Shown in pieces: positions 1 through 64,000 of a stretch of DNA of 64,000 bases (positions are counted from its first letter, which is position 1; each line of letters begins with the position of its first letter). The stretch is from a virus, in IMG/VR virus record IMGVR_UViG_3300040751_002535. One strand, 5' to 3'. The notes under the pieces were generated by a model. The model searched no databases. It was given only the letters and a program-made list of their open reading frames with translations, and was not told the DNA's origin. Position numbers and translations under genes: made by a program.

Positions 1-6
1 GGAACA

Positions 7-231
7 TTGGCAATGACAACAACTAACATTTATGTAGTACATACCTATAATAAAACTTCACAAGAATCAAACTATAGATATCACGGAGTATATAGCAGTA
101 AAGAACTTGCTGATGCCGCGGGCAAAGAATACTGCGAAACATGGGGCGAAGATTCACTATGTTATACAGTAAATATAAGTGCATTGGACGATATCATTAA
201 TGGTGTACACAGGAGCGAGCTTAGTGGTTGA
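7..231 (+). CDS. hypothetical protein
   Basis: 74 aa ORF, phage-like small protein (HGVYSSKELA). Confidence 0.6.
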   Translation: MAMTTTNIYVVHTYNKTSQESNYRYHGVYSSKELADAAGKEYCETWGEDSLCYTVNISALDDIINGVHRSELSG

Positions 232-256
232 CAAACTAGTTAAAATCTAGTATAGT
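228..256 (+). promoter_or_regulatory. sigma70-type promoter
   Basis: TTGACA-N17-TATAGT, ATG 6 nt after the -10 box. Confidence 0.8.
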
Positions 257-262
257 AGTTGT

Positions 263-436
263 ATGATTAGAACTTATATGATGTATGCAGGTCTTACTTT
301 TCTCGGCTACGAGTATGGCGAGACCGAAGAGGCAGTGGTTTTTAGGACGGTTGGCAAGTTTGGCCCTCCCCAAAACTGGAACGAAACCAAATATACAGCA
401 ACACTTATCAAGTTGCCCGAACTGGACCTAGTATGA
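263..436 (+). CDS. small hypothetical protein (57 aa, not in ORF track)
   Basis: MIRTYMMYAG...ELDLV; directly after promoter; ATGA overlap with uvsE start. Confidence 0.6.
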   Translation: MIRTYMMYAGLTFLGYEYGETEEAVVFRTVGKFGPPQNWNETKYTATLIKLPELDLV

Positions 437-1467
437 CAAAACGCATCGGCTTTGCCTGCAAGTATCTACATTACAATCAATCACAGCCTAAGAAGCTGTT
501 AGAAGAACTACAGCGACCTCTTACAGAGCGCAGCACCACAGTTGCTTGGCTAAATAGACAAACAACGGCAGTTGCAGAAGAACGCATGTGGGATATCATG
601 GTTCATAATGCTGCCGCAGCAAAAAGGTTAGTTGAATATGTGGGAAGCCTTCCTCCAGAGCTTAGAATGGTCCGACTGGGTAGTAATCAGCTTCCTTGTT
701 ATACCCAGCGTGACTGGAGTTATTTTTGGCAGCGTCCTGACGTTATTGCACATGGTGAGAGAGAATATGCAAAAGTCGGTGAAGCGGCAAGAGCCCTTGA
801 TGTGCGACTATCAATGCATCCAGGACAATTCTGTGTACTCGCAAGTGACAATGACGAAATCGTCGAAAGGAGCATAGAAGAATTTGAATATCACGCCACT
901 CTCATACGGTGGATGGGCTACGGAAAACGCTTCCAAGACTTCAAGTGCAACGTACACATCTCAGGCCGCAAAGGTCCAGCCGGTATCCGCGACACGCTTA
1001 AACGCCTCTCGCCAGAAGCAAGAAACACTATTACAATCGAAAACGACGAAAACAAATGGGGAATTGGAGACAGTCTTGAGCTTGCAAACGATCTCGCTCT
1101 GGTGCTAGACATCCACCATCACTGGTGTCGTGAAGGAGAATATATTCAACCCGATGATGACCGTATTAAACGTATTGTCGATAGCTGGCGTGGCGAGCGT
1201 CCTGCTATGCATTACAGTTGTAGCCGCGAGGATGTACTACAAGAATTTGATCCAGGTGTACGACCAGACATGGCAACACTGCTTGAAAGTGGATACAAAA
1301 AAGGAAAACTAAGAGCACACAGTGATTACATGTGGAATAATGCAGTCAATGAATGGGCATTGTCGCATTGGGAGTGGGCAGACATTATGGTCGAGGCTAA
1401 GATGAAAAACTTGGCAAGTGGACAACTTTATAGCATGACCGAAGAGTCCAAGCAAATGGCAGCATAA
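433..1467 (+). CDS. uvsE: UV DNA damage endonuclease
   Basis: RIGFAC, RLSMHPGQF, IENDE, LVLDIHHH, RAHSDY, DIMVEAKMK motifs. Confidence 0.92.
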   Translation: MTKRIGFACKYLHYNQSQPKKLLEELQRPLTERSTTVAWLNRQTTAVAEERMWDIMVHNAAAAKRLVEYVGSLPPELRMVRLGSNQLPCYTQRDWSYFWQRPDVIAHGEREYAKVGEAARALDVRLSMHPGQFCVLASDNDEIVERSIEEFEYHATLIRWMGYGKRFQDFKCNVHISGRKGPAGIRDTLKRLSPEARNTITIENDENKWGIGDSLELANDLALVLDIHHHWCREGEYIQPDDDRIKRIVDSWRGERPAMHYSCSREDVLQEFDPGVRPDMATLLESGYKKGKLRAHSDYMWNNAVNEWALSHWEWADIMVEAKMKNLASGQLYSMTEESKQMAA

Positions 1468-1470
1468 ATA
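1464..1470 (+). promoter_or_regulatory. T4-like late promoter (ATAAATA)
   Basis: motif recurs immediately upstream of structural/late genes across the window. Confidence 0.6.
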
Positions 1471-1474
1471 CAGC

Positions 1475-1783
1475 ATGGAGAACAACATGAGAAGCAACTT
1501 TATACAAACGATGTATGCACGTACACAAGCGCCTACACAGTCACAGGATAAAAATCCTAACAGAGTGCTGGGCGGACTCAAGGGCGCAGGCGTAAATAGT
1601 TTTACCATGCTTGGCGAAGATGGTATGGAAAAACAAATACCAACTCAAGCATATGTTTTTGCACTTGAAGAAAAGTTAAGTAGATTAGAACAACAACTAA
1701 AAGAACAAGACAAACGTATTAGGAGATTATCAAATGATCAAAAACTGGATAGAAACACGATTACGGGAGCGGTCAACCGTTGA
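1475..1783 (+). CDS. hypothetical protein with C-terminal coiled coil
   Basis: 102 aa ORF; LEEKLSRLEQQLKEQ heptads. Confidence 0.7.
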   Translation: MENNMRSNFIQTMYARTQAPTQSQDKNPNRVLGGLKGAGVNSFTMLGEDGMEKQIPTQAYVFALEEKLSRLEQQLKEQDKRIRRLSNDQKLDRNTITGAVNR

Positions 1784-1898
1784 CGGAGTGCTAATGGTAG
1801 CAGCAGGCGCAGCTATTATTATCTTTTCCCCATTAACTAAACTTATTGCTTATGGTGCTATTGCATACGGAGCATGGACTATTTGGCGCAAAGGTTAA
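1734..1898 (+). CDS. small membrane protein (54 aa, not in ORF track)
   Basis: AGGAG RBS; MIKNWIETRL...two hydrophobic segments...WRKG. Confidence 0.6.
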   Translation: MIKNWIETRLRERSTVDGVLMVAAGAAIIIFSPLTKLIAYGAIAYGAWTIWRKG

Positions 1899-2578
1899 AA
1901 GTTGCAGCCATTGGATGTAGTTTTACAAACTACATTTGGCCTACATATGCAGATGTACTTCAAGCAGACAAGTTTGGTCAAGCAGGTATTGGCAACGAGC
2001 GCATCTTCTACATATTATGTCACTTATACAAAACACAGCAGTTGTATCTTTATGATGCAATTATTATTCAATGGACTGGTCCTTTTAGATTTGATTACTT
2101 GAAAAAAGACGGATGGACACACAATGACGGCAATATTGCCCATAGTGTAGAAAATAGGTATATTTGGAAGAAAATTAAAGAGTGGTACAATGAAGATTTT
2201 GAAACTGAAAAAAGTGAAAATTATATTTTAGCAACAAAAGCAATTTGCGATAAGATAGGAATAAAACAATATCATATGTCCATGACTGATTTTATAGACT
2301 ATGTAGACCTACCTGAACTAAGTGATAATTTTAAAGGAAGGTATCAAATACAAAGTGCTAAATGGTCAAAAACACCATTTGAAGATGGGCATCCTGATAT
2401 TCCTTCTCATATTTCAATAGCAGAAAAAGCCGCAGAATATTTACAAACTAACATTAGTCCTATTATGACAAACAAGTGTAACGATTTTCACAAACAGATT
2501 TTAAAAGGAATGACGTTTGAAGATATAGATAATGATTACAAGCTATATTTTTCCAATAGGCATATTACTGCTTGCTGA
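1874..2578 (+). CDS. SGNH/GDSL-like hypothetical protein
   Basis: GCSFT block I, G.GN block II, DGHP block V. Confidence 0.6.
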   Translation: MDYLAQRLKVAAIGCSFTNYIWPTYADVLQADKFGQAGIGNERIFYILCHLYKTQQLYLYDAIIIQWTGPFRFDYLKKDGWTHNDGNIAHSVENRYIWKKIKEWYNEDFETEKSENYILATKAICDKIGIKQYHMSMTDFIDYVDLPELSDNFKGRYQIQSAKWSKTPFEDGHPDIPSHISIAEKAAEYLQTNISPIMTNKCNDFHKQILKGMTFEDIDNDYKLYFSNRHITAC

Positions 2579-2830
2579 CATTTTCCATACTTGCTTTGCA
2601 TTCACTCCACGCTGTTGTGCAAAACGTTTTGCATCGCAGTTTTCGCATACATGGAAATAGTTGTTGCTGAGTCTTTTTGGATCCATACTTCCTCGCTCTC
2701 TAGCAAACTCTTCGTTGCAGTTATCGCAACGTAGCAGTACCATTGTTTTTTTACGATTATACGTGTGTTGTTTGCCGAGTTTACTGCGGCGCATGTGCCA
2801 CGTATCAATTAAATATTCTTTTAGAAACAT
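2543..2830 (-). CDS. Zn-finger hypothetical protein
   Basis: CDNC and CENC pairs; likely start MFLKEY 5 nt after minus-strand TAAATA. Confidence 0.65.
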   Translation of the reverse strand: MFLKEYLIDTWHMRRSKLGKQHTYNRKKTMVLLRCDNCNEEFARERGSMDPKRLSNNYFHVCENCDAKRFAQQRGVNAKQVWKMSASSNMPIGKI

Positions 2831-2875
2831 AAGTATATTTACCACTGATTTACATTAAGATTATAAAATACAACG

Positions 2876-2882
2876 ATAAATA
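2876..2882 (+). promoter_or_regulatory. late promoter (ATAAATA)
   Basis: upstream of iscA and the structural block. Confidence 0.6.
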
Positions 2883-2897
2883 TTAGAAAGGAACACT

Positions 2898-3260
2898 ATG
2901 AGCATACTAACATTAACTCCAGCAGCAGAGAAACAAATCGATCTTCTAAGTGAAGAAAACAACTGCTACGGCATTACACTAAACATCAAGGGTGGTGGAT
3001 GTGCTGGATTTGAATACGAATGGGGTACAGTAGCTACTCCAGCAGACTTAGCAGCAGATGACGAAGTTGTAAAAACAACAAATGGATGTGCGTTTGTAGT
3101 AGGCGCTCACAGTTTAATGTTTCTAATAGGAACCGAAGTGGATTATGTAAAAAGTTTAGTTGGTGCTAACTTTGAAATAAACAATCCAAATGCACAGAGT
3201 TCATGCGGATGTGGCGTAAGCGTCAACTTCGATATGGATAATTTAGTACCACAGTTTTAA
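2898..3260 (+). CDS. iscA: A-type Fe-S cluster carrier (IscA/HesB family)
   Basis: GGGCAGFEY and NPNAQSSCGCGVS motifs. Confidence 0.9.
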   Translation: MSILTLTPAAEKQIDLLSEENNCYGITLNIKGGGCAGFEYEWGTVATPADLAADDEVVKTTNGCAFVVGAHSLMFLIGTEVDYVKSLVGANFEINNPNAQSSCGCGVSVNFDMDNLVPQF

Positions 3261-3271
3261 AGGATAAAGAA

Positions 3272-6200
3272 ATGGCAAGACAAGAAGTTGATATTGGTAT
3301 CGAGGGTAATGACGGCACAGGCGATAGCATCCGTGAAAGTTTCAAAAAAGTAAATACAAACTTTACTGAACTATATGCTGTATTTGGGCTTGGCGGTGCA
3401 ATATCATTTAAAAATATCGACGATGTTCCTGATTCATATTTAGGAAACACAGGTGCTATCACAGCAGTTAACAGTACAGAAACTGGGTTAAACTTTTATA
3501 AGTTTGTTAGTGATACTGGCAATAACGGCTCGGATAAAGCAGTTAATACTATTAATAATAGTGTCGTTGTTGAGTTTGATGATGTAGATCCTGCTACGCC
3601 TAATCAAAGCGGCACAGTCAAGATTATCATCAATGATCCACATATTGAACGTGATCCTGATCCGGTATTAAATGCTCCCTTAAACGCTCAAGCAGTAACA
3701 GCATATAGTAATGCTATTAATACAACACTAAGAAATACCGGAGCAGGTGATGATATTAATACACTTGTTACCAACTGGGCAACTACACATCCTGGATCAG
3801 CAGCTATTTCTACTGACAATGTTATCATCAGTAAGGGTTATGCAGATGATAACTATGTAAATGTAGCAGGCGATACCATGACTGGTGCTTTGAATGTTCC
3901 AGCAAGTGCTACTGGTACACAAGTTCCACAAACACAAGAAGTTATTACACGAGCAGGTAGCGAAACCAACAGACGTATGTTAGACACACTTTACCTAGCG
4001 GATCACCCAAATCCTCTCGAAGGGTTCGGCGCTCCAAATGGTAAAGATGATTTACAAGCTGTTACAAAACTTTATGTTGATACACAGGGCTATGCTAGTG
4101 CAACAAACATTTATGTTTCAACATCTGGCGATGATTCACAAAAAGCAGCTCCAGCTGGCCAAGAAGGTAGGTCGCCACAGTATGCTTACAAATCTGTTAA
4201 TGCTGCTATGATTAAAGCAGAATCGATTATTGAAGCTACTCCATACGAACCTGGTCCTTATGTACAGCAAGTAACATACGACAATGGCGCTGTTAATAGT
4301 ATTATTGATAGTATTACAGGATATACCAGTCCAGCAACCGCAGTAGCAGCTAGTAACTTAGCTGTGTCTAATACAAACTCTATACAAGAATTTGTACAAG
4401 ATTACATTGAAGTTAACTTTGCAGACTTAACATACGATATACAACTTTGTAAACGTGATGTACAACTAATGATCGATTCTGTAAGACTTGATGTTAATGC
4501 AGGATTAACAGTAAACTATCTATCACGTTGGGCAGGCCTAAGATACAATGCAAACCCAAGTGCAATTAAAGCACAAGTAGATCAAGGAGCAGCTACACGA
4601 GCATCAATTGCTGTGGTTAGAGCACAGTTGGTTAGTGCATTTAATGACGCTAATACAGCAGCACCGGGCACAATCTCAGCAAGTGTTATTACAGCCTACA
4701 CTGATCGTTTTAATGAAATCATTGACATTTTGTCAGGAACAGATGTTGCCCTTGCAGCTACAGGCGCAGGATATACATTTGCATTTACTAATGGTACAAA
4801 CGCAGCAGTTGATCAAGGTGGTGAAGGCAATCCTGATCTTATTGAAGGTAAAATCATTGTAGGGAAACTATCAGGTGCAAAAGGTATTATTACTGATTAC
4901 ACTCGTAGCGCAAGTGTTACTACTGATAGTATAGTAGTTGACCTAGTTGAACCTATTGAGTTTATTGCAGGTGAAGAACTAGAATTTGGTAATATTACTA
5001 GAAACAACCAAATCACAGTAAGAATTGAAAGTGGTATTTATTACGAACACCTTCCTATTAAGTTACCTGAAAACGTAAGTATCAAAGGCGATGAGTTTAG
5101 ACGAGTTGTTCTACGTCCAAAGCCTGGTGTTTCGCAGAGTAAATGGAATCATACATATTTCTATAGAGATATTGTAACTGATGGACTTATATCAGCATAT
5201 TCACCAGCTGCAACACTAACAAATGTGTCTGCTGATGATCCGGCACGTACACTAGGAACATATCAGATAGGTGTAGATGATTGGGGATCTAATGGTGCCG
5301 GCGTAAAAGCTACATTCCAGGTTATTGTTTTATCAGGTGGAGCCTGTACTGTAACCATTACAAGTGGCGGCGATGGATTTATTGTTGGCGAAACAATAAC
5401 TATTAACGACAGTAAAATTGGTGCTGGTGGCGGAGCAGACTTAACGTTTGATATTGCAACTACAGGCGGCGGCTATCACTTTACACACCCAGTTAGTGGC
5501 AAGCAAGGAAAATATGGATATCATTATGTTTCTGATCCTAGTAAAATAGCAGATGTAGGCACCGATGCTACATCCAATCCTGGAAACTTTAAAGAAGCTG
5601 CAAGATTGATTGAACTCAACAAAGCCTATTTGGTAGAAGAAACAATCGAATATGTTAATGCAACATATCCTTCCTTGGTTTACAACGAAACCAAATGTCG
5701 TAGAGATACTGGATTGATTGTTGACGGTATTGTTAAAGATTTACGTGTAGGTGGAAGAGAAAACACTCTTACAAATCAAGGCGCATACTATGCAGGTGCC
5801 GTTGCAGGACAAGAAACAGAAACTGCCGCAGCAATAACAAATCTAAAAGCTATTATCACAAACGTACTAGCCAACGATTCAGGCAATGGTTATGCAGGAA
5901 CAGGAAGTGTTGCTCAGATATTTGATGAAGATTATACAGCAGAAACCGAATCAAATACACAATCTACTGCGTTGGTCGATTGTGTTGCATATTTTAATAA
6001 TGTAAACTATAATCCTCCATTAAACAACAGTGAAATGGATGTTCTACTGTGTAATGATGGTACTATTGTAAGAAACATTACTGTACAAAGACAAGGCGGA
6101 TTTATGATGGTGCTTGACCCAGAAGGTCAAATATTAACACGTTCGCCTTATTGTCAAACAGGATCAAGTTTTGCACAATCAAAAGGAACAAACAGAAACT

Positions 6201-9200
6201 TTGCAGGCGGATTGTTTGTTGACGGATATGCAGGTAATATGCCTGCAACTATTGACACAGTAAATAGTGCATTTAGTATTAGTGTAAGTTCACCGACTGA
6301 TCAAGGTTTATTTGTAAGAAGACCTCCTACACCGTTTCCGTTCTTTATCAACGGTGCAAGATATCAAGTTAACACAATATCTGCATACGATAAAGCTGCC
6401 GGAACTGCTACATTTATTTTAGATGAAACCAGTAATCCAAGCGAAAGTACATCACGCAACATAGATAATATTACACAGGCAGCAACCGCTGTGCTGCGCA
6501 CAACTACTGCACATCCATACTCAGATGCAGATCGTATTACAATCAGTAATGTAAATGGTATGGTTGAAATAAACAGTGCTACGTTGTATGTTAAAACCAC
6601 AATCAATCCAAATGAAGTCGAACTATATACCGATGCAGCTCTAACAGCAGGTTATAATACTAGTGCATTTAGTGCATACACAGGCAGCGGCCTTGCTCAA
6701 ACGTTTGTAGTTGGTCGAGGGTATACTGGCAGCACTGGTGTTGACATATTTGTACAAAGTGGTGGTAACAGAAGTATGTTAGCAAACGACTTTACACAAA
6801 TCAACGATTTAGGGTTTGGTGCATTATGTGTTAACAACGCACTAGCAGAACTTGTTAGTATGTTTACATACTATTGTCATACTGGATATCTTGCACTAGA
6901 CGGATCTCAAATACGTAGTCTTGGAGGCAACAACAGTTATGGTATTTACGGACTGGTTTCGGCAGGCGCAGATCCAGATGAAGTTGCTACAGATGTTACA
7001 CTAGGTGCTAATATGGTATTTCCTGGAAAAACATTTAGAGCAGATGGCATATTAGATTTTTCAGCTGCGGCACCGTCTACAGGAAATATTAGTGCAGGAC
7101 AAACACTAACACAAGGCTTGATCAATGCTACTATTACCGCTGTTACACAAGCAAGTCCAGCATCAGTTACTGCAACTGGACATGGGCTAACCAATGCCGA
7201 TCTAGTTACAATATCTGGAGTTGTTGGTATGACAGAACTAAATGGCTTGCAGTTTTATGTAAGTGTAACAAATGTTAACGAATTTACATTGTACACTGAC
7301 GCTGGATTAAGTTCTGCATATGATTCTTCAACCAACACTGCATACACTAGTGGAGGTGTTGCAACTAGAGCAGCTAATGCGACAGGTATACTAAGTTTCA
7401 CAGGTGAAGAAGATGGTAGTGGAGATCCTACTAGATTGTATGTACATACCACAACAGGAACATTCAACACAACTGCAACTATTACTTCACCTACAAGTAC
7501 AAATGTTGGTATTCCGGCAACAGTTACAACACTAGACAATGATGCACCAGAAGATTCGTTGTTTATGTATGTTTATGATTTAAAAGAATATCCTCATAAC
7601 GTAAGTGAAGTTGAAATACTACACAATACTGGATTGTATCAACCATATGAAATAACAAACGCAAGTGATGCTAACTTTACATTAAGTAGTTACGATATTG
7701 ACACTAGTAGTGCAGTCGGACTTACAGGTACATACACTGCCGATACAGCTATTTTTAAAGTCAAGAAAACACGAGCTGACAACTACAGTGTTGATATTAC
7801 AGGAGGCGGCAGTGGAGCAGGTGCAGCCGGCGAGACAATCATTATTCCAGGTACACTGCTTGGCGGTGCTACACCTGCTAACGATGCTACTATTACAACA
7901 ACAGATGTAGACGGTGGAGTAATAACGGCTGCTAGTATTGCAGGTACTCCGAGATTTGATGATAGTACTCCTGTGCGTGATGGTAAAGTATGGAAGTTAA
8001 ACTTTGGTACTGGACTCGAAGGAACAGCATCAAATGGTTTACAAGAAAATACTGATCACGATACCAAACTTGTAATACGTCACAAGCAAAACTTCTTACT
8101 CGATGACTTTGGTACAGAAGAACTACCAACTCGTCCAAGTACAGCATTTACTTTCACGCAAGATACTACAGAGTATGTGTATCGTACTATTCTATTCGGC
8201 AATCAAATCACAGATGGAGTAACTACAGCGGCTAGCCAGCGTATGGTAACATTTGATAGTAACTTTAGATACACTGATTTAAGCGTTAATCAAAGTATAA
8301 TAACCGCTACTGAAAGTTTCTTTAGTGCTAACAGTACTGTAGATTCAAACTATACTGATATTGTAGCTGCTGCCACACCAAGTGCAACTATTACAATGGG
8401 TGCTACTGCTGCAACTACAAGCACAGACGGGAGTAGATTTATTGCAATCGGGCAACTAGATGCTACTGAAAGAACACGTTTAGCAAATGCTGATATGATT
8501 GTTACATGGGGCGGCAAAACCTATCAGATAGATGACTATGCAGAATACTCATACACAGGTGGCAGCGGTACTGTTGCAATGGCTGTAATACAGATTTCTG
8601 ATGTTGCTAATACAGATATTCACTGGCCTGCATTGAATCCTGGACTTGCTAAGACATTGGTCAACAGTGGTGGTATAACACTAAAAGCTGGATTATCATC
8701 TGGAGAAGCAGCAGAGATTACTGTTAACATTAGTACCAACAGAGCAACAGGACACGATATGCTTGACATTGGTACAGGTGGATTTAACACCAGTAACTAT
8801 CCAGAACGTATTTACGGTTCACCATTTGGATTTGCTCCTGTTTCATCCGGCGATGCAATCGACAGTACTGGTAATGCAAGTGCAGCACAAGTACAAGAAC
8901 GCAACAAAGGTCGTGTTTTTGCTACACTTACTGACCAAGATGGTTTCTTCCGTGTAGGTAGATTCTTTACAGTCGACCAAGGTACTGGTAGTGTTACATT
9001 CAATGCTGCACTTGTTCTTACAAACATTGATGGTATTGGATTTAAGCGTGGTGTGCGTGTTAACGAGTTTAGCAACGACGATACGTTTACTGATGCCAAA
9101 GGCGATGCAGTACCAACACAGACTGCAACAGAAGGTTACATAGATCAGCGTTTAGGATTTGATAGAGATGGCGCTACAGGCGGTACAGTTATCGGTCCAG

Positions 9201-10363
9201 GCGTAATGAGTTTAGGTGGTCCAGGGTTTAGTCAAACTATTATGAACAGTGACATGAACTTGGGTAGTAATCGTATTACTAACTTAGGAACACCAACTGC
9301 TTCAAGTGATGCTACAACAAAACAATATGTTGATCAAAAAACAGATCAACTAAATGATATCGGCGATGTAACTATTACAGGAACAGGCGCTCCTATCACT
9401 AGCAACATTTTAGCATTTGTAGGAACTAATCAACAAAGTGTAAATGTTGAAGTAACTGGCGATATTGGACTTACATATACAAGTGGTAATAGTATTACAG
9501 CAAATATCAATACTGGTGTTATTGTTAACAATGATATTAATGCTAGTGCTGCAATAGATCAAAGCAAACTTAATATGAATGCTGCGACTACAAGAGTAAA
9601 TGCAGTTGGTATTACACAAGCAGACTTAGGGTTGGCGAGTTTCCATAGTACACAGTTTACATCAACCAATGGCTGGATAGAGCTTGAAGACTTGGGTGTT
9701 GTAAATGCTAAACTAGCAAATGATGATGTAACTATTGGTGGCACTAGTATTGCACTTGGTGCAACAAGTACAAGTATTACAGGCTTAACAGGTCTTACAT
9801 TTGATAGTGGTACTATTAGTGGTACCGTTGGTATAAACATCACAGGTAGCATTACACATACAGGTAATATTGTAGGTCCAGCAAACAGCGGCGCAGACAA
9901 TGGTGTGAGTATTGGTAGTAGTACAAATAGATACAACACTGTATGGGCAACAACATTTAATGGTGAAGCAACCGCAGCACTATATGCCGACCTTGCAGAG
10001 AACTATTTAGGTGATGCAGCATATGAACCAGGAACAGTACTTGTATTTGGCGGTGATGAAGAAGTTACTGCATGTACTGCTAAAGGACAAACTAGTGCAG
10101 CAGGTGTTGTTACAACCAATCCAGCACACTTAATGAATAGTGCATTGCAAGGCGAACATGTAGTAGGTGTAGCACTACAAGGGAGAGTCCCTTGTAAAGT
10201 TATTGGTAAGGTTGCCAAAGGTGACATGCTTGTTACAAGTGCTGTACCAGGTTATGCTATTGTCAACAACACACCAAATGTCGGACAAGTTATTGGTAAG
10301 GCAGTTGGAACAAAGGACGACAGCGAACGTGGTGTTGTTGAAGTAGTAGTAGGGAGAGTATAA
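3272..10363 (+). CDS. giant baseplate/tail fibre protein
   Basis: T4 gp9/gp10-like N-terminus (GNDGTGDSIRESFKKVNTNFTELY); two FCCH-like repeats; DAxTKxYVD fibre motifs; C-terminal YADLAENY...ALQGRVPCKV domain. Confidence 0.8.
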   Translation: MARQEVDIGIEGNDGTGDSIRESFKKVNTNFTELYAVFGLGGAISFKNIDDVPDSYLGNTGAITAVNSTETGLNFYKFVSDTGNNGSDKAVNTINNSVVVEFDDVDPATPNQSGTVKIIINDPHIERDPDPVLNAPLNAQAVTAYSNAINTTLRNTGAGDDINTLVTNWATTHPGSAAISTDNVIISKGYADDNYVNVAGDTMTGALNVPASATGTQVPQTQEVITRAGSETNRRMLDTLYLADHPNPLEGFGAPNGKDDLQAVTKLYVDTQGYASATNIYVSTSGDDSQKAAPAGQEGRSPQYAYKSVNAAMIKAESIIEATPYEPGPYVQQVTYDNGAVNSIIDSITGYTSPATAVAASNLAVSNTNSIQEFVQDYIEVNFADLTYDIQLCKRDVQLMIDSVRLDVNAGLTVNYLSRWAGLRYNANPSAIKAQVDQGAATRASIAVVRAQLVSAFNDANTAAPGTISASVITAYTDRFNEIIDILSGTDVALAATGAGYTFAFTNGTNAAVDQGGEGNPDLIEGKIIVGKLSGAKGIITDYTRSASVTTDSIVVDLVEPIEFIAGEELEFGNITRNNQITVRIESGIYYEHLPIKLPENVSIKGDEFRRVVLRPKPGVSQSKWNHTYFYRDIVTDGLISAYSPAATLTNVSADDPARTLGTYQIGVDDWGSNGAGVKATFQVIVLSGGACTVTITSGGDGFIVGETITINDSKIGAGGGADLTFDIATTGGGYHFTHPVSGKQGKYGYHYVSDPSKIADVGTDATSNPGNFKEAARLIELNKAYLVEETIEYVNATYPSLVYNETKCRRDTGLIVDGIVKDLRVGGRENTLTNQGAYYAGAVAGQETETAAAITNLKAIITNVLANDSGNGYAGTGSVAQIFDEDYTAETESNTQSTALVDCVAYFNNVNYNPPLNNSEMDVLLCNDGTIVRNITVQRQGGFMMVLDPEGQILTRSPYCQTGSSFAQSKGTNRNFAGGLFVDGYAGNMPATIDTVNSAFSISVSSPTDQGLFVRRPPTPFPFFINGARYQVNTISAYDKAAGTATFILDETSNPSESTSRNIDNITQAATAVLRTTTAHPYSDADRITISNVNGMVEINSATLYVKTTINPNEVELYTDAALTAGYNTSAFSAYTGSGLAQTFVVGRGYTGSTGVDIFVQSGGNRSMLANDFTQINDLGFGALCVNNALAELVSMFTYYCHTGYLALDGSQIRSLGGNNSYGIYGLVSAGADPDEVATDVTLGANMVFPGKTFRADGILDFSAAAPSTGNISAGQTLTQGLINATITAVTQASPASVTATGHGLTNADLVTISGVVGMTELNGLQFYVSVTNVNEFTLYTDAGLSSAYDSSTNTAYTSGGVATRAANATGILSFTGEEDGSGDPTRLYVHTTTGTFNTTATITSPTSTNVGIPATVTTLDNDAPEDSLFMYVYDLKEYPHNVSEVEILHNTGLYQPYEITNASDANFTLSSYDIDTSSAVGLTGTYTADTAIFKVKKTRADNYSVDITGGGSGAGAAGETIIIPGTLLGGATPANDATITTTDVDGGVITAASIAGTPRFDDSTPVRDGKVWKLNFGTGLEGTASNGLQENTDHDTKLVIRHKQNFLLDDFGTEELPTRPSTAFTFTQDTTEYVYRTILFGNQITDGVTTAASQRMVTFDSNFRYTDLSVNQSIITATESFFSANSTVDSNYTDIVAAATPSATITMGATAATTSTDGSRFIAIGQLDATERTRLANADMIVTWGGKTYQIDDYAEYSYTGGSGTVAMAVIQISDVANTDIHWPALNPGLAKTLVNSGGITLKAGLSSGEAAEITVNISTNRATGHDMLDIGTGGFNTSNYPERIYGSPFGFAPVSSGDAIDSTGNASAAQVQERNKGRVFATLTDQDGFFRVGRFFTVDQGTGSVTFNAALVLTNIDGIGFKRGVRVNEFSNDDTFTDAKGDAVPTQTATEGYIDQRLGFDRDGATGGTVIGPGVMSLGGPGFSQTIMNSDMNLGSNRITNLGTPTASSDATTKQYVDQKTDQLNDIGDVTITGTGAPITSNILAFVGTNQQSVNVEVTGDIGLTYTSGNSITANINTGVIVNNDINASAAIDQSKLNMNAATTRVNAVGITQADLGLASFHSTQFTSTNGWIELEDLGVVNAKLANDDVTIGGTSIALGATSTSITGLTGLTFDSGTISGTVGINITGSITHTGNIVGPANSGADNGVSIGSSTNRYNTVWATTFNGEATAALYADLAENYLGDAAYEPGTVLVFGGDEEVTACTAKGQTSAAGVVTTNPAHLMNSALQGEHVVGVALQGRVPCKVIGKVAKGDMLVTSAVPGYAIVNNTPNVGQVIGKAVGTKDDSERGVVEVVVGRV

Positions 10364-10662
10364 TGGCACAACAAACAATAAATGTAGGCACTGGAGCAAA
10401 TACAGGAGGGGGAGATCCCCTCCGCAATGCAATGATAAAAATCAATGAAAACTTTACAGAGTTATATGCAGATATAGCAGCACTAGAAGATGGTGACATT
10501 ACTACGGATATCAAAGGCAGTGTGTTTGCTGATGATAGTACATTATTAGTAGATGCTGTAAATGGTGTTATTCCGGGTTATGTAAGTTTAGCAACATTGC
10601 AATCTGAAGTAGCAGCAAGCGCAGACTTTGCTGACTTTCAAGCAAGAATAGCAGCATTGTAA
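10363..10662 (+). CDS. short baseplate-type protein (gp9/gp10-like N-terminus)
   Basis: INVGTGANTGGGDPLRNAMIKINENFTELY. Confidence 0.7.
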   Translation: MAQQTINVGTGANTGGGDPLRNAMIKINENFTELYADIAALEDGDITTDIKGSVFADDSTLLVDAVNGVIPGYVSLATLQSEVAASADFADFQARIAAL

Positions 10663-10669
10663 ATATACG

Positions 10670-10676
10670 ATAAATA
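10670..10676 (+). promoter_or_regulatory. late promoter (ATAAATA; second GTAAATA at 10659)
   Basis: intergenic motif before a structural gene. Confidence 0.6.
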
Positions 10677-10699
10677 TAAAAAAGAACAGGATTTAGAGA

Positions 10700-12064
10700 A
10701 TGGCAAATAGATTTCCACTAGTAGTAGACACAAATGACGGTAACAGACTGAAAGAAATCCCTAGTGGCGACTCATTAGATTTTTCAAGTGTTGGCATTGC
10801 TAACCTAACTAGTCTAAGTGTAAGCGGATCACTAAGCGGTAGTACATTATCTACCACCGGAAACGTTTCCTTAGGCGGCACATTAAATGTAACCGGTGCT
10901 AGTACAATAACTACACTGTCAGCAACTACAATGACTGCAACTTCGCTAACACTCAATGGGAATCTTGTTGTTCCGCAAGTACAAAGTGATTGGACTGAAA
11001 CAGATACAAACAGTGCTGCATTTATTCTCAACAAACCAGATCTTCAAGCTATTGACAACCTAGACGATATCGGAGACGTTTTTGTTTCCGATGCTGTTTT
11101 AAATGATGTATTAAAATATGACGGAACAAGTTGGCAAGCATCGCCGGAAGCAGGCGGTATAGGATTTGCTGATTTTAGTGTTGTAACCAATCCAGCAAGC
11201 GGTCAAGGTAGTTTGATATATAATGCTGCTGGTGTGTTTACATTTACTCCTGCCGATGCACTAACTGCAGGTTCTAATATTAGTTTACTAACCAATGATA
11301 GTGAATTTACAACCATTGCTGAGATTAATACAAACAACTATTTACAACAAGGCGATGTTATTGGTAGCGGAAGAATTACAGCTACAGCAGCAAGTGGGCA
11401 AGTTACACTTACATTTGATGCAACAGGTTTGTTAACAATTGAAACTGACACACTTGCAACTGTTACAGGCAGAGGTGCAACCACTACAACGGCGCTCGAA
11501 GCAGATGCATTTAATCAAGCACCTACAAGTACAAGCACCAACACACTAAAAGATGTAAGCATAGAAACACTTGATATTTTAACAAGTATTACAAGTACAG
11601 CAGCCAACTTTAGTACAGGCGGCAGTATAAGTGCAACCACAGGCACCGTTACTGGAAATACAGTAACAGCTTCAAGTACATTAAATACACCACTGATTGC
11701 AGGAGTTGGATCTATAACGAATACTGCTACAATTTCGGTAAACCCAGGAACAAACAATGCTCTTAAGATCGAAAGCGGGAGGCTAGAACTACTAGCAACC
11801 TCGTTACCACCGGCTTCGCCAGTAGCAGGACAAATTTTCTATGATGGCAGTGCATTCTACGGATATGTAGGCGACAACGGCAGCGGAAGTGCTGGCGCTG
11901 TAATGTTTCCAGCGTTTTACTCAATACTTGGATTACAACTTCCTGCATTTGAAAATGCTGATTTGCCAAGCGCAGCAGATGGATCCAATGAAGGAATGAT
12001 AGCATGGGATTTAACAAATAGTAGTGTTGTAGTATTTAATGGAACAAGTTGGTCAAACGTATAA
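10700..12064 (+). CDS. tail fibre-like structural protein
   Basis: Thr/Ser/Gly rich; VQSDW...FILNKP and DVLKYDGTSW fibre motifs. Confidence 0.7.
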   Translation: MANRFPLVVDTNDGNRLKEIPSGDSLDFSSVGIANLTSLSVSGSLSGSTLSTTGNVSLGGTLNVTGASTITTLSATTMTATSLTLNGNLVVPQVQSDWTETDTNSAAFILNKPDLQAIDNLDDIGDVFVSDAVLNDVLKYDGTSWQASPEAGGIGFADFSVVTNPASGQGSLIYNAAGVFTFTPADALTAGSNISLLTNDSEFTTIAEINTNNYLQQGDVIGSGRITATAASGQVTLTFDATGLLTIETDTLATVTGRGATTTTALEADAFNQAPTSTSTNTLKDVSIETLDILTSITSTAANFSTGGSISATTGTVTGNTVTASSTLNTPLIAGVGSITNTATISVNPGTNNALKIESGRLELLATSLPPASPVAGQIFYDGSAFYGYVGDNGSGSAGAVMFPAFYSILGLQLPAFENADLPSAADGSNEGMIAWDLTNSSVVVFNGTSWSNV

Positions 12065-12076
12065 TACTAGTTTCTG

Positions 12077-12083
12077 ATAAATA
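12077..12083 (+). promoter_or_regulatory. late promoter (ATAAATA)
   Basis: intergenic, followed by AGGAG RBS. Confidence 0.65.
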
Positions 12084-12102
12084 TGTATAACAGGAGACTA
12101 AC

Positions 12103-12804
12103 ATGGCAATTCAAGATATTAATGTAGGATTACTTGCTAACGACGGCACAGGCGATGATTTACGAGAAGCATTTATTAAGGTAAATCAAAACTTTGACGA
12201 GCTAGATTTAAAAGTATCAGCCGTCACAGAAATCTCAGCAGAAAATATTGGCGATGCCGGTTACGGAATATTTGCACAAGAAGTTTCAAATACGTTCCAG
12301 TTTAGAAAACTATTAGTCGATCCATTATATTCAGATACAATGAGTATACGTATTAGTGATGACGGCAACAATGTTTATCTAGCTAGTGCAACTGGGTATA
12401 CTAGAATAACTGACGGAACTACAAGTGCTGTTGTATCTCCAACGACTTTTATTACAATCAATGGTACTGGTGCTGCACAAGCAACAGTAGCAGGCGGCGT
12501 TGCTCCTAGTATAACAATAGATAGTTTGCTTTCGAGAGAAACAACTCCAACACTTAATGCAACACTAAATGCTAATAGTAATCCTATTACTAACATTACT
12601 TCTCTTAATGATATTACTATGGCAGAACTCGAACAAGCGTTTGAATGGGACTTTGGAGACCTAACAAGAAATAGAACTAGCATCATTGATTTTATTTTGA
12701 AATCAGTAGATGTTGACTTTGGTACATCTCAAGATGTATTCTCTCCTGCAGATGGCACTGCTGATTTTGGAAATAGTAACGCAACATTCGATGAAGCTTT
12801 GTAA
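12103..12804 (+). CDS. baseplate protein, gp9/gp10-like N-terminus
   Basis: INVGLLANDGTGDDLREAFIKVNQNFDEL. Confidence 0.75.
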   Translation: MAIQDINVGLLANDGTGDDLREAFIKVNQNFDELDLKVSAVTEISAENIGDAGYGIFAQEVSNTFQFRKLLVDPLYSDTMSIRISDDGNNVYLASATGYTRITDGTTSAVVSPTTFITINGTGAAQATVAGGVAPSITIDSLLSRETTPTLNATLNANSNPITNITSLNDITMAELEQAFEWDFGDLTRNRTSIIDFILKSVDVDFGTSQDVFSPADGTADFGNSNATFDEAL

Positions 12805-12814
12805 GGGGATATAA

Positions 12815-15800
12815 ATGGCACTACCAAGCTGGACTAAAATATCAGGATCAGAACTTGCAAGTATACAAGAAAGAACTGATGTTAGCATTGCATTACCGCT
12901 AGAAGAAACAAGTGGTATAACAGTTACGCTGATATCTGGTGCATTGCCAACTGGACTTCGTATTAATGATTATCGTATAAAAGGTGTTGCAGTCGAAGTT
13001 AGTAAAACCACTGAGTTTGAGTTTGTTTTGAGAGCAAGTAATATTGAAGGAATAGCTGACAGAACTTACAAAATCGTAGTTGAAGGAGCCGATGCTCCTG
13101 TGTGGCAAACACCCGAAGGTGAACTAGGATTAACTAGAAGTTTCAGAAATCAATACTGGGTCGATACTCTTAATACCGAGTGGGGAATATATGAATCAAA
13201 TGCTGGTAGCAGTTGGTTGGCTGTTGATGTTGATGTGTACGAAACTATTCCGAGTAGAGAAACAGGTAATAGTGGCGACTATGCTTATGTAAGCAGTTTA
13301 AAACAGTTTTGGTATAAAGTCGATACACGCTGGTATAGAATAAACACAACACAAATACAAGGCATACTTGGTAATGATAAAACACTTGCTATTTCAAGTA
13401 CTGTGCCTAATCCTAACATAGATGATTTTTGGTTCAACACCAATAAAAGCAACGACGGATTAAATCTAGTATTAAGATATTGGGACGAAGTTGCAATGGT
13501 ATGGAAGCCACTAGATTATGTTGTAAGTAAAACACCTCCAATATCACCGTTTGAAGATCAGATATGGGTTCACATTTTTGATGATACATTTGACTTTCAA
13601 ATAAAAGTTTATAATGACAGCGAAAATATTTGGGAACTGGTTGATGCTACTTATAGTACAACTCCTCCAGATAGACTTAATATTGCTTACTTTATTTTAG
13701 ACAGCAGCATAGTTGACTTTCAGTTAGAAGCAATAGATAGAGATTTAACAACTGGACAAAGTCTAAGATATTTTATTGCAGATGAAGACGGAGAGTTGCC
13801 TCCAGGTCTGAAACTTACAGAGGATGGAAAAATATCAGGTATTGTTGATCCATTATTATCTTTGGATGTGGATGACGCAGCAGGGTATGACACCGGCGAG
13901 TACGATACTGTACCATTGGACTTGGTTGTATTGGACGACGATGGCTACGATAGTTATTTTTATGACACTACATTTTATGGATTTAGTACACCAACAAGAC
14001 GTCCAACAAAACTAAATCGCAAGTATACCTTTTCTGTAACAGTCGAAGATGATACTAGTTTTAGCAAACGTGAGTTTAGTATTTTTGTTGTAGGAGATGA
14101 CTTCTTGCGTTCAGACAATACTATTATGAAAGCTGCTACAGGATTATTTACAGCAGACAACACATATCTACGCAAACCAGTATGGCTAACATCTGGAAAT
14201 CTTGGAGTCAAGAGAGCAGAAAACTATGTTACCATCTTCTTGGATGTATACGATCCAAACTCCTTACTAGGTCAAATAAGCTACAATCAACAACCATTTA
14301 ATGACGATGGCACTCCAAGTGTGCTGCCTCCAGGGTTAGTACTCGATGGAATCACAGGAGAACTAGCAGGAACAATACCATATCAACCAGCTGTTAATAG
14401 AGAATACAAGTTTACTGTCGAAGCATTGAGACAAGAAGTAGATAGCGATGATGTAGTAGAAATAAATATCGGTGTATATGAAGATACACTCACCGGCACA
14501 TCTCAAATAAAAATAAACAAACTTCCTATTAATAGAGACGACGGTGTCGACGATCTATTAAGTCTCATTGAGCAAGACATAGTTATTGATAATCTAAGTT
14601 ACACTGTAAGAAGTGTTAACAATGAAAATTCTGAATACGACTTATTAAATCTTAGTAGACCTTTGGAGCCAACATACAAAGCTAAACGTATTAAAACTGC
14701 ATATAATAATGCCATTGGGCAGGATTATATATACATACTTGATGACGGCGATAATAGAGTAGATGCTTGGAAAAATAAAACACTAAAATATAGTGCATCT
14801 GAAGCATATACTTTAGTAGATAATGATAAACAAAACATTCTTGGAACAACTATTACACGCAAATGGCATACTATGGTAAGATACACTATCGATGCTGGTG
14901 ATAGTTCGGGAAACTTAGATTTAAACTACGGTGTTGCTAATATAGTTGATACGGGCGATTATGTAGCAGATTTTGAAACTTGGCTAGCAGGCAAAGGTAT
15001 TGATACTACATACTTGTACAAAAGAGTAAGCTCAACACCTACACAACTAATATTTGATATCCCACGTAACTCTATTGTTGAAAATACTATTATGAATCAA
15101 AACCTGTTTCATACCGATGACAGTGTGTATGGAAACTTGGAAATAACTCGTGGGCAACAGTTCTTTAAAGTATTTTTAGATAACACACTGCAACGTGCAT
15201 TTAATCTATCAAATACGTTAGACGAACAATCAGGTCCGCAGATTACATTAGGAGTGTTTAAAGATACACTGATTACTAAAAAAATCGGTGTAACAAATGT
15301 TGATACTATAAGCACTATAAAAACATTCACTGTAAATATATTAGGAGAAGTTGATAGTACAGTAGCATGGATAACCAAGCCAGACTTGGGTACTATTCCT
15401 GCTAATAGAACAAGTTACTTACAACTAGTGGCTAATACTACGTTGGCAGGTAGTAATTTAAGATATGATTTAGTTGGAGGAAAGTTGCCCAACGGATTAA
15501 CACTAAAACGTGATGGCGAAATAGTTGGAAAGCCCAATCAGTATACAACTGGAACAACATTAGGGTTGACCACCATTGATACTAGAACAACAACATTCGA
15601 TAATAGCACTACAACCATTGATAGAAAATATGTATTCAAAGTTCTAGTACGTGATTTGTTTGGTTATAGTAATAGTATACAAGAGTTTACACTAAATGTT
15701 ACAGATACAGATGATAAAGTATATTCAAATGTGTTTATCAAGCCATACTTAAAACCATCACAGCGTACAGTTTTTAACAACTTTATCAACGATTACACAA

Positions 15801-16738
15801 TATTTACACCTGAAAGTATATATCGTCCCTACGATGAAAACTTTGGTCTTAAGAAAGACTTAACAACGTTGGTATATGCAGGCGTCGAATCTAAAAAGTT
15901 AGCTAACTTTGTTGCTAGTACAGCATTAAATCATAAACGCAAACGTTTTGTATTTGGAAACTTAAAAAGCGCAGTTGCTAAAAAAGAAGGAACAAATGAA
16001 GTTTTATATGAAGTTGTGTATGTCGAAATAACAGACCCACAACAGCCAACCAAAGGTAATACAGCAGTATCAATAACATCGCCTACTGCAAACGATTTAA
16101 AAATAAATCAAGTTAAACTTGAAGTTAAAGATGATCAAAGTTCAGCAGAGGTTGGACTTGATACGTTTCGTATAACAATGCGTGAAGGTGATCCAGTAAG
16201 AATAGCTGCTAGTAGTGGTAGTATTTCTATTACGACACGAAGTGGTGAAGTTGATGTTCCAGCACTTGGACAACTTGAAATAGTTTTAAACTCAGGACTA
16301 GTGGTTGTTGTTAGAAGCAGTTCAACCACATCAACATCAAGTGGAGACCCATTTAGATTTAGGCCAAAAACAAATGTACTAACAGTTGACAATGTTGGTG
16401 TAAAAACAAGTCAAACTCAAAATGTAAAAAGATTTATTAGTAACATAGGAAATATGAGAAAACGTATTGCTGATATTGGTGCAAATGATAGACAGTTTTT
16501 ACCTTTATGGATGAGAAGCAGTCAAACAACTACTGGACAAGAGCTTGATTATATAACAGCAATGCCTATATGTTATTGCAAACCAGGAACAAGTGCAAGT
16601 ATTATTGAGAATATTCAAAATGCAAACTTTGATTTTAGTCAGCTAGATTATGACATAGATAGATATATAGTTGATAGAACAGAAAATAACGAAAACCAAC
16701 AGTTCATTCTGTTTAATGATTACAAACTAAATGTATAA
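12815..16738 (+). CDS. virion structural protein with putative Ig-like repeats (baseplate wedge-like)
   Basis: repeated GxLPxGLxL...G.I.G motifs. Confidence 0.75.
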   Translation: MALPSWTKISGSELASIQERTDVSIALPLEETSGITVTLISGALPTGLRINDYRIKGVAVEVSKTTEFEFVLRASNIEGIADRTYKIVVEGADAPVWQTPEGELGLTRSFRNQYWVDTLNTEWGIYESNAGSSWLAVDVDVYETIPSRETGNSGDYAYVSSLKQFWYKVDTRWYRINTTQIQGILGNDKTLAISSTVPNPNIDDFWFNTNKSNDGLNLVLRYWDEVAMVWKPLDYVVSKTPPISPFEDQIWVHIFDDTFDFQIKVYNDSENIWELVDATYSTTPPDRLNIAYFILDSSIVDFQLEAIDRDLTTGQSLRYFIADEDGELPPGLKLTEDGKISGIVDPLLSLDVDDAAGYDTGEYDTVPLDLVVLDDDGYDSYFYDTTFYGFSTPTRRPTKLNRKYTFSVTVEDDTSFSKREFSIFVVGDDFLRSDNTIMKAATGLFTADNTYLRKPVWLTSGNLGVKRAENYVTIFLDVYDPNSLLGQISYNQQPFNDDGTPSVLPPGLVLDGITGELAGTIPYQPAVNREYKFTVEALRQEVDSDDVVEINIGVYEDTLTGTSQIKINKLPINRDDGVDDLLSLIEQDIVIDNLSYTVRSVNNENSEYDLLNLSRPLEPTYKAKRIKTAYNNAIGQDYIYILDDGDNRVDAWKNKTLKYSASEAYTLVDNDKQNILGTTITRKWHTMVRYTIDAGDSSGNLDLNYGVANIVDTGDYVADFETWLAGKGIDTTYLYKRVSSTPTQLIFDIPRNSIVENTIMNQNLFHTDDSVYGNLEITRGQQFFKVFLDNTLQRAFNLSNTLDEQSGPQITLGVFKDTLITKKIGVTNVDTISTIKTFTVNILGEVDSTVAWITKPDLGTIPANRTSYLQLVANTTLAGSNLRYDLVGGKLPNGLTLKRDGEIVGKPNQYTTGTTLGLTTIDTRTTTFDNSTTTIDRKYVFKVLVRDLFGYSNSIQEFTLNVTDTDDKVYSNVFIKPYLKPSQRTVFNNFINDYTIFTPESIYRPYDENFGLKKDLTTLVYAGVESKKLANFVASTALNHKRKRFVFGNLKSAVAKKEGTNEVLYEVVYVEITDPQQPTKGNTAVSITSPTANDLKINQVKLEVKDDQSSAEVGLDTFRITMREGDPVRIAASSGSISITTRSGEVDVPALGQLEIVLNSGLVVVVRSSSTTSTSSGDPFRFRPKTNVLTVDNVGVKTSQTQNVKRFISNIGNMRKRIADIGANDRQFLPLWMRSSQTTTGQELDYITAMPICYCKPGTSASIIENIQNANFDFSQLDYDIDRYIVDRTENNENQQFILFNDYKLNV

Positions 16739-16741
16739 ATA
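16734..16741 (+). promoter_or_regulatory. late promoter TATAAATA
   Basis: exact T4 late consensus before a structural gene. Confidence 0.7.
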
Positions 16742-16763
16742 CTGTTGCTAGAGAGGAAATAAC

Positions 16764-17354
16764 ATGGCAAGTAATATTGTACCCGATACAATCGACGATA
16801 CATATCCAGTCGCTGGACAGGATAATAATAGTCAAGGATTTAGAGATAACTTCAACATTATAAAAACAAACTTCACGAGTGCAAAAAGTGAAATTGAAAC
16901 CTTGCAGAATAACACTGCTAAAACAAATGCAGACAACGTATTTTTTGAAAACACTCTTTCTAGATATACCAAGCTACAAGAAACTACAACACACGTTGGT
17001 CCTACTAATGTCAGTAGTGCTACACCATTGAGTTTTGATGCTGGACATTTTTATACCATAGTAGCTTCAAACGATGTTACATTAACACTTGAAGATTGGC
17101 CTACAAATAATGAATATGCCGAAATGTTAATACAAGTGTATGGCGATGGCGCTGTTAATAGAACAGTAACTTTTGCATCAACTTATAGTGCAGGTGCAAG
17201 TCAAATGAGAGTTGACGGAAGCACTGAGTTTGGTGGTGGTGCAGCTATTACAACAAATACAGTATTAACTCGTAGTCATCTTGTCAAGGCATTTACATAT
17301 GACAATGGAACAAATGTTTTCCTACAATATTTAGGAACATTTGCAAACGTATGA
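16764..17354 (+). CDS. virion structural protein
   Basis: YPVAGQDNNSQGFRDNF N-terminus, coiled coil, beta-rich C-terminus. Confidence 0.65.
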   Translation: MASNIVPDTIDDTYPVAGQDNNSQGFRDNFNIIKTNFTSAKSEIETLQNNTAKTNADNVFFENTLSRYTKLQETTTHVGPTNVSSATPLSFDAGHFYTIVASNDVTLTLEDWPTNNEYAEMLIQVYGDGAVNRTVTFASTYSAGASQMRVDGSTEFGGGAAITTNTVLTRSHLVKAFTYDNGTNVFLQYLGTFANV

Positions 17355-17587
17355 TACATCCTCATCAGCCTGATTTAAGTGAGTTTACAGAAACACAACT
17401 TGAAGAAAAGTTACTCAAGTTGAATCATATGTATTTCATAACCGATAATCCTGATGTAAGACAGCAGATGATTTTGTTAATAGATGGCTACAAACTTGAA
17501 ATAGAAGCTCGTAGAGCAGCAGCTAGAAGAAAACAAATTGAAGATCAAGAAGATAATTCACTTGACGATTTAATAAATGTAAGTTAA
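17351..17587 (+). CDS. hypothetical protein
   Basis: 78 aa, ATGA coupled to upstream gene. Confidence 0.65.
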   Translation: MIHPHQPDLSEFTETQLEEKLLKLNHMYFITDNPDVRQQMILLIDGYKLEIEARRAAARRKQIEDQEDNSLDDLINVS

Positions 17588-17590
17588 ACT
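17562..17590 (+). promoter_or_regulatory. sigma70-type promoter
   Basis: TTGACG-N17-TAAACT, ATG 6 nt downstream. Confidence 0.6.
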
Positions 17591-17596
17591 TACTGT

Positions 17597-18118
17597 ATGC
17601 TAATGAAAACAGACACTCTCGGTATCCCACGGTTTACAAACAAAGACTTAATCGATATGATCTATAGTGGTCATGCGGATAAAATGCATGTGGTATTGTG
17701 CGATGCTAACGACGATGTAGACAAGTTCAATGTCGCCATGGAAGAGCAAGGCTTTGATAAACTACAAAAGTATATCCCCTTAGATGTAGACCAAAAGACT
17801 TTTGACGGTGCGTTACAGAGTGAATGGTTTATGCCAGATGAATATAAAGAACTCAGTGTGTCTGCACATGTTTTAGATCGTTGTACAACTGATGCACAGC
17901 GACAGCGAGTAGAAGAAGAACTTACAGCGTTCAATGAACGAGGACTAGTTCCTTTACTACAATATATGATCTATCTTGTAGACTTTATGCGTGAGAATGA
18001 TATTGTATGGGGTGTAGGACGTGGATCGAGTGTAGCAAGTTATGTACTGTATTTGATTGGTGTGCATCGTATTGACAGTATTAAATACGATTTAGACTGG
18101 CGTGAATTCTTACGATGA
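17597..18118 (+). CDS. DNA polymerase III alpha (DnaE) fragment, stand-alone
   Basis: RVEEEL...GVGRGSSVASYVLYLIGVHRIDSIKYDLDWREFLR resembles the DnaE GPGRGS...FERFLN region. Confidence 0.85.
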   Translation: MLMKTDTLGIPRFTNKDLIDMIYSGHADKMHVVLCDANDDVDKFNVAMEEQGFDKLQKYIPLDVDQKTFDGALQSEWFMPDEYKELSVSAHVLDRCTTDAQRQRVEEELTAFNERGLVPLLQYMIYLVDFMRENDIVWGVGRGSSVASYVLYLIGVHRIDSIKYDLDWREFLR

Positions 18119-19992
18119 ATATTTACTTGGTTCAAGCAAGTGATAATCATGGACCAAATAAGTTTTTACCACTTGCAATAGGGTATCAATGGTGCTATGG
18201 TAAAAACGATAACTGGACTCTTAAAGACGTTCTTATAGAAAAAATTAATCCTATAGATTATGTAGCAACTATGCAACAACCTAAACTAGTTGCAATGAGT
18301 AGTTATGTATGGAACTGGGAATACAACAGAGAACTTGCCATACAAATCAAACGTAAGTTTAGACAATGCAAGATTATTACAGGCGGCCCGCAAATAAACA
18401 AGTACGATCCTGATTTCTTTGACAAGCATCCTATGTTTGATGCGTTTGTACACGGCGAGGGCGAAGAAGCATTTAAGCGCATACTTGCAGGTGATGACTG
18501 GAAAGATATTCCCAACGTACAAACATTGTATCATATGCCAGAGCCAGCAGTGCGTAGGAAAAACATAAATGATATACCTTCGCCTATACTAGAAGGCTTT
18601 TATGAACCTATTATGGCAAAGTATCCTGAGGACACCATGTTTCAAGTTACTTGGGAAAGTTTGCGGGGCTGCCCATACCATTGCAGCTTTTGTGATATAG
18701 GGGAAAGTTACTGGAATAAACTTACACTGTTTGATATGGAACGTTGTAAAGCAGAAATAGAATGGATGGGTAAAAACCGTATTGAATATGTTAGCGTGTG
18801 CGATAGCAACTGGGGCATGTTGGATAGAGATTATGAACTAACACAACACGTATTAGAAACAAAGAAAAAATACGGATACCCCAAATGGTGGGATGCAACT
18901 TGGAGTAAAAATAATCACGATAAAAACTATGCGATAGCAAAATATGCACACGATAGTGGCGTTGATATTTTCAAAGGTATTACAGTAGCATTACAAAGTT
19001 TTAACGATGATACATTAGAACATGTAGATAGATTTAATTTGGACTTTGACGAACTTAAAAAATATTTTGATCAGTATAAAAAAGATGGTATTAAAACTTA
19101 TAGCGAACTTATATGGCCATTGCCTGGAGAAACATTCGATAGTTTAAAGTCTGGTATACAGCAACTTATAGATGCAGGACAAGACAACTATCTCATGATA
19201 CACCCATTAGTTGTTACTGACAACTCTCCAATGGGTAACAAAACATATCAAGAGCAGCATGGTTTAGATGTGCGTAAGATAGCATTAGACACTGTGTATT
19301 TAGATGCAGATGAAAAATATATTACGGAATACACTGATGTAATATACGCTACAGACACAGCAGACCACGATACAGTTATCGAAGGGCACATGTATAGTTG
19401 GTTAGTAATATTAATGTATTACTATGGTTGGGGACATTATCTTGCTAAGTACATGCGTAAGCAAAATATTTTAGAAACTGACCTGTATTATAAACTATTT
19501 GAATGGATCAAACACAATCCGGGATTATTACATGACGAATACATAGAAACTAAAAAAAGTTTTGAAGATGTATATGCAAAACGTGCATTGTGGGGTAGAC
19601 AAGCATTTGGTGGAGACGATATGCTTTGGGAATACAAAGGCGCAAGTAGTGCAAGGATAAGTAAAGCAGTATATAGACTAGAAACAGATTTATATAACTT
19701 TTTATTAAGTACAAAACTAATATCGGAATGGAAAGTACGTGATATTGTTGCTCTCAATCTTAGAATGTGCAGAGAAAAAGATATGGAATATCCTATTACT
19801 GTAACTGTTTTAAAAGAAGTTGCACGTGATATGGTAGGTATTGATGCAGATCGTATACATATCGATCATTTTGATAAAACAACACCAACAAACGATTGGC
19901 ACAGAAAAGCATATCATTATCAAAGAAAAATAGGATACTGGAAATGCAATGCATCAAAAAGTAAAAAACCACTTGACATATGTCATAAGTAG
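18115..19992 (+). CDS. B12-binding radical SAM protein
   Basis: N-terminal cobalamin-binding region (SSYVWN, ITGGPQ, HGEGE) plus RGCPYHCSFC. Confidence 0.88.
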   Translation: MNIYLVQASDNHGPNKFLPLAIGYQWCYGKNDNWTLKDVLIEKINPIDYVATMQQPKLVAMSSYVWNWEYNRELAIQIKRKFRQCKIITGGPQINKYDPDFFDKHPMFDAFVHGEGEEAFKRILAGDDWKDIPNVQTLYHMPEPAVRRKNINDIPSPILEGFYEPIMAKYPEDTMFQVTWESLRGCPYHCSFCDIGESYWNKLTLFDMERCKAEIEWMGKNRIEYVSVCDSNWGMLDRDYELTQHVLETKKKYGYPKWWDATWSKNNHDKNYAIAKYAHDSGVDIFKGITVALQSFNDDTLEHVDRFNLDFDELKKYFDQYKKDGIKTYSELIWPLPGETFDSLKSGIQQLIDAGQDNYLMIHPLVVTDNSPMGNKTYQEQHGLDVRKIALDTVYLDADEKYITEYTDVIYATDTADHDTVIEGHMYSWLVILMYYYGWGHYLAKYMRKQNILETDLYYKLFEWIKHNPGLLHDEYIETKKSFEDVYAKRALWGRQAFGGDDMLWEYKGASSARISKAVYRLETDLYNFLLSTKLISEWKVRDIVALNLRMCREKDMEYPITVTVLKEVARDMVGIDADRIHIDHFDKTTPTNDWHRKAYHYQRKIGYWKCNASKSKKPLDICHK

Positions 19993-20001
19993 TTATAGTA
20001 T
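19973..20001 (+). promoter_or_regulatory. sigma70-type promoter with nested late-type ATAAGTA
   Basis: TTGACA-N17-TAGTAT. Confidence 0.6.
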
Positions 20002-20022
20002 AATAATTGGAGATATTAAAAC

Positions 20023-20439
20023 ATGGGAACTAGACAAAAAGGTCGTAAAACATACAGAAGTATGCAAGGTAGAGTTGTAGACTTAGATATGTTGATTAAA
20101 AGAAATGAACTTACTCCTGCCGTCGGCAATGCTAGAGTAAATGCTAGAGGCGACGAGCTAGGACCAGGTGGAAAAATTATCCGTAAACGAGAAGAAGTTG
20201 TAAAGGATTATTATAGTACAGGAAGTGAACCTGTACAACATGAAAAAAGTGCAGCTCAAACTGAAGAGCTAACACAAGCAGAACAAGAAGAGTTGATGGC
20301 GTTTGATGAAGAAGTTGTTCCCGCAAAACCAAAAGCATCGCCTCCTAAATCAACTCCAACTCCTAAACCCATAACAGCCCAGACTCAAGATGAATGGGTT
20401 GAAGACGAAGATGGCAATTTTATAAAAAAAGGTGATTAA
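20023..20439 (+). CDS. hypothetical phage protein
   Basis: GGAG RBS; AVGNARVNARGDELGPGGKII. Confidence 0.75.
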   Translation: MGTRQKGRKTYRSMQGRVVDLDMLIKRNELTPAVGNARVNARGDELGPGGKIIRKREEVVKDYYSTGSEPVQHEKSAAQTEELTQAEQEELMAFDEEVVPAKPKASPPKSTPTPKPITAQTQDEWVEDEDGNFIKKGD

Positions 20440-20846
20440 TGGCATTAAACATGAATACAATAAAAGGTACTCTAACTCCTATTAATGATAGAGTAATTGT
20501 AAGCAATATGTACTTTGGAGAGCAAACTCTTAAAAGTGGACTTATTATTAGTGATGATAACGGATCAACTCGTGGTATCTATCCACGCTGGGGACAGGTA
20601 CATGCAAAAGGTCCTAAAAATGATTCAGCATATCAGATTGGAGATTGGGTATTGATTGAACACGGACGCTGGACTCGAAGTGTAAAGATTGATGAAGGTA
20701 CAGGCGAGCTAGAGCTACGTATGGTAGATGCAGATTGTATATTAGCATTTAGTAATGAAAAACCCACTGGTGTACAGTTTGGTAAAGAATACAACGATGG
20801 TGATCATGCAACGATTAGTCCAGAATCATTTGGAGCCGGCGCATAA
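20439..20846 (+). CDS. groES: co-chaperonin GroES-like protein
   Basis: LTPINDRVIV, KSGLII, GQVHAKGP, IGDWVL. Confidence 0.8.
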   Translation: MALNMNTIKGTLTPINDRVIVSNMYFGEQTLKSGLIISDDNGSTRGIYPRWGQVHAKGPKNDSAYQIGDWVLIEHGRWTRSVKIDEGTGELELRMVDADCILAFSNEKPTGVQFGKEYNDGDHATISPESFGAGA

Positions 20847-21202
20847 TGACAAACCCATTTAAAGATATTGACACGTTTGCAACAGCGTGTGACCAACCGC
20901 CTAGTGAAGCAAACTACAAAATGTACCTCAGTCTCATTGACGAAGAATACGATGAACTGTTAGATGCTGTAGTAGCACAAGATCGTGTAGAACAGCTTGA
21001 TGCACTAGTAGATATTCTTGTTGTAACTATGGGCGCTATTCGTGCAGCTGGCTGGGACGGCGAAGCGGCTTGGAAAGAAGTAATGGACACGAACTTTGCA
21101 AAGATTGATCCAACTACAGGCAAAGTACGCAAACGTGAAGATGGTAAAGTACTCAAGCCAGAAGGCTGGAAAGCACCTGAACTAGCACAGTTTGTAGGCT
21201 AA
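20846..21202 (+). CDS. MazG-like NTP pyrophosphohydrolase
   Basis: LIDEEYDEL, LDALVDILVV, NFAK, REDGKVLKPEGW. Confidence 0.85.
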   Translation: MTNPFKDIDTFATACDQPPSEANYKMYLSLIDEEYDELLDAVVAQDRVEQLDALVDILVVTMGAIRAAGWDGEAAWKEVMDTNFAKIDPTTGKVRKREDGKVLKPEGWKAPELAQFVG

Positions 21203-21223
21203 ATACTACAAAGGAGAACTGCT

Positions 21224-21847
21224 GTGAATAAATCTGATATCAAAAAAGCAATTATTAGAAGTCAACATTGTCAACGTAACTGGGATTTAAGTAAAACTAT
21301 TCCAGATGAGGATATCGAGGTTATTAGAACAGCCGTTGCCGATTGTCCTAGTAAACAAAATGTAGCATATTACAAAGTTATATTTGTTACAGATAGAGAT
21401 AAGATTGAACGTATATATCAAACAACCAACGGTTTTATCTCTAACTTTCAAACAAATGAAACTGTCACAAACAGTCAGGTATTAGCAAATTTATTGGTCG
21501 TATTTGCTGAATCAAACGAAGAACCAAAAGAAAATATTTTTGGAGATGTATTTGTTCCAAGCAAGGATTTAGAAAAGCCTGAAGACTTGCTCAAAGACAA
21601 ACACATGGCAGTGGGTATTGCAGCAGGATATGCAAATATTACAGCAAGTATGCTAGGTTATAGCACAGGTTGTTGCGCATGTTTTGATCCTGCACAAGTT
21701 GCAGAAATATTAGATATTGATACACATGTACATTTGTTGATGGGTATAGGATTCAAAGACGAAACTCGTCCACGACGTGAACATCACGCAGAGGATTTTG
21801 TTTTTCCCACCAAGAAGAAACAAAAAATACAAGTGGATAAATGCTAA
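21224..21847 (+). CDS. nitroreductase family protein
   Basis: RSQHCQRNWD, CPSKQN, LGYSTGCC, LLMGIG; follows CTAAATA late-type motif. Confidence 0.8.
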   Translation: MNKSDIKKAIIRSQHCQRNWDLSKTIPDEDIEVIRTAVADCPSKQNVAYYKVIFVTDRDKIERIYQTTNGFISNFQTNETVTNSQVLANLLVVFAESNEEPKENIFGDVFVPSKDLEKPEDLLKDKHMAVGIAAGYANITASMLGYSTGCCACFDPAQVAEILDIDTHVHLLMGIGFKDETRPRREHHAEDFVFPTKKKQKIQVDKC

Positions 21848-22749
21848 ACGGTAGAATACTTAAAAACGAAAAAATACTAGTTCATGCATTACAATGGTAT
21901 ATCGGTCATAGTTGTAACTTAACTTGTACAAACTGTAGTAACTTTAATAACTTTGCTATTAGTGGACAAGAAAAGTTTAGTGACTTTGCAAGAGAAGCAC
22001 AGAGATGGAGTGAAAAACTTCATGTAAATGATTTTGGTATTATTGGTGGCGAACCTTTTACAAACAATGATTTAGATAACTGGGTTCACGGATTACGTGA
22101 TGTATTCACTTGTAGAGATTTTAGAGTGGTAACAAACGGGACTTTATTATCTAAACATGCAGATAAAATGAAAGCCTGGTTTGACAGAGGAGTTACTGTA
22201 GAACTTAGTTTTCATTCGCAGGATCATGTTCCTAAAGCATTTAAAATCATTGACGAAGTTCTAGATGGCAAATACGAAAAGTACAAGGTAACAAAAAACA
22301 ACTTTATCAAAGATCAAGCACGCCATGCTGGATGCTATTACGAAGAAGCTATTCTTGTAGGTGATCATCCAGCATTTATAATAAACTACAAAGACAAGTT
22401 TATGCCATGGGGTGTAAAAAGTATCGACAACGGTGTTTATAACTTTTATGAAAGTGATAGAGAGCAAGCACACACTGCATGTTGGCACAATGATTGTCCG
22501 TATATATACAAAGGTAAAATGTACAAATGCGGCACTGTTGTAGGAGCACAAGCGTTTGTTAAGAAATATCCTGTAAGAAAACAGGATAAAGATCTATATG
22601 AAAGCTATAAACCCATTGATGCATTTTCAAATACACTAGAAGAACAGGTATCTGCACTTTCAAATAGTGTACCACAATGTGTATTATGTCCTATTAACTC
22701 TGGTAGTGTAGAAAAGATTTCACTTGACAAAAAGAAAATTATGCCGTAG
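21841..22749 (+). CDS. radical SAM protein
   Basis: CNLTCTNC, GGEPF, VTNGTLL, C-terminal Cys cluster. Confidence 0.85.
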   Translation: MLNGRILKNEKILVHALQWYIGHSCNLTCTNCSNFNNFAISGQEKFSDFAREAQRWSEKLHVNDFGIIGGEPFTNNDLDNWVHGLRDVFTCRDFRVVTNGTLLSKHADKMKAWFDRGVTVELSFHSQDHVPKAFKIIDEVLDGKYEKYKVTKNNFIKDQARHAGCYYEEAILVGDHPAFIINYKDKFMPWGVKSIDNGVYNFYESDREQAHTACWHNDCPYIYKGKMYKCGTVVGAQAFVKKYPVRKQDKDLYESYKPIDAFSNTLEEQVSALSNSVPQCVLCPINSGSVEKISLDKKKIMP

Positions 22750-22752
22750 TAT
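22724..22752 (+). promoter_or_regulatory. sigma70-type promoter
   Basis: TTGACA-N17-TAGTAT. Confidence 0.7.
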
Positions 22753-22782
22753 AAAATATACAAAACAACAACGAGGCATATT

Positions 22783-23307
22783 ATGATTCACGCAATGATC
22801 GACTTAGAAACACTAGATGTAACTCCACAAGCAACTGTGCTTACAGTTGGCGGTGTAAAGTTTGATCCCAACAGTGATGCTGAACCGCACAGTGAGTTTT
22901 ACTACAAACTGGATCTAGACTCACAAGATCGTAGTGTAAATGATAGCACTATTGCTTGGTGGGGTCAGCAGGATCAAAAAGTACAAGACGAAGCATTTGG
23001 CACTGAAGGACGAGAGCACGTTGATGTGTTTTTAGATAGTTTGCCAAAGTGGATGGTAGGTGTAGATGTTCTTTGGGGACACGGATACGGTTTTGATATT
23101 ACTATTATTGAAGATATGTTGCGGCAGCGTGGCAAAGGTATTCCATGGCAGTTTTGGCAGGTGCGAGATAGTAGAACATTGTTCAGCATGGCAAAAGTAG
23201 ATCCACGCAAAGCAATGCAAAGTAACTTGCACAATGCACTGGCAGATGCATATTTCCAAGCAAAAGGTGTGCAAATGGTATACAAAGAGTTAGGAATACA
23301 GCGTTGA
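22783..23307 (+). CDS. DEDDh 3'-5' exonuclease (DexA/Rv2179c-like)
   Basis: MIDLETL, WGHGYGFD, RDSRT, HNALADA. Confidence 0.85.
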   Translation: MIHAMIDLETLDVTPQATVLTVGGVKFDPNSDAEPHSEFYYKLDLDSQDRSVNDSTIAWWGQQDQKVQDEAFGTEGREHVDVFLDSLPKWMVGVDVLWGHGYGFDITIIEDMLRQRGKGIPWQFWQVRDSRTLFSMAKVDPRKAMQSNLHNALADAYFQAKGVQMVYKELGIQR

Positions 23308-23468
23308 TACGATGGTATGATTATCCAGCAGCGTTTTTAGCCGCAGACTTAATGATGACTGCTGCATTTAGTATTCCCTGGATTGGATTCGTTGTTGCAT
23401 ATGCTATGTACGAATATGGCTGGGAAGCATATTGTAACTGGAGGCTCAAGCAAGAATATGGAAGATAG
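23304..23468 (+). CDS. small membrane protein (54 aa, TTG start, not in ORF track)
   Basis: overlaps both neighbours; hydrophobic core. Confidence 0.5.
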   Translation: MIRWYDYPAAFLAADLMMTAAFSIPWIGFVVAYAMYEYGWEAYCNWRLKQEYGR

Positions 23469-23736
23469 TCCTATAAACACACTGCAACAGCTGATGTGTA
23501 TTACCATGGAAGAGTGTGGAGAACTAACACAACGTTGTAGCAAGATAATGCGTAAATACGAATCTTTTGACTTGATTGAAGAAGCTCAACGTGTTAAACT
23601 AGTAGAAGAGATCGGCGATGTACATTGTATGATCGAACTAATGGTAGGACATGGCATTACAGACTGGCGTGAACTGCATGATCGTGCAGATGTAAAGAAA
23701 AACAAACTTAAAAAGTGGAGCACACTGATTAAATGA
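23458..23736 (+). CDS. MazG-like NTP-PPase
   Basis: MEECGEL...EEIGDV motif; GGAGG upstream of the Met at 23458. Confidence 0.75.
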   Translation: MEDSPINTLQQLMCITMEECGELTQRCSKIMRKYESFDLIEEAQRVKLVEEIGDVHCMIELMVGHGITDWRELHDRADVKKNKLKKWSTLIK

Positions 23737-24245
23737 AAGTGTATATAGGATCATATCCTAATCATAGGTTTTATCACAACTGGTTATACAACTGGTTTGG
23801 GTATTCACCTAAGCAACGAACAAGTATAAAGATCCACAAATACGATACGTGGAGTATGGATGATACTCTTGCTCCTATTATCTTGCCTATGCTTGTACAG
23901 CTAAGAGCTACAAAGAACGGCGCTCCTATGGTAGACATGAAAGATGTTCCAAAAGAACTACGTGCTACTAAAAAGCAACTGCACGCCGAGCAAGACGGTG
24001 AGGTAGATCCCAAGCACTTCGAACGTTGGGATTGGATCCTAGACGAAATGATTTGGGCGTTTGAACAAAAGTGCCGTGATGATTGGCAAGATGATTATTA
24101 TGGCGACTATGTTGAAGATCCAAAGAATGGACCGATGGCTGGTAGTTTTGAATGGATTGACCATGAAGGACGGAAAGTACATCAGGAAAGAATGAGCAAC
24201 GGCTTCCGTCTGTTCGGACGATACTACGAAAATTTATGGACGTAA
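23733..24245 (+). CDS. conserved-looking phage hypothetical protein
   Basis: DTWSMDDTLA...WDWILDEMIWAF...GFRLFGRYYENLW. Confidence 0.75.
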   Translation: MKVYIGSYPNHRFYHNWLYNWFGYSPKQRTSIKIHKYDTWSMDDTLAPIILPMLVQLRATKNGAPMVDMKDVPKELRATKKQLHAEQDGEVDPKHFERWDWILDEMIWAFEQKCRDDWQDDYYGDYVEDPKNGPMAGSFEWIDHEGRKVHQERMSNGFRLFGRYYENLWT

Positions 24246-24255
24246 AGAGGAAGAA

Positions 24256-24354
24256 ATGATAAGTAACAAAAAATATCTTAGACTTCAGCGTATTACATTA
24301 CCACTAGTGGGTATTTTAATGTTTGTTGGAACTATCTTTATGTTGATATCTTAA
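24256..24354 (+). CDS. 32 aa membrane peptide
   Basis: GAGG RBS; basic N-terminus plus hydrophobic helix. Confidence 0.4.
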   Translation: MISNKKYLRLQRITLPLVGILMFVGTIFMLIS

Positions 24355-24387
24355 CACGGAGTGAAAGACTATGAGTGAAGATCTTCT

Positions 24388-24459
24388 AAAGCAACTACGC
24401 AACGTATGAGCAACGGTTTTAAGTTGTTTGGGACTTACTTTGAGAACTTGTGGGACTGA
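24388..24459 (+). pseudogene. remnant duplicating the 3' end of ORF 23733-24245
   Basis: encodes MSNGFKLFGTYFENLWD versus MSNGFRLFGRYYENLWT. Confidence 0.7.
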
Positions 24460-24463
24460 TAGG

Positions 24464-24637
24464 ATGAAAAAACTTTGGAGACTGTGGGCAAAAAGCCTCG
24501 GTGAAAAAGTCGGAGAAACAGACAGCCAAGCAGACAGTGTGGCTGTTATTAGAACCATTTGGTGGTTGACACATATGGTAACTTGCTTTATGATTATTAT
24601 ACATAATGGCGCAAAATTAGGATGGTGGTTAAATTGA
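24464..24637 (+). CDS. small phage membrane protein
   Basis: MKKLWRLWAKSLGEK...ADSVAVIRT. Confidence 0.65.
   Translation: MKKLWRLWAKSLGEKVGETDSQADSVAVIRTIWWLTHMVTCFMIIIHNGAKLGWWLN
24566..24594 (+). promoter_or_regulatory. sigma70-type promoter for the clamp loader operon
   Basis: TTGACA-N17-TATGAT. Confidence 0.6.
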
Positions 24638-25548
24638 AAGAACTCTGGGTAGAAAAATATAGACCTAAAACAGTAGATGGGTATGTGTTTCGAGATGAAG
24701 CACAAAAAGCACAAGTAAACACTTGGATCAAAGACGCAAGCATTCCGCATTTGCTGTTTAGTGGCAATGCCGGAATTGGTAAAACAACACTTGCTAAACT
24801 GTTGTTCAACGAACTTGATGTAAATCCTCTTGATATTCTTGAGATCAACGCAAGTCGTACAAACAGCGTTGAAGATGTGCGAGACAAGATTGTTTCGTTT
24901 GTACAGATGATTCCATTTGGTGACTTTAAAGTTGTATTACTTGATGAGGCTGATTACTTGTCGCCAAACGCACAAGCAGCACTACGTGGTGTTATGGAAG
25001 AGTATCATACTACAGCACGTTTTATTCTAACATGCAACTATCCCAACAGAATCATTCCTGCGATTCACAGTCGTTGTCAAGGGTTTCATATCGCTAAAGT
25101 TGATCAAACAGAATTTACTGCCAGAGTTGCAACTATTCTTATCACAGAAGGTATTACTCCAGACTTGGACACATTGGACACTTATGTAAAAGCAACATAT
25201 CCAGACTTGCGCAAGTGTATCAACATGGTACAAATGAATTCAGTAGACGGCAAGTTGATATCACCACAAGAAGGCGACAGCGGCGAAGCTGACTGGAAAC
25301 TTGAAATGGTTGAACTGTTCAAAGCAGGCAAGATTCATGATGCAAGAAAACTGTTGTGCGGCGCGGTACGAGCAGAAGAAATGGAAGAGATTTATCGCTG
25401 GTTGTATGACAACATTGAGTTGTTCGGAACAGATGCTCAACAGGATCAAGCAGTGCTAATTATTAAGCAAGGGTTAGTTGATCATACACTAGTTGTAGAT
25501 CCAGAGATTAATCTTGCAGCAACACTTATTCGATTAGGAGCACTATGA
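24622..25548 (+). CDS. clamp loader AAA+ subunit (RFC small/T4 gp44-like)
   Basis: [26 protein letters not shown] motif. Confidence 0.92.
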
Positions 25549-25886
25549 CTTACATTGTAAATGATGCATGTATTAAATGCAAACACATGGACTGTGTAGA
25601 AGTTTGTCCAGTAGATTGTTTTTACGAAGGTGAAAACATGTTGGTAATAAATCCGATTGAATGTATTGACTGTGGTGTTTGTGAGCCAGAATGTCCTGCA
25701 GATGCAATTCTTCCTGATACAGCACCTGGTGCAGCAGAGTGGGTTGACTTTAATCAAAAGTATGCAGACTTGTGGCCCGTGATTACAGAAATGCGTCCCG
25801 AAGACGTACCAGATGATGCAGAAGAATGGCACGGCGTAAAAAATAAAATGGAGCACTTTAGCGAGGCTCCGGGCAAAGGAGATTAA
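25545..25886 (+). CDS. fdxA: FdxA-type ferredoxin
   Basis: [17 protein letters not shown] and [12 protein letters not shown]; C-terminus resembles alphaproteobacterial FdxA. Confidence 0.92.
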
Positions 25887-26075
25887 ATGTTTAGTAAACA
25901 ATGCAAAGCACACTTAGAAGAAGTAGAAATGACAGGGTGGCAGCATATGAAACACGCTCTTGGTATTGCATTTAAAATGCAACTTCTAGTACCTGTCATA
26001 ATCATACATAGTATTGCACCAAGATTTTTTAAAACTACTGCAACTGATACAATGAAACGGATAATCAATGATTAG
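25887..26075 (+). CDS. hypothetical protein
   Basis: HLEEVEMTGWQH...IIHSIAP. Confidence 0.65.
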   Translation: MFSKQCKAHLEEVEMTGWQHMKHALGIAFKMQLLVPVIIIHSIAPRFFKTTATDTMKRIIND

Positions 26076-26550
26076 AGCAATTTTAGCATGTGACGACAAC
26101 TGGGGAATCGGCAAAGACGGAACACTTCCGTGGCCACACAACCCAGCAGATCAGCAATGGTTTAAAGAATGTACTCTAAATAGTACAGTAGTTATGGGAA
26201 GAGCAACTTGGGATGATCCTGACATGCCCAAGCCTATGCCCAGACGACACAATGTTATTGTATCAAGCACCATGCGAGAAAACAGTCACGAGCGCATTGA
26301 AGTAGTACGTCCTGACATTTACAAGTCTCGTTGTGTTACTATGAACATGACAGATGATGTTTGGATCATTGGCGGCGCAAGATTGATTGCTGATAGCCTT
26401 GACATCATTGACGAGATTTGGCTTAGCCGTATTAGTGGCACATACGACTGCGATACATTCCTTCCTCGAGAATTGATTGAAACTACATTTAGTCTTGTTA
26501 GCAGCCAACGAGAAAACCATGTATATATAGATAAGTGGAGATCATATTGA
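26068..26550 (+). CDS. folA: dihydrofolate reductase
   Basis: GIGKDGTLPW, VVMGRATW, IIGGA, CDTFLP. Confidence 0.93.
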   Translation: MIRAILACDDNWGIGKDGTLPWPHNPADQQWFKECTLNSTVVMGRATWDDPDMPKPMPRRHNVIVSSTMRENSHERIEVVRPDIYKSRCVTMNMTDDVWIIGGARLIADSLDIIDEIWLSRISGTYDCDTFLPRELIETTFSLVSSQRENHVYIDKWRSY

Positions 26551-27413
26551 AACAGTATTTAGACGCATTAGAATATATTTTAGAGCACGGCAAAGATCGT
26601 AATGATAGGACAGGTGTAGGCACACGTGGTGTGTTTGGTTATCAAATGCGTTTTGATTTACGCAATGAGTTTCCTGCTGTCACTACAAAGAAACTTGCTT
26701 GGCGTAGTGTAGTAAGCGAACTACTATGGTTCTTAGAAGGTAGCAGTGACGAGCGCAGGCTGGCTGAAATTCATTATGGTAAGCCACGTGAAGAACTAGT
26801 AGACAAAACAACTATTTGGACTGCTAATGCAGACAATCAAGGTGCTACATTAGGATATATCAACAACGATACTACAAAAGATTTGGGTCCAGTATATGGA
26901 CACCAATGGCGCACCTGGGATGCACAACTTGGACATGTAGATCAAATTGCACAAGTGTTAGAAGGTCTTAAACACGATCCTGATAGTAGAAGGCACATTG
27001 TTTCTGCTTGGAACGCTGATCGTGTACCTGTAATGGCATTGCCACCTTGTCATACCATGTTCCAGTTTTACGTGCAGGACGGAGAACTAAGCTGTCAACT
27101 TTATCAGCGCAGTGCTGATATGTTCCTAGGTGTGCCTTTTAATATTGCAAGTTATAGTTTGCTGGTACACATGTTTGCACATCTCTTAGAATTAAAAGTA
27201 GGTGACTTTGTTTGGACTGGTGGCGATTGTCATATCTATCAAAATCACTTTGATCAAGTCAAAGAACAACTTACTCGTGAACCACGCAACGGACCAACAC
27301 TTCTGATGCCTAAGTTTAGCACATTAGAAGAACTTGTTAATACTAGTACAAATGATTATCAGTTATTAAACTACGATCCTATGCTTAGTATCAAAGCACC
27401 AATGGCAGTGTAA
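26547..27413 (+). CDS. thyA: thymidylate synthase
   Basis: DRTGVGT, ALPPCH, YQRSADMFLGVPFNIASY; TTG start after GGAG. Confidence 0.95.
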   Translation: MKQYLDALEYILEHGKDRNDRTGVGTRGVFGYQMRFDLRNEFPAVTTKKLAWRSVVSELLWFLEGSSDERRLAEIHYGKPREELVDKTTIWTANADNQGATLGYINNDTTKDLGPVYGHQWRTWDAQLGHVDQIAQVLEGLKHDPDSRRHIVSAWNADRVPVMALPPCHTMFQFYVQDGELSCQLYQRSADMFLGVPFNIASYSLLVHMFAHLLELKVGDFVWTGGDCHIYQNHFDQVKEQLTREPRNGPTLLMPKFSTLEELVNTSTNDYQLLNYDPMLSIKAPMAV

Positions 27414-27670
27414 TGCCGCCAACAGTTGAAATAGATATTGAATGGACTGAAAAGTATGCATGGTGGCCAACACGCAGCAGTTGGAGTAAAAAGCGTATCT
27501 GGTTGAAAACGTATTGGAAAGGCGAAATATTCTATGACGCTATGGGTCGTCCGCCTATTAAACAAAGTAGTTGGAAACTCACCTATACTGAAAATGAGTA
27601 CTTGTTGATGTTGTTAAGAGAGGATGCTAAAAATCAACATCCTCTCGGGTTTAAAAGTGTTAGAGTTTAA
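27413..27670 (+). CDS. hypothetical protein
   Basis: YAWWP...IWLK motif; TAATG coupling. Confidence 0.6.
   Translation: MPPTVEIDIEWTEKYAWWPTRSSWSKKRIWLKTYWKGEIFYDAMGRPPIKQSSWKLTYTENEYLLMLLREDAKNQHPLGFKSVRV
27618..27646 (-). terminator. hairpin at convergent junction
   Basis: GAGAGGATG...CATCCTCTC 9-bp inverted repeat just downstream of the phoH stop. Confidence 0.5.
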
Positions 27671-28404
27671 ACGTCTCCGTAAATCTCTAATACTTCTTTA
27701 ACTGCTTCATGTCTTTCGATGTCGCCTTTATGAAACACAACAGTACTAATACGTCTTGATGAGCTGTTTTCTAAATGGTTAACAAAGTCAAGTAATCCGT
27801 TATCTTTTAATCTATCTGCTTGAGCCAAATCACCTGTAACAACCATTTTTGATCCTGTGCCTATACGTGTTAACAACATTTTCATTTGGTTCGGTGTAGC
27901 ATTTTGCATTTCGTCTGCAATAATATAAGCATCTTTAAAAGTTCTTCCTCGCATATATGCAAGTGGTGATATTTCAATAACACCTTCTTTTATCATACCT
28001 TCAATTTCATTTGCATAAAAATGTTCTCTAAATACATCAAAAATAGGCCTAGTCCAAGGTGCCATTTTTTCTTCTAATGTACCTGGTAGAAAACCTAAAT
28101 CTTCATCAGCACTTACTGCCGGCCTTGTAACAACTATACGTTCTACTTCGCCATTTAAAAATGCTTTAACAGCACTCTGACATGCCAGAAGTGTTTTACC
28201 TGTACCAGCTGGACCAATACCAAAAACTATGTTTTTATCCGTATCCAGTAGTTCTAGGACGTATTCTTCTTGGTTGCGATTTCTTGGAAGTATATCAACA
28301 TTTCGTTGTTTTTTTGGAAGGAAAGTGTTTAGTTTAACAACATTATTAATGTTATTATTTGATTTAATGTGTGCTTGCCTTTTAGCGGCTCTAGCTTTAC
28401 CCAT
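27667..28404 (-). CDS. phoH: PhoH family ATPase
   Basis: GPAGTGKT, LGFLPG, AYMRGRT, DEMQN, GDLAQAD. Confidence 0.95.
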   Translation of the reverse strand: MGKARAAKRQAHIKSNNNINNVVKLNTFLPKKQRNVDILPRNRNQEEYVLELLDTDKNIVFGIGPAGTGKTLLACQSAVKAFLNGEVERIVVTRPAVSADEDLGFLPGTLEEKMAPWTRPIFDVFREHFYANEIEGMIKEGVIEISPLAYMRGRTFKDAYIIADEMQNATPNQMKMLLTRIGTGSKMVVTGDLAQADRLKDNGLLDFVNHLENSSSRRISTVVFHKGDIERHEAVKEVLEIYGDV

Positions 28405-28417
28405 GTAGTCCTCCTAT

Positions 28418-28472
28418 GAGTTAGAACAGGGGATGTTTCCTTTGCAGGAAACCTTCCCTGCACTCGTATTTA
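28418..28472 (-). promoter_or_regulatory. late promoter plus structured 5' leader of phoH
   Basis: TAAATA, then GUUUCCU-GCAA-AGGAAAC stem with outer helix, then AGGAGG RBS. Confidence 0.6.
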
Positions 28473-28561
28473 CTCTTTTTATGATTGTATTATATACGTA
28501 GTGAATTATTTTATTAACATTACTATAGGTGATAAATAGTTATAATAAAGCGAGGACAACA

Positions 28562-29137
28562 ATGCCTAATATATTAGACACTCTTGATGTGATAGAAAAT
28601 CTTAGTTCGATCTATGAAAACGATCGTGCGTTTGCAGTACTTAAAGACTTTGAAAGAGTCATTGATGAGTTAGGGTTGTATGTGTATGACAACTGGGAAG
28701 AAGGCGAACTAGCAGCTGGCCCAGAAATAGATCGTCACTGGGTCAAATGTAGTTTTATGTGGCCAAGAAAACGTATGCCTGACCCACAAGGTGGTAAGCG
28801 TTTGCTTGATTATGATTGTAAAATACAATATGAAAAATCAAGTATCATTAAACCACGTCAAATAAAAAAACCAGGAGATATTCGTCCTGGAACTAAAAAA
28901 GGTAAACTTGATAAAGTTCCAGTATGGTTAGTGCATATAACTATGCCTAAAAAACTAATCATTAGTATTTTTGGTGGAGATGTTGAAACTATCGATCTAC
29001 CAGATACTGAAAGTAAAAATGCAGCAGGTGCACCAGCACCAGCAGGTGGAGCAATGCCAGCACCAATAGCAGCACCAGCACCAGTAGGTGGAGCAGCACC
29101 AGCCGCTGTCGCTGCGCCAGCACCAGGAGCAGTATAA
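28562..29137 (+). CDS. hypothetical protein with Pro/Ala-rich tail
   Basis: ATAAATA at 28532 and GAGG RBS before ATG 28562. Confidence 0.75.
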   Translation: MPNILDTLDVIENLSSIYENDRAFAVLKDFERVIDELGLYVYDNWEEGELAAGPEIDRHWVKCSFMWPRKRMPDPQGGKRLLDYDCKIQYEKSSIIKPRQIKKPGDIRPGTKKGKLDKVPVWLVHITMPKKLIISIFGGDVETIDLPDTESKNAAGAPAPAGGAMPAPIAAPAPVGGAAPAAVAAPAPGAV

Positions 29138-29856
29138 TGGGATTAAGAGCCAACGATTTACACGACTTAGTAAAACCAGTTTTTGAAGTAGATAGTTTTC
29201 AAAGTAAAATGGGAACAGATGAGGATATTGTAGTAGTAAGTTTTAGTGTATTAGATGAACAAGCTGCAAAAGATCTTGTAGATTTTATTGAAAAAGGTTA
29301 TGGATTTGTATTAGATGCAGATGCAACACCTGGCGAAATTGAAAATAATGTTTATAAAGTATTTGTAGAAATGGAAAGAAATGCCAAAGTTCCTGCAAAT
29401 ATTTCAAACTTGTTAGACGGAGTTGGAAAATTAGCAGAAATCGAAAACTTTAGATTTCGCTATCATAAAAGTTTTACAAGTTACGAAGCAAATGTAACAA
29501 ATCTATCAGAAATGATACCAGCGGATCAATTTATCTACAACGATACTATTGTACAAGAAAATAATATGAATCACTTTAAAGACTTTTTTAGCAAGAGCTT
29601 TATGGAAAATATTGAAATATTTGGAGATGATTTAATTCTTAAAAGACCGTTTGGCGATGCTATTGGACTTACTATAAAAGATTTTAACACTACTCATTAT
29701 ATAAATAAAAATTTAACTGAAAAAATAAACATGAATGATTATGCAGAAATATTATTTTTAACTAAATATCTTGGTGATTACAATGTTACTAAATTTGGTA
29801 AAAATACACTAACGTTTGAAAACGAAGGACACACACTTGTCGTTGAAAGACTTTAA
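29137..29856 (+). CDS. hypothetical protein
   Basis: 239 aa, TAATG coupled. Confidence 0.75.
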   Translation: MGLRANDLHDLVKPVFEVDSFQSKMGTDEDIVVVSFSVLDEQAAKDLVDFIEKGYGFVLDADATPGEIENNVYKVFVEMERNAKVPANISNLLDGVGKLAEIENFRFRYHKSFTSYEANVTNLSEMIPADQFIYNDTIVQENNMNHFKDFFSKSFMENIEIFGDDLILKRPFGDAIGLTIKDFNTTHYINKNLTEKINMNDYAEILFLTKYLGDYNVTKFGKNTLTFENEGHTLVVERL

Positions 29857-30007
29857 TAAGAATCACTGCAACAACTGCGGACGTCCATCACATTGTGGCG
29901 TTCCATACTATCAAGACTTACAAGACTATAATCAGCCGCCAGTTACAACTAAAATATGTGACCATTGTAGATGCGGACGCTGTACTAATATAGAGGATAA
30001 CAAATAA
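29816..30007 (+). CDS. small Cys-rich Zn-binding protein
   Basis: CNNCGRPSHCG and CDHCRCGRC. Confidence 0.55.
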   Translation: MKTKDTHLSLKDFNKNHCNNCGRPSHCGVPYYQDLQDYNQPPVTTKICDHCRCGRCTNIEDNK

Positions 30008-30870
30008 TGGCTAAAGAAGATTTCGACTTTGATTTTGAGCCTTGGATGGCTGAAGAACTAATCCACAGAAGCGACTGGGAAGAATGGTATGAAGCTATGC
30101 TTGAAATACTTCCACTATGGGATGTAAACACAATACCAAGAGTTGCAGGATTTATTGCACAATGCGGACACGAATCAGGCGGTTTTAGGGTACTAAGTGA
30201 AAACTTAAACTATAGTGCTAAGGCACTCAACACAATCTTTCCAAAATATTTTAAACGTGCAGGAAGAGATGCAAATGAATATCATAGACAACCTGAAAAA
30301 ATTGCGAACGTTATTTACGCAAACAGAATGGACAACGGCGATACCGACAGTGGTGATGGCTGGAGATTTAGGGGCGGCGGCATTCTGCAACTTACCGGCA
30401 GATACAACTATACCGAGTTCGCCGAAGACGTAGAAATGACACCAGAAGAAGCAGTAGATTATGTGCGTACTAAAAAAGGTGCGTTGGATAGTGCTTGCTG
30501 GTTCTGGGATGAAAACAACATCAACAAACACTGCGATGCTATGGACATACTAAAAATGACCAAACGTATCAACGGCGGCACTATTGGACTGGAAGATCGT
30601 AAAAAGCATTGGGCACACGCATTAGATGTGCTAGGTGGCGATATGGAAATTGAACCGGAAGAAGAAAAAGAGTTAAACACAAATCAAACAATACGTCAAG
30701 GTTCACGTGGTCCATTAGTACAAGAAGTACAAGAAATACTGGGCATTGCACCAGCTGATGGCATCTTTGGACCAGGCACTGCTAGACTTGTCAAAGAATG
30801 GCAAGCAGCAAACGGCTTAGTTGCAGATGGTATTGTAGGACCAAACACGCTGGGAAAGTTATTAGGGTAG
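30007..30870 (+). CDS. endolysin, GH19 catalytic domain plus C-terminal peptidoglycan-binding domain
   Basis: FIAQCGHESGGF, ENLNYS, FRGGGILQLTGRYNY, TKRINGG; DGIFGPGT and ADGIVGPNT. Confidence 0.92.
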   Translation: MAKEDFDFDFEPWMAEELIHRSDWEEWYEAMLEILPLWDVNTIPRVAGFIAQCGHESGGFRVLSENLNYSAKALNTIFPKYFKRAGRDANEYHRQPEKIANVIYANRMDNGDTDSGDGWRFRGGGILQLTGRYNYTEFAEDVEMTPEEAVDYVRTKKGALDSACWFWDENNINKHCDAMDILKMTKRINGGTIGLEDRKKHWAHALDVLGGDMEIEPEEEKELNTNQTIRQGSRGPLVQEVQEILGIAPADGIFGPGTARLVKEWQAANGLVADGIVGPNTLGKLLG

Positions 30871-30881
30871 GTGGTATTGGT

Positions 30882-31370
30882 ATGGGCATGAAACTTGCAG
30901 GAGTAATGTTTTTAGTGATGTGTATTATGGGTGGCATAGGCTACTGGTATTACAATGACACACAGGAACGTATGGCCATACTACAAGAAAACAATGCTAA
31001 ACTTGAAATAGCTGTAGAAACAAACGAAGCAGCATTAGAAAGTTTGCAAACAAGTTATGCAAGTGCCCAAGCAGAAAATACTAGATTGAATGATGCATAT
31101 GCAAGTATACGCAGACAGAATCAAGCACTAGCAGACAAACTACAACAGATTGATTTAACAGCAGCAGCAATAGCAAATGCGGAAGGCATTGAACGTGCTG
31201 TAAACAGAGGCACTGAAAATGCAGGTAGATGTTTTGAACTTCTATCAGGAGCAGAACTAACGGACAAAGAAAGGAACGCAGAAAATGACATCGCTTTTAA
31301 CAAAGAGTGTCCTTGGCTTTACGATACTTATAAGTCTCGCGGCTTGCTCAACGAAGCCACAGGTAATTGA
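30882..31370 (+). CDS. i-spanin (Rz-like)
   Basis: N-terminal TM helix plus long coiled coil, follows endolysin. Confidence 0.7.
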   Translation: MGMKLAGVMFLVMCIMGGIGYWYYNDTQERMAILQENNAKLEIAVETNEAALESLQTSYASAQAENTRLNDAYASIRRQNQALADKLQQIDLTAAAIANAEGIERAVNRGTENAGRCFELLSGAELTDKERNAENDIAFNKECPWLYDTYKSRGLLNEATGN

Positions 31371-31674
31371 AATAAGTGCAAAACCGATTGAAAAACCTAC
31401 ACTAACTCTGCCTCCTGTTGACGAACTAAACATGCGCAAACTAGAGTGGATTGTTATCAACGAAGCAAATGTTGATACTGTAATAGCAAGGCTTGCAGCA
31501 AGTGGAAAGCCGTTTGCTATATACGGATTAAGTGGTGACGGGTACGGAGACTTAGGGCTAAACTTTAGTGATATTCGTGCATTAGTACAGCAACAGCAAG
31601 CAATCATAGCAGCATACGAAGGTTATTATGAACAGGCTGAACAAGCAATGGATAATGCTGTTGTAAACGAATAA
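31285..31674 (+). CDS. o-spanin lipoprotein (Rz1-like)
   Basis: lipobox LAAC, Pro-rich segment, overlaps i-spanin 3' end in another frame. Confidence 0.7.
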   Translation: MTSLLTKSVLGFTILISLAACSTKPQVIEISAKPIEKPTLTLPPVDELNMRKLEWIVINEANVDTVIARLAASGKPFAIYGLSGDGYGDLGLNFSDIRALVQQQQAIIAAYEGYYEQAEQAMDNAVVNE

Positions 31675-31701
31675 ATACACACATAATAAGAGGGCTTTTA
31701 T

Positions 31702-32013
31702 ATGTGGGAAATGATACAAAACATGGCGGGAGATCGCACATGGATTTATACTAGTATAGCAGGCAGTATTTTGGGCGCCGTAGTACTAGCATATTTAAGT
31801 ACAACAAGAATAGGATTATGGGGCTACGCTAAGTTTGACTTAGCTGTAGACTATCTTGTTGAGCGTTGGGGTCTTACATGGCTCGAACAACCAGAGGATG
31901 CATGGAGAAAAAAGTATCCTAAAATCACGGCAAAAATAGACGATCTAGAGAGCAGATTACAAAAATTGGAGGGTAACAATGCCACGAAGAAAACCGGAAG
32001 AACTAAAAAGTAA
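31702..32013 (+). CDS. membrane protein (holin/antiholin candidate)
   Basis: one TM helix; ATAAATA late promoter at 31671. Confidence 0.55.
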   Translation: MWEMIQNMAGDRTWIYTSIAGSILGAVVLAYLSTTRIGLWGYAKFDLAVDYLVERWGLTWLEQPEDAWRKKYPKITAKIDDLESRLQKLEGNNATKKTGRTKK

Positions 32014-32434
32014 GTCAACACCAGCACCTGCGGCAAAAGTAGAACCAGTTAGTTCTGCGCCAGCAAAACCATCAGTTGCTGCAACTCCAGCACCTGTGGC
32101 TGCAACTCCAGTAGTTGCTTCTCAACCATCTGCATTTCATCCTGCAGATATAAACGGCGATGGGCATATTGACGAAGAAGAAAAACGAATGGAACTTGAG
32201 TTTAGACGCAAGGCATTAGAAGATGCAGATGCCATGCGTGACGCACAGCGTAACATGACTTGGTTTGCATTGTTTGGACTATTGCTGTATCCATTTGCAG
32301 TTGTAGGCGCTTCGTTAGCAGGTTTAGATGAAGCACAAAAAACACTAGGATCAATGGCTCCAACATATTTTGTTGCTGTTGCTGGTATTGTTGCTGCGTT
32401 TTTTGGCGCACAAGCATATACTAAGAAAAAATAA
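31979..32434 (+). CDS. holin-like membrane protein with EF-hand-like loop
   Basis: DINGDGHIDEEE loop, then two TM helices and a basic tail. Confidence 0.55.
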   Translation: MPRRKPEELKSKSTPAPAAKVEPVSSAPAKPSVAATPAPVAATPVVASQPSAFHPADINGDGHIDEEEKRMELEFRRKALEDADAMRDAQRNMTWFALFGLLLYPFAVVGASLAGLDEAQKTLGSMAPTYFVAVAGIVAAFFGAQAYTKKK

Positions 32435-32477
32435 TCACTACTAACTAACCTTAATAGTCTGTGCGATAAGTATTTGC

Positions 32478-33284
32478 ATGGACTATTATAATATACTAGG
32501 TGTTAATAAACAAGCAAGTCAGGATGAAATCAAAAAAGCATACCGCAAGTCTGCTATGGCTAATCATCCTGACCGCAATGGCGGTGATGATACACAGTTT
32601 AAACGCATTAATGAAGCATACGAAACATTAAAAGATCCTAGCAAAAGACAACAATACGATAATCCTCGGCCACAAGCAGACATTAATATGAATTCACAAA
32701 ATATGAATGACATATTTGGTCAGTTCTTTAGACAAGCACAAAGGCCACGTAAAAATCAAGACGTTACAATAAATGTAAGAATTACCTTAAATGATGTAAT
32801 GACAGGTAAAGATATTGTTGGAAGATACAGACTTGGCACAGGCAGAGAAGAGATTGCAACTATACGATTGCCACCAGGTATTGAAAGCGGAATAATAATG
32901 CGTTATCAAGGACTAGGTGATGATTCAATTCGTCAACTTCCAAGAGGCGATTTAAACGTACAAATAATCGTAGAAAATCATCCAGATTTTATAAGAGATA
33001 GGTCGCATATTCGAACAAAGTGTAGTATAAATGTATTACAACTAATATTAGGTACAAATGTTATAATAACCGATTTGGCAGGAAAAGATGTAAATGTAAA
33101 AATACCAGCTGGCACAAATCCTGGAACCATAATGAGTATTGCAGGACATGGGTTACCTGATATAAATGGCCGTAGAAACGGTAATATGTATTTAGAAATA
33201 AAAGGAACTACTCCCAAAATAGAAGATTGGGAAACACTAGACACAATAAGGAAAATAAATGATGGAACTAGTACTGGCACCTGA
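32478..33284 (+). CDS. dnaJ: DnaJ/CbpA-like co-chaperone
   Basis: J domain with HPD, C-terminal DnaJ domain, no Zn finger. Confidence 0.9.
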   Translation: MDYYNILGVNKQASQDEIKKAYRKSAMANHPDRNGGDDTQFKRINEAYETLKDPSKRQQYDNPRPQADINMNSQNMNDIFGQFFRQAQRPRKNQDVTINVRITLNDVMTGKDIVGRYRLGTGREEIATIRLPPGIESGIIMRYQGLGDDSIRQLPRGDLNVQIIVENHPDFIRDRSHIRTKCSINVLQLILGTNVIITDLAGKDVNVKIPAGTNPGTIMSIAGHGLPDINGRRNGNMYLEIKGTTPKIEDWETLDTIRKINDGTSTGT

Positions 33285-33783
33285 TGGTAGACTAGAAACA
33301 AAACTTGAAAGATTTGATTTTGAACTGATGCATCCTGCGCCTGTTGCAGTAGATATGATTGAACTAATGAACAAACACAGCGGATTGGGATTAAGTGCAA
33401 ACCAAGTTGGGTTTCCTATGCAGATCTTTGTAATGAAGGCATTACTAAACAAAAAACACGGAGATCCTGTTGTTGTAATGAATCCTATTATCAAAGGACT
33501 GAGTGAAGAAATCGAAGCAGGTGTTGAAGGATGTTTAAGTCATCCAGATTTAATATTAAAAGTAAGACGGCCAGTTAGTGTAATGGTCGAATTTGATACC
33601 TTGACATCTGACCTAAAGGATGTTATACATATAGAAGCAAAGTACGACGATATCGATGCACGAATATTTCTACACGAATATGATCATTTGTATGGTATTC
33701 AGTTTATTGATAGAGTCAGCAAACTAAAACTAGACATGGCAGAAAAAAAGCGTCTAAAAAAAGGAAAAAAAGTTAATGGTTGA
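33259..33783 (+). CDS. def: peptide deformylase
   Basis: GLGLSANQVG, EGCLS, HEYDHLYG. Confidence 0.93.
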   Translation: MMELVLAPDGRLETKLERFDFELMHPAPVAVDMIELMNKHSGLGLSANQVGFPMQIFVMKALLNKKHGDPVVVMNPIIKGLSEEIEAGVEGCLSHPDLILKVRRPVSVMVEFDTLTSDLKDVIHIEAKYDDIDARIFLHEYDHLYGIQFIDRVSKLKLDMAEKKRLKKGKKVNG

Positions 33784-36019
33784 ACCATCAAAAGAGTTAC
33801 AGGCAGTGTTTGATAAAGCAGTTAACGATGCTAAGAAACTTCAGCACGAATATATTACATTAGAACATTTACTATTTGCTATGCTCTGCGAAGAAACATT
33901 CGGAACCTTGATATCAGGTTATGGTGCAGACGCTGATCATATGCGTAAAGAACTAGAAAACTATTTAAAAACACATCTAAATGATATTAAGATTGAAGAA
34001 AAGAAATATAAACCAAAGAAAACTACCACAGTAGAACGTGTTTTAAATCGTGCATTTACACAAGTACTTTTCCAAGGCAGAAACGATATTACTATTGCTG
34101 ATGTGTTTATCAGTATCTTGACTGAAAAGAAAAGTTGGGCATACTTTATTACACAAAAAGTTGGCATTGACAAAGAAAAGTTTCAGAACTATATTAGTGC
34201 AGAAACAGAAATATATGATAACCAAGACGAAAACGAAAACAAAGGCATTGCTAACAAAGCACTACGAGATTTTACTACAGATCTAAATCAACAAGTTAGT
34301 ATGAATAAGATTGATCCAGTGATTGGTAGAGATGAAGAAATCGAACAAGTTGCTCTTGCATTAGGACGCCGTACAAAATCAAATGTTCTTATTGTTGGTG
34401 ATCCAGGTGTTGGTAAAACTGCTATTGCAGAAGGTCTTGCTTATCAGATTGTTAACGGAAATGTACCAGAGTTTCTAAAAGAATACCGAGTGTTTAGTTT
34501 AGACATTGGCGCTATGCTTGCTGGATCAAAATATCGCGGCGACTTTGAAGAACGTTTTAAAATGGTACTTGCAGGGTTAAAAGGCAAAGGCAAAACTATT
34601 ATGTTTATTGACGAAGCACACATGATTAGTGGTGCGGGCGCAGGCGGCAGTGGTGGATCGAATGATTTGGCTAATATGTTAAAACCTGCACTTGCAAAAG
34701 GAAACATCAATGTTGTTGCTTCAACTACTTGGGAAGAATATCGCAAGTTCTTTGAAAAGGATCGGGCTCTTATGCGCCGATTCCAGAGAGTAAGTGTTGA
34801 CGAACCGGATAGAGAAACTACACTAAAAATCCTTGAAGGTATTAAAATATACTACGAAGAGTTTCATAGTGTTGATATTCAACAGGAGGCACTTGAAGCA
34901 GCAGTTGATTTAAGTATGAAATATCAAAACGATAAAAAACTTCCTGACAAAGCTATTGATTTGATTGACGTAGCATGTGCAAGATTTAAAGTACGTGATA
35001 TTACTGAAGACAAAGTTGTAACCAAAGATAGTGTTCAGTTTGAACTTGCAAAAATGATTAAACTTCCTGAAGAACAAATAAAAGAGCGTGAAAGTGAAAA
35101 TCTTGCACACTTGGAAGATAACTTGAAAAAGGTAGTGTACGGACAAGACAAAGCAATCGACGATATTGTTGACAAAATACTTGTAAGTCAAGCAGGACTT
35201 AAAAGTGACAACAAACCAGTAGGATCTTTTGTGTTTATGGGTCCAACAGGTGTAGGTAAAACTGAACTTGCCAAACAACTTAGCAACCAACTCGGTGTAA
35301 AACTTGTACGTTTTGATATGAGTGAATATCAAGAAAAACATAGTATTAGTAAACTAATCGGATCACCTCCAGGATATGTTGGATACGAAGACAATGCCGG
35401 CGGTTTATTGATTGATAAGATTCAAGAGAATCCTAACTGTGTGTTGCTATTGGACGAGATTGAAAAAGCACATCCAGATGTAAGTAGCGTACTACTACAG
35501 ATTATGGACAATGGCAAGATTACAGGATCTAATGGTAAAGAAGCAGATGCACGTAACTGTACACTGATTCTTACTACCAACTTGGGTGCGCAAGAGGCAG
35601 AAAAGAATACTATTGGATTTAGTGACAGTATGGAAAAAGATTATGACGATGTCGATCTTAAAAAGTTCTTTACTCCAGAGTTTAGAAATAGACTAGATGG
35701 TGTTATTACGTTTGGCAAACTCAGCAAAGAAGTCATGCTGAAGATTGTTGGCAAGTTTCTTGTTGAACTTAAAACACAAGTACAGAAAAAAGATATTGCT
35801 ATTAACATCACAGATGATGCTCTTGATTATCTTGTAGACAAAGGATTTGATCCTAAGATGGGTGCTCGTCCGTTACAACGTGTTATTGACAACGAAATCA
35901 AACGTCCACTTAGTCGTCAAATGTTGTTTGGTGATCTAAAAGCTGGTGGCAGTGTTACTATTGATTATCGAGAGAAAGAAATCAAACTCGATTGTGAAAT
36001 AGAATATGAGACTGTATGA
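33776..36019 (+). CDS. clpA: ATP-dependent Clp protease ATP-binding subunit
   Basis: Clp N domain, two AAA modules (GDPGVGKT, GPTGVGKT), IGF ClpP-docking loop, no ClpB middle domain. Confidence 0.92.
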   Translation: MVEPSKELQAVFDKAVNDAKKLQHEYITLEHLLFAMLCEETFGTLISGYGADADHMRKELENYLKTHLNDIKIEEKKYKPKKTTTVERVLNRAFTQVLFQGRNDITIADVFISILTEKKSWAYFITQKVGIDKEKFQNYISAETEIYDNQDENENKGIANKALRDFTTDLNQQVSMNKIDPVIGRDEEIEQVALALGRRTKSNVLIVGDPGVGKTAIAEGLAYQIVNGNVPEFLKEYRVFSLDIGAMLAGSKYRGDFEERFKMVLAGLKGKGKTIMFIDEAHMISGAGAGGSGGSNDLANMLKPALAKGNINVVASTTWEEYRKFFEKDRALMRRFQRVSVDEPDRETTLKILEGIKIYYEEFHSVDIQQEALEAAVDLSMKYQNDKKLPDKAIDLIDVACARFKVRDITEDKVVTKDSVQFELAKMIKLPEEQIKERESENLAHLEDNLKKVVYGQDKAIDDIVDKILVSQAGLKSDNKPVGSFVFMGPTGVGKTELAKQLSNQLGVKLVRFDMSEYQEKHSISKLIGSPPGYVGYEDNAGGLLIDKIQENPNCVLLLDEIEKAHPDVSSVLLQIMDNGKITGSNGKEADARNCTLILTTNLGAQEAEKNTIGFSDSMEKDYDDVDLKKFFTPEFRNRLDGVITFGKLSKEVMLKIVGKFLVELKTQVQKKDIAINITDDALDYLVDKGFDPKMGARPLQRVIDNEIKRPLSRQMLFGDLKAGGSVTIDYREKEIKLDCEIEYETV

Positions 36020-36698
36020 AACTAAAAAACTACACTATGGCAAGTACTTTTATAAACTTGCCATAGTGAACTGTTGTGCAAGTTATTTTAGAACAGAGTT
36101 TCAAACAGACGGAAGTTTAAAATATGCTAGACGCAAACTTGATGAAGTTAACAAACATTATGTTCCTTCAAATTACGATTGGAAGGTTGAAATACCATTA
36201 ACAACAACCTACAACGATGTTATTCCTGTTGAGCATTTTTGGGATGCTATTGATATTTACAGACATTTACTCAAGCACACTGATTATAAAGTAAGATGCG
36301 GATTTAATCAGTTATTAATATACAGTAACAATCGAAAAATGTTAGTAGACTTAGGAAACAAACTTAGACAAAAATACACTGAGTTTTGGGAACCAAATCC
36401 TGAAACCATACAAACACTGAGTTCTGAAAAGAATGCTATTATAGTAAACAAACCTCCTCAGTATGAATACAAAGTTACTCTTGGAAATAAAAAAGGTGTT
36501 GCAGCACTTGCCAAATGGATAGAACACAATCCAAAACTTGCATCAATGGGTACAAGAGCACGTGAAAGTTGTAAAAATGAAGATTACGTATATGGATATT
36601 ATTTTCATGTTAGAGATCTCAAAACACTGTTGATAATACAAATGATAGCTGGTGATAACATACAACGCATAGATAAATTTGTTTATATCAAACAATAG
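36006..36698 (+). CDS. hypothetical protein
   Basis: 230 aa ORF overlapping clpA stop. Confidence 0.7.
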   Translation: MRLYETKKLHYGKYFYKLAIVNCCASYFRTEFQTDGSLKYARRKLDEVNKHYVPSNYDWKVEIPLTTTYNDVIPVEHFWDAIDIYRHLLKHTDYKVRCGFNQLLIYSNNRKMLVDLGNKLRQKYTEFWEPNPETIQTLSSEKNAIIVNKPPQYEYKVTLGNKKGVAALAKWIEHNPKLASMGTRARESCKNEDYVYGYYFHVRDLKTLLIIQMIAGDNIQRIDKFVYIKQ

Positions 36699-36709
36699 AT
36701 AAATACAAT

Positions 36710-37075
36710 ATGGCGAGTTCAAGTGAAATAATTTTATCAAATCAAGTTCATCCAGGAGACAGTACAACTGAAACTGTTACCGGCGACGACTTCAAAGGGG
36801 ATGGTTACTACGGACGTAGTGACGGGTTCCATACTGTTCAATATAGTCTCGATGGCTTTATTGGTACATTGGTTATACAAGCAACATTAGCAGTAGAACC
36901 AACTAGTAGTGATTGGTTTACATTAACCGAAACAACACATACTAGTGCAAATGACAGTAGTGACAACGCAGATGGCGGATTTTTATACAACTTCACAGGA
37001 AACTATGTGTGGGTACGTGCATATATCAGTAACTGGACTGATGGAACAGTATCAAACATATTATTAAATCATTAA
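36710..37075 (+). CDS. probable virion structural protein
   Basis: beta-rich; ATAAATA 4 nt before ATG. Confidence 0.65.
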   Translation: MASSSEIILSNQVHPGDSTTETVTGDDFKGDGYYGRSDGFHTVQYSLDGFIGTLVIQATLAVEPTSSDWFTLTETTHTSANDSSDNADGGFLYNFTGNYVWVRAYISNWTDGTVSNILLNH

Positions 37076-37084
37076 GGTAGACAC

Positions 37085-39436
37085 ATGAAACATTTTATTA
37101 GTATAGTAATAGACAACGATGGAATAAACGAAAGCAGAGATTTTGTTTTAGACACTGTCTTAAATACAGCTAACATTGGATTATTAGAAAATACAATGGA
37201 ATATGAAATATACGAAAGTGAAAATAACACACAAGTATTGAGTATTCCTATCGCACGTGAACTAAACGAAAAACAACAAGCATACCTTGCAAAAAAACTT
37301 GCCAACAAACTATTTGACAAAGGTTATAATAACTTTGATATTGAATTCAGCATTAATGAAGCAGCACTCAATGAAGCAGCACCAACTACATTTACTCCAA
37401 CACACTACGGTGGACCAGGTGGCCTTAACAATGTTATGCTGCACACAGATGGCAATCTTTATTTTAATGGCCCTGAAGGCATTACAAGATGGAATGGTAA
37501 TCCAAGCGGCGAAGGTATTCTTGGTAGATGGAACCCTGCAACTATTAAAGGTACAATAGTTAATGGACAAAGAGTTCCGTATCCAGCAGGAACAAACTTT
37601 AATAATGCACCAAGAGCAGCGGCACCAGCAGCAGCAGCGCCAGCATCAAGAGTTTCAAATACTACACCAACTGGCGGCTTGTTGCGTAGAGGAAATAGAG
37701 GCGAAGAAGTCAAACAACTACAACGTGATTTAGGAATGACTGGCGACGAGATCGACGGTATATTTGGTCCAGCAACAGAACGTGCTGTGAGAACATTCCA
37801 ACAAAACAGCGGTGCAAAAGTTGACGGTCTTGTAGGTCCAGAAACTCGAGCAATGATACAAAAGTATCAAGCACCAGAAGATAATAGTGCTCCTGCACAA
37901 ACTCCACCTGCGGCAACGGATGATGCAGCAGCAGTAGAACCAGAAGCAGATGCAGTAGAACCAGAAGCAGATGCAGTAGAACCAATAGACGGTGGCATTG
38001 CTCCAGGAACTACAGCAGGTGGGCCAAGCCAACTTCGACAGCGCCAAGTACCAGGTAGTGCAACAGATGATGGTGGCTTAGGTCAAAGGCCAGCTCCGGG
38101 TGCAAGTCAAGCAGATGAAGTGCCAGATACAGCAGCAGATGAAGTGCCAGATACAGCAGCAGATGAGATTGTTGTAACAACAGATAATCAAGCTAACAGT
38201 ATTTTTCTAAATCCAGATTCAACTGAGGCTGAAAGACAAGCAGCAAGAAGATATTATGGTGCAACAGATGAGCCAGTAAGACAATATTCCGATATTGGTA
38301 CAGCAATGATTAGCAGAGCAGAAGTACAACCAGGTGACCAAGTTGTAATCGATGGCGAAGAAGCAACTGTTGTTACCAACGATAACGAAGAAAAATATTA
38401 TGTTGATCCAAATGGTCAACCCATTGGTGAATTGCCACAGCCAGATGTTCAAACAACAGTAACCAGCCCTGGTGGCGATACATCCGGTGGTGATTCGGGT
38501 GTTAATAATAATGCAACAACTGATCCAGAAGTAAATCAAACACCACCAAGTGCATTAGCACAGCCTGATGCAGACGACGATACACCAAGTATAACTGATG
38601 AGCCTGCTAATAGAGATGCCGCAGAAGTTTTACGTCAACAGGAACAATGGCGAGAAAAGTATGGCGATAGAACTACAGGCAGAGACGGGTTGCCAAATCA
38701 ATATGTACAAGTTGTAGATGCAGCCCTAGATGAAATAAGTACAGAAACTGCTCAAAAACTAGCAGATGAATCTGTTGGTGCTCCGCCTGCGATTGCAAGG
38801 ACAGTTCTTAGAAATCTTAATACAACGTTTGGCAACAGTGATAATGATTCTAATGTAGTTGACGATTTGCTGCAAATGGCACAAGAAGTTGAACAAGAAG
38901 ATCAAGATCAAGCCGCAGCATTGACTACATTATCTGATCTTGCAAAAACACTAGATAGAATAGCAAATCCTGATCAAAACAACGAAAGTGTTGAACCAAT
39001 GCCCAAAGGTGCATTTATGGTTGAGGATCGTGCTATATGGCGTTCGCTGTATGAAAGCACACACTACACAAACGGCAAGCCTCGTCCACGTACCTTTATT
39101 ACAGAAAGCAAAATGCAAGAAGTTACATTTGATGACGATGACAAGTTCTTTGAAAACTACGGGGTGATGTGGTTCAATGAAGATGAAATGATCGACGAAG
39201 CAGAGTACCAAGGACGTACTGTCAAGCTAGGCAAGCCCATGGCGGGCGATGTTAAGAAGTTTAAGGTATATGTAAAGAATCCCAAAGGCAATGTAGTCAA
39301 AGTTAACTTTGGACAAAAAGGCGCAAGAATTAAAAAAGGTAATCCAGAACGTAGACGCAGTTTCCGTGCAAGACACAACTGTGATAATCCTGGACCAAGG
39401 CATAAAGCAAGATATTGGAGTTGTAGAAAATGGTAA
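37085..39436 (+). CDS. mosaic head-associated protein with peptidoglycan-binding domain and basic C-terminal domain
   Basis: LRRGNRGEEVKQLQ...DGIFGPATERAVRTFQ; acidic repeats; KVNFG...SFRARHNC...ARYWSC tail. Confidence 0.75.
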   Translation: MKHFISIVIDNDGINESRDFVLDTVLNTANIGLLENTMEYEIYESENNTQVLSIPIARELNEKQQAYLAKKLANKLFDKGYNNFDIEFSINEAALNEAAPTTFTPTHYGGPGGLNNVMLHTDGNLYFNGPEGITRWNGNPSGEGILGRWNPATIKGTIVNGQRVPYPAGTNFNNAPRAAAPAAAAPASRVSNTTPTGGLLRRGNRGEEVKQLQRDLGMTGDEIDGIFGPATERAVRTFQQNSGAKVDGLVGPETRAMIQKYQAPEDNSAPAQTPPAATDDAAAVEPEADAVEPEADAVEPIDGGIAPGTTAGGPSQLRQRQVPGSATDDGGLGQRPAPGASQADEVPDTAADEVPDTAADEIVVTTDNQANSIFLNPDSTEAERQAARRYYGATDEPVRQYSDIGTAMISRAEVQPGDQVVIDGEEATVVTNDNEEKYYVDPNGQPIGELPQPDVQTTVTSPGGDTSGGDSGVNNNATTDPEVNQTPPSALAQPDADDDTPSITDEPANRDAAEVLRQQEQWREKYGDRTTGRDGLPNQYVQVVDAALDEISTETAQKLADESVGAPPAIARTVLRNLNTTFGNSDNDSNVVDDLLQMAQEVEQEDQDQAAALTTLSDLAKTLDRIANPDQNNESVEPMPKGAFMVEDRAIWRSLYESTHYTNGKPRPRTFITESKMQEVTFDDDDKFFENYGVMWFNEDEMIDEAEYQGRTVKLGKPMAGDVKKFKVYVKNPKGNVVKVNFGQKGARIKKGNPERRRSFRARHNCDNPGPRHKARYWSCRKW
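37931..37984 (+). repeat. 21-nt tandem repeat (~2.6 copies; AVEPEAD)
   Basis: GCAGTAGAACCAGAAGCAGAT units. Confidence 0.9.
38111..38166 (+). repeat. 24-nt tandem repeat (~2.3 copies; ADEVPDTA)
   Basis: GCAGATGAAGTGCCAGATACAGCA units. Confidence 0.9.
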
Positions 39437-39567
39437 AATCAGAAGCACAGTTAATAAGAGAGTTAGGCGATCGTCTTTCAAAAATTAATCCGGTCGACGA
39501 AAGTGCAGAAGATAATACTCCTGCAAGACCTTTTTATGTAAAAGTAGAAAAATCTAAAGAGAAGTAA
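39430..39567 (+). CDS. 45 aa hypothetical protein (not in ORF track)
   Basis: fills the gap exactly between neighbours. Confidence 0.5.
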   Translation: MVKSEAQLIRELGDRLSKINPVDESAEDNTPARPFYVKVEKSKEK

Positions 39568-39568
39568 T

Positions 39569-39961
39569 ATGAAAATAAACGAATTTCACGATATGGATAT
39601 ACCAGATGAGATTGTTCCAAAGCCTGACTATGATGTAGCCGCAGACTTACTAATCTTTATGCGTAACGATCCTATGTTTTATAGAAAAACATTTTTCCCA
39701 GCGGTAGAAACATACAAAGAAAATGACAAGGATACTTCGCCTATTGAAAATATGATCAAGGGCGGATTAGGACAGTATTGTCAAAAGTTTAATATTCTCA
39801 ACCCAACAGACGAACTAATGGGCGAAGGTGATATACAAGAACTTGCATTAAAAATAATACAAGATGAAATGGAAGACATTTCTGAAGGTAGAAGTCCTCA
39901 TAAAAAAGGTACTAAAAAGTACAAGAAGCACATGGCAGCTATCCACGCTAACGGAGGCTAA
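39569..39961 (+). CDS. putative head-internal protein
   Basis: MKINEF N-terminus; basic C-terminal peptide after ISE. Confidence 0.65.
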   Translation: MKINEFHDMDIPDEIVPKPDYDVAADLLIFMRNDPMFYRKTFFPAVETYKENDKDTSPIENMIKGGLGQYCQKFNILNPTDELMGEGDIQELALKIIQDEMEDISEGRSPHKKGTKKYKKHMAAIHANGG

Positions 39962-39962
39962 C

Positions 39963-40169
39963 ATGGATATCAAAGACTTACAGCACCTAGCAGGCATACG
40001 CAACAAGTTTACAGGGTTCACTCCGTATGTTCCAGAAAACATGAGTATCACTGGCACTGAAAAGTCTAAGATTCAACGTAAAAAGAAAATACAACCTGGC
40101 ACTGAAGAATGGTTTAAACTATGGTTTAGTCAGCCACACCTAACAGGAGAGAAGCCAGTTGAGGATTGA
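39963..40169 (+). CDS. hypothetical protein
   Basis: GGAGG RBS; LQHLAGI, IQPGTEEWFKLWF. Confidence 0.65.
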   Translation: MDIKDLQHLAGIRNKFTGFTPYVPENMSITGTEKSKIQRKKKIQPGTEEWFKLWFSQPHLTGEKPVED

Positions 40170-40695
40170 ACATTTAGACGAAGGTGTCGGACGCATTATA
40201 CAAGGTGTAAACACTACGCCCGATGTCGGAGTGAATCAAACACGTATTGAAGCAGCAAAGTTCGGAAACAAAGTAGACAAAGATGGACGTCCTCCTACCT
40301 TAAGTAGTGCTGTTAAAGGCAGTAGCACAAATGTTTTATTTAACTTAGGACTTACTGAAGGTATAAAACTACGTTTAGAACGTGACAAAGACATAGATGT
40401 ATTGCATATTATGGACACCAATGACAAGCAACGTATTGAAGTGCGTGGTAAAAAAGGTTACGAAACCGGCGGCTATGATTCAAAGGATAAACTACACCAA
40501 GTATTAGACCGTGTGGGCAAAGCTGCTAATATAAGTGAACTTATGAACGGTGAAGTAGTAAGTATCAATCCTAACCATCCACAAGGCACTAGAGCAATAC
40601 GCACAGCACGAGATGTGTTACAAACCGAGCAAAAAAAATACACAGCGTATGAATGGGCTCTTATCGAAGGAGGACATAGTTTAGATGAGATTTAG
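40159..40695 (+). CDS. putative head-internal protein
   Basis: MRIEHLDE N-terminus (TTG start). Confidence 0.65.
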   Translation: MRIEHLDEGVGRIIQGVNTTPDVGVNQTRIEAAKFGNKVDKDGRPPTLSSAVKGSSTNVLFNLGLTEGIKLRLERDKDIDVLHIMDTNDKQRIEVRGKKGYETGGYDSKDKLHQVLDRVGKAANISELMNGEVVSINPNHPQGTRAIRTARDVLQTEQKKYTAYEWALIEGGHSLDEI

Positions 40696-40894
40696 AGAAA
40701 TCATAGAAAACTTTGCTGATGGTAAGAAAAAAGGCAAAAGCAGACCAGGGCGTGTAAAAAAGTCAGGTGCTAGTTGCAATGGCAGTGTAACAGACTTACG
40801 CAAACGTGCTAAGAAAGCCAGTGGCGAAAAGGCTAAGATGTATCATTGGTGTGCTAATATGAAAAGCGGTCGTAAGAAAAAGAAGAAGAAATAA
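40685..40894 (+). CDS. small basic putative head-internal protein
   Basis: MRFREIIE, Lys/Arg-rich. Confidence 0.7.
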   Translation: MRFREIIENFADGKKKGKSRPGRVKKSGASCNGSVTDLRKRAKKASGEKAKMYHWCANMKSGRKKKKKK

Positions 40895-41664
40895 TGAAGA
40901 TTAGAGAAGTCACCGAAGAAGTTGTACCTATCAACAATACCGAACATGCTGTAGAACGGTTGAAAGTTGCTGCTGAACTTTGTAGTAAAATGGGCAATCA
41001 GCCTATTCTTTACAGAGCAATGCACGGAAGCACATATCATGGTGGTGCTAAAAACAATCTAATACAAAAAATAACCAATCCTGCAAGAAAAGGTGTAATG
41101 GGAAATCATAATACTATACAAGTAGCAGTTCTTAAAGGCTTAGGCATCGCTAGTCCAGCACAAGCAACTACAGTGGCACCTGCAAGCAACAGCAACTATT
41201 TTGGTACAAATCATATAATAATTCCAGGTGGCGACTTTACTGCTCATTGGAACCCAGACATCGACGACTTGGGTGGCTTCAAAGGATATGATCCACAATA
41301 TGCTCAAGGTGCTGGCCCAAGCGGCGGAACTATTAGCCGCAGAGACGAGCCAGAAGGTGAAGAATTACAAAAAATACTAGGTGGTTATCAAAAAGGTATT
41401 CCTAGTTATAGCCAACACAAAGGCGAAGTTATATTAGATACAGAGTTTTATTATATGCTAAACTTAGAATCGTTTTTGAGTAAGTTCGGCGGCAAGAAAG
41501 TTAAAGAATTAATCACAATAGATAATAGGAAAAGTTTTGCTCCTATCAAACAAGATCTATTGGTAGATAAGTTTAAAACATATCGCGACATTGGATGGTA
41601 TCTAGCAAACCCTGCTACAAATATGATGAAGTGGATTGCTGATAAGGAAGCAACGAGAGCATAA
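40894..41664 (+). CDS. putative head-internal protein, possible ADP-ribosyltransferase fold
   Basis: MKIREVTEE; ILYR and GEVI motifs. Confidence 0.55.
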   Translation: MKIREVTEEVVPINNTEHAVERLKVAAELCSKMGNQPILYRAMHGSTYHGGAKNNLIQKITNPARKGVMGNHNTIQVAVLKGLGIASPAQATTVAPASNSNYFGTNHIIIPGGDFTAHWNPDIDDLGGFKGYDPQYAQGAGPSGGTISRRDEPEGEELQKILGGYQKGIPSYSQHKGEVILDTEFYYMLNLESFLSKFGGKKVKELITIDNRKSFAPIKQDLLVDKFKTYRDIGWYLANPATNMMKWIADKEATRA

Positions 41665-41777
41665 TGACAAAAGAAGAACTAGCACACTACATAACTAAAT
41701 ATAAAGAACACGAAGCACGTAGAGCTAGTACTAATGAACGTAATGCATATTGGAGGAAATACAATGAAAATAAGTGA
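41664..41777 (+). CDS. 37 aa hypothetical protein (not in ORF track)
   Basis: TAATG coupled; fills gap. Confidence 0.45.
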   Translation: MTKEELAHYITKYKEHEARRASTNERNAYWRKYNENK

Positions 41778-42054
41778 ACTACTAGAAGAAAAAGTTGAAA
41801 TGTGTCCAGATGCATGTTGCGGTAAACCTGTTACAGAATGTAAATGTGGACCTGATTGCGAGCATTGTGACTGTCACGAAAAGAACAAAATGAATGAAAC
41901 TACTAGTGCAGGAAGCGTAGCAGCAGTAGCAGCACCAATCGGTGGTATGCAATCTCGTCAACCTAAAAACCCAGATGGTACTGCTAAAAATGCATTAGAC
42001 AGTGATACATTAATGGCTGGAAAGAAAAAGAAGACTAAGAGTAAAAAGGCATAA
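41764..42054 (+). CDS. putative head-internal protein with Cys-rich segment
   Basis: GGAGG RBS; MKISELLEE; CPDACCGKPVTECKCGPDCEHCDCH. Confidence 0.7.
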   Translation: MKISELLEEKVEMCPDACCGKPVTECKCGPDCEHCDCHEKNKMNETTSAGSVAAVAAPIGGMQSRQPKNPDGTAKNALDSDTLMAGKKKKTKSKKA

Positions 42055-42085
42055 ATACACTATAATACGTATTGGAGCCAAATCA

Positions 42086-42448
42086 ATGACTAAAAAAACA
42101 AATGAAGGTCTTGCAGACTTAGCTGATGTAGCAGAGCGCGACCACGAAGTACAAATGGCACGAAGCGATTTGTACAAACTTGCAAAATATTCTATCAAAC
42201 TACACGAGATGCTAAAAAATGTAAGTGAAGCAGAAGGTATAGAAGGATGGCAGCAAGCTAAGATTACCAAAGCAGCAGATTATATTTCAAGTGTATATCA
42301 CGCATTGGATTATGATACAAAGTTTGAAAGTGTAAATGTAGCAGAAGATGCAAAGCCAAAAACAATAAAACGTACATTATCTGATTCTCAAGTTAAATCT
42401 TACAAAGGCAGTTTATCTGAAAAACTTTCAACTATAACAGGGAGATAA
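42086..42448 (+). CDS. putative head protein
   Basis: ATAAATA at 42051; DHEVQMARSDL...WQQAKITKAADYI. Confidence 0.7.
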   Translation: MTKKTNEGLADLADVAERDHEVQMARSDLYKLAKYSIKLHEMLKNVSEAEGIEGWQQAKITKAADYISSVYHALDYDTKFESVNVAEDAKPKTIKRTLSDSQVKSYKGSLSEKLSTITGR

Positions 42449-42450
42449 TC

Positions 42451-42657
42451 ATGAGAATACGTGAGCTATTTGAATCAGCAACTCTATGCAACGAATGCGG
42501 AAATCCTAGTTGGAAAACACTTGAGTCAGATGATCTCGATGAAGGTAAAAAGAAAAAGAAATCAACCAAGAAAAAAGGCAGCCACGGTAAAGTGTGCTGG
42601 AAGGGCTATCGTAGAGGCAAAGGCGATAGTTGTCATAAAGTAAAAGGGGACGGTTAA
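42451..42657 (+). CDS. small basic putative head-internal protein
   Basis: MRIRELFE; CWKGY motif; Lys-rich. Confidence 0.65.
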   Translation: MRIRELFESATLCNECGNPSWKTLESDDLDEGKKKKKSTKKKGSHGKVCWKGYRRGKGDSCHKVKGDG

Positions 42658-43298
42658 TGGACTTTAATGCACTACAACACAAACTATTTGCAATGGATCC
42701 AGTTGATCCTAGAGAAGATATAGCAAGAATGAAAGCACAAGCTGCCGCTCCAGCAGTTGAAAGTGATGGGATTGATTATCTTAAAGAAAGTGCCGTAGTG
42801 CCAGAAGGTTCATTACAAATGGATCGTGATTATAGTGTTAATGATTTTGCTGCACTAGCAGGTGTTACTATAACTGAATCACAAAGAACTGGCAGTGCTG
42901 GACAAGCAAAAGCCAATGCACCGATGCCGCCGGCAAAACCAGGGCGTACTACACATCCATTAAAAGATAAACTAGTAGGTGAATGCGCTGATGATACAAT
43001 TCGCATAGAAAAACTTGAAGATAAAATTAAATCACTAGAAGCTATTGTTATAAAACTAGCTGCAAAAGCAGGATTAGTTGAACGTGAACTTAGTAACGAC
43101 GAAGAAAAAGAAAAAGAACGTATTGTTACAGGTATGAAGAAAAACAAAAGCGATTTTAAAGATCGTTATGGCAACGATGCAGAAGCAGTTATGTATGCTA
43201 CTGCTACAAAACGTGCAAAACAAAATGCAAGCGTAGATTATTCAAGTGATATTAAAACAAGATTGTATGATGCATTAAATAAGAAAATGGGTGTATAA
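42657..43298 (+). CDS. putative head protein
   Basis: FAALAGV, LKE/ITE/LVE sites, MYATATKRAK. Confidence 0.7.
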   Translation: MDFNALQHKLFAMDPVDPREDIARMKAQAAAPAVESDGIDYLKESAVVPEGSLQMDRDYSVNDFAALAGVTITESQRTGSAGQAKANAPMPPAKPGRTTHPLKDKLVGECADDTIRIEKLEDKIKSLEAIVIKLAAKAGLVERELSNDEEKEKERIVTGMKKNKSDFKDRYGNDAEAVMYATATKRAKQNASVDYSSDIKTRLYDALNKKMGV

Positions 43299-45961
43299 TG
43301 AAACTAAACGAGTTCATCGTTGAAAATGTTTTAAAACAATTTAGGACAGCAGCAGGTCCAGGACTTTCAATGAATAATCCTGGTAATCCAGATGGCAGTC
43401 ATGTTGTAGAAATCAAACGAGCTTTAAGGAAGCATACTCTTGTAACAGGAAAAACACAAAATGGCAGTTTTCAAACTGCTGGGCCTGCATGGTCAGGTGA
43501 TGAGTCAGGAACCTGGGATCAAACATTAGACGATGCTATTAAAACTTGGAAAAATAGTATCAACATACAAGTTAATAATCCAAACGAACTAAACACTGCT
43601 TTAGGAGAACTACGAGAAAAAGATATTCGCTATCTTATTAGTACTAGTCTTTTTCCAGCTGGAAGCGGATCTATGGCAGGATTGCTACAAATAGGCAATG
43701 ATGGCACAACTCCTGGAAATCAAAATACTGCTGCTACCTGGGAAGGACAAGAAGTTGATATAAATCATGTTATTGATACCCCAGTTGAACAAGTGACTGA
43801 TACAGCACAAATGATTGCTGCTATTGGCTTTAGTGGCTGGTATTTTATTCTACAAGAACTACTCAACAAACGTGAAGAAAACACACAAGGAATACAACAA
43901 AGTCAAAACGCAAGACTAGCTGAACTCAATAGAATGATGGTAACCATCTATGAAAGACAGAATCAGGTTGGATCTATTTGGCTAGAAGAAGTATGGGAAA
44001 GAGGAGTTGTCCTTAAAATAAGTGACGGACTGACTGCTACTCTTGCAAATGGCGAGGAAATGGAGTTTTTGCCTCCAAACTGGCGCAATGGGTCAATGCG
44101 TGAAGAAGCACAACAACTTTACGAATATTTTAGACAACTTGCAACAGGATTAATAGCCAAGTTTAAACAACAAGACTCCGAAGCTGATGCAGCAAGAAAT
44201 GCTCCAGATGTAGTTGATACACCTACATTAGATGCAACTACTACAACAGCATGGGTTACTGCAATGAATCAGGCATTTGAAAATAGTATTAGTGCAGGTA
44301 TTATACCAGGGGGTAGAGGATTCGGATATGATCGTGAAAAGATCAGCGATCTAATGAATCAACTAAACACAGCAGGAGATTGGGACCAAGTTGAGGAAGC
44401 ATACGATGCACAGTTTGAAGATCTATCAACACAGCTAGTTGATGAACTTAGCGAAGCTGATTATCAATCCCTAGTTATAAGACGACTTACTGCATTAAGA
44501 AGAATAAATCCAAAACTGTTGTATGCATCTATTGTTTGGGGACAAGACACTGATAGCATGGATGTTAGTATCGATGAGGACACCTATACTGTTGTTAAAC
44601 AGTTAGATAGTAATGGATTTCCTGTGGTCAACAAAGGCAGACGTGAAGTTAACGATGTATTAGTTATTGATGATGCATTGAAGGCAGCGATTGAACTATC
44701 TGGTGGAACTGTTCCTGATCTAAACATTGAAGCTAATGAAGAACACCGTGCAATGGGCGGCGCTATTATTGTAACAGTAATAAACGATCGTGTTCCAGAA
44801 ATGACAGCGTTTTATACAATGCAAGATCCGTTCAGTGAATCACAGTTTAAATCACTAGGTCCGAGACGTTTGCTAGGTATAAGTGAAGGAGCTGCGGTGC
44901 TTGTAGCAAATGGTTCAAGTGAAGAATCTGTTGCACAATGGATACACGGACAAGTTATGGACGATAGACTTTGGCTTATTGGAGATGAATCTCAAGATAT
45001 CGAAGGTGCTGCTAATGTTCATTTTGATAGTAGGTATAGAGACGAAAGTGAACAATCAGACGGATTCGGAAGCGATGATGATGATGTCGAAAATACAGAA
45101 CTCGAAACTGATCTTATAAACAGATTATTCAGTCCTGATGCACGAAATGCTGCATTGGCAGAACTTGGACAAATATCTCCAGACACAGAACTACAAAGAG
45201 TATATGACAGAGTTTATCGCGGATATCAAAGTACACACGGCAACTGGCTAGACGAAGATATTACACAAGTAAGCGAATTAGAAAACTATGTAGAAGGTGA
45301 TCAAAACAATATTCCAGATGGCTTTAAATCTATCATGGGTAAAATAGGCATTCCATATGCTGCACCAACATTGATGGCCCAAATATTTAAAGAAAGTATG
45401 GAACCTGGATGGTTTGGTTGGGGAACTGATGAAAATCTATTAGGTGCGTTGATTGCACAAATAAGAAATAGAGAAGATTACTTACAAGTAAATGAAAGAT
45501 ACAAAGCAAAATACGGTAGCGACTTAATCGACGATGTCGATGCAGAGGATAGTAGTTGGAAACTCAACAATGATGGTGAATTTGTTGAAGCACTTAAACT
45601 TGCTATTGGAGAAGATGTTGATATTACACGAGAAGGTATAAGCACGCCTGCTATGAGAGCATTTTCTACAATGCGTAACGAACCCGCAGAAAATAATATT
45701 GCAGCCTTTAGAGCAAAGATTAGTAAATCTAACTTTGATAGTGTTGGCGCAGTAATGTATATACTAGATGAAATCAATAATATTGTATTAGCAACTCCAG
45801 GTGCATCGACGGAACAACAAGAAGAGTTTTTACAAATCATTGCAGATTTTGAAGAAACATTTGAAGGTGAAAGAGCCGAGCGTACAGGATATAGTGCGCC
45901 AAAGTTTGAAGATATAATTGCTGACTGGAAACTAAACAACAGCGATCAATGGTTTCAATAA
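43298..45961 (+). CDS. large putative head-internal protein with annexin-like repeats
   Basis: MKLNEFIVE; GWGTDENLLGALIAQI...YKAKYGSDLIDDV. Confidence 0.65.
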   Translation: MKLNEFIVENVLKQFRTAAGPGLSMNNPGNPDGSHVVEIKRALRKHTLVTGKTQNGSFQTAGPAWSGDESGTWDQTLDDAIKTWKNSINIQVNNPNELNTALGELREKDIRYLISTSLFPAGSGSMAGLLQIGNDGTTPGNQNTAATWEGQEVDINHVIDTPVEQVTDTAQMIAAIGFSGWYFILQELLNKREENTQGIQQSQNARLAELNRMMVTIYERQNQVGSIWLEEVWERGVVLKISDGLTATLANGEEMEFLPPNWRNGSMREEAQQLYEYFRQLATGLIAKFKQQDSEADAARNAPDVVDTPTLDATTTTAWVTAMNQAFENSISAGIIPGGRGFGYDREKISDLMNQLNTAGDWDQVEEAYDAQFEDLSTQLVDELSEADYQSLVIRRLTALRRINPKLLYASIVWGQDTDSMDVSIDEDTYTVVKQLDSNGFPVVNKGRREVNDVLVIDDALKAAIELSGGTVPDLNIEANEEHRAMGGAIIVTVINDRVPEMTAFYTMQDPFSESQFKSLGPRRLLGISEGAAVLVANGSSEESVAQWIHGQVMDDRLWLIGDESQDIEGAANVHFDSRYRDESEQSDGFGSDDDDVENTELETDLINRLFSPDARNAALAELGQISPDTELQRVYDRVYRGYQSTHGNWLDEDITQVSELENYVEGDQNNIPDGFKSIMGKIGIPYAAPTLMAQIFKESMEPGWFGWGTDENLLGALIAQIRNREDYLQVNERYKAKYGSDLIDDVDAEDSSWKLNNDGEFVEALKLAIGEDVDITREGISTPAMRAFSTMRNEPAENNIAAFRAKISKSNFDSVGAVMYILDEINNIVLATPGASTEQQEEFLQIIADFEETFEGERAERTGYSAPKFEDIIADWKLNNSDQWFQ

Positions 45962-46638
45962 TAGTGGACGAGTACGATTTAGACGAGCACGAACTTTATC
46001 TAAAATATCCACAACATCACAAATGGTGGAATAAACTTTATCTAGCAGAAACTATGGGCTATAGTTGTGGTCCAGGGGGTGTAAGAATACCCAGCACAGG
46101 CGAATATGTAATACGTCCTATATACAATCTTATAGGCATGGGTGTGTGTACAACTATAAAAGTATTAAAACAAGGTGATTGTACCAGCACACCTCCGGGT
46201 TACTTTTGGTGCGAATACTTAGAAGGCAATCATTACAGTGCTACATACGAAAATATCAACGGTACATGGAAACCTTTACACTGCTGGCAAGGATGGAACC
46301 GGAAATCAAATGTTGTAAAGTTTAATAAATGGATACGCAGTGATTATACACCAACCATTCCCAAAGCTATTGCTAATATAAATAATGTAAAGTATATCAA
46401 CATTGAATACAAAGGCGACAATCCTATTGAGTTGCATTTTCGTCCTAGTGGCAATCCAGATGGTACATCGATTAGTAAGTGGAATGAATATATTCCTATA
46501 TGGCATGATACTACACAGTTTGAAAAAGACAAACTAGTTGACCAAGGATACACTTGGATAGATAATCCGTATGATAACTGGATGGAAGACATGGAGCCGT
46601 ATTTGAACGAAAGGCGGCTCGGGTACTATGTACGGTAG
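45949..46638 (+). CDS. ATP-grasp-like protein
   Basis: YVIRPIYNLIGMG, CEYLEG, NIEY...IELHFR. Confidence 0.55.
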   Translation: MVSIIVDEYDLDEHELYLKYPQHHKWWNKLYLAETMGYSCGPGGVRIPSTGEYVIRPIYNLIGMGVCTTIKVLKQGDCTSTPPGYFWCEYLEGNHYSATYENINGTWKPLHCWQGWNRKSNVVKFNKWIRSDYTPTIPKAIANINNVKYINIEYKGDNPIELHFRPSGNPDGTSISKWNEYIPIWHDTTQFEKDKLVDQGYTWIDNPYDNWMEDMEPYLNERRLGYYVR

Positions 46639-47065
46639 AATTGATTTATCCAAAGTAAAATACAAACTAGATCCTGACATTTTTTTGCACAAACCTAGTT
46701 GGAAAGAAGCAGCACACGTATACAATCTCTATTGTAAATACAAAAACTTTGATAGTGTGTTTCCATTGTATAGTGATGATATTTTACAGAATGATTTTCA
46801 TTGTTTGTATATAGACAATAAACTTGTAGCATGGGAACAAACAAGAACATATACAAATGACAAAGTTGCATTTAGTGATCAGTTTGCATGGGATTACAGC
46901 AATCCAGAAGATAGAGTTGGTTGGAGATTTAGCTACCACGTTCCAGCTTATTACAAGTCACAAGGTTATAAGTATCTATACTTAGGAGATCACCACGACT
47001 ATAAAAGTCGTATTCAAGGATACGAAATATTAGGTCCAATAAAAACACTTGACAACAAAACATAA
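46628..47065 (+). CDS. aminoacyl-tRNA-protein transferase (ATE/Bpt C-terminal GNAT-like) protein
   Basis: YIDNKLVAW, WDYSNPEDRVG, GYKYLYLG, YKSRI. Confidence 0.6.
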   Translation: MYGRIDLSKVKYKLDPDIFLHKPSWKEAAHVYNLYCKYKNFDSVFPLYSDDILQNDFHCLYIDNKLVAWEQTRTYTNDKVAFSDQFAWDYSNPEDRVGWRFSYHVPAYYKSQGYKYLYLGDHHDYKSRIQGYEILGPIKTLDNKT

Positions 47066-47077
47066 CTACTGTATATT
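47049..47077 (+). promoter_or_regulatory. sigma70-type promoter
   Basis: TTGACA-N17-TATATT. Confidence 0.75.
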
Positions 47078-47101
47078 AAACTTAATAAAAAGGAGTATTG
47101 C

Positions 47102-47365
47102 ATGAGCGATAGAGTATATGGACAAGAAGAAAAAGCCAAGCTAGAACGTCTAGTTAAAGAAGGCGTAACAGTACTACAAGAAATCGAAGATTTGCAAGGC
47201 GGATTAAAAGAAACTGTAAAAGCAGTAGCAGAAGAACTAAATGTTAAACCAAGTCTTATTAACAAAGCCATCAAAGTTGCACAAAAACGTGACTGGAGTC
47301 GAGTTGCAGACGAATATGAAGATCTTGAAACTATTGTTGCTACAGTAGGATACGATACGGAGTGA
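47102..47365 (+). CDS. dsDNA-binding protein (T4 DsbA/GapR-like)
   Basis: size, helical pattern and position before the polymerase. Confidence 0.55.
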   Translation: MSDRVYGQEEKAKLERLVKEGVTVLQEIEDLQGGLKETVKAVAEELNVKPSLINKAIKVAQKRDWSRVADEYEDLETIVATVGYDTE

Positions 47366-47405
47366 ATGAAAAGAAATATAGTATAGTGAATAATAAGGAG
47401 AACTC

Positions 47406-50087
47406 ATGCCATATGTAGATGCATTCTTTGACAGAGATTCGGATATTATTCGAGTAGTCGAACGCAAGGACGGAAAAAGACATTTCCACGAATATCAATC
47501 AAAATACACATTTTATTATGAAGATCCACGTGGTAAGTACAAAAGTATCTACGGCGACCAACTAAGTCGGATTGTATGCAAAAACACCAAAGACTTTAGA
47601 AAAGAACTTGCTATCAACCGTGGCAAAAACTTGTTTGAAAGTGACATTAATCCAATCTTTCAGTGTTTGAGTGAACACTATCTCAATCAAGATGCCCCAA
47701 AGTTGAATGTAGCGTTTTGGGATATTGAGACTGACTTTGATCCAGAGCGAGGATTTGCTCCAGTTGAAGATCCGTTTATGCCTATTACTGCTATTACTGT
47801 ACACTTGCAATGGCTTGACTTGCTAATAACTGTTGCTATGCCTCCCAAAGGCATGCCACTTGAAGAAGCAACAGCAATGTGCAAAAAACGCTGGGGTGAT
47901 AGTTGTATACTATTTCCTAATAACGAAAAAGGCGAGGGCGAAATGCTGAGTATGTTCCTGGATCTTATTGAAGATGCAGACATTCACAGTGGATGGAACA
48001 GTGAAGGGTATGATGTTCCGTATACTATCAACAGAATTAAACGTGTACTAAGCAGTGATGATACACGTAGATTCTGCTTATGGGGACAAAAGCCCAAGCG
48101 TAGAGAATATGAAAAGTTTGGTAAGACAAGTGAGACATATGATACTATCGGAAGAGTACATATGGACTATCTCAACTTGTATCGCAAGTATACATACGAA
48201 GAACGTCATACATATCGACTGGATGCCATCGGCGAACTGGAAGTAGGAGAGAACAAAACTGTATATGAAGGTACACTTGATCAGCTGTACAACAATGACT
48301 TTGAAACTTTTATTGAATACAACAGACAAGACGTTGCACTGTTAGACAAACTAGACAAGAAACTAAAATTTATTGATCTTGCAAATGTACTAGCACACGA
48401 AAATACTGTGTTACTACAAACCACAATGGGTGCTGTTGCACTTACTGAGCAGGCTATTGTTAACGAGTCGCATAGACGTGGTATGCAAGTGCCTAATAGA
48501 AAACAACACGAAGGAAACACAGCAGCAGCAGGCGCATATGTTGCATTTCCTAAAAAAGGTGTGCATGAATGGGTTGGATCAATGGACTTAAACAGCCTGT
48601 ATCCAAGTGTTATTCGTGCATTAAATATGGGCCCCGAAACTGTAGTTGGTCAAATACGATTGGATATTAGCGACGAGCGTATTCACAATGATACAACGCT
48701 CAAAAAGAAGAGCTTTGCAGGCAGCTGGGAAGGACGTTTTGCAACTGAAGAATATGAAGCAGTTATGGAACAAAAACGTGATGTAATGCTTACATTAGAT
48801 TTAGAAAACGGGCAAGAAGAAGTGCTGAGTGCAGCAGAAGTTTGGAAGTTGATTTATGATAGTCATCAGCCATGGATGCTTAGTTCAAACGGTACAATCT
48901 TTACAAACGAGTTTGAAGGTGTTATTCCAGGACTACTAAAACGTTGGTACAGCGAACGTAAAGATCTACAAAAGAATCTTAAAAAAGCAAAAGATGCTAA
49001 GAACGAAGTAGAGATTGAATACTGGGATAAACGTCAGTTGGTTAAGAAGATTAACTTGAACAGTTTGTATGGTGCTATTCTCAATCCAGGTTGTAGATTC
49101 TTTGACAAGCGTATTGGACAGAGTACAACGCTAACAGGTAGAACTATTGTTAAACATATGAGTGCAGAGGTTAATAAGATTATTACTGGTGAGTATGATC
49201 ATGTTGGTAAAGCTGTTATCTATGGCGATACTGACTCTGTGTATTTTAGTGCATATCCTGTACTAAAAGATGACATTGCAGCGGGAAAGATTCCGTGGAC
49301 CAAAGATAATGTAATAAAACTTTATGACCAAGTGTGCGAGCAGGCAAACGAAACATTTCCAGAAATGATGCTAAAAGCATTTCATTGTCCAAAGAGTCGT
49401 AGCGATGTTATTGCAGCAGGTAGAGAGATTGTTGCCGAAACTGGGCTGTTTATCACTAAGAAACGCTATGCAGCACTAGTGTACGACATTGAAGGATTTA
49501 GAACAGATGAAGATGGAAAACTAGGCAAAGTAAAAGCAATGGGCTTGGATCTAAAGCGTAGTGATACGCCGGTGTTTATGCAGGATTTCTTAAAAGATTT
49601 GCTTGATATGGTACTACAGAAAAAACCTGAAAAAGAACTACTTGAAGCTATTAGTCAGTTTAGACGTGAGTTCAAAGATCGTCCGGGATTTGAAAAAGGT
49701 TCGCCTAAACGTGCAAACAAGATTGGACATTATCAGCGTCTTGAAGAAAAGCAAGGCAAAGCAAACATGCCCGGACATGTAAGAGCAAGTATCAACTGGA
49801 ATACACTCAAGCGTATGAACGGCGACAAATATTCGCAAGAGATTGTAGATGGTATGAAAGTTATTGTTTGTAAACTAAAACAAAATCCACTAGGATATAC
49901 AAGTGTTGCATATCCAACAGATGAACTACGTATTCCGGATTGGTTCAAAGAACTGCCATTCGATGGCGATGCTATGGAAGAAGTTATTATTGACAACAAA
50001 CTAGACAACTTGATTGGTGTGTTGGATTATGACTTAGAAAGTACAAAACAAAAAACTACATTTAACAACTTATTTGATTGGGACTAA
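47406..50087 (+). CDS. family B DNA polymerase
   Basis: DIET exonuclease motif, DLNSLYPS, KINLNSLYG, YGDTDS, KKRY. Confidence 0.96.
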   Translation: MPYVDAFFDRDSDIIRVVERKDGKRHFHEYQSKYTFYYEDPRGKYKSIYGDQLSRIVCKNTKDFRKELAINRGKNLFESDINPIFQCLSEHYLNQDAPKLNVAFWDIETDFDPERGFAPVEDPFMPITAITVHLQWLDLLITVAMPPKGMPLEEATAMCKKRWGDSCILFPNNEKGEGEMLSMFLDLIEDADIHSGWNSEGYDVPYTINRIKRVLSSDDTRRFCLWGQKPKRREYEKFGKTSETYDTIGRVHMDYLNLYRKYTYEERHTYRLDAIGELEVGENKTVYEGTLDQLYNNDFETFIEYNRQDVALLDKLDKKLKFIDLANVLAHENTVLLQTTMGAVALTEQAIVNESHRRGMQVPNRKQHEGNTAAAGAYVAFPKKGVHEWVGSMDLNSLYPSVIRALNMGPETVVGQIRLDISDERIHNDTTLKKKSFAGSWEGRFATEEYEAVMEQKRDVMLTLDLENGQEEVLSAAEVWKLIYDSHQPWMLSSNGTIFTNEFEGVIPGLLKRWYSERKDLQKNLKKAKDAKNEVEIEYWDKRQLVKKINLNSLYGAILNPGCRFFDKRIGQSTTLTGRTIVKHMSAEVNKIITGEYDHVGKAVIYGDTDSVYFSAYPVLKDDIAAGKIPWTKDNVIKLYDQVCEQANETFPEMMLKAFHCPKSRSDVIAAGREIVAETGLFITKKRYAALVYDIEGFRTDEDGKLGKVKAMGLDLKRSDTPVFMQDFLKDLLDMVLQKKPEKELLEAISQFRREFKDRPGFEKGSPKRANKIGHYQRLEEKQGKANMPGHVRASINWNTLKRMNGDKYSQEIVDGMKVIVCKLKQNPLGYTSVAYPTDELRIPDWFKELPFDGDAMEEVIIDNKLDNLIGVLDYDLESTKQKTTFNNLFDWD

Positions 50088-50088
50088 T

Positions 50089-50508
50089 ATGAAAGTAGGT
50101 ATTACATTTAGTGCATTTGATCTACTTCATGCAGGACATATTGGTATGTTGCGTGAAGCAAGAGCAAACTGTGATTATCTCATTGTAGGGTTGCAAACTG
50201 ATCCTACTATCGATAGACCAGATACCAAAAACAAACCAGTACAAACATTGGTAGAGCGTTATGCACAACTTAATGCACTCAAGTTTATTGACGAGATTGT
50301 GCCATACGAAACTGAGCAGGACTTGATGGACATACTGGAACTGTTTCAGATCGATGTAAGATTCTTAGGTGAAGAATACAAAGAAGACGAGTTTAGTGGC
50401 AAAGATATATGTCGCAAGCGAGGTATTCAACTGCATTTTAACAAGCGTGATCACAGATTCAGCACAAGTGATTTACGCAAACGAGTTGCTGAAAGAGAGA
50501 ATAGATAA
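50089..50508 (+). CDS. cytidylyltransferase (TagD-like)
   Basis: FDLLHAGH (HxGH), RFSTSDLR. Confidence 0.85.
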   Translation: MKVGITFSAFDLLHAGHIGMLREARANCDYLIVGLQTDPTIDRPDTKNKPVQTLVERYAQLNALKFIDEIVPYETEQDLMDILELFQIDVRFLGEEYKEDEFSGKDICRKRGIQLHFNKRDHRFSTSDLRKRVAERENR

Positions 50509-50672
50509 TGTGGACACTACTTATTGTTAGTACAGTTATTGGACTAGAAGAACCTAAAATAACATATTGGAATAACTATAAAACTCAAAAAGAGTGCTTA
50601 TTAGAACGAGCAGTACTTACTTCAACCTTTACACAAGGCGAAAGAGCATTGTGTAGTAAAAAGGAGAAATAA
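50508..50672 (+). CDS. 54 aa hypothetical protein (not in ORF track)
   Basis: TAATG coupled; MWTLLIV...EC...C. Confidence 0.5.
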   Translation: MWTLLIVSTVIGLEEPKITYWNNYKTQKECLLERAVLTSTFTQGERALCSKKEK

Positions 50673-50673
50673 G

Positions 50674-51399
50674 TTGAATAGATTTATATTTGATGTGGAC
50701 GGAACACTTACTCCTAGTAGACAACCCATAGATCCTGAGTTCAAAGAGTTTTTTAAACACTTTATTCGTGACAACAAAGTATGGTTGGTAACAGGCAGCG
50801 ATTATCCAAAAACTGTGGAGCAACTCGGTGCAGACATTACTGAAAGTGTTGTTACCTGCTACAACTGTAGTGGAAATGATGTATGGCATCAAGGCAAACG
50901 AGTAAATGCTAAGTCATTTGAAGCACCTCAAGAACTGTATAGTTTGATGGAAGGCTGGTTACAAAGCAGTCCTTTCTCGCTACGAACAGGCAATCACATT
51001 GAACCACGTATGGGCACTATCAACTTTAGTGTCGTAGGCAGAAACTGCACATTGGAAGAACGCAAGTTATATGTCGAGCACGATATCAACAACAGAGAAC
51101 GTGAAAGCATTGCACTTCAAATCAACAGTGAGTTTCCTAGTATTACAGCAACAGTTGGCGGCGAAACTGGTATTGACATTTATCGTACAGGTTGTGACAA
51201 AAGTCAAATCCTAGACGACTTTGACAGAAACATTTCCACATACTTCTTTGGAGACAAAGTTGAACCGGGCGGCAATGATTACCCATTGGCAAAGGCACTG
51301 AAAGATCGTGGATTTAGAGGCGCATCATTTAATGTCAAAGACTGGCGTGACACATACGAAAGATTACAATATTTTCAAGAAGCAAAGGTAGCAGCATGA
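50674..51399 (+). CDS. HAD-IIB phosphomannomutase-like enzyme
   Basis: FDVDGTLT, VTGSD, INFSVVGR, FFGDKVEPGGNDY. Confidence 0.85.
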   Translation: MNRFIFDVDGTLTPSRQPIDPEFKEFFKHFIRDNKVWLVTGSDYPKTVEQLGADITESVVTCYNCSGNDVWHQGKRVNAKSFEAPQELYSLMEGWLQSSPFSLRTGNHIEPRMGTINFSVVGRNCTLEERKLYVEHDINNRERESIALQINSEFPSITATVGGETGIDIYRTGCDKSQILDDFDRNISTYFFGDKVEPGGNDYPLAKALKDRGFRGASFNVKDWRDTYERLQYFQEAKVAA

Positions 51400-52151
51400 T
51401 TATTGCAGGATACGGCTTTGTAGGCAAAGCACACGAAATACTATTCAAAAACTATCGTAGAGAGATTGTAATACACGATCCTCCCAAAGGTATGACGGCA
51501 GACTTTGACAATACTAGTGCTGTTGTTGTTTGTGTTCCCACTCCAGAACTGGAATCAGGTGCATGTGATATTAGTGCAGTATACGATATTGTATCGCAGT
51601 GCAACAAAAATACACCAATATTGATCAAAAGCACTATTAGTTTGCAAGGATGGCAATACCTAAAAGAAACATTTCCCGAACATCGTTTGTGTTTTAGCCC
51701 AGAATTTCTTCGTGCAATGAACTACTTAAACGATATTAAGAACGTTGACAATGTTATACTAAGCGGTGACACAGATTACTGGCGTGATCAATACAGTGTA
51801 AACTGGTCAAATATCAAAATAAACATTGTATCGCCTGAAGAAGCCATTGCCATCAAATACTTTCGCAATGCATTCTTGGCAACCAAAGTAAGTTTTTTCA
51901 ACGAGATTTATGACTTCTGCAATGCAAACGATATAAACTTCGATCAAGTACGTGGAGGTATTGCAGCGGACGAACGCATCGGCAATAGCCATACGTTTGT
52001 TATGCCAGATCAAGGCGTTAGAGGATGGGGCGGTATGTGTTTCCCCAAAGACACCGCAGCACTATTAAAAATGGCAGCAGAAAAAAATATTAATCTAAAT
52101 ACACTTGAAGCAGCAGTTGAATACAATAAAAAAATAAAAAATAATGCTTGA
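51396..52151 (+). CDS. UDP-glucose/GDP-mannose dehydrogenase family protein
   Basis: GYGFVG, CVPTP, KST, SPEFL, GGMCFPKD. Confidence 0.88.
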   Translation: MIIAGYGFVGKAHEILFKNYRREIVIHDPPKGMTADFDNTSAVVVCVPTPELESGACDISAVYDIVSQCNKNTPILIKSTISLQGWQYLKETFPEHRLCFSPEFLRAMNYLNDIKNVDNVILSGDTDYWRDQYSVNWSNIKINIVSPEEAIAIKYFRNAFLATKVSFFNEIYDFCNANDINFDQVRGGIAADERIGNSHTFVMPDQGVRGWGGMCFPKDTAALLKMAAEKNINLNTLEAAVEYNKKIKNNA

Positions 52152-52176
52152 CTTTCTACAATTTAAACATTATAAT
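52148..52176 (+). promoter_or_regulatory. sigma70-type promoter
   Basis: TTGACT-N17-TATAAT. Confidence 0.8.
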
Positions 52177-52196
52177 GAAACATATAGGAGATAAAA

Positions 52197-52925
52197 ATGC
52201 AAGACATTCTACAAGACATCGTAAGCCATACACATTCGTTGGGCTTTATTACTACATTAAAAGTGACAGCAGAAACTGAAACACAGATTGAATCAATGGC
52301 AGATGATCGTAGTGTTATTATGACTGCAACTACAAACACGCCAGTTGGAGAATTTGTTGGTACGTTTGGCATGCCTGACTTAGGCAAACTAAGCTATCAC
52401 TTGAAAAATCCAGAATACAAAGAAAACGCTAGTATTCAAGTTGTACAAGCTGAACGCAACGGCGAAACTATTCCAACACACATTCACTTTGAAAACACAG
52501 CAGGCGATTTTGAAAATGATTATCGCTTTATGAACAAAGCAGTGATTGAAGAGAAACTTAAAAGTGTTAAGTTTAAAGGCAACAGCTGGAATGTTGAGTT
52601 TCAGCCAAGTATGGCAAGTATTGCACGTATGAAACTTATGTCTGGAGCACATTCAGAGGAAGCAGTGTTTCAAGTAAAGACAGAAGATGGCAATCTTAAC
52701 TTTTACTTTGGCGACGAAGCAACACACGCAGGTTCATTTACATTTGAACGTGATGTTGAAGGAACATTAGCGCATACATGGGCATGGCCTGTAGCACAAA
52801 CTATTGCTATTTTGAACTTAGATGGTGACAAAACAATGAGTATTACAGACCAGGGTGCTATGAAGATTAGTGTAAACAGTGGCATGGCAACATACGACTA
52901 TATTCTACCAGCGCAGCAAAAATAA
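52197..52925 (+). CDS. probable sliding clamp (gp45/PCNA-like)
   Basis: 242 aa two-domain size, YDYILPA C-terminus, clamp loader and PolB in the window. Confidence 0.6.
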   Translation: MQDILQDIVSHTHSLGFITTLKVTAETETQIESMADDRSVIMTATTNTPVGEFVGTFGMPDLGKLSYHLKNPEYKENASIQVVQAERNGETIPTHIHFENTAGDFENDYRFMNKAVIEEKLKSVKFKGNSWNVEFQPSMASIARMKLMSGAHSEEAVFQVKTEDGNLNFYFGDEATHAGSFTFERDVEGTLAHTWAWPVAQTIAILNLDGDKTMSITDQGAMKISVNSGMATYDYILPAQQK

Positions 52926-54472
52926 TGAATACAAACCTTACTGAATCGCAAAACGATTATGCGTTTTTTCTACCCAGCATCAGTGGCTTCTATGCTACTT
53001 TTATCGGAAAGCAACGCTATGGTGAATATGTTGATCCAGCAAGGGTTCCGGCAGGCATTGGCACTGTAGAAGCAATGAACTTCCTCAACGCTAAAGAAGG
53101 CGTGTTCCACTACAAGTGGGCACTCTATTCAGCTGGACATGCAGAGCTAGATGTAAACAAGCACAGTGAAAAAGAAGACATGCTTCGCAACCGTGATAGA
53201 GACAATTCATGGTTGCTAGGCGACTCGGGCGGGTTCCAAATTGCCAAAGGTCTTTGGCCTGGTGATTGGACTGATCCTAACTGTCCACATGCTGCTAAAA
53301 AGCGTGAACTGGTTGTTAACTGGATGGAAGAATATATGGACTACGGAATGATGTTGGATATTCCAACTTGGACATTCCAGGATCCTAAAGCAGCAGAAGC
53401 AGCAAACATTCACAGCTATCAAGATGCAGTAGATGCTACACATATTAATGCAAAATACTATATGGCTAATCGTCGTGGTAACTTTAAAGTACTAAATGTT
53501 CTACAAGGTAGCAATCATGGTGACGCAGACAGCTGGTACGAAGAGTTTAAAGATTACTGTGACCCTGCTAAGTATCCAGACACACACTTTAATGGCTGGG
53601 CAATGGGTGGACAGAATATGTGTGATGTACACTTGATTCTGCGTAGACTTGTGCATATGATACACGATGGATTGCTTGAAGAAGGATTGCATGATGTAAT
53701 GCATTTCCTTGGTACTAGTAAACTAGAGTGGGCTGTATTGCTTACTGATATCCAACGTGCTGTTCGCAAGTATCATAATCCCAACTTTATGATTACATAC
53801 GATTGTGCATCACCATTCCTTGCTACAGCTAATGGACAGATTTATCACAGCATTCGCATTGAGGATCGTGGTAAATGGAGTTACATGATGAGCCCTGGTG
53901 CCGATGCATTAAAATATGCTACAGACACACGCAAGTTTAAAGATGCGGTTGTCACAGATCGTATACTAGATGCATTTGAAGACTCTCCGATGAGTGTACA
54001 CTGCAAAATGAATGATATTTGTATATATGCAGAAGGCGATAAGAATAAGATCGGCACACCTAAAGTTAAAGCTGGCGATGTTGACATTGACAAACATGGC
54101 AACCCTATACTAGACGAAGATGGCAATCCTGTTGTACGTAAGAAAGATTCAACAAGTTGGGATAGCTTTAGTTATGCACTACAAATGGGTCATAATGTTT
54201 GGATGCACATCGAAAGCACACAACGTGCAAACAGAGAATATGACGCTGGCATTTCGCCTTATATGCTAATCAATGACACAGACTTTCCGGGTTGGGGAGT
54301 TGTTAAATTCAAAGAAGTAGTTAACGAGATCTTTAGTTTGAAAGACAGGCAGAAGAGCTTGGACTTGATTGAAAAATATGATCGGTATTGGATGCATGTG
54401 ATTGGTACACGCCTTAACATTGGTAAGAAGGCTAAAAATGCACTGACAAAATATGGAGAGTTATTTGAATGA
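52925..54472 (+). CDS. TGT-family transglycosylase, DpdA-like (7-deazaguanine insertion)
   Basis: GDSGGFQ, MLDIP, VLQG, AMGG, HFLG, YDCASP TGT motifs. Confidence 0.8.
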   Translation: MNTNLTESQNDYAFFLPSISGFYATFIGKQRYGEYVDPARVPAGIGTVEAMNFLNAKEGVFHYKWALYSAGHAELDVNKHSEKEDMLRNRDRDNSWLLGDSGGFQIAKGLWPGDWTDPNCPHAAKKRELVVNWMEEYMDYGMMLDIPTWTFQDPKAAEAANIHSYQDAVDATHINAKYYMANRRGNFKVLNVLQGSNHGDADSWYEEFKDYCDPAKYPDTHFNGWAMGGQNMCDVHLILRRLVHMIHDGLLEEGLHDVMHFLGTSKLEWAVLLTDIQRAVRKYHNPNFMITYDCASPFLATANGQIYHSIRIEDRGKWSYMMSPGADALKYATDTRKFKDAVVTDRILDAFEDSPMSVHCKMNDICIYAEGDKNKIGTPKVKAGDVDIDKHGNPILDEDGNPVVRKKDSTSWDSFSYALQMGHNVWMHIESTQRANREYDAGISPYMLINDTDFPGWGVVKFKEVVNEIFSLKDRQKSLDLIEKYDRYWMHVIGTRLNIGKKAKNALTKYGELFE

Positions 54473-54663
54473 ATTACGATAGTCTTGAATCGCATGTAGC
54501 TGAACTTATTAAAAAACATCGTCAACTAGATGAAGATATTAAAAGAATGTCTCAACACCATATTAGTGCAGAACTGAGGCAACTAAAAACACAAAAACTT
54601 TGGCTCAAGGACGAAATACACAGATTAAAAAAACAACTTGCTGGAACTAATGGACATGGATAG
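54469..54663 (+). CDS. DUF465-like coiled-coil protein
   Basis: HRQLDEDI...LKTQKLWLKDEI. Confidence 0.75.
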   Translation: MNYDSLESHVAELIKKHRQLDEDIKRMSQHHISAELRQLKTQKLWLKDEIHRLKKQLAGTNGHG

Positions 54664-54823
54664 TAAACAAATACAACTTACTAATCTAGAACTTGCACTC
54701 GAAGATCTTGATAAAATCATTGACAATATGAAAAAGAACAACTATAGTAAAGAAGAGTTAAACGAATACGTAAAAAAACGTTGGAATGTTTGGAACGAAA
54801 TACATCAGGTGAAAAAACAATGA
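54638..54823 (+). CDS. hypothetical protein
   Basis: overlaps both neighbours; true start probably 54650 or 54656. Confidence 0.6.
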   Translation: MLELMDMDSKQIQLTNLELALEDLDKIIDNMKKNNYSKEELNEYVKKRWNVWNEIHQVKKQ

Positions 54824-55344
54824 AAAGAGTATATGATCAAGGAACTGAAGAAAATGTTGAATACTTTGTAGGTACAGAAGTAGAACATACTCCTCAATAT
54901 AAAAAGAAAACACTATTTGTTGTAGGCATTAAAGACGCCGAAGAGATTATACGTATTGCAAAAGATAATGGCTGCAATCACATTTATCTTGGTGCCAATA
55001 TGAGTTTTAATGTTACAGACGATACCGGGCCGCAATGGCAACCTTGGGAAGACATGGCATTTCCATTGTTGGACAAAGGCTTTTGGGTTACATTAGATGT
55101 AGATACTAGTCGAGTAGAAGGACTGTTGGAAACAGGGTTAACCGAACACAATCGTTTTATTCCAATGATTTCGACTAAGATTCCGTATATTGATCAACTT
55201 GGATATAATGCTTGTTTAAAGATCGATGACAAGGACTTTGATGCAAGTAATCCAGGTGTATGGGTTCATAGACTTCATGATCTAAAAGAAAAGAATGTAT
55301 TTACAGATTGGTCGCAATACACCTCAGACGAAATAATATCTTGA
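54820..55344 (+). CDS. hypothetical protein in the deazaguanine cluster
   Basis: GTEVEHTP, HIYLGAN, KIDDKDFDASNPGVW. Confidence 0.75.
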   Translation: MKRVYDQGTEENVEYFVGTEVEHTPQYKKKTLFVVGIKDAEEIIRIAKDNGCNHIYLGANMSFNVTDDTGPQWQPWEDMAFPLLDKGFWVTLDVDTSRVEGLLETGLTEHNRFIPMISTKIPYIDQLGYNACLKIDDKDFDASNPGVWVHRLHDLKEKNVFTDWSQYTSDEIIS

Positions 55345-55369
55345 CAAAATGCAACAAGAACGTTATTAT
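55341..55369 (+). promoter_or_regulatory. sigma70-type promoter
   Basis: TTGACA-N17-TATTAT; in-frame ATG 6 nt downstream. Confidence 0.65.
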
Positions 55370-55375
55370 ACATAT

Positions 55376-55801
55376 ATGCAACGGCGCAGCAGAGAAGAGG
55401 ACGCTAAAATGACAAACGCATTAGAAAATGCAAAACGTAGTATTTGGGTAACTTTTACAAAAGAAGGCATTCATTGCTATCCAGCAGCAAAAGATGATCC
55501 TGCACTAGCAACAGGTGACGAGTACGATGTTAGCTTTTTAGGTTATCCACATCGACACATGTTTCACTTTAAAGTGCAGATCCAAGTAACACACAACGAT
55601 CGAGACATTGAGTTTATTCAGTTCAAGCGTTGGCTCGAATCCTTGTATGCAGGTGATATCCTGCAACTAGATTACAAATCATGTGAAATGATTGCAGATG
55701 ATTTGTATACACAGATTAACAGCAAATATCCTGGCCGGTTTGTTGTTATTGATGTCGCCGAAGATGGCGAAAACGGCTGTCAAATTGTTTACCCAGCATA
55801 A
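55376..55801 (+). CDS. QueD/PTPS-like T-fold protein
   Basis: H-C, HRHMFH, SCEMIA, VAEDGENG; start at 55376 or 55409. Confidence 0.7.
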   Translation: MQRRSREEDAKMTNALENAKRSIWVTFTKEGIHCYPAAKDDPALATGDEYDVSFLGYPHRHMFHFKVQIQVTHNDRDIEFIQFKRWLESLYAGDILQLDYKSCEMIADDLYTQINSKYPGRFVVIDVAEDGENGCQIVYPA

Positions 55802-55815
55802 AGGAATTAAGGTAA

Positions 55816-56016
55816 ATGACTATTACAAATCCAGTAGTAAACAAAATATTTAACGATCTTGAAGAGTTCCACGACTTCTGTCGTACTGAAGGACACCCTT
55901 TTAACAAGGAAGATTTATATCGCAACGATCGTCGGCCGTGGATGGCCTTCCAGAAATACAAAAACTGGCTACGTGCAAAAGCTCGCGGTGGCGAAAGAAA
56001 GCCTCGTAATGCGTAA
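55816..56016 (+). CDS. hypothetical protein
   Basis: AAGG RBS; FNDLEEFHDFCR. Confidence 0.7.
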   Translation: MTITNPVVNKIFNDLEEFHDFCRTEGHPFNKEDLYRNDRRPWMAFQKYKNWLRAKARGGERKPRNA

Positions 56017-57187
56017 ACTGTTTTATATGGGGCTAGAGCCCTATGAAGGCAGGTACACACTCCAGTTGCAAGACTGGAGTGAACGTGCATTTAAAAAACG
56101 TGGCATTGACTACGTTGTTGTACCTGGCAAAACTATTGACAATACTAAAGCTATTAGTGTTGGACAAGTGTTAGATGCACACGGACGCAGTTACTTTGGT
56201 ATGAGTCAGATGATGAATCTTGTACAAATGATGCGTGAAGGTGAATGTACTGGCGAAGACGTTGTTTTCTTTGAAGACATGTTTCAGCCAGGCATGGAAT
56301 CACTTCCATATATTATGGATCAGATTCCAGAAGAACAACGCCCTAAGGTTTGGGTGCGTTGTTTGGCACAAGCCGTAGACCCAGATGACTTTGTTCATGT
56401 TTGGGGTATGGGCAAATGGATGAGTTTGTATGAAGAAATGTGCAACGAGTTTGTTACTGGCGTACTAGCAAGTAATGAAGAAATGGTTGCTAACATGAAG
56501 ATTGCAAACTGGAAGGCTCCTCTCTACAATGTCAGTGGACTTGCATTTGATAAGACTGAAGTGCAAGAACGTGTAAACGGTGTAGTCAACGACTGGACAG
56601 ATCGTAAGGATCGTGTTGTATTTACTGCACGGTTTGATCAAGAAAAACAACCAGACTTCTACATGGATTTGATTGAAGAATGGTACGGTACACCTGGAAC
56701 ACCTGAAGTAGAGTTTGCTATTTTACAAGGCGGACCATTGCGTAGCAACAATCAAAAGTATATTGATCGTGCTAGAAAAATGGAAGAACGTGGACAACTT
56801 GTTATCTACGAAAACTTGAAGAAGGACGAATACTACGATATTGTAAACAACAGTAAAGTATTGTTTAACTGTGCATTGCAGGATTGGACAAGCAATACTG
56901 TAAGTGAAGCAGACGCATTGGGTTGTAATGTGCTGTTTCCAGCGTATCGTAGTTTTCCTGAGATCTTTAACAACGATCATACACGCTTGTATGTTCCGTG
57001 GAGTATCGAAGATGCAATGAACAAAATGCAAACTTTATTACACATTCCACACAAAGATGTTGGCAAGATTTCAGATTGGACCACTGGTACTATTGATCGT
57101 TATATTGACATTATGTCGGGCAACGGTGAACAATGGCGCCGTGATGACAACCGCTATAGAGATCATGTAGCAAGCAGAAAGTATTAA
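56009..57187 (+). CDS. GT-B fold glycosyltransferase
   Basis: FTARFDQEKQPDF, QDWTSNTVSEADALG, YRSFPE. Confidence 0.8.
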   Translation: MRKLFYMGLEPYEGRYTLQLQDWSERAFKKRGIDYVVVPGKTIDNTKAISVGQVLDAHGRSYFGMSQMMNLVQMMREGECTGEDVVFFEDMFQPGMESLPYIMDQIPEEQRPKVWVRCLAQAVDPDDFVHVWGMGKWMSLYEEMCNEFVTGVLASNEEMVANMKIANWKAPLYNVSGLAFDKTEVQERVNGVVNDWTDRKDRVVFTARFDQEKQPDFYMDLIEEWYGTPGTPEVEFAILQGGPLRSNNQKYIDRARKMEERGQLVIYENLKKDEYYDIVNNSKVLFNCALQDWTSNTVSEADALGCNVLFPAYRSFPEIFNNDHTRLYVPWSIEDAMNKMQTLLHIPHKDVGKISDWTTGTIDRYIDIMSGNGEQWRRDDNRYRDHVASRKY

Positions 57188-57189
57188 AT

Positions 57190-57762
57190 ATGACAGCTAA
57201 ACTTAAAAGTCTAAAACCGTTTTTAGAAGGTACAAAAATACCCGCAGGTATTGACAACGCTCATAGAGGAAAGTACATCGAAACACTGTATGAAGACCAA
57301 GGATTCGAAGTAAACAAAGGTCTTGGAGCAGATTTTGAAGATGCAGAGATTGATATTAAAAGTCGTATGTTAGAATCTCGCAGTGCTCATAGCATTACAA
57401 CTTGTACTGAAGATCACATAATTGCCAAAAGTTATCAAGATAGCAATGTTTGTCCTAAAGTACAACGTTGGGATCAACCAGTATACTCTGAATCTTACAA
57501 TGAAATAGTCAAGCATGAAAACTACGATTTTAGAGACGACTATATTCAAGGCATTATTCAAGAAGGGTATGAAGATTGTAGATCACAGATTGTTAACGGA
57601 ACAACTAGCAATTATGTTCGCAGCAAAAATGGTTATGTGATTTTTGAAAGGTCTTCTCAGCGCGACAATTCATGGCAGGTTAGATTTCCACACAGTGCTA
57701 TGAAAAAACTCAAGGGCATGAGCAAACAAGTTTCTCATAGTAATCTATTCGAGTTTGTATAA
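57190..57762 (+). CDS. PD-(D/E)XK endonuclease-like protein
   Basis: GKYIE...GADF...IDIKSR, MutH/type II restriction endonuclease-like. Confidence 0.55.
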   Translation: MTAKLKSLKPFLEGTKIPAGIDNAHRGKYIETLYEDQGFEVNKGLGADFEDAEIDIKSRMLESRSAHSITTCTEDHIIAKSYQDSNVCPKVQRWDQPVYSESYNEIVKHENYDFRDDYIQGIIQEGYEDCRSQIVNGTTSNYVRSKNGYVIFERSSQRDNSWQVRFPHSAMKKLKGMSKQVSHSNLFEFV

Positions 57763-57763
57763 G

Positions 57764-58639
57764 ATGAAAGTATTAGTCACAGGTGCAAGCGGTTACATTG
57801 GTAGCCATGTTTGCAAGTTATTGAAAGAACATGGACACACAGTTGTTGGCTGGGATACAGAAATCCACGGCGAAACAAATGATGTTGCTGCTTATTGTGA
57901 TCAATACCATAATGTGGATGTCACTGGACAGTACGCCGGTGGCATCTACGATGCTGTTGTACACCTTGCAGGACGCAGTGTAGTACCACAGAGTTTGTTA
58001 GAGCCCACAGAGTACTACAGAGTGAATGTAATGGGCACTGCAAACCTGTTAAACATGGTTACAACGCCACATGTGCTGTTTGCTAGTACCAGCAGTGCTT
58101 GGGAAATGGCTTCGCCGTATGCACGTAGCAAAGTAGCAGCCGAAGATGTAATCAAGGAAAAGGCAGATGGATATACAATATTTAGATTTTTTAATGTATC
58201 TGGTACTGACGGGCATAATCGTCAGTTGGGCGATCCTACCCATCTTATTCGTGTTGCTGCTATGGTGGCTGCTGAGAAACTACCCGACATTAAGATCTTT
58301 GGTACGGACTATGATACTAGGGATGGCACTTGTATTCGTGATTATATTCATGTTGTTGATTTGGCTCGTGCCATTGTCAACGGAGTGGAACGAGGTCCTG
58401 CCAACACACCATACGAATGTCTTGGTTCTAACGTAGGATACAGTGTGCGTGAAGTAATCAATACCATGCAGCAAGTCACTGGTAAAAAGTTAAATACTAT
58501 TAAAGCAGAACGCAGAGAAGGTGATGCTGTATCTAGTGTTGTAGATAATCTTAGTGATTTAGTAACATTAGAAAAAAGCATCGAAGATATGTGTTTAGAT
58601 CAATACACCCTGGAGATTAGAAAAAATGGAAAAACTTAA
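57764..58639 (+). CDS. galE: UDP-glucose 4-epimerase-like SDR
   Basis: TGASGYIG, YARSK, RFFNV, DGTCIRDYIHV. Confidence 0.9.
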   Translation: MKVLVTGASGYIGSHVCKLLKEHGHTVVGWDTEIHGETNDVAAYCDQYHNVDVTGQYAGGIYDAVVHLAGRSVVPQSLLEPTEYYRVNVMGTANLLNMVTTPHVLFASTSSAWEMASPYARSKVAAEDVIKEKADGYTIFRFFNVSGTDGHNRQLGDPTHLIRVAAMVAAEKLPDIKIFGTDYDTRDGTCIRDYIHVVDLARAIVNGVERGPANTPYECLGSNVGYSVREVINTMQQVTGKKLNTIKAERREGDAVSSVVDNLSDLVTLEKSIEDMCLDQYTLEIRKNGKT

Positions 58640-58853
58640 TAAACTCACATTACAAATAGTAGAGATGTTAGATAATGGCGATCTTATGGGATGCTATAGT
58701 TTATTTGAAGCAGAGATAAGAGATATTATACCAACTTTAGATCAAGAATCAGAAATAGGAAAAACGTGGCTACATCAAGTTAAACTGATTGACGACGAAG
58801 ACTGGGGCGGAGTAATGGAAAATATGGAAAATATTAGAAAGTTTGTTGAATAA
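58626..58853 (+). CDS. hypothetical protein
   Basis: 75 aa, overlaps galE stop. Confidence 0.6.
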   Translation: MEKLNKLTLQIVEMLDNGDLMGCYSLFEAEIRDIIPTLDQESEIGKTWLHQVKLIDDEDWGGVMENMENIRKFVE

Positions 58854-59170
58854 TGGAAGAAGATACTATTACTATTAGTAGTGCCAGTGAATCTACGTTT
58901 GACATCGCTGATTTAACAGTTAATACCATTGATATTAGTAGTATTACATCAAGTACTGTTAGTACTATTACACTTGACGACACACACTGGTCAGACGGGA
59001 TTACTTGGGAACAAATTGAGTTTGAAGATAGTATGCCCTCAGTTGCTAAAGTAGAAGATATGTGCAATGATTATCCGGCATTGGCAAAAGCATACGAAAA
59101 CTTTAAAACTATATATTCTCTAGTACATCAAGATTGGAAAGGCAAACAGGATGACCAGCTTCCGTTTTAA
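58853..59170 (+). CDS. hypothetical protein
   Basis: Ser/Thr-rich N-terminus; MCNDYPALAKAYENFK. Confidence 0.7.
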   Translation: MEEDTITISSASESTFDIADLTVNTIDISSITSSTVSTITLDDTHWSDGITWEQIEFEDSMPSVAKVEDMCNDYPALAKAYENFKTIYSLVHQDWKGKQDDQLPF

Positions 59171-59672
59171 TATAACTCCGGATTGGAATATTGATGATTA
59201 CAAATCATTAAGCTTCAAACGTGATACTGTAAAAGGACAAACTACAGTACAGGAATACTTTCGAGTAGGACATCAGCCTGGCCGAATGACAATGCTCAAC
59301 TATTTTGAACCTAACCCTATGCCTAGTAGTGTTGATTATGTTAAAACATTTTTCAGCGATTTAGTTAATGTTACTGCGGCGATTAATGTGTTTGAACCTG
59401 GACACTACTTACCATTACATCGAGACAACTATAGAAAATATCAAAGTGTTGCTAAAGAGATTTTAAAAGACAGAGGCATAAATGCAATATACCGATATGT
59501 TGTTATGCTTGAAGATAGTGTTCCTGGGCAAATGATGCATATTGGAAGTACTATACATCATACATGGAGCGCTGGCGATGTATTTGGTTGGGTTGGTGAC
59601 GAAATGCATACATTTTATAATATGAGTTTGAAGGATAGATATGCAATACAAATCACCGGAATACAAACGTAG
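59151..59672 (+). CDS. 2OG-Fe(II) oxygenase/cupin-like protein
   Basis: PGHYLPLHRD (HxD) and distal HTFYN. Confidence 0.65.
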   Translation: MTSFRFNITPDWNIDDYKSLSFKRDTVKGQTTVQEYFRVGHQPGRMTMLNYFEPNPMPSSVDYVKTFFSDLVNVTAAINVFEPGHYLPLHRDNYRKYQSVAKEILKDRGINAIYRYVVMLEDSVPGQMMHIGSTIHHTWSAGDVFGWVGDEMHTFYNMSLKDRYAIQITGIQT

Positions 59673-60918
59673 TGATGTTTTTTTAGATAACTGCTTGGTT
59701 ATACAAATAAAAGGACAAACTCGATTTATAAACGAACATTACAATATACTAGACAATCTCAACAACTATATTGGATGTGATCAAATGTATAAAATGAGTT
59801 TTTTAAGTCATTATGATGGAAACTTTATACAAATACACGATATGGGACATCTTCCATACTTGGAGAATTTAAATCTAAGCTCTATTGATATTAATGAACT
59901 AAACAAAAATAAGCTAACTATTTTTCTCACTGAACAAATAATTCATACTGATAACGATTATTGTAGAATATTACTAGGAACAGATGATACTGCAAGCACC
60001 TCAACGTCTGGCATTCCTTACAATACTACAAACACTATTTGGTCGCCTGAACTTGACAGTATTGAAATATTTGTAAAAAATAATAATCTAACCAATGTTT
60101 CAGTTTGTGTAAGTTTTGATGACATCACTGATATTTACAAAGACAGATACAGTTTTAACTTATATCGAAATGATGCTTGTTTAGATGCACTAAACAACTT
60201 ATATAAATCATTTGATGAGGTAGAACATATTCGACCTGTTGACATTAACAAAAAGTTTTGGTGTGCAAACTGGAGATATAGTTCTCATAGACATCTTATT
60301 ACAGCATATGCTAGTACACTTGACACTGAATATAGTTGGGGATTTATTGACGACGACTTGAAAGTTTTAGAAAATTTATGGTTAGATTTAGAAAACTTTA
60401 AATTCAAAGATAGCATTGTTGATAGATTAGAATATTTAAACAAAAACAATAGAAGTATAGATATACCAACTACGTCGATGGAGATTGATGGCAACATACT
60501 TGACGAAGCTAAACGTCTACAAGAAATACCAGCTGGACCATATGATACTAATCAATATGCTAGTAGTGATTTATTTAAAAATACATTTTGTTCAATTGTT
60601 AATTTAAGTACATTTGCAGAGCCGTTTCCCTGCTACGATGAAAAACCACTAAATGCAATATTTAACTTACGTCCATTTATATTATGTGGACCACCGGGCA
60701 GTTTGGCACTTATGCGTAAAGATGGGTTTAAAACGTTTGGAGATTTTTGGGACGAATCATACGACAATGAGTTGGATCATACCAAACGTTTAGAAAAAAT
60801 ATTCAAACTAATAGATGAGATAGATAGTTGGAGCATACGTGATTGTCAAGAAATATATGCCAACATGATTCCAACACTATTTGAAAACTATCATAAATTT
60901 AAAAAACCAAACTTATGA
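59641..60918 (+). CDS. glycosyltransferase-like hypothetical protein
   Basis: EKP...RPFILCG...GFKTFGDFWDESYD C-terminal motif. Confidence 0.5.
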   Translation: MQYKSPEYKRSDVFLDNCLVIQIKGQTRFINEHYNILDNLNNYIGCDQMYKMSFLSHYDGNFIQIHDMGHLPYLENLNLSSIDINELNKNKLTIFLTEQIIHTDNDYCRILLGTDDTASTSTSGIPYNTTNTIWSPELDSIEIFVKNNNLTNVSVCVSFDDITDIYKDRYSFNLYRNDACLDALNNLYKSFDEVEHIRPVDINKKFWCANWRYSSHRHLITAYASTLDTEYSWGFIDDDLKVLENLWLDLENFKFKDSIVDRLEYLNKNNRSIDIPTTSMEIDGNILDEAKRLQEIPAGPYDTNQYASSDLFKNTFCSIVNLSTFAEPFPCYDEKPLNAIFNLRPFILCGPPGSLALMRKDGFKTFGDFWDESYDNELDHTKRLEKIFKLIDEIDSWSIRDCQEIYANMIPTLFENYHKFKKPNL

Positions 60919-61844
60919 AATGTGCAGCGTTATACAATCATACTAACATAAGGGGAGGTGATCGCATCTTCCCTTGCTGCCGTTTTAAAAACAGCATACA
61001 ATGGTTTGACGGTGACGTAAACAACATACTAAACAGTTACAGTTACAATCTACTTAGAAGTAGAATGGAATCTGGCGAAAAGTTACCAGAATGTGCCAAG
61101 TGCTGGCATGAAGAAAATCTAGGCAAACCTAGTCTTAGACAATGGTTCAACGAAAACTACAGTACAGATGAAATCAAACTTAGATACCTTGAGGTAGGAT
61201 TTGACAACATTTGCGATCTAACCTGTGACGGATGTTGGGAAGAATGGAGCAGTAGTTGGTGGGTCAAAAAGAATCCCGGACTTCCTCCCAAACAAGGTAT
61301 TACTAGTACAACTGAATTTAGAAACATTCCAGAAAGCATTGAAAAGGTTGTGTTTTTAGGGGGTGAGCCGCTGATGACAAATCGTCATAGACGCTTCTTG
61401 GAAAGTTTTGATACACTGGATCATTTAGAAGTAGAATACTTTACAAACGGTATGCATAGTTTAACACAAGAGGATTACGCTGTATTGAGTAAATGCAAAC
61501 GTGTACATTTCACTGTAAGCATAGATGGTGTCGGTGCACTAAATGAACAAGTACGTGGAAACAGTATTTGGAGTAAGGTTCTAAAAACACTAGACGAGAT
61601 TGCTGACACATTTGATTATACTATTCATACTACAATACATAAAAATAACTGGCATGGATTGCCTGATATGTACCAATGGACAAAAAAATATGCAAAATGG
61701 ACAACAAATGTCTTGACATATCCTAAAAAATTAGATATAATAAACTTAGAGCAGTGTGACAAACAAAAACTTTTGGATATCTTAGATGAGTTTGATATTC
61801 CAAATAAACAATATATAGGCACACACTTAAAAGGAGACGCATAA
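60915..61844 (+). CDS. radical SAM protein with auxiliary Cys cluster (twitch/SPASM-like)
   Basis: N-terminal C...PCC...CAKC; CDLTCDGC; GGEPL; SIDG. Confidence 0.85.
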   Translation: MKCAALYNHTNIRGGDRIFPCCRFKNSIQWFDGDVNNILNSYSYNLLRSRMESGEKLPECAKCWHEENLGKPSLRQWFNENYSTDEIKLRYLEVGFDNICDLTCDGCWEEWSSSWWVKKNPGLPPKQGITSTTEFRNIPESIEKVVFLGGEPLMTNRHRRFLESFDTLDHLEVEYFTNGMHSLTQEDYAVLSKCKRVHFTVSIDGVGALNEQVRGNSIWSKVLKTLDEIADTFDYTIHTTIHKNNWHGLPDMYQWTKKYAKWTTNVLTYPKKLDIINLEQCDKQKLLDILDEFDIPNKQYIGTHLKGDA

Positions 61845-62455
61845 TGGATATGCGAAGTTATGAAGATTGGCAAGTACACGATGCTACTGAAGGATCAGTA
61901 GAAGATGTTACTTGGAACAGCAATGACCTTCTTACGTTACCGTGGGAAGCAACATATATGACAGACGAAATTCCCGAAGATAGTAGTTGGGATACATTTG
62001 CAACAAAAAACAAAAAAGCATTAGAAGCAATGTACGCACAATGGGGAGTACCTAAAGAAGGTAGCTTACACTATATGAGCATACGTCCTGAACTTACAAA
62101 AGGACTAGGCAGTATTATTTCTCCGTATGCACATATGACATTTAACTATAACTTTTTAAAACTTACACCGGGTTGTAGTTTAATGTGGCACTTTGATACA
62201 TATGCTACATTTGTAAGATACAACAACATTGCAGAAGACGATGTTCACAATGTATGTAGAACTGTTATTATGATGAAAGACTGGGATAGAGGACAAGTAT
62301 TACAAGTAGGTGATGAAGTTTACACACATTGGCAAGAAGGTGATACGTACACTTGGAAAGGCGATACGTGGCACGGTATGGCAAACTTTGGTCCTAGTGA
62401 CATAGTTGTTGCACAAGTAACATTTTTGGATGAAAATGACCGATATACCCAATGA
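61844..62455 (+). CDS. 2OG-Fe(II) oxygenase/cupin-like protein (paralog of 59151)
   Basis: PGCSLMWHFD and WHGMAN. Confidence 0.65.
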   Translation: MDMRSYEDWQVHDATEGSVEDVTWNSNDLLTLPWEATYMTDEIPEDSSWDTFATKNKKALEAMYAQWGVPKEGSLHYMSIRPELTKGLGSIISPYAHMTFNYNFLKLTPGCSLMWHFDTYATFVRYNNIAEDDVHNVCRTVIMMKDWDRGQVLQVGDEVYTHWQEGDTYTWKGDTWHGMANFGPSDIVVAQVTFLDENDRYTQ

Positions 62456-63335
62456 TAAACGCAGCATGGATTTTGGCAGTGCATTTGCTATAGCAGATCC
62501 AGAAACTATAAAGCTGTTGCGTCAAACTTTTAATTTTACCGATCTTAACAGCGATAGTATCATTGATGAGTTTTTGAATGAATATGACACTTGGATTAAA
62601 AGTGGCACACTAAATGTATTTACTGGATTAGAAGATTTCAAATACAAATGCTATAGTAATGGTACTACTGAAAGTTTTGATAAGTTTTACATGAAAAATT
62701 CCAAGCGTAGGTTTCGCTGCTACAAAGGCGAGTATATGTATCATAAACTTGCATGGCGTGATAAGTTTGATTGGCAATGGTTAGAAGAGTCCCCGTTGCA
62801 CAAAAACGATGCTGTTGTTATAAGTTTGCCGTTTGCAGACACTGGCGACAAGCATACATTGTATCATGAACTTATGCGCAAGTGCAGCAAGCTAAACATA
62901 CCTGTGTTAGTAGATTGTGCATACTACGGGGCTTGTAGGCATATACATATTGATTTAGCGTATCCGTGTATTACAGATGTTACATTTTCGTTAAGCAAAA
63001 CATTCCCTGTTGCATATGCACGTATCGGAATACGCTATACTAGAGTTGACGATGATGACACTATGTTTGTGTATCATAAAATAAACTACAACAATAAAAT
63101 AGGTGCATTGCTAGGATTAGAATATTTTAAGAACTTTACACCCGATTATATATCAAACAAATATCTTGACAAACAAACAGAATTCTGTAATAATACTAAT
63201 GTGTTACCAAGTAAGACAGTATTATTTGGTATTGACAACAATAATAAATACCCTCAATACAACCGAGGCGGAACTAGTAATCGACTAAGTTTCCACAAGC
63301 AATATATTAAAGGACTAGACTTTGCCAGTACATAG
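62430..63335 (+). CDS. PLP-dependent fold-type I enzyme (aminotransferase-like)
   Basis: GTTESF, VDCAY, FSLSKTF...RIG. Confidence 0.75.
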   Translation: MKMTDIPNDKRSMDFGSAFAIADPETIKLLRQTFNFTDLNSDSIIDEFLNEYDTWIKSGTLNVFTGLEDFKYKCYSNGTTESFDKFYMKNSKRRFRCYKGEYMYHKLAWRDKFDWQWLEESPLHKNDAVVISLPFADTGDKHTLYHELMRKCSKLNIPVLVDCAYYGACRHIHIDLAYPCITDVTFSLSKTFPVAYARIGIRYTRVDDDDTMFVYHKINYNNKIGALLGLEYFKNFTPDYISNKYLDKQTEFCNNTNVLPSKTVLFGIDNNNKYPQYNRGGTSNRLSFHKQYIKGLDFAST

Positions 63336-64000
63336 TAATAACGATTGGGATCCACTAGAAGAAATTATTATTGGCACAGCAGAAAACTGTGTACATCCTA
63401 CTATGAATAAGAGTACACACAGTTTTATCTATGGCGGAGAACAACTTGAAGATATCAAACAGTTTGACGGTCAACCTATTGAACAATGGATTGTAGATGA
63501 AGCAAACGAAGACTTAGAAGGTCTTGAAAAATGTTTGCAAGGGCTAGGTGTTAAAACATTACGTCCTGAACCAATAGATCACAACAAGAAGTTTAGCACA
63601 CCAGAATGGGAAACAACAGGCTGGTATACTTTTTGTCCACGTGACTTACTACTACCATTGGACAATATGATTATTGAATGTCCAAGCCCTATGCGAGCAA
63701 GATACTTTGAAACTAGAGCATACTATAAACACTTGTATCGTTGGATGCAAGAAGGCACACAATGGATCAATGCTCCTAAGCCTATCCTAACAGATGACAA
63801 CTATCAACTAGAAGACAGGCGTGATGCTACACTAGTAAACAAAGAGATTATTTTTGATGCACCTAACATTGTGCGACTAGGCAGAGACTTGCTGTGTCAA
63901 GTAAGCAACAGTGGTAATCAACTAGGCTTTCAGTGGCTAAAGACTATCTTAGAACCCAAGGGATATCGGTTGCACGTTGCAGAGAAGTATTATAGCTTTG
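63322..64000 (+). CDS. amidinotransferase (glycine/inosamine-phosphate amidinotransferase family), partial; not in ORF track
   Basis: TTG start; HSNNDWDPLEEIIIG, FCPRD, RARYFE, FDAPN, SNSGN; runs off the window. Confidence 0.85.
   Translation, partial: MPVHSNNDWDPLEEIIIGTAENCVHPTMNKSTHSFIYGGEQLEDIKQFDGQPIEQWIVDEANEDLEGLEKCLQGLGVKTLRPEPIDHNKKFSTPEWETTGWYTFCPRDLLLPLDNMIIECPSPMRARYFETRAYYKHLYRWMQEGTQWINAPKPILTDDNYQLEDRRDATLVNKEIIFDAPNIVRLGRDLLCQVSNSGNQLGFQWLKTILEPKGYRLHVAEKYYSF

Follow-up and report, generated by a model that had tools for sequence, protein, structure and literature searches.

A short open reading frame in phage DNA that resembles one piece of the bacterial polymerase DnaE, and that breaks off just ahead of the catalytic motif, can be read as the remnant of a larger gene, as a domain put to another use, or as one part of an enzyme that is encoded in two places. 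Such a frame, encoding 173 amino acids, lies at positions 17597 to 18118 of a 64-kb stretch of DNA (64,000 nucleotides, hereafter the window) from an uncultured aquatic giant phage, and the question raised by this locus is which of these it represents. The first-pass annotation had offered two answers, namely a C-family polymerase that is naturally split without an intein, its partner starting near MPDIDIDF at another place in the genome, or a repurposed domain such as an inhibitor of the host replisome. The first answer holds in every relative in which it could be tested (9/9, including an IMG/VR genome, here G002, whose partner starts with MPDIDIDF), and the second gained no support. It is very probable that the frame encodes the N-terminal, nucleotide-binding subunit of a two-gene miniature polymerase of the Pol III alpha type (C-family, Pol-beta-like), an enzyme that would be auxiliary to the family B polymerase (PolB).

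Split polymerases of this kind are typically found in the jumbo phages of group 2.2 and in related aquatic phages. The group 2.2 enzyme, a split minimal Pol III alpha, was described from sequence by Iyer, Anantharaman, Krishnan, Burroughs and Aravind (Viruses 2021, PMC7824862), so the idea of a split enzyme is not new; these authors also suggested that it acts as an auxiliary polymerase beside PolB, and they proposed the two-gene mini Pol III as a model of the ancestral form of the bacterial replicase. The pair is the smallest predicted C-family polymerase, and the family is an attractive and easily expressed biochemical target. A search of the accessible literature found neither a bench test nor a polymerase activity for any member, and a 2026 review of jumbo phages makes no mention of the split mini Pol III. 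The present analysis adds that the two halves tile DnaE to within about 6 residues (276-393 and 400-784), that both are under strong purifying selection, and that homologues of each half number in the thousands, the family being very common in viral metagenomes of aquatic origin and reaching phages of about 140 kb. For the front-half gene itself the outcome is mainly a correct annotation, the gene being neither a pseudogene nor the founder of a new class.

The front half and its match to the DnaE palm

The front-half gene and its parts are as follows.

17597..18118 (+): front (NTP-binding) half, very probably of a split minimal Pol III alpha; 173 aa, stop codon inside the coordinates (PF07733, phrog_11127, AlphaFold2)
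17597..17803 (+): N-terminal domain, residues 1-69, a predicted small alpha/beta unit (confident AlphaFold2 model; dN/dS 0.11 over residues 1-95)
17804..18115 (+): predicted palm sub-domain, residues 70-173, equivalent to E. coli DnaE 276-393 (VIA-align of the AlphaFold2 model)
18017..18028 (+): GRGS motif, residues 141-144, equivalent to E. coli G361-R362-G363-S364 (invariant in 95 diverse homologues; alignment with the E. coli protein)

An alternative ATG at 17603 would give a protein of 171 aa, and both starts are used by gene callers. The Pfam profile PF07733 (DNA_pol3_alpha) matches residues 97-172 over profile positions 19-94 of 260 (E 9e-12), and the Pfam scan returned no other domain in the protein. 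With phmmer, residues 102-172 align with E. coli DnaE 322-392, GRGS included, and the alignment ends where ...REFL stands opposite FERFL; the stop codon follows one residue further, giving the terminus WREFLR ahead of the catalytic PDxDxD. Pfam and phmmer thus agree with the first-pass annotation, which had seen a 173-aa frame matching the GRGS region of DnaE and ending at the equivalent of FERFLN. The phage family profile phrog_11127 is matched over its full length (residues 8-173 on positions 12-171 of 171, E 9e-46), and the protein is about 50% identical to its counterpart in phage PA5oct.

None of the three catalytic aspartates is present in the front half, and its 173 residues contain no PHP, thumb, finger, clamp-binding or OB domain. 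The GRGS motif is kept; it is the G-S loop of the Pol-beta-like nucleotidyltransferase fold, which holds the triphosphate in Pol III alpha structures (Lamers et al. 2006, as cited by Iyer et al.). Among the 95 diverse homologues the invariant positions are E108, L121, G139, G141-R142-G143-S144, S148 and L151. Because the C-terminal part maps in its entirety onto the palm, as far as E. coli residue 393, the front half contains no intein; tblastn of two back-half proteins, from phages 121Q and G002, against the whole window gave no match, leaving the front half without a continuation. The earlier statements that no intein and no continuation in another frame accompany the gene are borne out on both counts.

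The predicted structure places this segment more exactly. An AlphaFold2 model built from the 95-sequence alignment has a mean pLDDT of 94.1, and its residues 70/74-173 superpose by VIA-align on E. coli DnaE 276-393 (Z 10-11, rmsd 2.1-2.6 Å, 96-100 residues), with equivalent matches to M. tuberculosis DnaE1 303-413 (Z 12.2), to Taq 291-455 and to PolC 822-964. When 48,161 representative chains were searched, only seven entries exceeded Z 5, all of them C-family polymerases (Z 8.0-12.2), and the next match stood at Z 3.5; Foldseek by itself gave E 4e-3 with a poor rmsd, and the clear ranges came from VIA-align and the wide search. Because the structural matches are confined to the C family, the C-terminal 100 residues can be assigned to the first part of the DnaE palm, and in the model they begin at the PHP-palm junction and reach the loop that precedes the catalytic aspartates. 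The C-family matches begin only at residue 65-77, and for residues 1-69 neither a DnaE counterpart nor any other match was found by whole-model fold searches or by a protein-atlas features search (scores ≤0.83).

Taken alone, a protein amounting to about 7% of a normal DnaE and cut before the active site might be suspected to be a decaying pseudogene, a captured remnant of a host dnaE gene or an artefact of assembly. This explanation is refuted, and its probability is virtually nil. An identical protein flanked by the same genes came out of the assemblies of at least 6 independent samples, the fold is predicted with confidence, and the length is shared by thousands of homologues (at least 7983 of the 8000 scored have 171-176 aa). 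Within IMG/VR the gene occurs on 521 viral contigs, and among the best 80 of these the terminus W[RTQ]EFLR-stop is kept in 79. The dN/dS ratio, computed against the window's copy with synonymous sites near saturation, is about 0.11 for residues 1-95 and for residues 96-173 alike. An exhaustive HMMER search of 1.84 billion representatives, clustered at 50% identity, gave a similar picture among its best 150 clusters, nearly all of which have 150-222 aa, with a few shorter partial sequences, and in nearly all full-length members the match extends to the C-terminal end. The front half is a genuine gene under strong conservation and not a decaying fragment. The first-pass annotation had called for the end point and dN/dS to be checked in relatives, and had named the lack of a partner and an unconserved end point as outcomes that would tell against a split enzyme; the end point is in fact kept, and a partner exists in the relatives. 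PF07733 has also been noted as a marker of a marine jumbo-phage cluster (PMC9123017).

The back half in relatives and its distance from the front half

The partner protein is recognized by a second phage family profile, phrog_11778. Among phage records, phrog_11127 is found in 101 and phrog_11778 in 96, with nearly identical tallies by genus, and the PHROGs label for both families is 'DNA polymerase'. In 121Q, where the front half is gp56, a 211-aa frame at 13282-13914 with T-D-I-D-I-D-F near its start corresponds to phrog_11778 (197 positions, E 5e-108). G002 (IMG/VR, 267.8 kb) is the longest close relative of the window and collinear with it, with a front half that is 77% identical, and here phrog_11778 matches a 190-aa frame beginning M-P-D-I-D-I-D-F. 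Across 14 sequences the invariant residues of the back half are D3, D5, D7, K63, D65, R132-P133, K163 and H165, most of which are also invariant across 29; H31, G34, K135 and Y169 are likewise invariant across 14-29 diverse sequences, in all of which no more than about 2-12 residues separate the DxDxD motif from the start. The back half of the relatives (about 190 aa) thus bears, besides DxDxD, the third aspartate (K-x-D) and the finger motifs RPxK and FKKAH.

The link of the back half to DnaE rests on these motifs and on predicted structure, because the evidence from sequence comparison is marginal. The best PDB match of the back-half profile is M. tuberculosis DnaE1 at E 0.019, in four collinear segments (MPDIDIDF, the K-x-D region, ALYRPGP and FNKSHA), PF17657 reaches an E of about 0.05, the protein being too diverged for Pfam, and single-sequence phmmer against the PDB gave no match. 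PF07733, run over three complete relative genomes, found the front half only. The AlphaFold2 model of the back half (pLDDT 92.5) contains the five-stranded palm sheet, and its residues 1-190 superpose on E. coli DnaE 400/401-784 (Z 8.2), on Taq 461-868 (Z 9.4), on M. tuberculosis 419-854 (Z 9.1) and on PolC 970-1299. All 13 top entries of the fold search are C-family polymerases, and the next, a non-polymerase, has Z 3.3. In E. coli numbering, the front half breaks off at residue 393 and the back half sets in at 400, leaving a gap of about 6 DnaE residues. As modelled, the two halves tile the palm and part of the fingers, and the thumb and much of the fingers are deleted.

Both halves occur, once each, in all nine long related records: 121Q, MIJ3, Atu_ph07, G002, SCTP-2, Slickus01 (a 141.6-kb circular genome) and the IMG/VR contigs G006, G007 and G008 (99-302 kb). 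Four further records lack the back half, and these are fragments with an estimated completeness of 13-32%. In none of the nine are the halves adjacent; the spacing is smallest in G007 (about 4.5 kb) and Slickus01 (11 kb), intermediate in 121Q and PA5oct/MIJ3 (31-44 kb) and largest in Atu_ph07 and G002 (about 180-210 kb). Alishewanella phage Slickus01 (OQ508957.1, 141,644 bp) is a complete genome in which about 11 kb separate the two halves, and the mini Pol III is accordingly not restricted to phages larger than 200 kb.

Fusions of front and back half were not seen among the longer front-half proteins, although this is weak evidence. Five such proteins were found, all of them odd singletons without a back half: one is an upstream read-through, and in the others the front half is fused to a kinase, a peptidase, a transporter or a fragment of ribonucleotide reductase. 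In one of them (P0392, 666 aa, from a single ENA contig of 5.6 kb) a front half ending ...EEFLE continues in frame into the C-terminal part of ribonucleotide reductase. This singleton, the sole 'fusion' in which the front half is N-terminal, is probably an artefact of gene calling or assembly.

The back half lies two to three genes from a DNA primase or primase-helicase gene in PA5oct (143938-144540) and in Atu_ph07 (58304-58864). The annotated start of the Atu_ph07 gene (58798) is probably mis-called, since a protein begun there would lose the DIDID motif, which lies within the tblastn match (from 58864).

Within the window, the back half was found neither by a six-frame motif scan nor by tblastn of the 121Q and G002 back halves, and tblastn of the five genes that neighbour the back half in G002 gave no match either. 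The scan, for P[DE]xDx[DE] and DxDx[DE], returned a single candidate (M-A-K-E-D-F-D-F-D-F at 30007), which was dropped because the frame has a peptidoglycan-binding domain and no polymerase match and is read as a cell-wall enzyme. According to the protein database, the front-half gene of this phage is on a contig of 145,762 bp; none of the 120 back-half homologues listed comes from that contig, which is weak evidence only. In G002, whose back half lies at 18.4-18.9 kb, the segment collinear with the window extends from about 253 kb downwards to about 196 kb. On that collinearity the partner is expected outside the contig, roughly 180 kb rightwards of the window or, should the genome of about 350 kb be circularly permuted, about 120 kb leftwards. 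The absence of the back half from the window is uninformative, because collinearity puts the partner beyond the contig, and its presence in this genome is inferred from the relatives.

The enzyme predicted from the two halves

Two further features of the window define the replication context in which the pair would act.

24622..25548 (+): gp44-type clamp-loader AAA+ subunit (AAA and DNA_pol3_delta2 domains; 56% identical to MIJ3 'dnaX', E 1e-131)
47406..50087 (+): complete family B DNA polymerase (DNA_pol_B E 2e-38, DNA_pol_B_exo1 E 1e-16; 78% identical to the G002 protein)

The complete PolB that the first-pass annotation had listed is thus present, and it is the main replicase of the phage. 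PolB together with a T4-type clamp loader in the window gives the group 2.2 context. The locus resembles the type of Iyer et al.: the N-terminal unit (phrog_11127, with phrog_11778 as partner) is a stand-alone protein of about 170 aa that holds the nucleotide-binding GS portion of the palm of Pol III alpha, a distant gene encodes the partner with the Mg2+-binding aspartates both in that type and in the relatives of the window, PolB and the T4-type clamp loader are present, and the gene order is common with PA5oct/MIJ3, Atu_ph07 and 121Q. Nothing essential differs; the present copy comes from an aquatic phage, and a radical SAM gene is inserted behind the front half.

Compared with bacterial Pol III alpha (E. 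coli DnaE, 2HNH; M. tuberculosis DnaE1, 5LEW; Taq, 2HPI) and PolC, the front half superposes on DnaE 276-393 with GRGS kept, and the partner on 400-784 with three aspartates. The bacterial enzyme is a single chain of more than 1000 aa, whereas the phage pair consists of 173 and about 190 aa, lacks the PHP, thumb, HhH and OB domains and the clamp-binding motif, and has an extra N-terminal domain of 69 residues; the PF07733 match, limited to positions 19-94 of 260, is likewise not that of a full-length DnaE or PolC. The cyanobacterial DnaE, which is divided into DnaE-N and DnaE-C and joined by protein trans-splicing, is also a C-family polymerase made from two distant genes. The phage pair differs from it in lacking intein halves (the front half stops one residue past the DnaE-like palm segment, and the back halves start 2-12 residues before DxDxD) and in the place of the split, which falls within the palm immediately ahead of the catalytic motif rather than in the fingers.

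With no intein halves available to join them, the two pieces must act as a non-covalent complex if they act together, and such docking is suggested by their complementary mapping and co-occurrence. In the model of the front half alone, the segment before GRGS (residues 134-144) has no sheet partner. In the assembled enzyme this strand would join the edge of the partner's palm sheet and would thereby bring the GRGS loop over the metal site, so that a single Pol-beta-like active site is rebuilt, and the 69-residue N-terminal domain may serve as the docking module. An enzyme without a thumb, a clamp-binding motif or a proofreading domain would be expected to act as a low-processivity, short-patch DNA polymerase, auxiliary to PolB, in repair, in gap filling or on one strand. 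Processive synthesis is doubtful because the pair lacks the thumb, clamp-binding and exonuclease domains.

The same losses could be taken to mean that the halves assemble and yet do not carry out template-directed DNA synthesis, acting instead as a terminal transferase, as a primer-making enzyme, or as the maker of a nucleotide signal or a DNA modification. The core is that of a Pol-beta-like nucleotidyltransferase, a fold which serves many such reactions, the OB and PHP domains are missing along with the thumb and the clamp-binding motif, and the phage already has a complete PolB with an exonuclease domain. This role is nonetheless distinctly unlikely, as the back half retains, invariant or nearly so, the RPxK and FKKAH motifs by which DnaE contacts the template and the incoming nucleotide, and its model follows DnaE through residue 784. 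Iyer et al. also read the pair as a template-binding polymerase (PMC7824862).

Promoter and gene neighbourhood of the front half

The immediate surroundings of the front half, all on the same strand, comprise the following features.

17562..17590 (+): sigma-70-type promoter-like site, TTGACG-N17-TAAACT, ending 6 nt before the ATG (consensus scan, 9/12 matches)
18115..19992 (+): B12-binding radical SAM gene, 625 aa, with its ATG overlapping the front-half stop as ATGA (PF04055, PF02310)
20023..20439 (+): conserved small neighbour, 138 aa (p138), homologous to 121Q gp57, MIJ3_00131 and Atu_ph07 gp315 (E 1e-8 to 5e-16)
20439..20846 (+): GroES/gp31-like co-chaperonin (Cpn10 E 6e-4; annotated chaperonins of MIJ3, Atu_ph07 and 121Q, E 5e-19 to 4e-26)

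The first-pass annotation had credited the gene with its own promoter. By count, the site TTGACG-N17-TAAACT in the window is no better than expected by chance in the consensus scan, but the element is present and conserved: in 80 relatives the consensus reads TTGACA-N17-TAAAAT-N6-ATG, with TTGAC and the -10 element at least 90% conserved, even at synonymous sites of the upstream gene, in whose last codons the -35 element (TTGAC) is embedded. As the promoter ends only 6 nt from the ATG, a leaderless or nearly leaderless mRNA is implied. It is plausible from this arrangement that the front half has an early, leaderless transcript from a sigma-70-type promoter of its own, and in the proposed mechanism it would probably be expressed in this manner.

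A conserved promoter of its own, a fixed place beside chaperone and clamp-loader genes far from the back half, an extra N-terminal domain with no assigned role and the lack of any catalytic aspartate are features that would also suit a front half acting by itself as a non-catalytic factor, either as a decoy for, or inhibitor of, the Pol III holoenzyme of the host or as an adaptor in the phage replisome, with the link to the back half being incidental. A decoy has no obvious need of the triphosphate-binding GRGS loop, in which invariant residues of the family lie, and the region of DnaE that is copied (276-393) is, to our knowledge, not a contact site for the clamp, tau or epsilon in the E. coli holoenzyme. 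No more than about 6 DnaE residues, moreover, separate the end of the front half from the start of the back half, and both genes are present in 9/9 long genomes. A stand-alone decoy or inhibitor is thus very unlikely, because conservation centres on the loop of the catalytic site and is accompanied by strict co-occurrence and residue-level complementarity with the back half.

If the front half is, as preferred here, one subunit of a two-gene auxiliary polymerase, its permanent separation from the other could itself be functional and not merely historical. In that case the active site would form only with both transcription units switched on, providing a timing switch for an error-prone, proofreading-free polymerase, and the N-terminal domain would dock onto the T4-type replisome. 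This proposal is unlikely, although some basis for it can be cited: the halves are never adjacent or fused and lie 4.5 to more than 200 kb apart, the front half has its own promoter in a block of clamp-loader and chaperone genes, and the back half is near primase genes in PA5oct and Atu_ph07.

Downstream of the front half, an array running from the front half through p138 and the GroES-like gene to, further on, the clamp loader is common to the window, MIJ3/PA5oct, Atu_ph07 and 121Q. The gene directly downstream in the window is indeed a radical SAM, as first annotated and as PF04055 and PF02310 confirm. A radical SAM gene holds this place in 7/61 relatives (59-97% identical) and p138 in the other 54/61, and the radical SAM gene is absent from G002. 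From this distribution it is a lineage-specific insertion outside the split-polymerase system, and it looks like a mobile or lineage-specific passenger.

Several other groups of genes were encountered in the window. A run of auxiliary enzymes is encoded at 20846-23304 (+). It comprises a pyrophosphatase of the MazG/PRA-PH-like type and a nitroreductase, together with another radical SAM protein at 21841-22749 and, at 22750-23304, an Rv2179c-like 3'-5' exonuclease. The third radical SAM gene of the window is at 60903-61841 (+), and three radical SAM genes in 64 kb are unusual for a phage. The region is also enriched in genes for chaperones and protein quality control (20439-20846, 32478-33284, 33259-33783 and 33758-36016, all +), this set consisting of the GroES-like protein, a full DnaJ with J domain and C-terminal domain, a peptide deformylase and a 753-aa ClpB-like double AAA+ protein. 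Upstream of the front half, two giant frames at 3242-10360 (+) and 12815-16738 (+) encode proteins of 2373 and 1307 aa that are 41-47% identical to their G002 counterparts. The larger contains two copies of an E1_FCCH-like domain and the smaller a faint He_PIG match, and both are probably tail-fibre or other virion proteins.
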